A DNA stretch of 63,298 nt, filler included, from Conidiobolus incongruus B7586 (Eukaryota), in assembly GCA_000697335.1 (NCBI GenBank). It is 6 parts of 6 records of this genome, joined end to end, with 100 filler letters (N's around TTAATTAATTAA, not from the genome) between each part and the next. Parts side by side here need not be neighbours in the genome. Positions count along the whole stretch, not along the records: positions 60,076 to 63,298 come from JNEM01006461.1; 5 more parts are not named here. One strand, given 5' to 3'. Shown here piece after piece: positions 1 to 63,298 of this stretch; the stretch's first letter is position 1, and every line of letters begins with the position of its first letter. Below the pieces are notes generated by a model that was not told where the DNA came from, ran no database searches, and saw only the letters and a program-made list of their open reading frames with translations. A program made the translations under genes and the position numbers.

Positions 1-3000
1 AATAATAAATTTTAATAAATAAATTAAGAATTTCTATATAATTATAAAATTATAAAATCTTATATTTTAAAAAATTAATATAATAAAAATTATAATCAAA
101 AAATAAAAATAAAACTTGATACTTATATTTATCATATAAATTAAAGGAATTGAATTAAAAAAATATAATATTGAGAGAGAGATATATTTTATTTATTTTT
201 AATAATAAATATTAGTTAAAATAACATATACAATAATATTCAACATTTGACAAAAAGGAATTCAAAAATATAATTTTAATAAGAAACTAATTCGATAAAT
301 ATTTCAATTAAGGCTTAAAAAATATTTAATTTATATTATTGATCTCAATTTAAAGCATATATCTTGTTTCATATTGATTTAGTTGATATTAAACCTATAT
401 AGCATCTAAAATTTGCTCCAAACTACTTTTAAAAATGAATAGAAGAATATTATTAAATTTTTAATTTTTAAAAAAGTAATAATATAAGGATATATAATAA
501 AAAAATTAATGAGAAAAATATTATAATATGTTCATAAAGTAATATAAAAAATATAAATTAACCTAGATATAAGCATTATTAAATATTAACTTATATTCCC
601 AAAACAATAATTTAAATGATAATAAATATGGAGTAATATATCCTAAAATTGCAATATACAGTTTCAATTATTATAATTCTTCTTTAAAATTAGAATCTTA
701 ACTTATAATTCTGTAAAAATATTTTCAAAGTATTTAAAAATATTAAACTATTGATATAAATAAAGCATGATTATATAATTAAGAAATCAAAAATATTGAT
801 AATTCTCAATCATTAATTCGATCTAAAAATGTTAAAATACAATTAGATTAAAGGAAAAATACAGCTGTGAAAGGATGCAACTTTATTCAAATATCACCCT
901 TAGTAGCAGATGCCAAGTTTACAATACATCATTTTCGGTAAGAGTTAATTGATTACTAATAGTGGGCTTATACTTTTTTCTTATACATAGGAGTTGAAAT
1001 GGATATAGTTAGTCGATATGTATCAATTAATCCCTTTTGATTTTTGGATTATTAATCATATAATACAGTTTTCTGTGAATAAAAAAATCAGATTTTTATA
1101 TCAATAATTACTATAATGGTCATTGTGAAAATAGTGAAAATATAAAATTATCCAAAAGATTATTAATATTTATAATTTTGTAAATTTACAAGACGACTAT
1201 GCTTGGTAATGCATTTCTTATTTAAATCATTCTGAAACTTGATTCATAAGAACTTGGTATTTATTTTACAAGGAAAGTTTTAAATAATAATAAAAATTAT
1301 ACTTAAATATTTTATTAATTCTCATACAAATACAATTTTGAATATGATCAAAGAACAAATTTAAAGAAAAATTAAATAATGATTTTATTATCAATACGAT
1401 AAATTACTTTATTCAGATTATAAAATCAATGAATAATTTACATTCAGATATCCATAAATAGCAAATATCCATATCTATATCTGGCTAAATATATCATAGT
1501 GAACACTAAAATTGATAATGATATTAAATTTAATGGAATTATTATAAGAGCGGAACTTACTAAAATTAGTTAAAAGCCTTCAATATAAATAAATCATCTA
1601 AAAAAATAAAGTAAATCTAAAATATTATAATTCAAAATTTATCATTTAAGTACGATACTATATATATTTGATTAAATTTTTCAATATTTTTGACAATTAT
1701 AAAATTGATTAATCTAAACTTTTTTGATTTAAAATATGAATTAGCGATGTAATTCAATTATATTATATCATTTTAACCCTTCACTGTGTTTCAAGTCAAA
1801 TTTGTTAATAAAATTAATTTTGATTTAATTTTTCCTTATTTAGAAACAGGAAACAATTCATTTCCAAATAAAAACTATATCAGATAATTAGAAATTATAA
1901 CTTATAATAAAATTGTATATTAATATTTAGATAATTAAAAAATATATATTTCTTATTTATATATTTATATAATAATATTTAAACCAAATATTGACTAAAA
2001 TTCAATATTAAAATATCTACCAAGTATTGAAATTAATTTTTGGTATTTGTATCCCAAATCGTCAAATAGTGGTGAAATTTATCTAGTGATTTGAGGGAAA
2101 ATATTTACTTTCAACATTAATTCACACTAGAAAAAAAGATGTATTAGTATGGAAGATGAATAAATTTTTATGAACTTAGTGAATATAAACAATTATAAAC
2201 CTTTTAATGATAAATATTGAAACAATGATAATTATATATTAAGAACAATATTTTTTTAGAAAAAAAAATTCAATTAAATTTATTAAATTTCTTTTTCTTT
2301 TTAACTTAAACTGAACAAAAGGATAATAATTAATATTATTCATAATTGAACAATTTGAGTAAAATTATTTGTTTTAATCAATTTTCAAATATTTAAATAA
2401 AAATCCTATAGTATTAATTAATTTATATATAAATAGTAGAAAACAAGCGATAGTGTATTTAAACTAACAATGGTTATATTTTCTTACTAATAATAAATGT
2501 CAAATGAAATAATGAATTTAGAATGGGAATTTTGAATACTAAGAATGTGATATTATACTCAATTGATATATAATATATTCTGTTAAATGATTCATACTTG
2601 TTAGCTTGGTTTTATTAATTAAAGTAGTTAATTACAGAAAAAATATTAAAATTGGTAATTTATTACTTTAATTATTAAGAATTTTGTTATGTTAAAATTA
2701 ATAATACTACATTCTATGAATTTATTTTACTAACATTCTATCTTAATATAGAAATTAAAAGAAAATTATTTAATATATATTGGGTAAAAGGAGTAAAAAC
2801 ATAGATGGTGAATTTGAAAGATAAAATTAATATAAATATTTTAAACAATATAAAATTTAATTGGTTAATAATAATTATTATTTAAGTTGTAGAATTTATA
2901 CTTTTTGGCAAATTAAACAATTACAATCTTGGAGGATTGAAATGGGAACATGTAAATAGTCAATGATATTTTGATTGAAGGGGGAGTAAAGATAATCACA

Positions 3001-4701
3001 AAATTAAATAGCAAAAGCCAAGTTCATTGAATATGTGTGCTTGATAAATTTGGACAAGCCTTTAAAACTCTCCTTATGGAAATTGCATTTTTGTTGAGTA
3101 TTCACTTTATTTTGAAGTGACTTTCGTACAAGTATCCGAAATTTAACAGATTTAAATTATTAATATAAACTACAAATACCCGACTATTTTTACAATGTTC
3201 TACAGTCAACTCTATAATAGGCTCATAATTATCAAAGCTCTATAAATAATATTGTAAAATATATATTCATTGTATCAATATTAAACTTGAATGCAAATAT
3301 ACTTGAATATGAATTATATTAAAGATATAAAGTTAAAAATGGAAAACTTAAATGATATATCTTGTTTAGATGCTGAAATCTTGATGTATATTTAATAAAA
3401 ATGAGAAATGGAGTAAATTTCAAAAATATAAATCCCATACAAAATGTTATTTGAAAAAAATTGGAAGATGAATTAACTAATCAATAGAGTGAAATATCGC
3501 TATAAACTGGTAAATATGAGATGAATTGAATTGTTAAATCGCTCAAAACCTTGATTTAACAAGTTTTAGTTGTTGATTTTATTGAATTGGGTAAAATTTA
3601 AGTTCTTAGCTTAATAACATTTACAATAATATAATTTATTAAAAAGAATTTGTAAATTTATTTATATTCAAATATTATAATAATAATAATAATAATAATC
3701 CATTATCATATAATTTATAAATCTTTACTTAAGAATCTCAATCGCCACGTTTCATTTATCTTATTACTATATTTATATAATAATATATGTATTTGATTTT
3801 AATATAAAATTCAAGCCTATTTTTATCACAGTTATACTGATTATAAATATTTATGTACATAATAATATCCGTTTTATTCAATTATATTATTCTCATTAGA
3901 TTGTTATTCTAAATTTTCTTTGATAAATTGTTAATAAAATTTTATTACATCATTAAATAACAAAAATGTAAATTACTTTAAGTAGAAATATTCATTTTAT
4001 GTTATTAGGATCTAGATAAATATCTAAATACAAAACTCGGTCAAAAAGTATCTGTCTAATATTTATGGAAACATTTTAAATCATTCTTATTTAAAAAGTT
4101 TTTAGTAATTAATTAATGACATGATTCAGTTCATGTAGTTATTTTATTATAATATCTACAGAACAGATCAAAGACCCGTTTAATCCTAGTACCTAATAGT
4201 AAATCAAATTAGTTATCAATTGAAAAATTCATTTAAATCAACTACATTGAATTGTTGAAGGGGTTAATTGAACACACATTAAACCAGGATTCTGAAGATT
4301 TTATAACTACTTAAATTAAAGTTTACCGAAAAAATTACCTTATTCAATATTGAAACAAATAAATTTTTAATCTATTTAAGTGACTTCCTAATTCATTACA
4401 TATTCTCTCCCTAAAATAAACCTTTAACCTCCTATTCAATTCCGATTATTTTTCTTCAACTCAAAAATAATATTGTTTATGGAGAAGGATATAACTAATA
4501 AACTGATTAAAATTTAAATTTACATGTAGACTATACTTTCTATACTCCATTTTACTTTAATTGAATTTGCATCACTGTTTTGTTGATATTCATTGATTCT
4601 AAAAATAAATGCTATTAACCATTCTTTTGATTTTAATAATATTTACTTTATATAACTATAAAAGATTATCATATTTCAATTAATCTCAAGACCAATTTTG
4701 A

Positions 4702-4703
<2 letters not shown>

Positions 4704-4760
<57 letters not shown>
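4704..4760. repeat. (ATT)n microsatellite, ~19 units
   Basis: Uninterrupted ATT run read directly. Shorter ATT/AAT runs occur at ~18083-18114 and ~22820-22847. Confidence 0.95.
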
Positions 4761-4765
<5 letters not shown>

Positions 4766-7700
4766 TAATATATATTATAATCAATTGGTAAATTACTAAT
4801 GTTTCAGATACTATGTTTAGCCACATAAAATATGATATCATATTCAAAGGTTACATAGCTCTAAGTTAAAAATTGGTTAAATAAATTAATATTAAACCAA
4901 ATTAAATTAATTAAAATTTAAATTTCTTTAAAATAATTTTTAAAAAAAATTAATGAATAAATTGAATTATTTCATAAAAAGTAAAAAATTAGGGTTTATT
5001 CAACCATTATTTAAATATTGGTTAGTTAATTAATTTTATTAAATTAATTTTCTTTTAATTTTAAACAAAGTAAATTAGTTTTAATCTAATTATAATAAAG
5101 AATAATATAAATTTATTTAATGCAATTAATTTCATTATATAACTTATTTTTGCTACTAGAGCATATTTTTTATCAATTTAATTCTGTAATATTATCTTTT
5201 AATATCTCTGATTATTATAATATATTTTTCAAGTTATTGTTTCTATATTACCATCAAATAACAAATTTAAAAATTTAATAGTCATTGTCCAATAGTGGCT
5301 AATTTTTATATAGTTATATTTTATAATGAAACTAAAGTATAATATTATCAATTGATCCTTTTAAATCTAACTGATTCATTCTTGAGAAAAATTTCATTCA
5401 CAATGATTGATTTTGTTTAGAGGGAAATCCCGTAATATTAAATTTTTTACCTAATCTATCCTGCAAGTGTTACTGAACTTTCATCAATGTCCAATTTTGG
5501 ATTGAAATTATATAATATTTTGAATATATATATATATATAGTATCGAATTATAATTGACTTCAATTTTTTACTGAATTTATAATTGTTTATTTAAATCAA
5601 TTTTCTTAATATTGAAATTTGTTCCAAATGCTCTAATCCTTCAATATTGAAGTGGTTACACTATACCTCAATATTCTACTTCTAAAAGCTGTTCAGGGTG
5701 AAAATTCCATTTAAGTATCTTAAAACTTAAATATCAAATTCTTTGAGAAAATAAACATTATATATGCTGTAAAACTCTGTCGTTTATTGTTCCACAGGTT
5801 TTGGAATGGCTAGAAATGATATTGAGATTAGCGTCGTTAGAAGTCATTTTTAATCTAATGAAAAAAGAGTGTGATAAAATTAAGGAAGAGTTGATTTTAT
5901 GAAAAACTGTCAACTTTTGAGAGCACTTTATTTCCACCAAAATTTATACATATTTATATTATAGAAAATGCAACTAAAATATTAGTTGCCTTTATCAAAG
6001 CATCATCTATTAACATGAACATGCTTAAATTTATGACTCATAACTACAACAATATATATTAAATTTAAATAATTATACTATAATCTTCTCATAAAATATT
6101 GTTTTTGATTTTAATTTATTATTATATTATTTAATATTTGAATCAATATATAATAATAAATAAAATTTTATAATTATATTCATATTAATTACTCTAAATT
6201 ATATATTATTATTTTTTTTCTTTGAAATATATAATAAATATAAGCAATTTAAATATTTTAAATTAATATAATTATAAAATCTATATTAAAAAATTTGAAA
6301 TTTTATATATTATTTTTATTCCAACATAATATAAGATTTTTGATTTTAATTAGAGAATACATTGAATTAATATATTATATTCTAATTATATCAAATTAAC
6401 TAATTGGTATTTTGAATTATATTTACTGGTGTATTATATTAATGAATATTATAATTATTAATAGTTTCTATATTTTATAAAAAATACAACCACTTTTATT
6501 AATAATGACTTTTTCGTTTTTTATATTATGGTTAAATTGTTATTAGGATCTTCTAATTTATTTCATGACTTAATAATTTAATATTAAATCAATTGACTAT
6601 AAACAGATAATACCTTTATTATTATTTTTTCATTTTTTGTTTAAAAAAAAAAGATTAATGATATTTTTTTAATATATTTGATTAAATTTTAATTATTTAA
6701 AATAATTGTAAAAAATTAATATTTTATATATAATTATAACTTTTTATACTATAATATCATTATTATAAAGAATTTTATAAATTATATTTTAATTTATTAA
6801 TATTTGTATAGATTAATTAAATAATAATTAATTTAATATAATTGAAAATATAATATATAAAATCAAAATTCTAATAATAAAAAGATATAAAAATTAATTT
6901 ATAAATATTTGAATCTTTATTTAAAAATATGTTTATTTGAAACTTAATTTATATTATTAATTTAAATTAAATTATATTTTTTCTAATATTAAAATCATTA
7001 TACTAATATAAATACTTTTATATAAGATATCATTTATTAACCAAAATAAGCTATTATATAAGGTTGACCTTTGATTTTTTGGAATATAATATAAAATTCA
7101 AAAAGTTAATATATTAATTTCCAGAATTATTATGCTTGATATATAATATATAAATAAAAATTATAATCAAATTTTTCATTTTCAATTTTAATATATTGTT
7201 TTTATATAAAATGATCTGATAATATAATTTAATATCTTTTTAAAATAGATCATATTAAATTACATATGTATTTTAAAGTTGTTTATAATTAATTCAATTT
7301 AATATTATAGCTAGAATAAAACCAAATACATCACTTATATATTATAGACTTTTTACAATCCCTTTAAAATATAATTGATATTTGGTATTATCAAATTTAA
7401 TATTTAACTCAGAAATATTATTATATCATGCCTTTATATAGATATTTATTTGTTATATTGTTGAGAATAAAGAGTGCTTTATACGCAATAACTAGGATTA
7501 TGAATGATTGAAAAGAGTATAAAAATAATTATATTTGTCTATTTTAGATCAAAGTTATAACTCAAACAGTCAAAATCAATAAATATATATAATGTATATC
7601 AAATCAAGTTTTTTAGATGAAAAGTTTAGATTAGATAAATAATATAAATATATTAGTTCAATAAAGAAAGTAATTAAAAATGAATGTCAAGATTATACCA

Positions 7701-10700
7701 TAAAATAGGCTTATCGAATGTTAAATAGAAAATGGATTTAAAAATCAATTATATAAAATAATAATCATTACAAGAATTAAATCATTATTATAGTAAAAAG
7801 AATATTCTTCTAAACATAAATAGTTATACCTGATTGAGCTAATATAATTGAATAGCCGATATTTTCAAGTATACTACTGTTTTAATAATCAAAGTTATTT
7901 TCCAAATATCAAAATAATGATTAGTGAGATCGGACCGACGCTCGATTAAATTATTCTATGTATTTTTGTAACCATTCTGCTGTATTTACCCACGCGTGGC
8001 TTTACAATTATATTACTATGCAGACGCCCACATGGCTTATGTAATGATATAAGTCTCTATAACCTTCTTATGTAATAGATTAATATTAACTTCAATAAAA
8101 GAACACTATTTATTCTCATCTACACTAATAAGTTCGTCATTTGCATATTTCTTTTTACTCATTTTCGCAACTAAAATAAATTTAATAGTTTAATTATTTA
8201 TGAAACTAATTATAATATTAGAACTTAAATTAGTTGAATTTATTTAATATTAAAAATATTTACTAAGAAATAAAAAAAAATATTATTAAATTGAATAAAT
8301 TAAATTAATAAAAATTTTAATTAAATAAAATATATATTTCAAAATAATTATATACTTATATAGTTAAAAATGATAAAAATTATAAAAATTATATTAAGAC
8401 TTTTTATAAAATTTTATAAAATTATAATGCAGTTTAATATAAAATAAATTGAATATTTTTAATAAAATTTGATAATATTAGTATGTAATAATATTGAAAA
8501 AAAATTAATTCAAATTCAACGAAAGATATATATATATATATATATTATTTAATATAAAAGATAAATATTTGTCTCATTTAAAAGATTTTTTTATTTTAAT
8601 ATCAATTTGAATAGGTTTTAAGTCCTTAATTGAATATTTAGAATTGAATATAATAATTAATGCAATGCATTTTTATTATCAGATGGAATAAATTTCCTAT
8701 TTAATCTACCAAAATTATAAGCTATGATTCCGACTATATAGAAATTCTATATGTTCTAAAATTATTAAATAAAGTTTGACATAGTAAAATAGAATCATTA
8801 AAAAATAATCTTATAATCTGAATAAAAATTATTTTCCTATTTAAGGACTAAATTTTGAATATGATTCAATTAGAATTTTTGATAAAAATATAATGAATTT
8901 ATAAATATTAAAAGTATTTATATAATAGTTAGTTGTATTTTATATCAAAATGTAATATATATTTACAGTATTATCAAAGTTTTTATTAAATGATATTAAG
9001 TGAAATAAATTTAGAGTTAATTGAATGTAAACTTGGGAATTAAAAATTATAGTTAATTTAGATTAAGCTAAAATCATGTAATTTAAATTTTAAGTACAGA
9101 AATTAGAATTGGTCAATGGATTAACTATTTAAATATCTTTTATATATTTAGAAATATAGTTGTTTGTATTATTTAGGTATATTGTTTATATATATTTTGA
9201 TGACATGAAGTTGATAAATTTTTTATAGTTTTGTCAAGTTGATATTAGGATATTTCGATTATATCAAAAAAATTGATGAAGATTATATTATATAAATGTA
9301 TGTTAAATAGTTGAAATGAGTACTATTGCATTCCCAATTTACTAGTAATCTGTTCTATATTTTAATATGAATTTATTAATTGTCTTTACGTTATGCAAAT
9401 TGATAGTTTAAAACCCAATAAAAAATATAATATAAATATTCTGATTTGTTATAACAGTAAGTAACTCGTCATTTCCTTATATAAAAACATTACTAAAAAT
9501 ATGTTGCCTAATTTTCAAATTAATTATTGATATCCAAAAACTTTGAAATTTATTTGAGACTTTGATATGTATTTCAATAGAACAATCTCAAATATCAATA
9601 TATTTTTTTAAAAATGATACATAACCGTCGGACATATCGTCGTAAGATAAGACTGAAATTTTCTATTTATGCTATTATAAAGAACAAATGATTATTTTGA
9701 TGGTCTAAATATATTGGTTAATGAAATCAATCATAATAGTTCCAATCCATATTTCCTAAATCAGGTGATTAATCAAGGAATGAACTTATATTGCTTTTTT
9801 GATATTTAAATTTTTATGATTTGTATTTGAGGTATATTGATTTATTTAATTCTTTAATTCATATATTTTTTATTAATAATACTTATAAAAATTTAATTAT
9901 TCATAATAATTGCTGCATTTTGAAATTAAATGTCCAAAATATTCCTAGACTAAAGATATAAATACAAAAAAATATCATATAAGAGTATAGTTAATGAAAC
10001 TATATAATTCTATATCTTCAAACTTGGGGATATAATTGCTTTGAGTCAAATGATGAATACTGGTTTTTAGCGTATAGCATTGTTCTTATTTCAAAGATTA
10101 ATATTATAATCTTGACAACATATAAATCTAGAATTAACTGTGAATTCCATGTAATTATAATTATAACGTCTAGAATTGATTGATTGAGTTGATATGCCAT
10201 TATTATTTACTTGGTTTAAAATTTTAATGTGAATTTCAAAATGCCATTATGAAAATTTAACATAATAATCAAAAATAAACCCGTAATTAGTTACAATTGC
10301 AGTAATTTTAAGCGATTTTGTTACCGTTAATAAAATTATAACTTTAATTTTCAGTTTGAAATCTTTCGATGTTTTATATTATTATAGATTTAAATTACAG
10401 ATTAACCGTTATAAAATCAAAATTTAGGGTCTAGATATTAAATAAAGAGTTTTAACCTGTTAAATTGCATTATATTAATTTTAAATAAGCCTAATTAATT
10501 AAATTTCCAACTTGTTTATTTAATAATATTACTAAGTGTTAGCAAAACTAAAATATAATTATTAAATATATTCTGAATAAAAAACATCAAATATATATAT
10601 ATTTCAATTTCATATAATCAATAACCAATTAATTTTATTAATTATACAAAATAGGAATTTTTATCAAAATAGAAGTTGAAAAATCTTTTGCCAATTGTAG

Positions 10701-13302
10701 AAGATTAAAATAGCTCAATATATAGTTAATCTCATTAATAAACAAGAACAATTGTATAAAATTGTCTAATGTAAAAGATTGTAATTATTAAAAGTTAATT
10801 TATTTTATTTCATTGTGTAGATAGAATTTAACAATGAAGGAATGATAGAAATTGCTATCTATCAAATATTTTAAAGAGATTATAAATTTATCATTAATAA
10901 TTTCCCTGATATAATAATTCTTTTTCCAAACTTTTTCATATATTTAATTATAGAATATAATGGATTTTATTAATTATTCCTTTAGTTTATATAAACGACA
11001 TATTTAGAATGATTAACCTGGTCAATTTACCTATTTAAGAAAAATATATTTCTCTAGGATAAAAATCAGCGTATTTTAACAATTCAAAATTTATTGAATT
11101 TATAAGAAATTAATATATCTTATTTTTGGTGCCAAGATATAGAGAAATATAATAAATATTCTGATATATGAGTTATATTCAATATTATTAATCTTAAGAG
11201 AATCAATTAAAATTTGACACCATTAAAATATTCCTAATAAAACAAAGTTGATTGAAACGGTGAAAGGGTATTTTGATGAAATTGCCGGAACTACTATTAG
11301 TTTATATCAGGATACTTAAAAAAATTAAAATTTATCCTTTTCAGGTTAAAATAATAATCTATTGACAATTATTTAAAATTCAGATATTAATAATATGTCA
11401 TTGATTTTAAATTAGTGACTGTTAATAGGAGTTATGTTATGACCTCATTTTTCAAAAATTATTCAAATTTTATATTATAATATTATTAATTTTAATAAGA
11501 ATAATCAAAAATGATTCAATTTAACAATTTTTATAAAATAAAAAAATAATTTATAATAAATAATAAATACTAATTCAAATAATATCCCGAGAACTAAAGT
11601 GATAGTGAGTTTTAATTGAGCCGATAACTATTATCAATTAATGAAATATTTTAAGAATGGTTTAAGAATATCAAATCATTATTTGATTGATTGATTGTTA
11701 ATAAATATAATTACTAATCAGTTAATAACTTTTAAATTGAAGCAATAAGCTAAAATATAGCCAATTTATATTATATTATATTATATTATATACTATAATA
11801 ATGCCAAGTATGACAAATAAAACTCCAACATAATATTATAAGATAGACCTTAAAATTATATATTCTATATCTTTAAAAACTTTATCATATACTAGAATAA
11901 TTACAGGCATTAAAAATTCTTGATATAAAATTTTCCACGTTTAAAACGCAGCTAATTAATCTTAGGAATAAGGGTAATATTTTAGCAAGAATTAGAATAT
12001 ATGTTTTGAAGGATAGTAAATAGCTGGGGTAAATGGATTGATATGCCTCCTTTCAGTAGGGAAAGAAATATTAGATTAACTGAATACAGTTAAATATTAT
12101 CTTAATACAAACTAAAGGAATGTACCATTGATTGGATTATAGGTTTTAAATCGACTTTATGCTTGTTATTATTTTGAGAATAGTAAATTTTCATTATCAA
12201 AACAAACAATTTGAATTGATTATTTAAAAAAAATCGTATGAAATCTCATGAAATCGCATATTAACTTATTTTCCTTTCAAATTTCAAATTGATTATTGAG
12301 TGTAAATTCGAGATTTACTTGATTAAAACTGATATGAGGTCAAATGGATAAAGCAACTTCGGTTACTATATTGAGACAGTATCTTATTAAATGGATGCAA
12401 TACATATTAATTAATTATCCAAATTCGGGATTAAAAGCTGAATTTTATATTCTAGTTAGATCATTGACTTGTTAATGTTAATTACTATTCGCTGTAATTC
12501 AAATGTAACTAAATAATATGGTATTGCTCCATACAACTAATGGTTGAACTGTTAACCCAACTACTTAATTTTAGATCAGAATATCTATTTTAATATAAAA
12601 TATCTTCCATTTATAGATAGTGGGAATGAGAAAATGACCAATGATTTGCCGTTGAAATTGCCTTAAACATAGAATGAGTGTGGAGATTAATATAAATTCC
12701 GAAATCACGCCGGTTAATATTAGACAATTTAATAAAATGTGTGTGAATTTGATTGAGAGGAGATTAATATTCTTGGCTTGATTAGTTAAGGATGATGAAC
12801 AAATCAAGTAATTTAAGTGGTTTAAATAGTTAAATCAATGTAGCATTCTTTTATGATAGTTGGTAAATTTTTTTTTGGTAATTACAAGAATAAATTGAAA
12901 TGATTTTCTCAGTCTATTAAGATAATCAAGGTGATATGATATTTCGGTAATACTTTACTTATTTGGTAAAATGATAAGATTTCAAGGGATCGGATGTGAT
13001 TCGAGTGACTAGACTAGATGGCTAAACAAATAGAGCTGATGCATAATAACTAAAAGGAAGGAATCTCTTTTGATCCATTTACATCCAAAACCCTTAACCT
13101 TGATTGACTAAGTGAGGTGGGTGGATATCTAAGATCCACAGTCCCTATTTTCCCATCTCAATCCACACGGCTATACTCCCCCACCCCCTCTTTTCTATTT
13201 CCACCCAACCCCATAAACTTAAACTCTACTCCAAATAGTCGGTAAATGGTAATTTTACTGATTGTATAGTTTTATCATTTAACCCTGTTGCTCTAATCTC
13301 AC

Positions 13303-13310
13303 TATATAAA
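13303..13310 (+). promoter_or_regulatory. Putative TATA box of the Con7-like gene
   Basis: TATATAAA ~55 nt upstream of the ATG, followed by a CT-rich tract typical of fungal core promoters. TATA-like words are common in this AT-rich DNA. Confidence 0.4.
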
Positions 13311-13365
13311 CCCCTTCTCTCTTAACCTTAATCCTCAGAATTTCGTTTGTACTATAGTTTTATCC

Positions 13366-14037
13366 ATGATGACCAACTCGATATCAATCAACTCCACCAA
13401 CACCCTTGCCACCTCTTGTGCTCCCTCTCATTATTCTCGTCCTTCTTTACCTCATCATTACGATTCTTATCCTCCTCATTCTGAAAACCACTCATCATAT
13501 CCCTACCCATCTCCTACTATTTCTCATGTCAAACTTGAGCTTCCTTCTCAAAAATCCTATCGTCATTCTTCATCGTCCTACCCATATCCTCCCAGATCTT
13601 CGTCATCGCTTTCTTCTCCTCAAATGCATCATTTGAACACTGATAATCATTATATTTTGCCTTCGCCTGTTGAAGTGACCAAGCCCAAATCTCCATCTCC
13701 CGCTCCTCACTCTTCTTCATTCTCGCTCCCAAGCTTTTCCGAGTTCTTTGGCAATTTGCCTCCTGTTCCTCCACAGCTTCCCTCTACATCTTCCCATTCA
13801 CTTCCTCCACTTCTCCTTCCTAACAAGGCTCCTTCTCAACAACCCACTAAGCGTCCCAGACGCAAGTACCATCAAATTGATCGCAATTACGCCTGTAAAT
13901 ACCCAGGATGCGATAAATCTTATGGTGCTTTGAATCATTTGAATGCTCACATCAAATCCAAGGGTCACGGTGAAAAGCGTAGTCCCATGGAATTCATCGA
14001 AATTAGAAGAGCCCTTTCCAATCTCAATGGAAATTAA
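13366..14037 (+). CDS. con7: Con7-like C2H2 zinc-finger transcription factor (223 aa)
   Basis: Long S/P/H-rich low-complexity N-terminus, then KRPRRKYHQIDRNYACKYPGCDKSYGALNHLNAHIKSKGHGEKRSPMEFIEIRR. This matches the Con7 signature KRPRRRYEEIERxYxCxxxGCEKAYGTLNHLNAHxxxQxHGxKRxPxEFKEIR. GC is clearly elevated over the flanks. Confidence 0.9.
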   Translation: MMTNSISINSTNTLATSCAPSHYSRPSLPHHYDSYPPHSENHSSYPYPSPTISHVKLELPSQKSYRHSSSSYPYPPRSSSSLSSPQMHHLNTDNHYILPSPVEVTKPKSPSPAPHSSSFSLPSFSEFFGNLPPVPPQLPSTSSHSLPPLLLPNKAPSQQPTKRPRRKYHQIDRNYACKYPGCDKSYGALNHLNAHIKSKGHGEKRSPMEFIEIRRALSNLNGN

Positions 14038-17000
14038 AACTCAATCAGTCAGTATCATTAATATTTGATATGATACAACCCTACTCATCAAGAAAAAATT
14101 TCTAGATGATATCTGAAAGTTATACATTTCATTGGCTCTTAAAATTTATAGGAGAGATTACCAATAGATGTAATGGAAGTGTGTATATAATATCGAATTT
14201 AACCTACGTATTTAACTTGGATTCTTAAGGGGGGGGGATTTCAGATTTAAACAAAAAGCTATTTGAACTCTCCGAGTCTTTAGCTTCATATAAAAGAATC
14301 TAAATGAAAAAACATTTGATTTTCAGTTCTTTAGATAAGAACATTTAAATTACATATGATATTATAAGTAATAAAAATTTACTTTGTTATACAATTTATC
14401 ATTATTAACAACTTTTAAATTTTTAAAAATAGAATCTCTGAAAAAATAATTGTCACATGTTTTTACTGAATTATTAAATTATAGATATTGAGTTAAATAT
14501 CAATAATAATAATAATAATAGTTGTTAGTTTATTAATTTATAAATGTAAATTTTATACAAAAAGGATTATAATTAATTTGGTAAGCTTAAAATCAATAAT
14601 GATATTAGGCTAAACTGATTAAATGGTAAATAATAACAATTAATATATCAATATCAATACAAGAATTCAAGTCATGATTTTATTAAGAAAAAAAATATTA
14701 AAAATTAAGTTTTATAAAGAATAATAAGATTATTGTAATAATTTAAAATTTTATTATTAAAATAATAATTAATGTAATAAATTCTCGGGTATATTATAAA
14801 TTATTATTACCGATTCTTAAAATAGAATTATTATTTTACTGTATAATTAAATTTTATTTAGGAGCAGTTAAATGGATAAAAATTTAAAAATGTCAAATCA
14901 TTAAATTACTAATTTTGGTAAATCAAAGAAAATTTCTATATTGGAAGTTCTAAATAAAAAAAACATTATAGTTCGTAGCTATTTTAAGATATTTAAGATG
15001 CTTGAGTATTATATGTATTTATATGATAACTTGTATAATCAAATACATGATTCCATTTTGATTCTTGTATAACAATATTGTGAATTTATTATTTTTGCAA
15101 TTACATTAACTAATATAATAATTTTGAATTTGGAAATAATTTAATATTAACTTTATTATTATGTGAAAATGAAATTATAATTTAATTACTGTATAATATT
15201 TAATGAATCATGAATTTTAATTAAAGAAATTTTCAATCAAAATGATTTGTTTAACTAAATTGAAACTATTGTTTGATAACTAATGTAAATATGAACTAAT
15301 CATAATATCAAAATTTAAGTTTATTGATCATTGGTATATTCTTTCAGCTCATTATCAAGTTTCAATTCTTAAGTCGAAAATGTTTGCATAATTCTTGAAT
15401 CAAATCTTCAAATGGTACCACAAACTTTGCATTACTTAAAATTCGAGACTTTAGGTTCTTGTTTTGGATAGGGGAATATGATCACTTTAACAAACTATTA
15501 TCTTGAATATATTTATATACAAATTAATTAATAAGCTTATTGTTTTATTAAACCATATTTTCGCCAATAGTAGATGCAAATCCGTTGTACACAACTGCTG
15601 ATGATATAGATATTGTTTACTAGGAAACACCAAATCCTAATATGTAAATTAATATAAATAGTCATAATGATTCCGTAATGATGTAATTTAATAACTCTCC
15701 AGCCTTCTGGTGTTAATATTGAAAGCATTAATTTTAATAAATTAAACCAAGAAACAAAAACGGATTCTCAACTTTTTTCTAATTTAGACAATAAATTTGG
15801 TAATTGAAAATTACTTCGGCTCTTCCAAATATACGAAACATACCTAAAAATAAATTTTGAATTTATTATATTTGATATTGATTCATTAATTCCAGTCAAT
15901 AAAAGGCTTGAAACGCATTGTTTACTCTGTATTTTTGAGACTTGTTTGTAAACCAATTTTCAGTAATTATATATATAATATAATTGCATAATTTTTATAG
16001 GCTTAATTATTTTGTAAAAATTAACAGATTTGATTAGTTTGTCAATTTTAATTATAAATAATTTTAGAAGACTGTGTTTTAATTAAATTCATAATATAAT
16101 TGCCAAGAAATAAATTAATTTTCTATACAATTGATCATTTTTTATTTCTAATATGATTAAAGATTTTTTTCAACTTTTTTAATTTGCTATAAAATCAATA
16201 TTGTTTAATTGACCGTCAAAATCAATGTCCGTGAGAATAGATATGGAGAAAATATTTGGATTAAGCGATGTTAATATATGATATATAAACTATCGTTTTC
16301 CAATATTTGACAATTAATAATTCAAAATGTAAACCTAAACTGATTACTATCAGTCTTAGCAAAGTTTATGCCATTATTTTTATTGCATTTTTCAGCATTA
16401 AAAATTTTTATCATAAAACATTAATAATAATTTATTAGATATACCTATATAATTAATTTTTTTAAATTCATTATTTTGATTTCAGCCTTCAAACATAAAA
16501 ATTCCCATATTAACTAGATTTTTTAATTAGAAATATTATAGCGAACAATAAATTAACAAATATTTATTATAGATATTAGTATTAAATAAGAAAATAAAAT
16601 GAAATAAAATATCAATATATAAATTATATTAATGAAAAATCCTGGTATTGATAACTAATAATATTTTTTTTATAAATTAATATTTTATCAATTTAATTAT
16701 TTTTCAATTTATCATTTGATAAATTTTCAATAAAAATTTTGTTTGATAAACATTTTACTTTATTATTAAGGTATAATAATTAACCAATAAAATTAGAATA
16801 TTAAATTTATCCAATTGTTGCTTAAATAAACTAATGAGTTTAATTAAATTTTTATTTCATAAATCATCATCGTTCTAAATTTAGTAACTATGATCAAATT
16901 TTTGAGTCAGATTTTATTTTGATTTAATTTGATTTTAGTCAAATGTATATTATATAAAGTAATCAAAAGGCAAATAAATTAATTGTAACATAATTTAATA

Positions 17001-17162
17001 TTAAGATTAAATATATTATATATATAATTTATATTATTGTATTAAAATCCAGTAATAGAGTAAATTTTTATATTAAAAAAATGAACCTCCTATTTCAAAA
17101 TCAATATATTTTACAAAATAATTAAAAAGTTTTGAATAGTATAAATAAGATTTATAATTTAA

Positions 17163-17166
<4 letters not shown>

Positions 17167-17198
<32 letters not shown>
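17167..17198. repeat. (AT)n microsatellite
   Basis: Direct reading. Similar runs at ~8526-8545, ~55389-55428 and ~59728-59748. Confidence 0.9.
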
Positions 17199-17201
<3 letters not shown>

Positions 17202-18083
17202 TAAACTTTTGTTAAAATTCTATTCAATATAAATTAAACTGATAATTGAATAAATTTTCCAAATAAAGTTGAATAGTGGGCTTTTATAACTTTTGTCGAG
17301 TGATCAATTACAAAAATAAGTACTTGGGTACTAACGTTTATTTTTTTATTTTTTTATTTTTTTTTTTTCATTTTTATATATTACACTTTTAATAATGTTA
17401 TTACTAATCATATTGGACAATATTAACCATATTTTTTACCCGAAAATTTGCTTAATTTTGACCCATTACATCATTCGAATTTCGGATAAAGTGTTCAAGT
17501 TTGACCACCGGGATCCATTATATATAAATTTTGGGTAAAGGTAAATACTTGAATTGGTTTAATTTCAATTTGATATATTGGGTGTTTTAATCTACTTCAG
17601 TCAATATAAAATAAACATATCTAGAATTATTAATATTAGCATTAATATCCAGTAGTATTTCGATTTATTGAAGGGAATACTTAAACATCATAATTGCTTT
17701 CTCACTATAAAATTTTTATCAATATAAATCGATGATATTTATATTATTAATAATAATTTTACTCATGCTGGCACATTATGTTATATGATGGATACACAAA
17801 TGTAATATATTATCCAATATTATCTAATATATATTTTAAACAGTTTAACCATATTACAAAACCTTCTAATAGTGGGGTATTGTTGTATTTTATCACAATT
17901 TATTTTGCATTTAATTTAAAAATTATTAGTTGAATTTTTGTGTAAGTATTCAATTTAAATTTTTTAGTTAGGTATAATAATTGTATTAGTCATCAAAATA
18001 ACTTAATTTAATGTGATTGAATAATCATTTAATCCGACACAAATAGTCATTTATATAATTGATATTATCTATACATTATAATG

Positions 18084-18116
<33 letters not shown>

Positions 18117-21100
18117 AAATATCATAATAATAGTGAAAATTTTAATAAAATGATAAAAAAGGGGATATTGAAATAAAATATGGGTAATAATAAAATTGAT
18201 ATATAAATGGAATAATAGTCGGATTCGATATTATTAATAAATTCTGGGCAAATTAATAATAAAAGAAATTCTAGTGGAAATAGTAGGAATATAATTATCA
18301 TTAATTTACAGCCGAATCTTAAAGAGAATTAACGAACAAATCCAATAATATCACAATATTGGATGAATTATAGAAGACTTTATTAAATCATCACTTGGCA
18401 ATACTTTTTACCAATTTTCATCAAATATTTAGATATAAATATTAATCAAAATGATACTAAAGTTGGATAATACTTCAATCAATATCATAAAATTGATAGA
18501 CTGATTACTCATAGTTAATGTATATAAAATCACTATATTTTTGAAATAATTGTTTTATAGTAAGTTAGAATTGTTTAGTATTAAATAGGGAAATATATTC
18601 GCTTCAATCAGGTATTGTTTTCTTAAGTTTCTTTAAATTCAAAAATTCAAGTAAAATGATAAAATAATTGACTCATTGAATTGATGATCGGTTAAAATTC
18701 CTAATTGGCTAAAGAGAATAAAGTCCCTGAATCCTCTTACTTAATTTGACCATACAACTTCAAATCAAATACCTATAGATTTAAAAGAAACTGTCATAGG
18801 ATAATGATTAATTTAATATTTATTTGATAATTGATGTAATTTAATTTTGAATTTTATTATAAATATAGCAATTAAAACTTCTATTTTTATCCAATATTAA
18901 TATAATAAATATTATTGTATCAAATTGTTAATATGGCAATTAATACATATGGTTTCAATAATAGGAGTTAAACAGTAAAACATCATTAGAACGATAAATT
19001 TAAATTTTAAAGTGAATAATTTTTACTCATATTATTGCAGAGTATATATAATTGCTAATTTAATTTATAAACATATATATACATATATATACTAACCATT
19101 GTAATAATCTATTAATAAAATAGAAATATCTTGACTTCTATTTCAAAATATTATTATAATATTATATTTTTACCCACATAAATATTTTTAAAAAATTTTT
19201 TATAGAATTTTTTAATTACTACCGAAAATCAAAAAAGGAAATCAACGATATTATGGCTTAATTAGAAAACAATAATAGAATATTGAGTTTAAAGAATTTT
19301 ACGGACATATACCTGGATTGGGCGAATTAGGAAATTTGAATGAAAATAGTCACAAATAAACTAATGAATATTTTTATTAATTCAAATGTTTAACCTTTCC
19401 AAACAAATATATGTTCTGAGAATTGACCTAGAACTTCAATTATCAATTATTCAATTTATTAAGGGTAATTTTGAGCGTTATTATATTTTTTAAAATTTCT
19501 CAGTTATACTAATTTATATATAATATTATCCATTTCTTCTTTCAAGGATTGCCTTTATTATTTTAAATCTCTTGAGATTGAACAAGTTTATTTTTTTTTT
19601 CCACTTAATTTTTAGAAAAATGATTGAAACTTGTAATTTTATTATCTACTCCAACCCCCTCCTTTAGAACTCAATTCTATTGGCTGATTATTATCCTAAT
19701 TTCTACTTAGAGTTTCCTTCCCCGTTAGATTCATATTCCAGACTTAATTTTCCACTATAATCAATTTTTTATTAACAATTTTGACATCTGATCTATTAAA
19801 AATTTAATGCAAAATGGGTCGACTCATACATTATTAATCCAATTGGTATGCAAAGTTTTATAATCTATTTAAATTCTTTTTAACTTTTTTCTCATTGAGA
19901 GAATTATTAGCCAATTATATACCATCTCATTTATTTTAATAATTTTAATTTTTAAAATGATTTCATAAATAAATCCCAAGTTTACCCTTATTATAATATT
20001 TTTTATTTTTTTTTCAGTATCCAATCTATTTAATTTAAAATTATTTAAAATACATTAATATTTCATCATATATATTATTATTATTATATCAACAAAAATT
20101 TTTTACACCATTTTTTTTAATGTTATAAAAATAATACTTATTAATTTTATCCATCAATATTTAATTTAATATACTTTAAACATTAAAGTTATGGATAATC
20201 TATTGTCATTTTTTGGAATCTAGACAACGGAATCTTTATCATATTTTGATTTATCCAATTTAATATATTTAAATATGAGATATGTGTGTCTTGAAACCTG
20301 ATTATAATTTAATTAATTAGGCTAAACTTTATATTTATAATTTATTAGTATAATATGATAATTATTGAATCATCATATATTACGATTTAACAATCTGATT
20401 AATATGAATAGTAAATAAATATTTTGTAAAGTAAAAAATAAAATATAAAATATAAATAAATCACTCGATAAATCTTATGACATAAAAAATTTTTTTTCAT
20501 TTTGAAATAATTTTATCTTTATTAAAAAATTTTAATACAAAATTTTATTATTTAGTTTTTAATTACATATCAATATTAATCTTAAATTTATATATATATA
20601 TCAATTTTAATTTTGTTAAAGTATTATCGTTTTTTTGCAAAATTAATTATGAATATAGTTTTTATTGATTTAATGAGAGTAAGTGAGGTAAAATTGAGGA
20701 TTAGTCATGTTTATATGTAATAAAGGTTTAAGTTTATGAGATAACTATGAGAGATTGTTTGGGTTATGATGTTTTTAAATTGAGGTTATTAGATTAAATC
20801 AGTTTAAATTATAATACATCTTGTGTTAATATTAGTGATGATATCATTATACTCAACTAATGCGAAGCATAAATGTACCAAGTTATTAGAATTTAAATTG
20901 AATATTTCATTCTAGATAGTAAATTTTGTCCAATATGCAGAAACACCAGTAATTTGTGAAGGGTCCAGCTTTGAATTGATTACTCATTATATGGTAAAAT
21001 ATGCTTGTAATTATCTATATATTCAGATAAGTTAATTGACTAATAATTGTGAAAGACACACAATTAAACATGTATATATTAGTAGATTTAACAATTAACT

Positions 21101-23206
21101 TTGCAAATTGAAATGATCAGCAAAAAACCGCAACTATAGTTTATAAACTTGGCAATGTGAGATATACAATGATTTGGATTTTGTGTTGGATTACTTATCT
21201 TAATTTGAATAATATTCTATTCTGTCCACAGTATAATGGTTGCATGAATTATCTAGACTGGTATGCATTCTATAGATATTATTTTTTTTGATTAGATAAG
21301 AACCAGACTAAAGATAGATAAATATGATTAGATTTGAGACTTGTCAAATAATACAAAAGGTAAATTTCAATATATACTTTATAAAATTCAATATTATAAA
21401 TAATGCCATTGGCATATTGTGAAAAGATTGGTAGTGTTTATAACAATCATCATCTGAGCTAACATCAATTTTCAAGCAAATAATTTTTGGTTAAATGTAT
21501 CGACTTAACATTCATGATATTTTAATCATTATATCATGTAGGCTCCAATACTAAGAAAAATAAGAACCAATTTAATTAAATTTTTTATTATAATATTAAT
21601 TCCGTTTAGAAGCATATTTAATACTTTTAAATCCTCCTTGAGAAATTAGTTAGCGTGTTTTTTGACACATTAAACCTTTTAATTGACTTGCTTTGGTAGA
21701 TATTAGAAAACGATAAGGTATTATTCAGTTGACTGTTATAATACTAATATTTAAAAGGTAATGAAATGATATTTAAATTAGTGCTGATGTTTAGTATTTA
21801 TTTAAAGCATTCCATCTTTTATAAGGTAGAAATCAAATTTACAAGTTGATCTCTTAACAAATTGATTGACATTATATTCTTATTACTTTACAAAATACTT
21901 ATTTCATTTTAGTATATGTTTCAAAATAAAGTTAATCATACTATTAGTAATATGATGCATTTATAAACAATAAACTTATTATATAATTATATAATATTTG
22001 CTAATTACAATGAATTAATTTCTTTTATATATTCTCCTATCACCGTCTTTTGATATTAGGAATTAAATAATTTTAGATAATTTAATTTATTTTAAAAATA
22101 TATTAATTTTACTAAGTATAATTGTATTAACATGGTAGCTAAAAACATTAAAATATTCAATAAATTAACTAAAATTATCTAAAATTTATCAAATATTCTC
22201 ATTTAATTAGTTTTACAAACTAACTCAATATATTAATAAAATTATTCTGATAATCTTTTAATTAAAAATACCATTTTGTTCCACATTACAGAATTGGTTG
22301 ATCTATTGGTCTTGGCCATTAATTTTAGAATATATTACTAAAGCTAATGCATATTAATATTAAGCAATTTAAATATAGCATATCAATTCCGAATATTCAT
22401 CACACGCATATTTGTTTATTATAACTTATTATTAATATTTAATTACATATAAGGCAAAAGATCAAATTGTAAATTTTAAATCTGTGTTATCATGTTCATG
22501 TTCATTAAAAACAAATTAGAAATTTCATAATTAGAAGAACTTTCAAAATATATTTTAAAATGAATTATAATCTAAAAGTTGATATTTTGATCTAAATTTA
22601 AAAATTACTCAAAGTTCTCGCTATTTTTATCTCTGAGCTAAATTTAGTATTTCATAGTCAATAAATTAAACATATGAAAATTATATTCTGAATAATTAGA
22701 GCTGATAAGAATATAAAATATATAAAGGCGTTTTTATAATAGGTTCTGTTTTACATTAAGTTAATATATTAATTTGGAATTATTTTAGAGTATATTTAAG
22801 TACCAATAAAATATAAAATAAATAATAATAATAATAATAATAATAATGTATCAGTTTATTCTATATAATGAATAATTGATTTAAAATATTTTTTTAATTA
22901 AGAAATAATATCAAATCTTAAATTTTTTAGAAATTAGGTAAAATTAAATTCAAAATTTATATATTTATTATTAAATATAACTTATACTTTTTTATAAATA
23001 ATCAAAATAAAGATATACTATTCAGAATGTTTTTATAATATATAATAATAAAAATATTTTAATTTTTTAATTTATAATTATTATTAAAATACTGAAACTT
23101 AAGATCAATAATTTATATTAATATTTGAAATTAATGATAAATTTTACTATCTAATTTAAATAATAAATTTTAAGTGGATAGAATAAAAAAATTATTTAAA
23201 AAAATA

Positions 23207-23306
23207 NNNNNNNNNNNNNNNNNNNNNNNNNNNNNNNNNNNNNNNNNNNNTTAATTAATTAANNNNNNNNNNNNNNNNNNNNNNNNNNNNNNNNNNNNNN
23301 NNNNNN
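23207..23306. other. Artificial contig spacer (N44-TTAATTAATTAA-N44)
   Basis: Identical 100-bp spacer with stops in all six frames. Also at 30386-30485, 36630-36729, 46024-46123 and 59976-60075. Confidence 0.97.
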
Positions 23307-24318
23307 AATTATTATAATCTAACATCAAATATGGTAATAATTAAAATTAAATAAATCAAAATAATTTGATTAGTCATCAATGCTATTGTATGTATTAGTT
23401 TTGATAATTAATTACTGAGCTAATTGAAATATAAATATATGCATTTTGGAAGTATCTAAATGGAAGAGGTGAAGAATGTTTAATAGTAATAGCTTCAAAG
23501 CTATTGAATATATATCCAGCTATATCACAATTTTAAAATTGATATAATGTTAGCATAGCGATATTTCAGATTTAATTGATATGCTTAGCATTAGCCGATA
23601 GTGAATAATACTTGAAAATTATAAGAACATAGTGAACTATAGCAACTGAAACATGGAATTTAGTAATATGTATAATTTATTTATCAATGTTAATGTATTT
23701 ATTAATTATATTATTAAAAGTATATTAAACACAATATTCCATAGTTTGATATAGAATCATATTATATTATGCATACTGAGGTTTGAGACAAGATTGAAGT
23801 TCTAGTAATGTCAGAATATTAATATAAACTGAGTGTGTGATAAAATTCTAAGTTCTAAAATGCATTTTAATATCACCTATTATGATAATGATATATGCTA
23901 GCATTTTGAATAGCTCTTATATCAATTATTATTATTATTATTATTATTACTATTGTTAGTTATATTAAATAGCTTGAATTCAATTTTCAATTGTTTTAGT
24001 TTTATTTTCGATTGATTGATTGATGAACAATGGCAATTGTTCTGTATTTTTCCATATTGTTGAATTACCCGATGATTTGATTGATATTAAGGAGGTATAA
24101 TATCATTGGTCATCATCACTTTAGAAGTTGCCTTATAAATATTGGCAATTAGGTTTAGACCTACAAGCATACTTTCACACTTCAATTATCTGATTTATCA
24201 AGCTCTCCAGCATATCTACCTTTTCTATAGCCACTTAATTCAAAATGGGTAACGGTTATTCTACAAATTTCATCCCAGCCTCTGAACAACAATATGTACT
24301 TCTCGAACAATTGATCCA
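23307..24318 (+). repeat. Left arm of ~1.01-kb inverted repeat (partner 29371-30385)
   Basis: Starts AATTATTATAATCTAACATCAAATA, the reverse complement of 30361-30385. Identity was followed by eye to ...AATTGATCCA (24318). The only difference seen is (ATT)8 here versus 9 units in the right arm. Confidence 0.95.
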
Positions 24319-24490
24319 GCAAGCCAAAGAAAAGTCACCAAATTATTTGAATTTCGTTATTCTTAATTGTGCTCAAATCTATCCTGAAATTACTGAGAAT
24401 TTGAATGAACCAACCCATGATATTCTTAATCAAAACTCCCAGTATGAGCTTCTCTCAAGTAAATGTTTTAACCTGGTCTCAGCTTTCTAA
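24245..24490 (+). CDS. Small hypothetical protein A (81 aa) with N-myristoylation-like MGxxxS start; paralog of 29202-29444
   Basis: TATAAAT at 24134-24140 and CAAAATG start context. The first 30 aa are identical to the paralog. Synonymous-only differences at codons 25-30 (CAG CAA GCC AAA GAA AAG vs CAA CAG GCC AAG GAG AAG) indicate coding constraint. Confidence 0.8.
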   Translation: MGNGYSTNFIPASEQQYVLLEQLIQQAKEKSPNYLNFVILNCAQIYPEITENLNEPTHDILNQNSQYELLSSKCFNLVSAF

Positions 24491-26263
24491 AATCATAAAA
24501 TGAATTTTAATAATTACAAATTTGTGAATTAAATAAATCAATAGCCAAATTAATATATTTATATTATTTTTTTCGAAAAATAGTATAATATATTTCATTT
24601 CATATAATAGACTTCTAATCTTAAATATATATTTATTGATACTTGATAAAAAAAGCTATAATTTGAATATTTATTAAATATATTGAAAGTGTAGAAACAA
24701 AATTTTTCTAGAATTATTTAAAATTAGGAATCATTCAGTGTTATTGTTAAATATATTTCACAATAATTAAATAGCAAATTTATTATTAAGCTTTTGACAA
24801 ATCTTATAATTTTTAATATATTGAAATTTTTGTTCATCAAATATTCAAAATTTATATCAAATTTTACAAGAAATAATTTTATACACTATTTTACTGAATA
24901 TTATTTGTTGATATTTAGAAATTGAATATATATTATTTTAATGCTTATTGTCATAACATTATTGAAAGATATATTTAATACAATTAAATAATATAATTTG
25001 ATGAATATAATTACTAGAACATATTTGTATTTTTTTTTCATTTAAAAAGATTATATTGATTGAAAATTTGATTGTTATTAATCTCTCATTTTGGAGAAAA
25101 ATAATATTTGAAAAATTTATTAATATGGAAAGTATACCAAGTTTATAGAGTTATTATTCTACACTGTAATTTGTAATTATATGGATTTGAAAGTTAAAAA
25201 GTAACTTAATTCTTATCAGTAACAATTTTTAATTAAGTTATATTATAAAGATAAATTTTATTTTCAAATAAGATTTGATATAATATTATTAACCCTATAC
25301 AAAATAAATAATATTCATTCAGTTTATATATCCTATTGGAAATAACTGATTTATAATATTATATCCTTAATTATTAAATTCAATGATATTATCTATGAAA
25401 AATGGTTAATTCACTTGTGTTTTATAATTTTGAATAAAATTATAACAAAATTTAAATTTTTATGACTATATTTTTTAACAATTGGAAAAAAATTAATTAT
25501 TATAATGAGATTTACTTAATATTAGGCTATATTTAATTTTATGAGATTGATTGAATATATTAAATTTTAAATTATGCTCCAAGGTGAGCTACACATTAAA
25601 TTATCCTTCTTTATCAATTAATCTGTTTTATATTTATATTTAATAGATATTCTGAGAATTACTCATTTAATTTCTGTTCAGCCTAAACTCCATAATAAAT
25701 ATACCTAAAATCATTTACATTGGGTTCTTGCTAGTCGTTCAATCAAACGAATAAATGATTAGGATATAGATATCAATATTACAATTAATATCAGATAGTT
25801 AATGCATACATTTTATATTCTAGTTTAGATTTTGTAAACATTGTTAATATTGTTAATGTTGAATATAATTATGATATTAATATTTAATGAAATTTAATGA
25901 AATGTGGGTTTTAAATTCATTGTTTGTATTTTCGTATTGTTTATATATCATCAATAGATAATTATTATGATCATTGCTAATATTAAATTAAATAATATTC
26001 ATTTGACATAATTTTGCCAATTTGATTAATAATTTCAATTATTGCTATAAAGATCTTTGTTCGATTGTAATTTCAATTGTTAATTGTAATTAATGTTTGA
26101 TTGTTTTGTAAGGAGGTTTACCAATTAAAAATTAATATCCTCTAGAAATTTTATTATAAATATGAGCTTTATAATTCAAATCTTTAATCATAGTTTCTGA
26201 AATTAATTTCGTGTAATTCCTCTCTCCAACATCCTTATAATTTCTTTAGTTTCTTATTTTGAA

Positions 26264-26845
26264 ATGGGTAATACTGGTGCTAAACCTTCAGGGAATTCCG
26301 ATATAACATCTATGATGGAGTTCTGCTATTATACTGAATTTAAGGATAAATGTGACTTACTCAGCGCAGAGCAAAAAATCGTGATATATAATGCATATAA
26401 CCCACATACACCATTCGCATATTCTAATAGTATTACTATTGATGAAGGTAAAAGTAATCTTTGTTTGCTCAATACCTATCGTAAGGCAAACGGGAAGCCA
26501 CCTTTGTATTGGAGTAATAAGATCGCTCAAGCTGCCCAAGGCCATGCTGAGAATATGAAGAATGCAAATGAACTCACCCACCAGCTTCAGGATGAACAAC
26601 CTCTTCATGAACGTATCTCAAGTCAAGGTGGTCAATGGACCACTGTAGCTGAAAATGTTTCTAGTGGTTCACATTCATACATTGAAGCAGAAGCTTCATG
26701 GAAAGATTCTTTATCCAACCGCAATAACCTGCTTGGTAACTACACCCACTTCGGCTACGGCCAAGCTAGTAACCTTAGATCGAATTTTTATGTCCAAAAT
26801 TTTGCCTGGTCAGATACTGAACCCAAGATTGAAACTAATTGTTGA
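26264..26845 (+). CDS. CAP/SCP (PR-1 superfamily) domain protein, bacterial YkwD-like subtype, no signal peptide
   Basis: CAP motifs: LLNTYRKANGKPPLYWSNKIAQAAQGHAENM...LTH...RISSQGGQWTTVAENVSSG...WKDSLSNRNNLLGNYTHFGYG...FYVQNFA. Confidence 0.9.
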   Translation: MGNTGAKPSGNSDITSMMEFCYYTEFKDKCDLLSAEQKIVIYNAYNPHTPFAYSNSITIDEGKSNLCLLNTYRKANGKPPLYWSNKIAQAAQGHAENMKNANELTHQLQDEQPLHERISSQGGQWTTVAENVSSGSHSYIEAEASWKDSLSNRNNLLGNYTHFGYGQASNLRSNFYVQNFAWSDTEPKIETNC

Positions 26846-27678
26846 TTTCATTTTATCTATTAATAATATTAACATCACTGACACTATTATACTTAAATAA
26901 ATAATAATTGTATGTTTTAATGGAATATGATATGGTTATTGCAAATATGAGAACTTTACTAAATTGAACAAATCATTAAATAATTCAAAAAAATCCTTCC
27001 AAAACAAGTGGTAAGATTTGATTTTGTTATAATATTATGATAGAATTTTACCATATATAAAAATGGGAATTATTTGAACAGAATAATGAATCTGAATTCA
27101 TAAACGAATCAAACTATGCTAGTGAAATAACATTTCGTAAATCATTTATAGTGAAGATATATCCATCTAAATCGAAATAAATTTATTCGACAATTCACAA
27201 TAATTATTATTGTTTGTAATGATTAATGCATCGTGATTAATGGTTTATATAGAACTTTGATCGATAATATTTTAAATATATTATATATATATAGTATAAA
27301 TCAATATATCATTTATCAATATTAAATTAAATACAATAATTCAGTATTTTGATATATATTATTGGGTAGCAAGAGGATTTTAATTTTGACACATTAAAAG
27401 TAATCTTTTTATATTATTTATATTTGCAAAAATGGTGATATTATGATGAAAAAGCATATAAAAGTGTCAAGATAACTTTCTGCTCCAGTCTTAAGAACTT
27501 GAATTTTTATATTGAGCAGAGAAATCAATGAGGCAAGCTAGCCAAGCATGAGATTAATAAGGACTCCACCTTCTATAAATAAGCTAAATGAGCCACCCAT
27601 TCTAAGTTTATTGGAATAAAAATAGTTCTCAATTAACTCATAATAAACATTCTATTCCACTCTATTCTCAACAATAAA

Positions 27679-27975
27679 ATGCCTTCTTACTTCCTACTCC
27701 TAATTCATAAAAGTCTCTGTGAAGCCTAGCTCATGAGATAATTACTTCCATCACAATTATTAATTCAGATCCAAGCTTATCCACAATCTTTAAAATATCC
27801 CATTCATGTGATCTCATAGCTAATCACTCTGATTAAATCCTTTATTTTCCCATTCATACTGAAAATCATTTCTCTCTTTAAAAACAGCCTTAAAATAATA
27901 AAACTCCCTTGCAGTTAATGAAAAAAGGGTATATATAATTAGAAACTTATATAGCCATAACTCTATTGCTGATAA
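27679..27975 (+). pseudogene. Possible degraded small gene inside the IR-bounded contig
   Basis: GC-elevated island with TATAAAT at 27574 and AAAATG start. After a frameshift it reads ...ANHSD*ILYFPIHTENHFSL*KQP*NNKTPLQLMKKGYI*LETY, weakly resembling TENHF...KPLECLSKNTLSL of paralog B. Several TAA stops could derive from CAA. Confidence 0.3.
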
Positions 27976-29201
27976 AATATAAATATAATTTATATATTCA
28001 AAGGATTAGATTTTGGTGCGCAAAGCTTGAACTAAATTTATTTTATTATATCTGGAGCAATTAAATTAGGCTTTTCAATTTGAAAAAGTGTTTATAATTT
28101 AAAAAAATTATTTTATTCAAAGATTATTCATTATATTCTATTTAAATTGCCAGTTTTCAAACTCAAGATTGCAAATACCTATATATATACATATGATGAT
28201 TTTTCTATTTCATTTTCTAGTTATAAATACAAAATCAATTACTTTTGATATGATTCATTCAGTTATCATTATTGAAATTGAATTGTATATCCATATTATA
28301 TCGTTTTAAATCCAGAGATGGATAATAAATCATAAAGATATTAATACAGCTCATCAATATATCATTTTGGGTAATATATTCCAAAATAATAGTATTCAAT
28401 AAACATGCGTATTAAAATATACTTTCTTGAATAATTTTCATAAAGTATTGTGATTCGAGTGCTGATTTTGGTGTATCTTAATCCAAGAAAATAAATGCTT
28501 TTGATACCAATCCTACAAATAAGTATAAAAAATTAAGCCTGAATTTTAAAATGTATAAAAATCTTAATTGATTTAATTTATATAATTTGAATTTATAATG
28601 AATTAAATTCATATTTCTAATATTTACCAAATTGAATTAATATATAATTGAAATTGATTTTGATTATAAGTTATTTTAAATATTAAGGATGAAATTATTT
28701 ATAATATATTATTGTTATGTTTAATTATTGGAGTATCTAGATAATCTTTATAACAAATTTTCTAATCAACATCATTTCCAATATATTTTAATATTTTTGT
28801 TTCTCCAAAAAAAGTTATATTGGTTGGAATTAATGAATTATTAATTAAGATAGAATTGATTAGTATAAATTGCCATATTCGAAATGATAACAAGTTTTCA
28901 CAAGGGTTTTAAATTACAAAGTTATTGCTGTTCTCGGATATTTAATTTTATTATTAGTCATAAGTTTTGAATAAAGATATATTATATAACTTTCGAATAA
29001 TTTTATATATAATATAATTCTGATATATAATTCAAATTTGAACATCTTAAAAACAGTCAGTTATTGCAAAATAAGATAATATTAATAAAATTTTGATATT
29101 AATTCCAAGATTAATTCTAATATTATCAAAATAATCAATTGATTTTTATTCATTTATGATATATTTTGAATATGATCGATATTTCATATTCAATGAAAAA
29201 T

Positions 29202-29444
29202 TTAAACCACGGCAACCAAACTCAGAGTATTTTTTGATAGACATTCAAGAGGTTTATCATCAAGAAGCTTGTATGGGAGATTATGTATATTCCTTATATC
29301 TTCAAAGTGATTTTCAGTAGATGGATCGATAATATCACTCAAATAAATTTCTGGCTTCTCCTTGGCCTGTTGGATCAATTGTTCGAGAAGTACATATTGT
29401 TGTTCAGAGGCTGGGATGAAATTTGTAGAATAACCGTTACCCAT
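29202..29444 (-). CDS. Small hypothetical protein B (80 aa) with MGxxxS start; paralog of 24245-24490
   Basis: Same promoter and first 24 codons as paralog A (inside the IR). The remainder is divergent but colinear (xxxYL...ExLSxxxxxLVxx). Confidence 0.8.
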   Translation of the reverse strand: MGNGYSTNFIPASEQQYVLLEQLIQQAKEKPEIYLSDIIDPSTENHFEDIRNIHNLPYKLLDDKPLECLSKNTLSLVAVV

Positions 29445-29735
29445 TTTGAATTAAGTGGCTATAGAAAAGGTAGATATGCTGGAGAGCTTGATAAATCAGA
29501 TAATTGAAGTGTGAAAGTATGCTTGTAGGTCTAAACCTAATTGCCAATATTTATAAGGCAACTTCTAAAGTGATGATGACCAATGATATTATACCTCCTT
29601 AATATCAATCAAATCATCGGGTAATTCAACAATATGGAAAAATACAGAACAATTGCCATTGTTCATCAATCAATCAATCGAAAATAAAACTAAAACAATT
29701 GAAAATTGAATTCAAGCTATTTAATATAACTAACA

Positions 29736-29766
<31 letters not shown>

Positions 29767-30385
29767 TTGATATAAGAGCTATTCAAAATGCTAGCATATA
29801 TCATTATCATAATAGGTGATATTAAAATGCATTTTAGAACTTAGAATTTTATCACACACTCAGTTTATATTAATATTCTGACATTACTAGAACTTCAATC
29901 TTGTCTCAAACCTCAGTATGCATAATATAATATGATTCTATATCAAACTATGGAATATTGTGTTTAATATACTTTTAATAATATAATTAATAAATACATT
30001 AACATTGATAAATAAATTATACATATTACTAAATTCCATGTTTCAGTTGCTATAGTTCACTATGTTCTTATAATTTTCAAGTATTATTCACTATCGGCTA
30101 ATGCTAAGCATATCAATTAAATCTGAAATATCGCTATGCTAACATTATATCAATTTTAAAATTGTGATATAGCTGGATATATATTCAATAGCTTTGAAGC
30201 TATTACTATTAAACATTCTTCACCTCTTCCATTTAGATACTTCCAAAATGCATATATTTATATTTCAATTAGCTCAGTAATTAATTATCAAAACTAATAC
30301 ATACAATAGCATTGATGACTAATCAAATTATTTTGATTTATTTAATTTTAATTATTACCATATTTGATGTTAGATTATAATAATT
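29371..30385 (-). repeat. Right arm of ~1.01-kb inverted repeat
   Basis: Reverse complement of 23307-24318, 3 bp longer because of one extra AAT unit. It ends exactly at the contig end. Confidence 0.95.
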
Positions 30386-30485
30386 NNNNNNNNNNNNNNN
30401 NNNNNNNNNNNNNNNNNNNNNNNNNNNNNTTAATTAATTAANNNNNNNNNNNNNNNNNNNNNNNNNNNNNNNNNNNNNNNNNNNN

Positions 30486-30854
30486 TCTTTTAAAGTTAAT
30501 TAATATATAAGTATATTTTTAAAAAAGGATTCAAGTATAATAATACTAATAAAAAAGATTTAATATATCTATAAATTACTATATATAATCATAAGAAAAA
30601 AAATATAGTTATATATTATTAAATATATCCCTTTATCTTAAAAACCTATAAATTTATAATTTATTTTGATTAAATATTAAAGTTTAATTTTTTGCTAATA
30701 ATTTATTAAATATATTTAAATATATTTATTTATTATCAAATAATATATTTTAATTATATATTAGAGTTTTAATAATTATATATATATAATTATTTTAGTT
30801 ATTAATAAAAATATATATATTTTTAATTTTATGACTTATTTTTTAGGGTTAATA
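30486..30854 (-). mobile_element. 5' end of a Tc1 (DD34E) element copy, truncated by the contig end
   Basis: The reverse complement aligns with 60311-~60690 (TIR ...AAATAAGTCATAAAATTAAAAATATAT; inner block AAATTTATAGGTTTTTAAGATAAAGGGATAT; start of the transposase). Flanked by TA. Confidence 0.85.
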
Positions 30855-32202
30855 TAATAGTTAATACTAATATACTATATTATTAACAAAATATAGTCTT
30901 AATTTTAAAAATAATATAAAGGAAATAAAAATAAAAATTAAGTGAAAAAAAAGCTTAGATTATAAGATAATTTAATATTATTTATAAAATTAATTTAGAT
31001 TTAAAAGTATATATTACCTATAAAACTTATAATAAATAAAATTATATAGAAATATAAATAAGAATTTAAATAACTAATCTTCTAGTAATTTTCCTTTATT
31101 ATAATAGTTCAAATCAATTTTTTCTAAATTTTAAAGTCTTACTATTACTAATTAGGTATGATAGTCTAATAGTTTCCCACTTTTAAAACTAAACTGACAT
31201 TATTAATATATATTAGATAAATCTATATATTAAAATCAAAAATTAATTTTTTATTTTGAAAAGATTAATTAAAATTATAATAATCCAATAATATCATATT
31301 ATTATTGAAAAAAAATTATTTTGTGTCATTTAGGAAATTATTGATAATAACTAACAATAATTAGCATTTTTTAAGTTTCCAAAACTTAAATAATAGTTCC
31401 TTTTATTTGATATATAATAAATTAACATAATTTCCAAATTTATATATATTAGTAATATATAGTGAAAATAAATATTATAAATTAGAATATATTATATTAC
31501 TTTATTAATTGTTTAGCAGTATTCAAATTTTTACTTTAATGATATAGTTTTTGAAAATGAAAAATAAATAATTCAAACATTAATCAAACATGACTAAAGT
31601 TATCATTGAACATAGTGTCTCAAAATTTTGTAAATAAATTAATTGGTAAAAATTTAAATACTTTCTATATGTTTGAAATTTGTAAAATTAAGATTAAAAA
31701 TTTTTAGCATTGTCAATAATCGGTTCTATTTATTATGAATTTATGTATTAATTAGAGCTTTAGCTCCAATGTATCCATATTGCAAGTAAGCTTTCCGAAT
31801 ATGATTGATCAGCCAAAGTTTAACATTTTTCGAATTTATAATTTCAGTAAAATTTAAATACGAATTTTAAATTAACTATGTATTCGGTTTCTAAATCAAT
31901 CAATTTACAACAAACAATCAAGTGAGTAGATTATTTTGAAATGATTTTCCTATATAATGTATTCATAAATATTATTCTTAACAAATATCAGAATAAGGTT
32001 AATATATTTCTTAAACAATATAAAACATTACCCAAAATTATATCATATTTTATTTTAATATTCAAACACAATATAAATAATGTGGAGAGAGTTGATGAAG
32101 GTGTAAAAATATTTGATATTTTCATTAAATATAAATATTCAGCAATTATATTTGATTAAAAAATCAGTTGATTGTTATTAAATATTAAGGCATCTTACTA
32201 CT

Positions 32203-32518
32203 ATGGGCTTCTTGAGTTTATTCGCTGCCCTATTATCTTTTGCTACTGCTTGTTCATCATTTACTATTATGATAGAAACTCTACGGATATCTGTTTGAGA
32301 GCTACTCTACCTTTTTACTTGGAGAAACATTGAGTATTTTGAACAACTATTGTAACTCTCTATAGCATCGTAATCATAATGGTTATCGTTGCTCCTCCCA
32401 CCTTCCAGGATTCGAATCTTTCATTATTGATTTTGTTGTAGACACTTCTGTTGGTAACCGGGTTGATATCATTGCTGATTCTCGAGTCAGAGTTCTATCA
32501 ATTTCCTTATTAGTTTAG
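32203..32518 (+). pseudogene. Disrupted paralog of the secreted protein at 35088-35396
   Basis: Signal peptide MGFLSLFAALLSFATA. With two frameshifts it reads IIYYYDRNS...SILNNYCNSL*HRNHNGYRCSSHLPGF...VVDTSVGNRVDIIADSRVRVL, aligning to HYYYP...DIINNYCHRY...ECELPLIGY...KVDADIKGKIDVHAKAKVDL. Confidence 0.65.
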
Positions 32519-35087
32519 TTGGTTATTTACCATATAATAGGACATCATTACTCTCTGTATACTATTTGAACTAGTTTACCATTTTCAATATATTTATAAC
32601 TTGAATGATTTTGTAATAAAAATTTTTATATATTTGATTGTAATTCTCATTTAATATAAATTCAGTTCCTCAATTGATTAATTATTGGAAGAATATAAAT
32701 AAATGAATTCTCATCAAGTTTATACTTGATATTAAATAAATATATATTATTAATGGTAACGTTTGAAAATGTTTTCACGATATTAGTTTATTTATTCTAC
32801 AGCGCCGATCAAATATATTTACTTCTAATTAATCTTTCAATAAGTGCAAATATTTTGATACTAATGAATATATAAATTGATCACTTAAAATTAAATAATT
32901 TTTCAATATTATTGAAGTTTATAAGATGTTTGGATTTTCAATATTTGCTTATTGAAGTATTTCCTATTAATGAGTATATGTGGTTTAATATTGTATATAA
33001 TATACAAATTGATATCCATGCTGTTCAACTTTTTATTGGATTAATAAAAATAAAAGATATGAACAGATACATTTTAATCAGTGAAATCACTGTTAAAGGT
33101 CATTCTGATAATGTCAAAAAATTTATGCCCTCAACATTGGCATTATTAAACTGTAATATTCCTTTTTTATTCACTACAATATAGCAGTAAATTAAGATTT
33201 AACGGATATGTTGATTTTACCATATATAAATCTCTGTTTTGTGAAATGTGTTTATATATTCTATTCTATTTTATACAATCCATAAATCAGCTTAATATTA
33301 CATTATTATCCCATTATTTAAAAATTGGAAACTCTAATATCATTGAATTATATAACACTCTTTTTATTTTACACTATATTTTTTGATAATTTATAAGGAA
33401 AGAATAAATATCAAAAAATTGGAAAAATATAATGTAAATATTCCTAGTGATATTAATTGATTTATTTTCAAAGGTTTTGGCTGATTATATATATGATATT
33501 AACTACAAAATCATTATTCAAAGACTAGTTTAACTAAACCTGTTTTTATGAATTAGTGATATGAAAATTTTACTCCTGCTAAATTGTATTAACAAATAAA
33601 ATTCTAATTGAATTAGGGTGTTATAAATATTCACTGATATATATTTAAAGAGATAATGGTACCATCCAATGAATGTTTATTTATTTATCTATTTATTTTA
33701 AAAACACTATTTTTAACTATATAAAATAATTTTATTATTATTAAAACATTGGTTTTCATTCAATCAGAATAAAATCGTTCAAAATTCATAAATTTAATAT
33801 TTATTAGCAGGATTAAGATGAAAAAAAGAATATATTTAGCTTGATATTTCTGAAATATATAACAGAAAGTTGGTATTAAATTATAACTAATGAGATGTTA
33901 TTATCTTATAAAGTATGGATTAATCAAATTTGAGTGATTTTTTCCGTAATGTTACGTTTACCTAGATGGTAACTTGCCTGAGCATCTTTACTTCATTATC
34001 TATTTCATTACGAGGAAGTTATCATGGAAGGAATGCCACTCTGCTCTAAAGGTTTCGTCTTCTAGAAGATCGACTTCGCCTTTAAACATTATCTTTGGAC
34101 GACAAGTGGACAATAAAAAGACCAATACACTAAGTCTAAATAATGGAGGACAGTGGACCTCTCTTAAGATAATATATGATTTATTCTCTGAATAAAGACT
34201 TCAATTTAGTACTGTCACTTATTAACAGCAACTTTCCTGCCTCAGTTACTTGTTTTATTCATCGTTAGCAACTAGTATTGCAACAATGTATAAGCATTTT
34301 ACATTTTGAATAAGAATAAATATCTCTCCCTAGTTTATAGATTCTATTTTGATTAAGTGATTATAATTCAAACCAACTAAAAATATAGGACTAGAAAATA
34401 TTAAAATTTATATGTTGAATAACATCGAATTGAAAATTTAAATATGTACCTGTTATAAATTTCCAGCGTTATAAATATTCTGAAGGTATATCATACTACT
34501 GTAATATTCAAATTATAAATTTAAATCTAATTAGTTAGTTATCAAAGTTCAAAATAGTTCTAATAGTGAATTTATTGATTAAATATTCTAAGTATACACA
34601 TATATATTATAAAATTTATATAAGTAAATACCAATATTAAATATATGCTAAGTTAATAATATAGGGTACCAAATCAAAAAAATTATATAACTTAAATTTT
34701 CGCATATTTAAAATTCTGAATATTTCTACTTCTTTACATTTACTAATAATTGAAATCGGTGATTTTGAAGCTTCAGTTTCAAAACTAATGCAAAAAATAA
34801 TTCAAAATTCAATTCATTAGTATAAATTAACCAAATTCAATACGGTAAATATTTAGTTTATTTTAAAATTCCGAGTTCAAAATAAAATTTTATTTCAGAT
34901 TTATTAGAATCAGTAAAAATTAATTATATTCAATTGGGTTAAATGTTTTTTGCTAGATTGTTAACATTAAAATGATGGTTATAATAGATGAAGATGAAGA
35001 TAAAGAGTATATAAGATTAACAAAAGGTCAATGTATAAAATATCAATTATTCCAATTTAATCACATTAATCGATTCACCTATTTACA

Positions 35088-35396
35088 ATGAAATTCTTGC
35101 CAATCTTAACTGCTTCTTTGCTCACCCCCTTCGTTGTCGCCGAGCACTATTATTATCCTTATAGTCTCATTGAAGTCATCCTCAATTTGGACGTCAGAAT
35201 CCATGTAAACGCGAAAGTTAACATTGATATCATTAATAACTATTGTCATCGCTACTCGGACGACTCTAACTATGAGGAATGCGAATTGCCTCTTATCGGC
35301 TATGACCATGTAGATGCACCACTAATTAAAGCTAAAGTAGATGCTGATATTAAAGGAAAAATTGATGTTCATGCCAAAGCCAAAGTCGATTTATAA
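35088..35396 (+). CDS. Small secreted protein (102 aa) with alternating V/I-D/K beta-rich segments and 2 Cys
   Basis: Signal peptide MKFLPILTASLLTPFVVA, elevated GC, and a pseudogene paralog 2.6 kb upstream. Confidence 0.8.
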   Translation: MKFLPILTASLLTPFVVAEHYYYPYSLIEVILNLDVRIHVNAKVNIDIINNYCHRYSDDSNYEECELPLIGYDHVDAPLIKAKVDADIKGKIDVHAKAKVDL

Positions 35397-35943
35397 TTCA
35401 ACCTTAATATACATTAATAAATACTACTAATTATATTCTGAAATCAAGTGTTGTGTTTGTTAAGCTTTCAATAACTTTATCTGTATATTCAAATTAATAT
35501 TACAATATATATGGAAGTTTCAACAAATATGGATGTATAATATTATTATTGTTTGAATTATATTTATATAGTAATTTTATTTGTATCAAAATTAATTTTT
35601 AGTATATATAGTGTACTTTAATATTTCCTTATATTGTAAAGCAAAATTTTAAAGCTATTTAATTTAATATAAGTTACAAACCGATATTTCTGATGATCAT
35701 ATATATTTCCTTAACCAGAATATATTTCTTTATTCCGTTATTTTAAATCATGGTGATATACTCCATTGAATATAAACAAAAATGAATTATATAATTCCTA
35801 AAACCCAATATTATATTGACTTATGAATAGTATATAATTTGTATTTTACTTATTTATTATTAATGAAATAAATGACAATGTAATAATTATATATGGTATT
35901 TTCTTGATTACAAGATCAAAGTCATCTTTAAAAATTTATAATA

Positions 35944-36629
35944 CACTAACCTACAAAAGTAAGTCATAAAATCAAAAATATATACATATTTTTTAATAAC
36001 AAAAGCAATTATATATATTAAATTACCTGAAACTATAATATATAATTAAGGTATATTATTTGATAATAAAAAATATATTTAGATATATTTAATCAACTAT
36101 TAGAAAAATATTAACCCTTATTATTTAACTAAGATAGGTTATAAATTTACAGGTTTTTGAGATAAAAGGATATATTTAATAATATATAACCATATCTTTT
36201 TTCTCTCTTTGTTATTATTTTATATAATATTTTATAGATATATTAAATTCTTTTTATTAATATCATTATGTTTAAATCCCTCACTAAAAAAATTTATTTT
36301 TGTATTAATCAATTTCATAAAAAAATAAATTAATTTATGATATTATTAAAATTACTAATGTTAACTAATTTACTATAATTAAAGCTATTAAAAATAACAA
36401 TAAAAATACATTTAAACTTCAATATATATAGATTATGAATTAATATAATAACAAGTATATTTATAAGTTAATTAATATAAATAAGTATAATATTATTGTA
36501 AAAATATAACAAGAATTATAAAATTAAATAAGAATATTGGTTAATACTAATATTATTATATATATTTTATATTAAAATAAATATTACTTATAATTTAAGA
36601 AAAAATATTGTTAATTAAAACATAATTTA
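35944..36629 (+). mobile_element. 5' half of a Tc1 (DD34E) element copy, truncated by the contig end
   Basis: TA then CACTAACCTACAAAAGTAAGTCATAAAATCAAAAA. Colinear with 60311-~60995 and retains the transposase ATG (ATG TTT AAA TCC CTC, ~36268). Confidence 0.9.
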
Positions 36630-36886
36630 NNNNNNNNNNNNNNNNNNNNNNNNNNNNNNNNNNNNNNNNNNNNTTAATTAATTAANNNNNNNNNNNNNNN
36701 NNNNNNNNNNNNNNNNNNNNNNNNNNNNNCAATTTACCATATAAATTCATTGAATTTAGATTATTTCACCTAATTTAGAACTCTTGTGCAACTAACCACT
36801 ATATAAAAAAATAAAAAAAATATTTCATTGGATAATATTTATTTAAATGAAAAAATAAATAAATAAATTCACTTGATTGATATCTA

Positions 36887-37167
36887 ACAAATTAAAATTT
36901 CATTCAGAGCCAAGCTAACAAATATTACATTTGTTAACCAATGCTCTCGTTTATAGATTAGAACAAAAGTCTATTTATTCTTATTTTTGTTAGAGGTGTT
37001 ATTCTTCCAGTCTAGATTCTGGCTTAGAGGCCTTCAGCCATAATCTATCAAATGGTAGCTTCGCGGCATTGACTGGTCAGTCAACCGCATAAACCAGGGA
37101 TTTGAATCAACGGTTCCTCTCGTACTAAATTAAATTACTGTCCAAATAACAAGTGGTTAGTAGGGTT
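36887..37167 (-). rRNA. Orphan 3'-terminal fragment of nuclear LSU (25S/28S) rRNA (pseudogene)
   Basis: Minus strand reads ACCCTACT...TTAGTACGAGAGGAACCGTTGATT (sarcin-ricin loop)...TGCCGCGAAGCTACCAT...GATTATGGCTGAAGGCCTCTAAGCCAGAATC. It is abruptly 5'-truncated at ~37167; the 3' limit is approximate. Confidence 0.93.
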
Positions 37168-37444
37168 ATTCATTCATTTTTTTTATTTTAATAATATGTA
37201 TATATATACTTTTTGTAATAAATATAGTTATAAAAATTATAAAATTATAATATTGAATAAACTAATCCTAATGATTATTATATATTAAAATTAATGATAG
37301 AATTAAATCCAAAATATTTAAAATTAATTAAATTATTAATTTATTAATAATTTTAAAATTTTTTAAATAATATTATTATATTATTTAAGATTTTTTAGTT
37401 AAAGCAATACAATTTAGTAATAATAATAAAAAAAAGGTTTTCAT

Positions 37445-37741
37445 TTATTGACAAACATTATTAAAAGTTCTTTCAACAACTTTCAACTCCCCCAAACTCA
37501 TTTTATAGCTGGTAAACGTATATTCATTGATGGGGCCTTGACATTGGCCATTGTAGCATAATTGCTTACCGTGGTCCTTTTGAGTACAGCTGGATTTATT
37601 GCTATAAATTATCTTCTTGGCCAAGATCAATGTCTTCAAAGGTTCTGTATGAGTCGAATTTTGAAGATAATGGAACAATGTATACTGTTTAGCTAATATT
37701 GTTGAGGTACTTAAAAGTATGGATATAATTATTAATTTCAT
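37445..37741 (-). CDS. Small secreted 4-Cys protein (98 aa)
   Basis: Signal peptide MKLIIISILLSTSTILA. Pattern C-x9-C-x4-C-x~29-C-x-stop (SSCTQKDHGKQLCYNGQCQGP...FNNVCQ) is shared with 38581-38889. Confidence 0.8.
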   Translation of the reverse strand: MKLIIISILLSTSTILAKQYTLFHYLQNSTHTEPLKTLILAKKIIYSNKSSCTQKDHGKQLCYNGQCQGPINEYTFTSYKMSLGELKVVERTFNNVCQ

Positions 37742-38580
37742 TGTTTAATTGGCAATATTTTTGATTGAGCATTGATATACTATCTATTTATATTTTTTGA
37801 CAACAAGGTTTAAAATTTTAATTTATCACAATAAATCATGTGCTCAAAAATTATGTAATTTAAATATAATAAATTGATTAAAATTTAATCAAAAAATTAT
37901 CTAGATTCTTATTATTTAATATTACCTAAAGAACCAATTTTAACTAAATAGTTTCAAAATATTTACGAAATTGTATAATTTAACGATCTAAAAATTATTA
38001 AAATATATTCAAAACTCAATATTAAATTTAAATAAATTAACTTAATAATGATTTTAACTCAATTATAGATCAATATTAATCAAAATAATGTGATTTAATA
38101 TATTAAATGATTTAAATTAAATTTATAATCTCACTAAATAAAGAATTAGCGATACTTAGTTTAGATTTAAATTAAATATTTAATTAATATCATCAATCAT
38201 ATTTTCATTTAAACTGTAAATTAATAATAACATTCTTTAGAAAGATTTCAATAATAAGGAACTAATCATTATAAATTTTAAATTGACAAATACTAGTATT
38301 GAGGCTAAATTTAATTAAGTTTAATTTCTAATCCTTTACATTTAGTAATTTTGATTAAACTTCGAATTATAATCAACACACTCCCAAACCATTAACCATA
38401 ACAGAGGTTGCATCAATAGAAGCTATTACGATATTTCAATATCAATTTGATATTACTTATTTGGCTTTAAACAAAAGATATTTGATGAGTATATGATTTG
38501 ATTACTTATAATCACTTCGTTAATATTAAATAAGATATTGTACCAAAGATTAATGATTTAAAAATTGAATATTTATTTTG

Positions 38581-38889
38581 TCATTTACAAACATCTTGGA
38601 ACCAAGTGCGATCACCGGAATCCCAGCTCTCGGATCCTCGAGCAAATATTCTACCTAGAGAAGCGACAGGAGGCTGTGTGCACTGCTTGCCTTCACATAG
38701 CCATTCGCCATCATCAAAGTAATTACAAGAAGTTGTACCATTACTACGCACTCCTTCATTGGTGTAAATTCTAGTACTCAAAGTGAACAAGTCTGTCTTG
38801 GTCCCGTAATAATAGGTAATCGCAAATTGAACACCAAATACGCTAGAAATATAAAAAATTAAATTCATTTTGAACTTCATTATCATCAT
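38581..38889 (-). CDS. Small secreted 4-Cys protein (true start probably Met at 38880 or 38868)
   Basis: Hydrophobic leader MNLIFYISSVFG, then TSCNYFDDGEWLCEGKQCTQP...WFQDVCK. A close pseudogene copy is adjacent. Confidence 0.85.
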   Translation of the reverse strand: MMIMKFKMNLIFYISSVFGVQFAITYYYGTKTDLFTLSTRIYTNEGVRSNGTTSCNYFDDGEWLCEGKQCTQPPVASLGRIFARGSESWDSGDRTWFQDVCK

Positions 38890-39115
38890 AAATAAGTGAT
38901 ATTATGTTAATTTATATTAATCCTATAAATTCAACAAACTGCTTGAATTGGATCAAGTTATATTTTATTAGAAATGAAATTGATCACATGAAATAAATTG
39001 ATAAACAAAGGATTTCACTATTGAAAATGAAAATTATTGAATAATTAACAAAATTTTATTTGAAATCTTTAATATTAACAATGATTAAAGAAAAAATATT
39101 TCAATAATTATTGAT

Positions 39116-39403
39116 TCATTTACAAACATCTTTGTACCAAGTACAATCGCCAGAATCCCAAAGCTTGGATTCATACACAAATTTATAGAGAGAGTAGTGA
39201 GAATAGGCTGTGTGCACTACTCGCCATAAGATACCCTTTCTCCATCGCCAAAGTAGCCGCAAGAAGTGATTCCACTTTTATTCACCCCTTTGTTGGTATA
39301 AATCCTGGTTCACAAAGTGAATAAATCAGTCTTTGTTCCTTAGTAATAGGTGATAACAAATTGAACGCTAAAAAAGGCTAGAGATATAAAAGATCAAATT
39401 TAT
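39116..39403 (-). pseudogene. Pseudogene paralog of 38581-38889
   Basis: Reads (ATA)NLIFYISSL../VQFVITYY*GTKTDLFTL*TRIYTNKGVNKSGITSCGYFGDGERVSYGE*CTQP../YESKLWDSGDCTWYKDVCK*. Start ATG>ATA, three internal stops, frameshifts. Confidence 0.9.
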
Positions 39404-41296
39404 TTTTGGACTATCTAATAAATTGGTATTGAGTACTTTTGATTCATTTATAAAATTATTCCATTAATCTGATAAATGAACTTTTGTAATCAATTTTTTA
39501 GTTTGGAAGAAAATTTGATCACACGTATTAGAATAATAACGTATTAATAGTTATACTGTTTCGTAAAACTTTGATAGAATTTAAACTCCGACATAGACTA
39601 TTTAAAGATTATTATTGGATAATATATCTGTATCAATGATGTTCAAATCATTTGACTAAGTAAGAAATACCGCTTATATTATATCTTATAAAAAGGTATT
39701 GTTATAATTTATTTTCCCGAAAAATAATTGTTTTTAATAAATTTTCAGATATCATCAAGATTCTGATACCAATATTTTTTATTTAACATAATTAAAAAAT
39801 TCAAAAATCATTTAATTATGACCTAATTTTAATATAAATTAATAATATTTTAAAATTATTATTCGCTCAGTAATTGGTTTATTAAATTTTTTAACTTTAT
39901 AACATTCATAACATAAATTTTTCCATAATAGATATCCCCAGGTAAATTTTATTAAATATAACCAAAATAATATTAAATAATTTGACTATATTGATTTATA
40001 TAATGAAAAATTAATTATTATTTCATTATATATAAAAAAGATAAAAATGATAGAAAAATATTGAATATTTTATTTTTTTTAATAAACTTAAAAAATTCAG
40101 ATTAAAAAATTAATAAAATAGTAATTAGTAAATTTCATTGTTATAATATATTTTTTTAAATGAGTATAAAACCTTTCAAATATAAATCAATCAATTATAG
40201 AAATTTTTATCATTGAAAAATATCACTATAAACAATTAAGCATTTTTTGTTGAAATTTTAATTATTATTAAGTTATTACAAGTAAAATCTCAATATAATA
40301 ATAATAACTAATTACTAATTTTGATTGATGGATCCCAGAATTAGTTTATATATATCAAAATATAATTGTCAATTGATATATTATATACATTTTTTATTAT
40401 CATAAAAAAGCAATATATGTAGTTTAATATGAACTATATTTTGAATTATTAATTTATAATATCCAAATAATCATTGGTTTAATTACAATCCTAGTATACA
40501 TTATTAATCTTGTGACTAACTCATATTATTCATATTTAAAGGTTTTACCTGTTATTATACTTATTAATACTCATCCAAATAATTATGATAATTTAAATAA
40601 ACTAAATAAAAATATTGATTTATTTTATTACATAAATAAATAAAATTATTATCAATTGATTGATACTATCCTATAATAAATATATTATTATATAATATAT
40701 TTATTAATATTATAATTTTTAATATAATTGATTTTAGACTAGCTATATATAAGTTAATTCAAAATAATAATATTAAGTATTATTATTATTTTTATGATAT
40801 AAAAATAAGAGAATTATATAAACAATTAAAGCTGATATTAATTTTAAATGATAATGATTGATTAATAAGAATGGATATATACAAATTGAAAAATAATCCA
40901 ATTTATATTATCAAAATTTAATGAGAATTGTGAACCATTAGGTTGATAGAATTTTTATGGAAGTTCTTTAATCCAGAGAGTGTCACAGTTCTCAGTGGCA
41001 TCATCACTGAAATCATGATCTACAGGGAATTGTCACCAATCCATAACCCGCACAGCTAGAACTGTGCTGTATACTGGTGGATGAACCACTAATAAATAGA
41101 AATATATTAAAGTAAATAAGTAAGGTTTATTGTAGATATTGCGGATAATAACAAGTCGAGGCTTAGTTATTATACCAAAGATGGTATTTATACGGTAATA
41201 CCAGTATTGAGATTGAGTCATATACACATGATATAATTCTATTGGCTGGATGATAGGAGAAACACGATCAGATCCGTCAAGGAGCGACTAGACTAA

Positions 41297-41367
41297 GCAA
41301 TGGTGGTTTAGTGGTATAATTACCGCCTGCCACGCGGTAGACCGGGGTTCGATTCCCCGCCATTGCA
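41297..41367 (+). tRNA. tRNA-Gly(GCC), intronless
   Basis: GCAATGG/CCATTGC acceptor stem plus A discriminator. D-arm GTTTAGTGGTATAAT, anticodon arm ACCGC-CTGCCAC-GCGGT, T-arm CGGGG-TTCGATT-CCCCG. T-run terminator ~15 nt downstream. Confidence 0.97.
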
Positions 41368-42601
41368 CTCAATATGAAAATATTTTTTTCGGTTTGAATT
41401 CACTTTTATAATCCACTCTCAAATAATTTCAGTCTCAAGTAAATTAATACTTGTTGATTATAATATCAATGACTTGAATTGATTTTCAATTTTTAAATTA
41501 TACTTTTAAGATATTTAAATTTTTATTAGTATTAATAAATTTCTATAAATTCAAAATAATACAATTACTAATAAAGGTAAATTTGGTGAATATTCAATAC
41601 AAACTCAAACTTATGAAAATTATATAAATTTTCGATTAAGAACAAAATTTACTTTACCTTTATATCAATTTAATAATTCAATTTTTATTCAAATTCCTCA
41701 ACAATTATTTAATTAAAATTAAATTTTATATTAAATAAAATATTTTACTAAAATAAGTTTAATCTTTTATTAATTTATAATAAATATTATTGGTTTAAAT
41801 TATTTTAAATTTATTTATTAATTATATATTATTACTTTTTTAAAATTAATTGGAATTAATTAATATTTTTCAATATTTTAATTAATAGATTAAATTTAAT
41901 TGATATAAATTGGTATCTTTTATATTAAAAAAAATTATTTTATTTTCTTGTAAAAGGATTCGATTTAATATTCAAGAAATAAATTTAAATTTGAATATTT
42001 AAATAAAATATAAATTAATCATTATTAAATATAAGTTACTCTATATTTCAATATTATTTTGATCAATTAATTTATAATAAACATATTTTTTATCTTATGT
42101 TAAACAATCCCTATTATAATCAATTCACAAATTATTGTCACTTCGAATAAATAGAATTGTATATATATATATTAAAATTAAAAACTAATTGATATGATAT
42201 TTTGAAAGTATTATTAATTCAAAATTTATCCTATGTTGAATTTTAGATTATATATTTAAATCACAATATTTATGATTTGTTAATATTTGAATTAAAAATG
42301 CTATTTATAATAGGAGATTCTTAAATTATATATATATAATTTTAATTATTCATAAATCAAAAAAGAATTAAAATTTTTTATAATTTTTTTCTGTAAATAT
42401 TCTTAAAAATTGATTTTATATAATTTTAATAATAACTAATCAATTTAATAAATTAATACTTTTAATATTATACAAATTTGAAAATTAATTTATATAAAAA
42501 AATTATTTTGAATAACTAATAATTCACTATATCATTCAGTTTATCGATTTTTAAAATTTAATACTAAATCAAAAATTAGATATTAATGATATATCAGAAT
42601 T

Positions 42602-43950
42602 CAGCCATTTATAATAGAAATGTCTAACTTGGATAGTTTATACCTAATGATCTAAGTTTTTTCTAATTTGTTCTTTCATATCGCGATCCTTGACTCTTAC
42701 ATGTCTTTGGTTTGCTGCGTTGAGGTGATATTGTTGAATGCTTTGACAATGGTTAGCCACACCAAGTTATACTTAAGAATGAATTGTTCGTCGATAGGTA
42801 CGATAGGGATTTTGAGATAAGGACGCATGGGGAGACATTTATCTAGTGCTAGGAATTAGGTGACTTGGAGTTCGGTGGATGGAGTGGTGGGGAATTTGAA
42901 ACGTTTGGGATTTCTCTCTAGTGTGGCATCATATTCGTGAGTTTGAGGTAGTATCGTCTTAGTGATCGGTGTTGGTGAATTGATATCAATAGTGTCTGGA
43001 TTGGATTGATCTTATTGCAGTATCATCAACTTCATCATTATTTTTAGTAATCTGAATATTTTTAGTCTTAGGTTCTAAATCATCAAGATCAATAATATCT
43101 GCATTAATCACATCAGTGCGTAAATTCTCCTTAATTTGATGAGGAATAAGTTTACCAAAGCTACAGTACATATGACTTGACAGTCACCACTTTGGTTTCA
43201 AAACTTTCAACAGATACATTGCTGGGGGATTTCTAAGCTCGCCCTTATTGATATCCTCCCTAAAGAAAGGCTTCCATCTGATTAAGTTCGCAAGATCTCC
43301 ATATTGTTCAATTCTCTGAGGCCGATCATGTCTTAAAAACAAGTCAATTATAGATTGACAACAATTGAATTTTGAAATTTGAAATCTTCTAACGTGATAA
43401 TCACTTGTCAAATGATTAGAATTGTAGGGTACAGCCTCAAAATAACCTATTAAACTGTTAAATAAAATCATTTAAGTAGTTATAGTTTATCGTGTCTTTC
43501 AAACAATTTCCATAATTATAAATTCAACTCAATCCTCCAATTGTCAAACTTCCAAACTCTATTACGTTAGCCAACCCTAAATAATAAATATTCCCACATA
43601 ATCAGCCTTCGTATACCAACTCTTGAAAGTAGTTACTAGCTTCGTGATTCCTTCCAATAACCAGTGTTAGAAATGGTATCTTCTTCTCTCCGGAGTAATA
43701 CTTGAGAAAATCTCCAAGCCCCCGATACTTTTTGGGAGCAGACATACATTCTAAGTCTTCGGGATTTCTAGCAGCTTGAAAGTCACCGGTTGTTATAACA
43801 AGATCGGAGATTAGGATACCTGGAACATTGGATACTATTGTACATGGCATCTAGTTTGCTGTGACTGCATCCTAATATAGTTATCTAAATGAGAATTTGA
43901 ATATTTATTTTTACTTAATATATTAATTGGAATAAAATTTTACCTTTTAT
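42602..43950 (-). pseudogene. DBR1: RNA lariat debranching enzyme pseudogene (intron-containing)
   Basis: Motifs in order: [142 protein letters not shown]. Multiple stops and frameshifts. Putative intron 43885-43943 (GT..AG). Confidence 0.92.
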
Positions 43951-44000
43951 ACTAAATCTTTTTATAATAATTATTTAAATTTAAAAAATTGAATTAAATA

Positions 44001-45306
44001 TTACTATAAAATCAAAGAAATGGGAAATTTTTTAATTTCTGATTTTTCATACTTATTATTAGTTTCAAATAAAAAAATATATACAAAACAAATGGGAAAA
44101 TAAATAATTTTGAATTATATATATATAATAATTTTTTTGATTAAAAAATTAATTTTTTAAAATTAATTGTTTAATTTAATCATGCTTAAACCAAATAATA
44201 ACCATCAAAAGTTTTTTATTTTAGTATTAGTAAAACTTAACCACAAACCCTCTAAAATCATTTAAAATTTACAAACAGCTTTTAATAATGAAGTATTATC
44301 TAAATTAACAATTTATTACTAGGTAAATTACTTAAAAATTAAGAAAAAAACTACTTAAAACCTACTAAAATCTAAAAGATTAATTTTAACTATCACTCTT
44401 TTAATTATTAATAAAGAGAAAAATTATATTAAAAAACACCTTTTTATTTTAGTTAAAGAACTATCAAAACACTTTAATATTAGTTATATAAGTATATTAT
44501 ATATATTAAAGTTTAAATTAAAATTAATTAATAAAAATATAAATTAAATACTTTATAATTTAACTAAAGCTTAAAAAAAAGCTAAAGTAGCTATTATTAA
44601 ACAAAACTTTCTAAAGTATAACTAGAAACTAAAACTTTTATAGTGAATTATTATAATTAAAAAATCTTAGATTTTTTTATATAATCTTTTACTAAAACAT
44701 AAATCAAAGTGTTAAATTAAGTTAAATTAACCTCCTTTATAAATTTTTTTAAATAAATACTTTATTGATAAGTGAATGTTAATTGTTATAATAGATTATA
44801 ATAGCATATATTATTTTTATTTAATTTTTAATAAAAAATTAATTAATAATAAACTTTATATTTTTTTTATATAAAACTATTTCTAATTGGTATTCTCAAT
44901 ATAATTTGAGAAAACTTATTATTTTGAATGATAATTATAAAATATATAAATTTAAAATCATAAAAACTTTCTAATTAAAAATAACTAGAAAAAACTACCA
45001 TATCTAATATATTCTTTAGATTATAACTTATGTAATTATAATAACTTTAAGCAATTAAAAAACTAGCTTATAAAAAAGAAAATTTTTACAAAAAAATTTA
45101 ATTGGTTTGTAAAATATCAAATTTTAGTCTTTAATAAAAAGAACTATTTTTTAAATATTAGATCTTTACTAAAAATATAGCAAAAAGTTATTAAAAATAA
45201 AAGAAATTATTAATTTTATAATATATATTTATTTTTACTTTTTTATATTACAATGTTTATTTTTTTTCAATCACAAAAAATTCCCATTATTTAAATTACA
45301 AAGTAA
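44001..45306 (+). mobile_element. Full-length (1306 bp) hypermutated mariner (DD34D) element
   Basis: TA on both sides, imperfect TIRs TTACT-N-AATGGGAA-TTTTT. Relic motifs after reverting C>T/G>A: *ILYNLT (WIPHNLT, i.e. WVPHEL), *IIIIKKS*IFLYN (RIITxDESWI), ILNDNYKIY (ILHDN..xH), LPYLIYSLDYNLCNY (LPHPxYSPDxxPCDY), IRSLLKI*QKVIKNKRNY (LPxRWQKVIxNxGNY). Confidence 0.88.
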
Positions 45307-46139
45307 TATTTTTAAAATTAATTACTTTAAAATTAGTTATTTAAATTTATTTTAAATTTATAAGTATAATTTATAGGTCAATTAAAAATTAAGTTCAAAT
45401 GTATTTGATTTTGATAATTTATGAATATCAATAATATTATTTAGTAAAATAAGCTATTGATTAGTTTATTATATTAAATATAATCAATATTTATAATTAA
45501 TTTTCAAGTGAATATCTCAATGAATATTTTAATAATTTAAAATTTTAAAATTTTTTTATTAATTATTTAAATTATTTTTTTAAAGAAATTTATTATATAT
45601 TTAATTATTTAATTATTTATCTTATAATGAAATCAAAGTATATTAATGATAAAAATATGATTTTAAATTAATTATAATAATTTATAATCAATTAGTTTTT
45701 AAATAAATAATTTAAAAATATGTCACTATAAGTTAATTAATATTAAAATTAAAATATTTGATAAAATATTAAATTATAATAGATTTTAATTAATAATTAT
45801 ATTATATTATATTATATTATATTATTTAATATATTATTACTTTGAATTTGAAATAATGAGAATTTTTAAATTTTGATTTTTCAAACATATTATTAATTTT
45901 AAATAAATAAATATACACAAAATAAATAATAAATAATAAATATATCTAATAATATTTTGATTAAAAAATTATCTTTTAAAATTGGTTATTTAATTTATTT
46001 ATATTTATATTAAATAATAAATANNNNNNNNNNNNNNNNNNNNNNNNNNNNNNNNNNNNNNNNNNNNTTAATTAATTAANNNNNNNNNNNNNNNNNNNNN
46101 NNNNNNNNNNNNNNNNNNNNNNNAAAAAAAAATTATTTA

Positions 46140-46646
46140 AAAATAAGTTTTATACTATTTTTTTAAATAAAAGTATTTAAAAATAAGTTTTATATTACTT
46201 TTTTAAATAAAAGTATTTTTAGTTAGAATTTTTAAAATAATTTAAAAAAACTTATTATTTTATTTAATAATTATAAAATATATAAATCTAAAACTATAAA
46301 AAAAATATTCTAATTAAAAATAATTAGAAAAAACTACTATATCTAATATATTCTTTAAATTATAACTTATTTAATTATAATGACTTTAAGCAATTAAAAA
46401 GCTAGCTTATAAAAAAGAAAATTTCTACAGAAAAATTTAATAAGTATATAAAATATTAAATTTTAGTCTTTAATAAAAAGAATTATTTTTTAGGTGTTAA
46501 AAGTTTGTTAAAAGTATCACAAAGAGTTATTAATAATAAAAGAAACTATTAAATTTATATTTTATATTTATTTTTATATGTTATATATCAAAATGATTAT
46601 TTATTTTCAATCACAAAAAATTCCCATTATTTAAATTATAGAGTAA
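46140..46646 (+). mobile_element. 3' part of a second mariner copy, truncated at the contig start
   Basis: Colinear with ~44850-45306, ending TCACAAAAAATTCCCATTATTTAAATTATAGAGTAA-TA. There is a ~40-bp tandem duplication at ~46140-46220. Confidence 0.87.
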
Positions 46647-49532
46647 TATTAATTAGATAATTAATTTAATATATTATAATCTATTTTTTTAAAAAAATTT
46701 TGATGTTGTATATTAATAAAATATAAAAATAAAAAAATAAAACCTTTTGTGTATATTATAGATATAATGTCTTATTAGTAGTTGATGATTGTGTATTTAT
46801 CAGAATTAAATAGTATTATATTTTTTTACTTGAATATGGCATTATGTACCAATAAAAACATATAATAATTATCAAATTTTTGAAGTTAATAGCAATTTTA
46901 TTAAATTTTTTAAAATAATAATTTTATATTATGAATTTAAAAATTGAGTAAAATATACACTTCTTAATCGAAATATGATATTATCTCATAATTATAAGTT
47001 CAATTTCTGATTAATTTTTTGAAATTAATCAAAATATTAATTTGGTAAATAGTGAATTGATTTTTTCAAATATCTTGGACAATAATATTGATCTGTATAA
47101 TTACGAAGCAATTACCAATTTTCATTAAAAGGCATATATTATTTGATATTTTAAAATCATAATCCATTACATTAAATATTGTGGATTCATTTAATTATGA
47201 AATAATTTTTTAAAAATAATAAATGTGGTCAAGTGATTTAGTAGTCGACAAGCCAAAGATAAAAAGCTAACAACTGTGGAGCATGACCTCACTTCTCTCT
47301 ACCAATTCGAAAGACCTCAAAAGCGCAAAAGAACTAAAGCCAATTCGAAAACTCAAAGACACTTCCATGACCCCAAGCTCAATAACTCAAGAAAGTACCT
47401 CATTATTAACAACGGAATCTCGTTAGAGTGCTAATAACTCGACACCTCCAACAAACTATTGAACTCTTTATAGGTAAGATCACTTCAGTTGAATTTGATA
47501 AATGTTCAAGAATTGTTAATGCTTAAAATTCTTTTGAAAATTAAGAGAATTCCAAATTGGATTAGAGTAAAAAAAATTGTGATTGTTTAATTTTTAAAAT
47601 AAGATTTAAATTAATTCAAATTGTGGGATCAACTCTGTTTTCCAATTGACTATTTACAAAAACTTTATCCAATATATTAAATTTCTAATTGGATTAAAAA
47701 ATAAGAATTATAATTAATAGCAACTTTCGATCAATATGCTTATATTTAAATTGAAATTTTTTGCGATTAATTACATAATGATTTTAATTATTATGTAAAA
47801 AGAATCTCTAATTTGATCCTAAATATTAATAAAAATGATTCAAAATTGAAATTATTTAATCCAATAATATTAATATTGTATAATACTGCCAATTAAAAAA
47901 TATATTCTATTTTAAACAATTGACTGGAAAAAATATACCAATAAAATCATATATTATATTGATTTCAATCACTATATGATCGTTATAGTATAGTAAAAGT
48001 GAATCCTAAAAAATATTTGAATTTTTATCAAATTTGATTTATATACTTGTTCAAATTGATTGTATCTTTAAATTCAAAATTATTAATCTATAAAATTGAA
48101 ATAATCTGGAAATTTAATAAAATTATTAAATATTTTCATTAACCTAATAAATAAATAATTATAAAAATTTTAATTTTGATATAGAAACAAGAGTTAAATA
48201 ATAAAAAATTTCAATTATTTTAATATATTATTTCTATTTTTTAATTTATTAAAAAATTTAAGGGATTGATTAAATATATTATATAAATAAATATATATAT
48301 ATAATTTTTTATGTGCGGAACAATCAGACTCCTTCCCCTAAGCAATTCAAAGAGATTACCTTATTCTGATCATGATGAGCTTTCAAACCACAAAAAGTTA
48401 TATTTATAATATACAAAATATATTACCTATAGAATTCTTCTTTGTCATTTCCTTATAATCAATAATTAATTTACTTGCTAATATAATTATATTAAATATA
48501 ACTAATATAACTAATATAACAATGAAAAAAATTATATTAAAATTATTGATTAAAAAATATTTCAATTTAACCAATCATATAATCTATATGAAAGTTAATA
48601 AAATATAAATATAAATTGTTTTAAGATCTTAATTACTTTGTAGATATGGATGAAATGACATTCATATAACAATTAGATCTGATAATTAGCCATATTATAA
48701 CTTTAATAGCATATATTATATTATGCAAATTTTTAAAATAAATTAATGGTATAATAAACAATATACTCAACATTTTATAAATCTCATTTTACTATATTAA
48801 ATAAAATTTTAATAATTAATTTAAATTTTTATTTTACCATTATATATATATTTCTTTAAAGTATTATTTATTTCAAATTCCCTTAATTTAAAAAAATTAT
48901 TTTTCAATTATATTATAATAATTAATATAAATATTTATATTGAGGAGTAGTTTAATAAATTAATAACCCTTTAATTTTAATTTTAATATTCAATATTTTA
49001 ATTATTTAATAATTCATTAATTCAATCAATTAAATAGTTATTAAAATATTAAACCTAGTACTATTATTATTTGAACAATTGTTAACACTTGAAATTTATG
49101 AAAAATTTATATTTTAAAGGTATTTACTTTGAATTCTCTATAATAATTATTTATTAAATATAAGATAAAAAAATATCAATAATCATTACATTACAGTAAT
49201 ATTTTACTTAATGGGATTATATTGATTCTTAACATTGAACTATAAATTCCTTTATTTTAGAAATAAATTAAATATTTGAAAAAATGATATGATCATTGAA
49301 ACTAACCTTAATTACAATTATATTTAAATTATTATTATATTAGAAACTATGATATGAATAAATTGAATAAAAATGAATTGATATGAAAATAATTTAAAAT
49401 TACAAAATTTAAAAAACAAAATATAAACTCTTATGAGAATTTATATGAATATAATATTAAAGAAATCATATTAATTTCTTGAAAAATTAAATTGATATTG
49501 ATAATACTTGATGAGTTGAAAATAATTAATAA

Positions 49533-51206
49533 TTAAGTTGCTATTTCTTTAGTTTCGCGCACTGGTTGATCAGCTTGAAGAACATCAGTTTGACACTTGT
49601 CCAAGTCGACATCTGGCAAGCCTAAAGCAATGATGAAGCAAACACATGCGAAGACTGTCGAAATGGTACACATAAGCCATTGACTATCACCTAAAGCGGT
49701 CATCCAGTTCTCCTTGATTTCTTCAGGCAATTTGGCTATTTTTTCAGTATCAGCAATAAGGTCAGGAATATTTTCATGAAAATTTTCAGGGAGATATTTA
49801 GCTAAATTCTTCGCTAGACTGTGATTCCAAATGGCAGCACCTACGGAACTGGCAACAGAAGTGAAGACGCTGGTAACGAGAGTGTCAACGGCGGAAATAT
49901 TAGCAATATCAGAGAAATCAACGGTAGATTGAAGGACGACTAAACCAGAACAAGCTGCAACACCAGCACCAGCACCAATAACAGCTTCAACAAACACTAC
50001 CAAGGCTTCTGGTGTATGAGGGTGACGCGAAGGAAGTGTAAGGCCAACGCCGATCGCGTTGACTACGATGGCACCCCATACAATATAGCGGACTTGGCGG
50101 ACCTTTCGAAGCACTATTGCACAAATGAAACCCAAGATGTACCAAGTGATGCGATAGCCTAAATTAATCATGGCGACATGAGCTGCACTGATTTCACGGA
50201 CCAAAGCCAAGTATGCATACATGTATTGCCAAGTGAGACCCGAGTCAAACATAAGGAATGCGCGAACGAGAATCATGACCATAGCTGCTCTGTTGCGTAA
50301 GAGACGGTAACTTACAAGTGAATGCTTGGTATATTTAATCTCCCAAATAATAAATCCTACAATAATGAAGGCCCCGAAAATGATGGGAACAAATATTGCT
50401 GGAGCAGCCCAGCCCTCTTCATAACGAACAACGAGGGTGAAGGGAGCAAGGATACAGCTCAAACCAGCGGTTAATAAAATAATACCAATCCAGTCGACTT
50501 TAAGGAGGGAGGCAGCCTTGTAATTGAAATTTGGTAATAAGCGTTTAGCTCTAAACTGTAAACGGAATAAGCCTAACAAGATAGGAGCACCAGTCAAAAC
50601 GACGAAAATAGCTTGGCAATTATACAACCAACGCCACTTGTCATCATTTTCGGCAGCAGAAATAACTGGAAGGGCAAGTCCAAGAGCAAGAAGACTAGGA
50701 AGCCAAGCTAAAATGAATCCAAAACCACGATTTCTAGGAGCAAGAAAATCGGCTAAAATAATAGGAACGATAAGAGCGCGACCAGTTTCACCAAGACCTG
50801 CAATGATGTAGCCAGCACTGTATACACCAAAGTTATTTGCAGTTCCAGTAATGACTGAGCCAATAATGATAATTAACAACGCAATAGTAAGCATGAGACC
50901 ACGTCCGTACACATCCGAGAGGGCAGCGAAAAGAGGGATGAACAAAATACCTAACAATGTATTCAAGGTTTGAACAATTGGGCCAATATCGAATGATTCA
51001 AAACTCGAAGAAATAATATAATCTAAGGAAAATATAGCGTTGGAAAGGATGGCGATGGTTAAACCCAACAGCAGAACACCAGTATAGATAGTCCAATTAT
51101 CTACATTATTACGAATTTGAGCCATCTTCAATACGATATTTTCGTTTGAATCATTTTGGGAATTTTGAATAGATTCTTCTTGATCTGTAGGTTTCAATTC
51201 ACTCAT
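49533..51206 (-). CDS. MFS siderophore-iron transporter (ARN/Sit1/Str/MirB family, ~14 TM), 557 aa
   Basis: FAALSDVYGRG (MFS motif A), IILADFLAPRNRG, WRW, VDWIGIILLTAGL..IL.PFTL....GW....I....I.G....VGF..WE, RLLRNR, GAAIWN..L.KNL.KYLP. These are hallmark features of the fungal siderophore transporter family. Confidence 0.9.
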   Translation of the reverse strand: MSELKPTDQEESIQNSQNDSNENIVLKMAQIRNNVDNWTIYTGVLLLGLTIAILSNAIFSLDYIISSSFESFDIGPIVQTLNTLLGILFIPLFAALSDVYGRGLMLTIALLIIIIGSVITGTANNFGVYSAGYIIAGLGETGRALIVPIILADFLAPRNRGFGFILAWLPSLLALGLALPVISAAENDDKWRWLYNCQAIFVVLTGAPILLGLFRLQFRAKRLLPNFNYKAASLLKVDWIGIILLTAGLSCILAPFTLVVRYEEGWAAPAIFVPIIFGAFIIVGFIIWEIKYTKHSLVSYRLLRNRAAMVMILVRAFLMFDSGLTWQYMYAYLALVREISAAHVAMINLGYRITWYILGFICAIVLRKVRQVRYIVWGAIVVNAIGVGLTLPSRHPHTPEALVVFVEAVIGAGAGVAACSGLVVLQSTVDFSDIANISAVDTLVTSVFTSVASSVGAAIWNHSLAKNLAKYLPENFHENIPDLIADTEKIAKLPEEIKENWMTALGDSQWLMCTISTVFACVCFIIALGLPDVDLDKCQTDVLQADQPVRETKEIAT

Positions 51207-51424
51207 TTTTAGTTAAAACTACATGATTTGAGAGCGTTACATATTATTATTTATATCACTCTATATCAATTAATTCCACATCGCATCATCAATGTATTAA
51301 GTAATATTAGCGGTATTTTCAACTAGTTTTATCCCCAATAATTCATATATTCCTTTTTTAACCGAAATTTAACACAATCTGGTACTTGGATTATTAAAAT
51401 CCAATCATTAAGATTCCATTTTGC

Positions 51425-51433
51425 ATCTGATAA
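51425..51433 (+). promoter_or_regulatory. ATCTGATAA, extended GATA site matching the iron-repressor (SreA/SRE/Fep1/Urbs1) consensus ATCWGATAA
   Basis: 219 bp upstream of the transporter ATG. The motif also occurs several times elsewhere in the window, so support is positional only. Confidence 0.45.
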
Positions 51434-54400
51434 ATGGTTCACTAAAAGTACCAAATAAAAATCAACTATTATATTTATGATATCAATAAATTTTTCTCAC
51501 TTTTAAAAAATTTTTTAATACTCAAACCAATAATATAAATTATCCTATAATAAATCACTTTTATTAATTATTATAAAAATTTAAATTATCAATTTAAAAT
51601 TGAAAAAAAACAAAATAATTTATTTCCCCCATCCTAAAATGATAATAATTATAAAAGGTTATATTGATAATATTAACTATTTGAGTTTTAATATTATCAA
51701 TTCAAATTTTTTTAAATAGGATAAAATTAATTCAATTGATCTAGAAATAGATATATGAATGATAAAACTGATTAAAACATATTCTACGTATAGAATTTTA
51801 TTAAAATTACTGAATAAATTCATATTTACAGTCTCTCAAAGAGTTTTATACGTTGTCTCTAATTTTAATATTAAATTTTTCTAATTATCCAATACTATAT
51901 AGGTTTACTAATTATTAGTATTTGTTTAAAATAAAATATATTAACTTTTATAACTTTTTTTTCTTTCATTTTTGATATAATTTTCCTAATTTGATGAATA
52001 TGTTAAATTTATTAATATCATTAAAATTTCTTTTATTGTTTGTTTCTAATATATTGATCCACTCAAATTTTGTAATTTTAAACAATTGAATTTTAATAAT
52101 AATAATATTTAAAACTATAAATTAATTATTCTATCAAATAGACCGAAAAAATTCATGTGGTTAATTTTATATATGTTAATTCAAATGTGAATTTTTAAAA
52201 TGTAAGATAATATAAACAATTCAATTATGATTATTTGGAAATATTTCTATCTATCTAAAATAATTTTAATTAAAAATATTAACGTATATCTCTATCATGA
52301 TATCATATATTATCAATTATCTAATTAATCCAATGTCTTTTATTTGATAATAGTCAATTTTATAGACTTTAGAACTTATAAAAAAATATCAAAATCTTAT
52401 ATAACCTTTTTGGTATTATAAGTCTGAATATATATTGAATTTTAAGTAATATCTAACAATTATTATTCTTATTAGATAATTCAAAATAAGCTAATTAATA
52501 AAATAATCTATATACAATTATTCACATGAAATTATGAGATATATATTTTGGTATCAGGATCTTTATAAAATTTCTCCTGTTATAAAAAACATTCTAAAAA
52601 TTTATATTAAATTTTAAATATTTAATCGATATATATTATTTCCAATATTAATTTTTTAGTATATTTACCTCATGTTTTTTAATAAATAATTTATAAACAT
52701 ATTATAACAATTATATAATGATTTTATTTTATTATTTGATCGATTTATAAAATCAAAAAAAAATTTAAATTTGATTAATATACCTAATAATAATTTAAGG
52801 TATAAAATTAATGAATTATATATATTTTAATATATTAATATATAGATAATTTATAACTTGGCTAAATTAATATTATATAAAATTATCAAGTTTTAATAAA
52901 AAAATAAATTTCAATATATATTTAAAAGTTTCGAATTATAGCGATACATAAAAATCATATCTATATTTATTGAGCTAAATAACTAAACATTATCAAAATA
53001 TAATTCAGTAATTTTATCCATAATATGAACAGAGTATATTTCTAAATATTAGTTGATATTCCAAAACTCAAAAAATATGAGCAAAAAAAGATTCGATTAT
53101 ATCATTGTATTAGATTTGTACTAGATTAGACAAGACCTAGTGAGAGCGCAAAGGAAGCTGAACTGGATTACACGATTAACTGATAAACTATACCAAAGCC
53201 ACGTGCGTTCTCTTCCTCCTATGAGGTTACAGATGTTCAACTATTATACCAGAATAAATCAAATTATGTATGTGAAATTTCAGAGAATGATTATGGATTT
53301 GGGACAATTATTAATATCTAAATTATTTTTTTATTATCCAAAGTACTAGTACTTTAAAAATTAAAAAAATAATTAAAAAATTATTTCGACTTATTTAACA
53401 CCATATTATATTTTAAATTTTCAAGTTTTAAAAATATAATAATATTATAACATCTAATGAAACTTCCTAAAAATACAATTCTAATCCTAATGAATATTTA
53501 TAGATTTTCATATTATTTTGAAAATTACTTGAAACTCTTATAATAAATATAAACAACCATTATTTATGATAATCATTATATGATTTATATAACATTGATT
53601 AAAATATATCAAATTAACCAAATTTATAATATAGTTAATCCATAAAATATCCAATATATAGATCAAATTAATTACTTTGATATTTAACAAATATTATAAA
53701 TATATAACAACATTAGTTGAACTTTTTTGATTTAATAAATTTTATTATATTATTTTATTTAAATTAAAATTTTATATTCAATATATTACTTATATAGTTA
53801 TAAATTTAAATTAATTTAATCAAAAATTTAACTATATATATATATATAAATAATATGTAATTTCACTAAGTATTTGATTAAAATATATATTTTATTGTGA
53901 AAATTATTTAATCAAATGAATTCAAATTCAAATGAGTAAAATTATTATTTTTCCTTATAATATTCTTTTAAAAGTATAAAATCAATATATATTTATAATA
54001 TTATAGACAAAATTGACTATAAATTAAATTTGATATAATTAAAAAATTGAATTTTTGGAATATATTTTAAATAATAAAGATTTTTTAAAATTTATTACTA
54101 ATTTTGTTATTTTTACTTATTATCTTAAATAAACTGGTATTTCATTCGTTTTTAATATATTATGATATTTAATTATTAATATTTGAATATAAAAATTAAT
54201 TACTTAAAATAACCTCTTTTTTGACAAAAATGAATCATATTTAATGAATAAATTAATATTAATATTTAATATTGGTATATTTGAATGAAAAAACAAAAAT
54301 AATATTAAACAAGGTAATTCATAAATTATTATTTAATTATCAAATAAAAAACCAAATGGTATTAGGTGATTAATAAAAAATTTTCAATTTAATATTATAT

Positions 54401-55395
54401 AGATATAATCTTCATATAAAATCCATATGAAAACTCACAAAATATATCAAAAAATATAATATTTTAATTTATTATCTGGAGATTTTTTTAAATATAAACT
54501 ATTATTTATTTTATTTTATTTTATTTTTAATTTAAAAATATTATTTTATTAATTCTTGTTATAATTTAAAATCAAATTATATTTTTAAATTCTTTCAAAT
54601 ATATTAATTAAGTCAAATGTAAAATAAAGCTATCTAAATAATAGTAATAGTAAATTATATAAGATAAAATAAAAAAGGTATTTATATATATTTATAAAAT
54701 AATGGATTATTATTAGTTATATGCAATATTACATATATGTAAGATTTATATAATATATTTAAAATATATTAATAATACATAATTTAAAAATAATAGATTG
54801 TTAGATATTTAAATTAAAAATTAATATAATAATAGTCAAATAATTAAAGATATTGAAGATTTTATTAAATAGTTTATGGATATTATATCTTATATTTATT
54901 ATAAAAATATTCAAACCCGATATATATTAATTATTATGAATATAATATTGATATAATAACTTCAAATTTAATATATAAATCTATTATTAAGTTATTATAA
55001 ATATGCTATTATAGTTCGTTTGAAATTCTAATATATATTTATAGATTTCAATATTATATAGTTTTTCTTTTAAATATATTTAGATTATTTTAATACCATT
55101 TAATTCTATTTTTTAATAATTTTAAATAAATGCCAATATATTATTTTAAGTTTTATATCTTTATTATAAAGTCAAAAGGTTAATTATTTTAATTAATTTT
55201 GACAATTTGTTCCTCAATCAATATTTTAAAATATATCATATATTGAGAAAATATATAGTTTAATTCGACAAAAATTTTTCAAAAAATTTCAAAGAATATC
55301 ATAAATAATCATCAAGTGAATTTTTTTAATCCAATAATATATGTAAATTGTTTAAAATCATAATAGCATATTTAATATTATTATTAAGGTATATA

Positions 55396-55433
<38 letters not shown>

Positions 55434-55870
55434 TATCTTATATTATAATAATATTAATGAAATCTTGAAAATTTGCTATACTTTTGCCATTTCTTTTTAG
55501 ATTTTAAAACAAATTTACATTTTTACAATAAATAAAATTAAAATATTTTAATTCATTATCATATAATATTCATATCAAAGTTTTCAATCATGAATATCTA
55601 TTCTAAATATAAAACATATTTACATTCTCCAATAATTTGATTTCAAAATATTTTTTATAATTAATCCAAGAAATAAGTTTATCAAATTCTTTATATATAA
55701 TTGATGAATTTTTTGAATAAAAATTTGATTATTAGTTATATTTTCGTTATAAAAATTTCAATGACAATTATTGCCAAATATATTAGAATTTATTATATAG
55801 AGCTAATGTTTTCTATTAATTAAGGTTGCTCCATATATTCATGTATATATGGGAATATAATTAAAATATA

Positions 55871-57586
55871 CTAATTTATTAAAATAATAATAAATTCATA
55901 AGATTTTCGAACTGACACCTTTTGGTGAAATTCGAATTCAATAACATGGATCATGTTTCGTTGACATTTATCCAAATCAATGCTTGGTAAGGTGAGAGCA
56001 ATTGCGAAGGAAACACATGCTAATACAGTTGAAATGGCTCACATAAGCCATTGACTTTCACCTAAAGCTTTGATCCAATTTTCTTTAAATTCAATTGGTA
56101 TTTCTGCATGGTTTTGGATATCTGCAAGATCTCCAATCATTTTATGAAGATGTTCAGGAAGATGGCTAATTGAATTCTTTCTTAAACTTAAGTTCTAAAT
56201 GTTATTTCTGATAGCAGCAGAGACTGAAGTGAAGACATTAGCAGTGAGAGTGTGTAATGCGGAGATGTTGTCGATATCGGTAAAATCTACAGTAGATTAA
56301 AGAACAACTAAACCAGCACAAGCAGAAATAGCAGAACTTGCACCAATAACAGCTTTATCAAAGACAACAAACCATTCAGGAGTGTGTAGATAACGTGAAC
56401 CAAAGGTAAGACCAATACCAATAGTGTTGATTACAAGAGCAATTCAAATAATGGGGCGAGCATGGTTAAATTTTCTTAAAAATAATGCACAAATCAGACC
56501 TGTGATGAACCAAGTAACACAGAAACCCAAATAGATCTTGGCGGCATGATTAGCACAAATTTCACGAGCTAAAGTCAAATATGGGATCATGTATTGCTAG
56601 GTGAAAGCTGAGTTAAACATTATGAAAGCTCGGACTAAAATCATGGCCATAGCGGCTCTGTTTTTTAAGAGTCTATAACTAATAAGCTGGTATTTAGTAT
56701 ATTTAACTTGCCAAAATAAGGATCCAATAATGATGACAGTCCCAAAAATAATTAGTACAAATATGGCTGGAGCAGCCCAACCTTCTTCAGGATAACGAAC
56801 AACAAAATTGAAAGGAATAAGGATGCAACCTAAACCAGAGGATAGTAATATAATACCGATCCAGTCGACTTCCTTAAAGGAAGAAGCTTGATAGTTAAAA
56901 TTAGATAACAAGCGCTGAGCTCTGCATTGTAAGCGAAATAAACCGAACAAGATAGAAAGGCCAGTAATAGCAGTTAATACAGCCTGACTGTTAAACAACC
57001 AGCGCCACTTTTCAGCTTTTGAATTTTGGGTAACGACAATAAGGGGAAGAGAAGCTCCGAGAGCAATACAACCAGGAAACCAATTTATAACGAAGCCAAA
57101 GCCACGATTTCTAGGAGTAAGAAAATTGGCTGAAATAATAGGAATGATAAGTGCATGACTTAACTCTCCAAATCCTGCAATGATTTTACCAGTACTATAT
57201 GTTCCAAGATTTCTTGTACTACCATTAATAATTAGACCAATAATACTAATGATTAAAGTGAATGTAAGAATTACATTATGGCCGTATACATCAGACAAAA
57301 CAGCGAAGAGTGGAATGAACAGAATGCCTAACAGATTGTTGATAATTTCTATGACTGTACTAATATCGAAAGCTTTGAAAGAAGAATCTATAATATAATC
57401 AATTTGAAAATTTGCTCCAGAAATAATAGCAATAGTAAAACTTAGTAACAAAACACCAATATAGATGATCCAATTGTCTGCATTGTGGCGAATTTGAGCC
57501 ATTTTCAAAACAATATTATCATTGGATTCATTATTGTGAGAATATTGGGGAGATGGGCCTCCATCTTGGTGTTTGGTATCGCTCAT
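55871..57586 (-). pseudogene. Pseudogene paralog of the MFS siderophore transporter
   Basis: Colinear with 49533-51206 over its full length. In-frame stops at 56597 (TAG, Trp), 56444 (TGA, Trp), 56297 (TAA, Gln), 56195 (TAG, Trp) and 56039 (TGA, Cys), plus a +1 frameshift near 55979 before DLDKCQ. The 329-aa ORF in the track is only its 5' part. Confidence 0.93.
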
Positions 57587-60075
57587 TTTTAAACAAGATG
57601 ATATACTACTCTGATTCCAAAAATATATACATCAAATCTTTGAGATATTTTTTATCAAAAATATTATTTATTAAAATTTTTCAACAAATATTTCCAAATT
57701 TCTCATAAAAATTTTCATTAACAGTTTGTATGCATAATTGTTATCAATATAATATTTTTCAATAACCAATAAAATAACTAAAAAATATATAAATTATTGA
57801 TTTCACATAATTATTTTTATTTTGGTTATTATTACAATATGATAGGTTTTAAAAAAATTTTATAATATTTATTAAAATTTCATTAATTATTCAAAATGTT
57901 TCTCATCATAATTCAAAATTTTAAATTACTGAATAATAATCTTTCTATTTATTATTTTGAAATTCAGAATTAATTCAAGTCAATAATAACTTATTAAAGT
58001 ATGTCATCAGCCTCCTTATAGAATTATTTAATAAGTTATTTTAATATAATTTAACGAATAAATTAAAAATCCTGGATAATCCTATTTTACATTGGATATA
58101 ATATTAAAATCATTTAATTTGTTGAATAAAATTGAATTTACTGAACACAAATTAAAAGATTAATATTAGAATTTGAGTTTACATTTTTGTTTTTTATCCA
58201 ATTAATTGATCAGATAATATTACAATTAGCATAAACATTAAACAAGTTGATGACAAATATGGAAATTTTTTTAAATTTTTTAAAGGAATATGAAATTATA
58301 TACAAATTCAGTCAATGAATATGAGGTTGAAATTATTAATTCGTTATTATCGCAGTAAGTAGATCCTGGAACATGGTATTGATGACGCGCTAGAGCAGTC
58401 GTACCAAAATGATTTGAATTAAGTTGCTAGCGATGAGGGATGAGTATTCGACAACTTGAGCAACGACTAGTTGGGAGAGTGTCGGTTCAAACAACCGTTG
58501 ATAAATTGGTATTGATGCTAGATTATAGATTATTTTTCAGAGGATTCTGAGTATGGATGCTTTATTAGCTATTAGTAGCAGGTAACTGGGAGTAGAAAAG
58601 TCTTTTCATATGTTTGTTGTACGATTAGTTTTCATGCTCTATTTTATTAGTGTGGGGCCATAGTTGTGTTTTGTAAGCTTAATAATGAGAGAAGAATTAT
58701 GCAACTTCTACATATGTTAAGGGAATTTAGGTATGAATTTAAGTACACTGGTTTATATTTCCGAATTGTGATAGTTATCAATAAGCTTTTTTGTTCTTAT
58801 CAGATTGAATTACCATGATAATTTTAAAGTATTCAAGCATTAGAGCATTATTAGTTAATATTCTTTTGATTTGAATGCTCTGGTCAAATTTAAATAATTT
58901 ATATTTGAAATTTAACTATGTATAATGTATTTAAAATATGAATTTGTAGTGATGAAATCAGTATATTATTACTTAATTAGATTTTTACATAACTTTAATC
59001 ATTTGAAATTGAAAATTTTTCGCCCGTATATCAAAAATTTGATATATTAATTTTAAAATATTATGAAATTATCGAAAATCAAATTCTGATTGGTTTAAAA
59101 AATATTAATTTATCATTTGAGATAATTATATTGATTGAAGAGAATTATATTGTGAGAGATAAATAAAACTCAATATGCATATAATATTATATAAATATCG
59201 AGGAATATACTTAAAATAAATTTTGTTCAATAAAATTATTATAATTATCAAATACTTAAATAAGATAACTTTGAAATATTATAATATAATTAACTAGATT
59301 ATTTAATAATTAATTAAATTATATTTATTTTAAGTGGCTTAATTTGATTTTAAATAATTTAATATATATAATATATAACTAATAAAGACCTCAAATATTG
59401 TATCATATTATATTAACTAAATATTATAATGACTTAAATATCATTAGGTTTTATTGGAATTTAACTAATTTAAATCATATTCTTTATAAATATTAACCTA
59501 TTATTTTTAAATATTAAAAATATTCAAAGTTACCATAGATTAACATTAAATAATTACCAAAAACTAAAGAGTTTTATATAATCTTTATGGCAAATTCAAT
59601 TCTAAATTTAATAAATAATTATTAAAATATATAATATATATAATATATATATTTTTAAATCGAATTTAATATTAATTTATCATATATTTAAGTAAATACT
59701 CTAATAATACCAAATGATATTTAACTTATATATATATATATATATATAAATCATTCATTATTTTTATTTAATAATTAGATATAAAGATTATTATAAACTT
59801 TTTATAAAAAATTTAATGATATTTAATAAAGTTTTAAAATATTATTTGGATATATAAAAGATTTTATTAATAATAAATAATATATATTATAATAAATATT
59901 ATATAAAATAGCTAAAAATTTTCTTTTCAACTAATATATTTAATTTAGAAAAATATTTGATCTATTTATATTAACNNNNNNNNNNNNNNNNNNNNNNNNN
60001 NNNNNNNNNNNNNNNNNNNTTAATTAATTAANNNNNNNNNNNNNNNNNNNNNNNNNNNNNNNNNNNNNNNNNNNN

Positions 60076-62155
60076 ATAATATATGCTATTTTTATTTAAT
60101 TCTTAAAGTAAAATTAATTAATAATAAACTCTCTATTGTTTTTTTAAATAAATGTATTTTTAATTAGTATTCTTAATATAATTTGAGAGAACTTATTATT
60201 TTACATGATAATTATAAAATATATAAATTTAAAGCTTTAAAAAACTTTCTAATTAAAAATAAATAGAAAAAACTACTATATCTAGTATATTTTTTAGATT
60301 ATACCTTATACACTAACTTGTAAAAGTAAGTTATAAAATCAAAAATATATATATTTTAATTAATAACTAAAACAATTATATATATTAAATTACTTAAAAC
60401 TATAATATATAATTAAAGTATATTATTTAATAATAAATAAATATATTTAGATATATTTAATACTATTAGTAAAAATATTAACCTTTATTATTTAACTAAG
60501 GTAAGTTATAAATTTACAGGTTTTTGAGATAAAAGGATATATTTAACAATATATAACCATATCTTTTTTCTCTCTTTGTTATTATTTTATATAATATTTT
60601 ACAAATATACTAAATTTTTTTTATTAATATTATTATACTTAAATCCCTCTCTAAAAAAATCTACTTGTGTATTAATCAACTTTATAAAAAAGGTAAATCA
60701 ACTTATAATATTGTTAGAATTACTAGTGTTAGTTAGTTTACTATAGTTAAAATTATTATGAATAGCAATAAAGAAACATTTAAACTTAAACTTAAGTGTG
60801 TTAAAATTATAGATAAACATAATAAGAAGTATATTTATAGGTTAATTAATATAAGCAAGTGTAGTACTACTATAGAAATATAACAAGAACTATAAAACTA
60901 TATAAGAATATTAGTTAGCATTAATACTATTATATATATTTTATATTAATATAGATACCACTTATACTTTAAGAAAAAACACCCTTAACTAAAAAAATCC
61001 TATTATAAAACTAGGTAAAAATTTAAATATTGCTACTAATGTTAAATTAAAACTAATTAGAATAAGGTTATTTAGTTTAATGAAACAAAAATATACTTTA
61101 GTAGATTTGATAAAAAAGTTAGATACTTTAAAAAAGATACAGAATTACTTTGTGACTATTATATTAATTTTACCTAAAAGTATAATAGTAGGTTAATTAT
61201 TGTTTAAGGATATATATTGTTTTTAAGTGTAAAGTATCTTTATAAAGTTAATAAGGGAATTAATACTAAAATATATTAAAGTATTCTAAACAATAAATTA
61301 AAAAAAACTATTGAATAATATAGGTTAAATAAATCTAATGTTATTTTCTAGTAAGATAATGTTTTTTGCTATACTATAGCTTCTACTACCAAATAGCTTA
61401 AAAATAACAAAATAACAGTTATAAAGTAGCTTCTTCAATTTTTTAACTTTAATCTAATTAAACACCTTTAGGATTAGTTAAAAAAAGCTATTAAAGTTTT
61501 CCCCCCAACAAAAAATTTAAATCAACTTTAAAAATATATTTAAGAAATATAAAACAAGATTAACTTTTTTTAATATAAGAAGTTAATTGATTCTATACCC
61601 TATAAACTTAAAGAAGTTAAAAAAGTTAAAGGTAGATACATTAAATTTTAATTATTTTTATCACTAAAAACCTATAAATTTATAACTCACCTTAGGTAAA
61701 ATTTAAAGGTTTATATTTTAACTAATTAATAGTTAAATATCATCATTTAATGATATATATAACTAATAAATATAATAGATTTTAATTATTTAATTTAAGT
61801 TTATTTTATTAAATATTAATCAAGTTATTAATAAAAATATAGGTGTTTTTGATTTTATAACTTATTTTTGTAAGTTAGTGTATAATAATAATTGCTTTAA
61901 ATAATTAAAAAACTAGCTTATAGAAAAGAAAATTTTTGTTAAAAAATTTAATTAGTTTATAAAATATTAAATTTTAATTTTTAATAAAAAAACTATTTTT
62001 TAATTGTTTAAAGCTTGTTAAAAATATAACAAAAAGCTATTAATAGTAAAAAAACTATTAAATTTATATTGTATATTTATTTTTATATATTTTATATTAA
62101 AATGTTTATTTATTTTTAATTGCAAAAATTTCCCAATATTAAAAATATAAAGTAA
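60076..62155 (+). mobile_element. 3' part of a third mariner copy, interrupted by a Tc1 insertion (mariner segments 60076-60310 and 61883-62155)
   Basis: Both flanks are colinear with 44798-45306. HDN...YSPDxxPxD spacing is 34 residues across the insertion. It ends TTTCCCAATATTAAAAATATAAAGTAA-TA. Confidence 0.88.
60311..61880 (+). mobile_element. Full-length (1570 bp) hypermutated Tc1 (DD34E) element with TA TSD
   Basis: TIR CACTAACTTGTAAAAGTAAGTTATAAAATCAAAAA vs 3' reverse complement CACTAACTTACAAAAATAAGTTATAAAATCAAAAA, with TA either side. Relic transposase: *NKVI*FNETK (WxKVIWSDETK), VIF**DNVFCYT (VIFQQDNAPCHT), *LLQFFNFNLIKHL* (WPPQSPDLNPIEHLW), KLIDSIPYKLKEVKKVKGRYIKF. D-to-E spacing is 34. 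Confidence 0.93.
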
Positions 62156-63298
62156 TATTATTGAATTTATTATAGTTCTATTAATTATATACTACTTTTT
62201 TAATATCTTTATTTTGAAATAAACTTTGAAAATTATTATTATTATTATTTATAATAAACATCATATAAACATTAAAATTAAAAACCAAATTAATATAAAA
62301 TCAATTATTTGTCAAAATTCAATATGATATAAAGATAAATATAATAATATATTTCTATAAAATTAAAATATTAAATCTTGTGCTATAGAAAATTATATTT
62401 AATATTATAATATATTAAATTAATTTTAATATTTGACAGATTGACATCTTTTTAGTTGAATAATTTCTCATGTCAAGGTTAAATATTCTTAATAAACTTA
62501 TAAGTTAAAAACTAATAATTTGATATTCAATTTTCTGATCAATATACCTGGGCTTTAATTTGATGGATTTTAACAAATTTATTTTAATTTCTTTTTGATA
62601 GTATGAAAATATTTATTTCTATTAAGTCATTAAACATTATTTATAATAACCAATAATGTTTGAATTATATATAATAAATATACATTATATACACATTATC
62701 CAGAAATTAAATTTAGATATTAAATTAATAATATACTAGTTTAATATTTTCCAAAAATATACATAACTTATATCTTTCAATTTTGATTATATGAATTTGA
62801 AATGTTTTAAACTCATTCAAATATTGAATCAAAAACACTAAATGGAATTATTGTCAAAGTAAACATATATTGATTATTGACCAGAGTATATTTTGAAATT
62901 GTTTTCAATTACAAATTAATAAGTCAAATCGATTAAATTTAATAAAAACATAATAATCAATCTTTTTTTATAATAAGAAACCAAAATTGGATCCTTTGCG
63001 TTTCAAATTATAATATCTAATGAATAACATGTAAATTAAAATATTTTAAGTGATGAAATAAAGATCAGTTAATATAATACTATATAGATAAATATCCCTA
63101 TTTTATCAACGATATAGTTAATTTTTAAAATTAAATTACTTATATTTTATATCATTTAAAAAATTTTTTGTATCATTGAACTTTAATAAATATATTAATA
63201 TATTATTATTGTATAGTTAATTTAATATATATATAGGAATCTTTTTCTTATAGATATATTTTTTAAATGCCAAAAACATTTATAATAATATAAGTTTT

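Follow-up and report, generated by a model that had tools for sequence, protein, structure and literature searches.

The window analysed here is a stretch of 63,298 nucleotides from Conidiobolus incongruus B7586 (GCA_000697335.1), in which six parts of the genome are joined end to end; the locus of interest occupies one of them (JNEM01006448.1, positions 23,307 to 30,385). This contig begins and ends in inverted-repeat arms. The left arm (23307..24318, + strand) is 1012 nt long and consists of blocks O (23307-23950), M (23925-24018) and P (23989-24318), and the right arm (29371..30385, - strand) is 1015 nt long. No substitutions separate the arms over 1012 nt (95% upper bound on divergence 0.3%), and their sole difference is one unit in a run of ATT (8 vs 9, the additional unit lying in the right arm), a difference that may be genuine or an error of assembly. 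Each arm covers 938 or 941 nt upstream of the start codon, where a TATA-like motif lies at -111, and the first 74 nt of the coding sequence. No arm 31-mer occurs elsewhere in the window, and Rfam, whose single match is the tRNA at 41297-41367, returned no match within either arm. Each arm terminates at a 100-nt scaffold pad of the form N44-TTAATTAATTAA-N44.

Two small genes start within the arms and converge. Gene A (24245..24490, + strand) encodes 81 amino acids beginning MGNGYS, a myristoylation-like motif, with its TATA motif at -111 and an AATAAA 42 nt past the stop codon; gene B (29202..29444, - strand) encodes 80 amino acids, the first 30 identical to those of A, with an AATAAA 52 nt past the stop. 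Codons 25-30 (QQAKEK) differ between the two by four synonymous changes and no amino-acid difference, and past codon 30 identity falls to 11 of 51 aligned columns, a score reached by 6 of 5000 shuffles, such that the substitution-free tract lies directly beside old divergence in the same genes. A preliminary description had taken the arms to be identical save one microsatellite unit, each with about 940 bp of upstream DNA, a TATA box and 74 nt of coding sequence, had seen only synonymous differences in the QQAKEK codons, and had regarded the genes as old paralogs with identical 5' ends; our measurements bear this out. The core between the arms (24289..29400) is single copy to position 29318 and would invert on a crossover between them; its segment 24289-29318 is recovered as one 5030-nt unitig in sequencing runs X1 and X2 and as overlapping pieces in X3 and X4. 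The sole recognised gene within the core, omitted from the preliminary description, is a CAP-domain gene (26264..26845, + strand; 193 amino acids; PF00188, E 9e-17) whose product begins MGNTGA and for which no close sequence relative was found.

Read evidence was taken from the contigs of four DNA runs (X1-X4), all from one sample, possibly the assembly's own source. Three further runs under the same species label contain almost none of the sequence words and were set aside. The unitig graph has many short joints and loose ends, with sides of 20-25 letters in AT-rich DNA, and these were discounted as chance matches. The preliminary description had proposed comparing depth over arms and core, and had allowed that a single arm might have been duplicated in assembly. 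Depth over the outer arm is 1.54-2.23 times that of the core in all four runs, the arm's outer end splits into two single-copy continuations whose depths are additive (in X1, 41.5 + 25.1 = 66.6, against 65.9 for the arm), and at both inner junctions the graph forks exactly at the arm ends. These observations show two real arm copies rather than an assembly duplication. That both arms stop at scaffold pads at the same base might suggest one arm entered twice by the assembler, but set against the depths and forks this artefact has an almost negligible probability.

The contig graph additionally places the promoter block of a third paralog, gene C, 188 nt past one arm and within a scaffold gap. 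Gene C is invisible in the window sequence and hence absent from the preliminary description, an illustration that scaffold gaps can conceal a family member that alters the reading of a locus. Block P (23989..24318, + strand), 330 nt spanning -256 to +74, is present in three genomic copies (A, B and C): its depth is 3.05-4.12 times that of the core across all four runs, and it has an additional upstream branch of 248 nt. In X1, among the 16 of 35 matches listed, this 248-nt piece joins the arm's outer end. The depths of block P in X1-X3 (3.5-4.1 times core) could indicate four copies if GC bias is ignored. Block Q (29289..29400, - strand; 112 nt), which extends to codon 52 of B, is present in two copies, in B and C only, with a depth of 1.78-2.66 times core; in all four runs a second branch, 476-1204 nt long, leaves it on the 3' side. 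Depths in X4 are close to balanced, at 32.2 for block P versus 28.0 in and 28.8 out, and at 18.8 for block Q versus 17.0 out. Gene C is identical to A over -256 to +74 and to B over -256 to +156; its visible 30 letters remain open in frame, reading PEEKTLNES where B has LDDKPLECL, with 13 of 30 nucleotides identical, which argues that C is also an old paralog. Two 30-letter loose ends beyond the arm are both absent from the window.

The pad at 23207..23306 conceals either a 1655-nt unique flank or the 188-nt spacer and gene C, and the pad at 30386..30485 conceals the other of these two continuations. Four complete linear orders are permitted by the unitig graph, two with direct arms and two containing the deposited contig, in which the arms are inverted; either orientation of the core yields an identical graph at the level of contigs. 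The two direct-arm walks raise the alternative that the contig is mis-resolved, with A or B preceded by the 188-nt spacer and the long arms forming direct repeats around A, CAP and B, a block that would then be liable to deletion rather than inversion. Block P, as a three-way repeat of 330 nt, is beyond contig resolution, and the ATT difference is an uncertain mark of separately assembled arms (the outer unitig is 644 nt, where two ATT alleles predict 643 nt). Nevertheless, the assembler continued from A as well as from B across P and on into M and O, with unlike ATT counts in the two arms, as would be expected if read pairs were used locally, and we regard mis-resolution as unlikely. The arrangement we favour would run flank, arm, A (forward), CAP (forward), B (reverse), arm, 188 nt, C (forward), placing B and C back to back with start codons 1385 nt apart.

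Genes A and B share a 1-kb promoter and start, and C shares its inner part, probably because three old, related genes have recently undergone gene conversion between copies that face in opposite directions. Ectopic conversion is suggested because nested identical tracts sit on old, diverged coding ends. Break repair would have taken the conserved promoter and N-terminus as homology; the purely synonymous differences in codons 25-30, which fall beyond the tract, indicate an N-terminus that was already conserved and able to provide it. The copied tracts would measure 1012 nt (A/B) and 412 nt (B/C), each ending inside the gene at the point of protein divergence. A point against this account is that the arm's outer 680 nt stop where the flanks are unrelated, so that one-sided copying rather than two-ended conversion is needed there. 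These sharp outer edges, and arms free of substitutions, would also fit a one-off recent duplication or fusion by template switching, in which promoter and start were pasted onto old 3' halves with no recurring homogenisation. Against this, the one promoter block falls within two distinct tracts, each of which stops in register inside homologous coding sequence; this requires at least two homology-guided events, and a one-off origin therefore seems quite improbable. Under gene conversion, inversion of the 5-kb core would follow as a by-product whenever a rare crossover took place, presumably with small effect, since both genes would retain the same 938 nt upstream.

The preliminary description had gone further, reading the locus as a candidate invertible flip-flop and the shared end base of the contig in both arms as what an ambiguous or polymorphic orientation would produce. 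The repeat is real, but the switch reading is not supported. Each gene has a full promoter and ATG, so that a flip would alter nothing within 938 nt of the ATG of A or B, and the shared end base is a graph fork marking the true outer edge of the repeat. Any repeat exceeding read length produces such ends even with orientation fixed, and contigs that stop at the same base of an inverted repeat are thus no evidence of flipping. A regulated switch, in which inversion at the arms or at the shorter B/C repeat would activate one variant and silence the other, does find an invertible geometry in the deposited contig, and the four linear forms in the graph could convert into one another; C would gain, and B lose, the distal 680 nt of promoter if the B/C repeat inverted. 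In the left flank (about 14-23 kb) there is a single ATG frame of at least 60 amino acids. Opposing it, none of the genes lacks a TATA and start codon (for C, by graph), no silencing landmark was identified, the graph fork accounts for the common contig ends, and Pfam matched none of 11 ORFs and 58 further frames of the window (gap contents unseen) to a recombinase, a transposase or a mating-type family. We consider such a switch very unlikely. The 58 frames, from a pool of 266 of at least 40 amino acids, comprise 53 of the 100 with GC of at least 27% plus five others; the remaining 47 with GC of at least 27% were omitted because they overlap already identified genes or the tRNA. The old paralogs, the two arms and the recombinase-free core of the preliminary description stand, while its switch is not supported.

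A terminal-inverted-repeat transposon was considered and rejected: there is no transposase match among the frames searched with Pfam, the outer arm is two-copy by depth, and its 31-mers are confined to the arms within the window. A further reading is that this early-diverging fungus carries a cassette of three genes open to multiple inversions without a recombinase, in which two overlapping inverted repeats would give four interconvertible arrangements, dealing two long promoters and one short among three myristoylated variants, with arrangement setting expression; we think this very unlikely. A third paralog with a common promoter block favours family-wide homogenisation over a two-state device. 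Were several arrangements per clone to occur with matching expression changes, the locus would be a case of programmed rearrangement in Entomophthoromycotina that has nothing to do with mating type, of which the literature listings searched show none, and would have far greater importance.

Shufflons combine a single promoter and N-terminal part with cassettes that lack promoters, and they possess a site-specific recombinase together with short recombination sites. The likeness to our locus (constant N-terminus, variable C-termini) is superficial: here A and B are each complete with promoter and ATG, as is C by graph, and no recombinase was found in the frames of the window searched with Pfam. 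In the available portions of the reports on the mating-type locus of Ogataea (Hansenula) polymorpha (PMC4238957, PMC5720833), identical inverted repeats (2049 bp) likewise surround an invertible core; there, the core contains MAT genes and one position is repressed, with inversion induced by starvation, whereas at the present locus no silencing landmark was identified and Pfam found no MAT or sex-determining genes in the invertible region, recognising CAP alone. A closer comparison is the FF region of Saccharomyces chromosome XIV (Centroid genes), where, from the sections available, gene-bearing inverted repeats flank a unique core and are homogenised by conversion, inversion being a by-product (PMC9731477). 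As here, its genes are lineage-specific and lack known domains, its orientation is beyond short reads, and no recombinase is invoked in those sections; its 4.2-kb arms contain complete genes, both of its orientations are documented, and the arrangement is kept in eight species (PMC9731477), whereas our arms are 1 kb and end in codon 25, and a single orientation, that of the deposited contig, has been seen here. Inverted gene pairs in Caenorhabditis, in the excerpts available, also place opposite paralogs on near-identical promoter arms (PMC1803023). As a precedent for the present pattern, overall identity in the C. briggsae pair CBG13231/CBG13232 is 59.6% but reaches 100% in the first 297 nt, for which gene conversion is proposed in those excerpts, and the spacer of one such pair, C. 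elegans F44E5.4/5, is 126 bp (PMC1803023). The C. briggsae genes are divergently oriented, per the same excerpts (PMC1803023), whereas A and B point towards each other from either side of a 5-kb core, and the additional copy C gives rise to nested tracts.

On this reading, the locus exemplifies concerted evolution centred on a promoter, in a fungal lineage that has received little study: an orphan gene family retains a single promoter and N-terminus, whereas divergence proceeds at the C-termini. Homology searches with the small proteins were blank or spurious and revealed no known relatives: the Atlas search gave no usable match, the best PDB match had E 0.61, and two sequence matches were rejected as long tandem-repeat proteins scoring via 7-11 repeated stretches. 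None of the eight window proteins has an existing record, metagenome scans confirmed 0 of 263 pattern matches for B and 0 of 52 for CAP, and neither these searches nor the literature listings searched yielded a related locus in other species or a description of such a locus in Conidiobolus, respectively. The PROSITE-type myristoylation pattern combines Gly2 with a small residue at position 6. A, B and CAP fit it, as a pattern match only, compared with none of the five other window genes checked. An AlphaFold model from the two-sequence alignment reached a mean pLDDT of 49. The A, B and C proteins are predicted to be co-regulated, N-myristoylated and membrane-attached, with variable C-termini and, at low confidence, a shared helix at residues 12-29.

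The contig at 23307-30385 (JNEM01006448.1) carries the same sequence at both ends in opposite orientation, in arms of 1012 nt (23307-24318, plus) and 1015 nt (29371-30385, minus) that differ by no substitutions and, in keeping with the preliminary description, only in the number of ATT units (8 versus 9). Each arm comprises 938 or 941 nt of upstream DNA plus the first 74 coding nt of one of two small paralogs, A (24245-24490, 81 aa) or B (29202-29444, 80 aa), which look like genes because of their 35% GC, a TATA box at -111 and an AATAAA 42 nt (A) or 52 nt (B) past the stop; chance ATG frames of at least 80 aa arise at 0.075 per shuffled 9.1-kb flank (200 shuffles). Codons 25-30 differ at four sites, all synonymous, and beyond codon 30 only 11 of 51 columns are identical (score reached in 6 of 5000 shuffles), confirming the synonymous-only changes just past the arms and the highly diverged remainder noted earlier. 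AlphaFold gives a helix at residues 12-29 only, with low confidence.

The one recognised gene in the core between the arms encodes a CAP-domain protein (26264-26845) that starts with MG and sits between the two other MG-starting genes, A and B; all three match a myristoylation-like start pattern, compared with none of five other window genes. In the PDB the CAP protein matches only 4ifa, which is described there as an extracellular SCP-domain protein. A signal peptide is not evident by eye, and the Atlas neighbours displayed are mainly bacterial CAP clusters, which is not a sign of gene transfer.

Read evidence came from contigs of four public DNA runs (X1-X4) from one sample, possibly the source of the assembly, with 99% of words present. 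These contigs break the locus into blocks, and their depth is a rough measure of copy number. Relative to the core (24289-29318; depth 39.5, 39.1, ~20 and ~10.5 in X1-X4), depth is 1.54-2.23 for outer block O (23307-23950), supporting two copies, 1.62-1.78 for M (23925-24018), 3.05-4.12 for P (23989-24318) and 1.78-2.66 for Q (29289-29400). Higher GC in P and Q (32-34% versus 23%) would account for their surplus depth in X1-X3; in X4 both values are near-integer (P = 3, Q = 2). Two pieces, of 1655 nt (depth 25.1) and 248 nt (41.5), diverge in the graph from the outermost base of the arm; in X1 their depths add to 66.6, the arm itself being at 65.9. Depth and fork together show both arms to be real, separate copies and the contig to stop at the repeat's true edge; the shared contig end, previously read as a sign of ambiguous or polymorphic orientation, is explained by that edge, and polymorphism is not needed.

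Forks are observed at 23989 and 29289, where the contig by itself would produce none. The far end of the 248-nt piece joins P's upstream edge (X1, X2 and X4 among the matches listed), its outer link to the arm appears in X1 only among the matches listed (16 of 35), and in 4/4 runs Q gives rise to an extra branch of 476-1204 nt. There is therefore a third paralog, C, whose promoter block lies 188 nt past one arm and points away from it; the locus is real, and this copy makes it richer than first described. C matches A from -256 to +74 and B from -256 to +156, an identity that is approximate because single substitutions can be hidden in public contigs; its visible 30 letters are open in frame and diverged from B. 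Both this string and the opening of the 1655-nt flank are absent from the window, so real sequence is hidden behind both adjoining pads (23207-23306 and 30386-30485). All five pads in the window are identical 100-nt strings, N44-TTAATTAATTAA-N44, whose 12-mer puts stops in all six frames; we infer that they are gaps of unspecified length.

Walking the block graph with inferred copy numbers yields four complete linear orders; a linear order plus a circle is also compatible. Two of the four include the deposited contig, with the core in either orientation, and two carry the long arms as direct repeats, the product that would be expected of inversion at the shorter repeat common with C. The deposited form is favoured because A and B each continue into M and O and do so with unequal ATT counts, an argument weakened by an outer unitig of 644 nt where two ATT alleles predict 643 nt, which makes the 8 versus 9 difference tentative.

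The locus is most simply read as the outcome of ectopic, homology-guided copying between three old paralogs, which would have left nested tracts of 1012 nt and 412 nt, both spanning promoter and start codon and both stopping where the proteins diverge. Homology searches with the locus proteins found no relatives that could show copying direction or recurrence. The earlier proposal of a flip-flop switch has no positive evidence and is unlikely. If the arms crossed over, the core would flip, but both genes would retain the identical 938 nt upstream, so that change would be limited to the neighbour beyond. Inversion at the B/C repeat would be more consequential, because it would take the distal promoter away from B and give it to C; the contig evidence gives no sign of it. 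Pfam scans of 11 ORFs and 58 further frames of the window found no recombinase, transposase or mating-type family, upholding the reported absence of an encoded recombinase. PMC4238957 illustrates the requirements of a genuine switch: MAT genes within the invertible core, repression at one position and inversion that can be induced; the present analysis shows none of the three. In yeast flip/flop arms (PMC9731477), conversion keeps the arms homogenised and inversion is a by-product, with none in ~53,800 mitoses and 950 meioses and no phenotype mapped. The locus also resembles a C. briggsae pair in joining an identical front end to a diverged remainder: PMC1803023 gives 100% identity in the first 297 nt versus 59.6% overall, with promoter arms conserved and conversion proposed. 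The locus is best filed among conversion-homogenised inverted paralogs.

The window has 20.6% GC and comes from a Conidiobolus-like fungus, as judged by its MFS transporter at 49533-51206: of 12 matches, the four that bear the name Conidiobolus coronatus are 58-69% identical to it. Left of the repeat, 9 kb almost without ORFs (14038-23206) directly follows a proline/serine-rich protein gene (13366-14037) with a weak C2H2 zinc-finger match. An AT-rich dispersed repeat family (30488-30859, 35939-36620, 44806-45333, 46148-46692, 60079-60994 and 61656-62203; 73-87% identity between copies), often adjoining pads, probably represents decayed non-autonomous mobile elements. Small genes with hydrophobic N-termini and without Pfam match lie at 35088-35396, 37445-37741, 38581-38889 and 39076-39406; 38541-38871 and 39076-39406 are tandem copies (73% identical), and for the latter no ATG frame of 60 aa is among those listed. 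A tRNA (41297-41367, plus) and a lariat debranching enzyme gene with split frames (42647-43850, minus; DBR1 C-terminal Pfam match) follow. MFS/TRI12-like transporters stand in tandem at 49533-51206 and 55874-57586 (minus), 70% identical across 1.58 kb; in-frame stops cut the second, which is probably a pseudogene.

Follow-up and report, generated by a model that had tools for sequence, protein, structure and literature searches.

Homologues of RID are recorded from Pezizomycotina and from a small number of other Dikarya, and none is reported for Zoopagomycota in the accessible part of a survey that includes two Conidiobolus genomes (PMC5751038). A kingdom-wide screen from 2025, in its available portion, describes RIP-like signatures as unique to Ascomycota and scores C. 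coronatus as ‘no_rip’ (PMC12543289). Within the Entomophthorales, a composite index above zero covers 24.2% of Zoophthora radicans and 2.4–5.7% of three relatives, with major caveats; according to the available text, Conidiobolus and Neoconidiobolus were left out of that RIP panel and the methylase candidates are not interpretable as RID (PMC11105155). In Zymoseptoria tritici, a Dim2-dependent mitotic mutator causes C>T changes at CA in transposons, as described in the accessible sections of PMC8016269. 5mC has been found in repeats of Phycomyces and of the zoopagomycete Linderina (PMC11258239, available excerpt), and three further sources, in the portions available, serve as background only (PMC7862722, PMC13297926, bioRxiv 2023.01.30.526367). 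A literature search that left most subscription journals outside its reach yielded neither a methyltransferase list for Conidiobolus nor a study that uses alignments to trace mutation of this kind in that genus.

The stretch of DNA considered here, referred to as the window, is 63,298 nucleotides long and consists of six contigs joined by gaps, with an AT-rich composition (GC mostly 10–25%). The gaps, at 23207, 30386, 36630, 46024 and 59976, are spacer and not biology, each consisting of 44 N, TTAATTAATTAA and a further 44 N; four of the five touch transposon copies. A previous inspection of this DNA, the sequence-only reading, proposed that its transposons had been erased by RIP-like C>T/G>A hypermutation, possibly in a fungus outside the Dikarya. 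In the full-length Tc1-type element (Table 1), a mutator changed about 60% of the testable C:G pairs to T:A, acting on CpA and CpG far more than on CpT and CpC, and within the 63-kb window this hypermutation is confined to repeats and transposons.

Table 1. Transposon copies, control sequences and their positions in the window.
Feature	Position	Strand	Evidence or remark
Tc1-type DNA transposon, full length, 1,570 bp, GC 16.4%, 0 CpG	60311..61880	+	inverted-repeat ends
Left long terminal inverted repeat of Tc1 element, ~225 bp	60311..60534	+	77% identity to right repeat, with gaps
Right long terminal inverted repeat of Tc1 element	61656..61880	-	inverted-repeat comparison
Inactivated transposase frame of 339 codons with 24 internal stops (TAA/TAG)	60635..61651	+	alignment to intact P0017
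Tc1 motif quoted in the sequence-only reading	61427..61477	+	sequence and conserved columns
Second Tc1 copy, 5' part, cut by gap, GC 12.4%, 0 CpG	35941..36620	+	86% identity
Third Tc1 copy, 5' end, cut by gap, GC 8.6%, 0 CpG	30488..30859	-	84% identity
Mariner-like element, full length, 1,316 bp, 37-nt terminal inverted repeats, GC 13.5%, 0 CpG	43996..45311	+	
Second mariner-like copy, split by gap	45797..46692	+	3' part on contig of the MFS genes
Mariner-like copy interrupted by Tc1, left part	60079..60310	+	87% to 44806–45031
Interrupted mariner-like copy, right part	61883..62203	+	83% to 45033–45320 and 46372–46692
Intact MFS transporter gene, control and host marker	49533..51206	-	1/193 obligate C/G changed
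MFS transporter pseudogene, control	55945..57586	-	5 in-frame stops, 0 frameshifts, CpG kept
Inverted duplicate arm, 1,044 bp, control	23307..24350	+	98.9% identity, not hypermutated
Inverted duplicate, other arm, control	29339..30385	-	sequence comparison

Judging from one gene family, the host is most likely a relative of Conidiobolus (Entomophthorales, Zoopagomycota). The protein of the intact MFS gene had 15 matches, of which 11 lie at 53–69% identity, four of these being from Conidiobolus coronatus, and the next stands at 24%; the host's own exact protein was absent from the collection searched. These matches agree with the suspected non-Dikarya host and point to a Conidiobolus relative, not to a RIP-positive ascomycete. 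The proposed identification through an LSU fragment yielded nothing, as Rfam detects no LSU rRNA in the window and its sole match there is a tRNA gene at 41297–41367 (+). In metagenome contigs, none of 90 candidate stretches was confirmed as a relative of the MFS gene. Elsewhere in the window, small genes at 38541–39406 and 37445–37744 (-) have apparent signal peptides and cysteines, two of these genes forming a tandem pair at 73% identity; the one that was scanned matches no Pfam family. A Ser/Pro-rich frame at 13297–14037 (+) ends in what we take, from its motif, to be a C2H2-like zinc finger (no Pfam match at E 0.001).

The full-length element fits the Tc1 (DD34E) group on its inverted repeats, its TA target duplication and a transposase that, through its relative P0017, would carry an N-terminal HTH. 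TA stands on each side of the element, and the outer 63 nt of the terminal inverted repeats are 89% complementary. When its stops are read as X, the transposase frame matches 618 of 1.84 billion proteins at E ≤0.001. The best match, P0017, is an intact transposase of 338 residues (E 4e-56). Its gap-free alignment to the frame spans 329 residues with 36% identity, and the protein contains DDE_3 and HTH_Tnp_Tc3_2 above the Pfam cut-offs; the broken copy itself scores under the cut-off (E 0.0097). The first codon of the frame, ATA, pairs with the start Met of P0017, and the catalytic positions 149 (AAT), 241 (GAT) and 276 (AAA) give DD34E spacing. The codons quoted in the sequence-only reading are present, and its description of a preserved frame filled with TAA and TAG is accurate for all 339 codons, which contain no frameshift and whose stops, including the terminal one, are 17 TAA and 8 TAG with no TGA. 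A degenerate DNA pattern for the Tc1 family had no match in metagenome contigs.

The direction of change was read by taking the expected residues at Tc1 sites from relatives, which assumes that the ancestor was alike, and some of the resulting counts are chance fits. Mismatches to P0017 number 209, of which 116 fit a C/G ancestor that became T/A in the copy and 5 fit the opposite change, with two transversion controls acting on the same A and T letters explaining 22 and 32. The columns that 93 intact homologues conserve hold 49 mismatches; 39 of them fit C>T/G>A and none the opposite, and the transversion controls, which had equal opportunity, account for 5 and 4. A further comparison used 26 closer relatives (5 plus the 21 best matches) and columns conserved at 70% or 90%; identity or C>T/G>A alone covers 161 of the 170 columns at the lower threshold and 93 of the 96 at the higher one. 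The statement that every deviation is explained in this way therefore stands for 161 columns and is too strong for the remaining nine, which are mostly conservative changes. All ten Trp positions of P0017 read TAG or TAA in the copy and never TGA, so the G of the CpA context was lost every time. The two strands were affected to a similar degree (C>T in 48/84, G>A in 86/131). TpA/ApT stands at 1.35 in Tc1 versus 0.89 in intergenic DNA and the substrate index at 0.47 versus 1.38.

The extent of mutation was counted only at codon positions 1 and 2 where the amino acid forces C or G. On this basis 92 of 156 obligate C/G sites in the Tc1 frame are mutated, or 55–62% by other column sets. Where the neighbouring base is fixed by the amino acid as well, the mutated fraction is 20/23 for CpA and 11/12 for CpG (about 90%), compared with 9/20 for CpT and 7/24 for CpC (30–45%). 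CpA lies above CpT and CpC combined (P 8e-5) and shows no difference from CpG. An A on the 5' side protects cytosine (3/14 mutated versus 42/63 otherwise, P 0.003), and A precedes 49% of the remaining cytosines in repeats versus 32% in intergenic DNA. Not one CpG is left in 4,321 bp of repeats, where the intergenic ratio would predict 14.5 (P 5e-7). Decay restricted to CpG is ruled out by the CpA count and by the variable CpT and CpC places described below, and the context is wider than either CpG or CpA alone, as had been suspected from the sequence.

Contigs from two sequencing runs of one sample (X1 and X4), which is possibly the source of the window, were aligned to Tc1 at 80% likeness. 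Tc1 is matched by 32,147 of 493,904 records in X1 and by 41,368 of 1,490,999 in X4, and the element is likely present in many copies, probably hundreds. Variable places on Tc1 comprise 384 transitions and 22 transversions in X1 (384/406) and 389 and 22 in X4, although the transversion count may be incomplete and some differences are uncounted. In X1, 184 of the 263 C/G positions in the aligned part of Tc1 appear as T/A in some other contigs; just 66 of all 263 positions lie in a context able to descend from CpG, so at least 118 of the variable places are CpT or CpC. Among the 40 listed of 423 difference rows, 36 are transitions and 26 of these have a 3' T, as would follow from CpG and CpA being close to saturated in most copies.

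Within the window, too, the copies differ mutually at C/G sites. Transitions and transversions number 70:17 between the main and second Tc1 copies, 33:11 between the main and third, and 39:21 between the two truncated ones. In the second copy the coding part (52 transitions and 13 transversions in 368 bp relative to the main copy) is about 2.5 times more diverged than the 5' part (18 and 4 in 310 bp), in transitions and transversions alike. Such a joint rise would be seen under a cumulative process, or if the copy were a mosaic, which is possible. Losses in the second copy are patchy and clustered (5/38, then 40/62), with a weak same-strand excess (P 0.01–0.05); those in the main copy show no clustering (P 0.08–0.7). 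At the 3' end of the main copy, C>T (3/12) and G>A (13/16) are out of balance in one of six bins (P 0.006, uncorrected), and a test for strand-polarised tracts had a mixed outcome.

A second family, named mariner-like on our assumption from its size, repeats and motif likeness, had no match in Pfam or PDB that would mark a DD34D transposase, and the protein atlas gave no result. The main Tc1 element sits at a TA inside a copy of this family, and its flanks match consecutive parts of 44806–45320. Between mariner-like copies, 55–63% of C/G sites differ versus 6–7% of A/T sites, and the more diverged copies have lower GC. Pairs of copies show transition:transversion counts of 12:12, 26:20, 39:37, 20:15 and 28:24 (50–57% transitions). 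The expectation that differences between copies would be mostly transitions holds for Tc1 and only narrowly for the mariner-like copies.

Genes, pseudogenes and intergenic DNA of the same window provide the controls. The MFS pseudogene, 60% identical to its intact neighbour, has 24 of 174 obligate C/G sites changed by C>T or G>A and 18 columns changed otherwise, and by this one pseudogene a background C>T bias is present in this genome. C/G loss is 51/92 in Tc1 versus 24/174 in the pseudogene (P 2e-12), and the crude ratio of C>T to transversions is 62 versus 5.8, with a single pseudogene and a possibly incomplete transversion count behind it. In sliding windows the composite index exceeds 0.3 over transposon copies only and is at most 0.19 in 11 other segments. 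Intergenic DNA, similar in GC to the repeats, has 177 CpG in 29,202 bp (observed/expected 0.72). A pseudogene lying 100–400 bp from a mariner-like element keeps 7 CpG in 300 bp, and there is no sign of mutation spreading beyond the element edges.

The proposal that mutation is targeted to repeats, with a spectrum that single-copy neutral DNA does not share, is upheld by these comparisons. Its extension to the AT richness of the genome and to its many pseudogenes is not: a genome made AT-rich by hypermutation is excluded by the ordinary intergenic dinucleotides given above and by two pseudogenes that keep CpG. One broken gene, at 42950–43850 (-), has stops and frameshifts, keeps CpG and adjoins a mariner-like element; it presumably resembles the lariat debranching enzyme DBR1, with no Pfam match for an 82-residue piece.

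The window also contains a 1,044-bp inverted duplicate whose arms lie 5 kb apart and form both ends of a 7-kb contig, with a CAP-domain gene between them. A small gene (MGNGYSTNF...) begins at the end of each arm, with 3' parts that differ between the two. The duplicate is a recent duplication, a gene conversion or an assembly effect. Its arms differ by 3 transversions and, among 264 C/G sites, by 5 transitions, where 4.4 transitions would be expected at the pseudogene ratio and 47 at the Tc1 ratio. The 8 substitutions have P ~0.01 under the Tc1 ratio, in a single case whose arms abut gaps and which may postdate the last sexual cycle.

The reading preferred here, with a probability of roughly 55%, is a cytosine mutator confined to transposons that likely works via DNA methylation on transposon chromatin and not through a one-off duplication test. 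A DIM-2/DNMT1-type methyltransferase, probably guided by heterochromatin, would methylate transposon cytosines in CG and non-CG contexts, and methylated C would turn into T when deamination, spontaneous or helped by an enzyme, goes unrepaired. Copies would have mutated independently after insertion, with damage growing with age until the transposase is dead. A cumulative process is favoured because transitions scale with transversions and GC in mariner-like copies falls with divergence, and chromatin targeting because the duplicate, which is not a transposon, follows the background ratio. Counting against methylation, the accessible parts of two studies report that, among ten Dikarya genomes, signatures at CpA or CpT occur only with a RID-class gene and CpG-only signatures with a Masc2-class gene (PMC4352252), and describe Zoopagomycota as 5mC-poor (PMC11258239). 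Repeated RIP rounds would also scale with age, and the patchy losses of the second copy also fit discrete events. The outcome equals that of RIP; membership in RIP is not implied. A true equivalent of RIP, in which homology would be sensed in the sexual (zygospore) phase and a methyltransferase, RID-like or unrelated, would mutate in bursts, is possible but rather doubtful. The extent and indices in Tc1 are RIP-like, variable places are overwhelmingly transitions, CpA is a main target and mutation ends at element edges; to these may be added the patchy second-copy losses with their same-strand excess, the imbalance at the main-copy 3' end and the Zoophthora radicans indices (PMC11105155, available text). 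In C. coronatus, repeats >1 kb number 0 at 95–100% identity and 555 at 80–95% in the available portion of PMC12543289, a pattern that short-read collapse gives as well. Such recognition sits poorly with the spared duplicate of 98.9% identity, with unclustered losses in the main copy, with CpG mutated as often as CpA, and with the Ascomycota-only signatures and ‘no_rip’ score in the part of that same screen cited above (PMC12543289).

An AID/APOBEC-like cytidine deaminase that edits single-stranded transposon DNA would produce pure C>T in all four 3' contexts and an effect of the 5' base, as seen here; it is nonetheless highly unlikely, given that both strands are about equally affected and that a 3' purine is the main determinant. 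Cut-and-paste elements are also not known to pass through a long single-stranded intermediate, which counts against it. That old, unselected DNA simply reflects a C>T bias across the genome, with no special process, is largely refuted and retains very little probability. Such a bias would suit the AT-rich genome and the C>T bias of the pseudogene itself, which leans to CpR without significance (15/83 versus 9/91, P 0.13). Tc1, however, has proportionally fewer transversions than the pseudogene (22/1,570 versus 10/388) and yet four times its C/G loss, in a comparison with one pseudogene, and the repeats lack the CpG that intergenic DNA of similar GC retains. Least probable of all is a foreign origin, in which the copies were mutated in a RIP-positive ascomycete and arrived by contamination, mis-assembly or transfer. 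A gap does separate the main Tc1 element from the MFS genes, but a mariner-like copy shares the gap-free contig 46124–59975 with both of them and other copies continue without a gap into ordinary host DNA. The run with the numerous Tc1 records (X1) also contains the MFS gene, the C/G sites that remain vary between copies, and a copy carrying 24 stops could not have spread alone. Contamination is rejected on this continuity from transposon to host, the abundance of copies and their differing C/G sites.

Whichever of the two leading mechanisms applies, a transposon-killing mutator is implied in a lineage described as 5mC-poor and without a reported RID. That Zoopagomycota run a RIP-equivalent defence at CpA and CpG, without known RID or a dikaryon, is a tentative idea and on balance unlikely; if true, repeat-directed mutagenesis is older than the Dikarya or evolved twice, with Conidiobolus as a culturable model. 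The AT-rich non-coding background suggests why k-mer screens may miss such cases. RIP-like defence outside the Dikarya thereby becomes a testable question: for a relative of Conidiobolus whose transposons are heavily hypermutated outside CpG, the window supplies direction, context and a control from the same genome.

RIP as known from Neurospora crassa and the Pezizomycotina, with RID and DIM-2, shares with this locus the dense, repeat-confined change of C:G to T:A, CpA as a main target, the gain of TpA and a transposase ruined by stops in an intact frame. It differs in that the host here belongs to the Zoopagomycota, CpG equals CpA in rate and a 1-kb duplicate of near-perfect identity has escaped hypermutation. 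The Dim2 mutator of Zymoseptoria tritici serves as the nearest working model; it too is confined to transposons and directed at CpA, and both are plausibly cumulative and linked to methylation. There, according to the available sections, >98% of C>T changes fall at CA and CG is spared (PMC8016269), whereas here CpG is mutated in 11 of 12 cases and CpT and CpC lose 30–45%; Z. tritici is also an ascomycete that has rid. The decay of CpG (TpCpG) in rusts and Microbotryum, associated with the Masc2/DNMT1 class, resembles the total loss of CpG from repeats without RID (PMC4352252, in part), but mutation of CpA fixed by Trp, Cys, Gln and His goes beyond CpG-only decay. Transposons of Tuber melanosporum and Aspergillus, in the accessible text of the same study, show a preference for both CpG and CpA as seen here, though these are ascomycetes and Tuber possesses the RID and Dim-2 classes (PMC4352252). 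Zoophthora radicans and other Entomophthorales belong to the same order and have a composite RIP index >0 in repeats; that study, in its available part, relies on dinucleotide indices only (PMC11105155), whereas direction, sequence context and a within-genome control were measured for the present elements.
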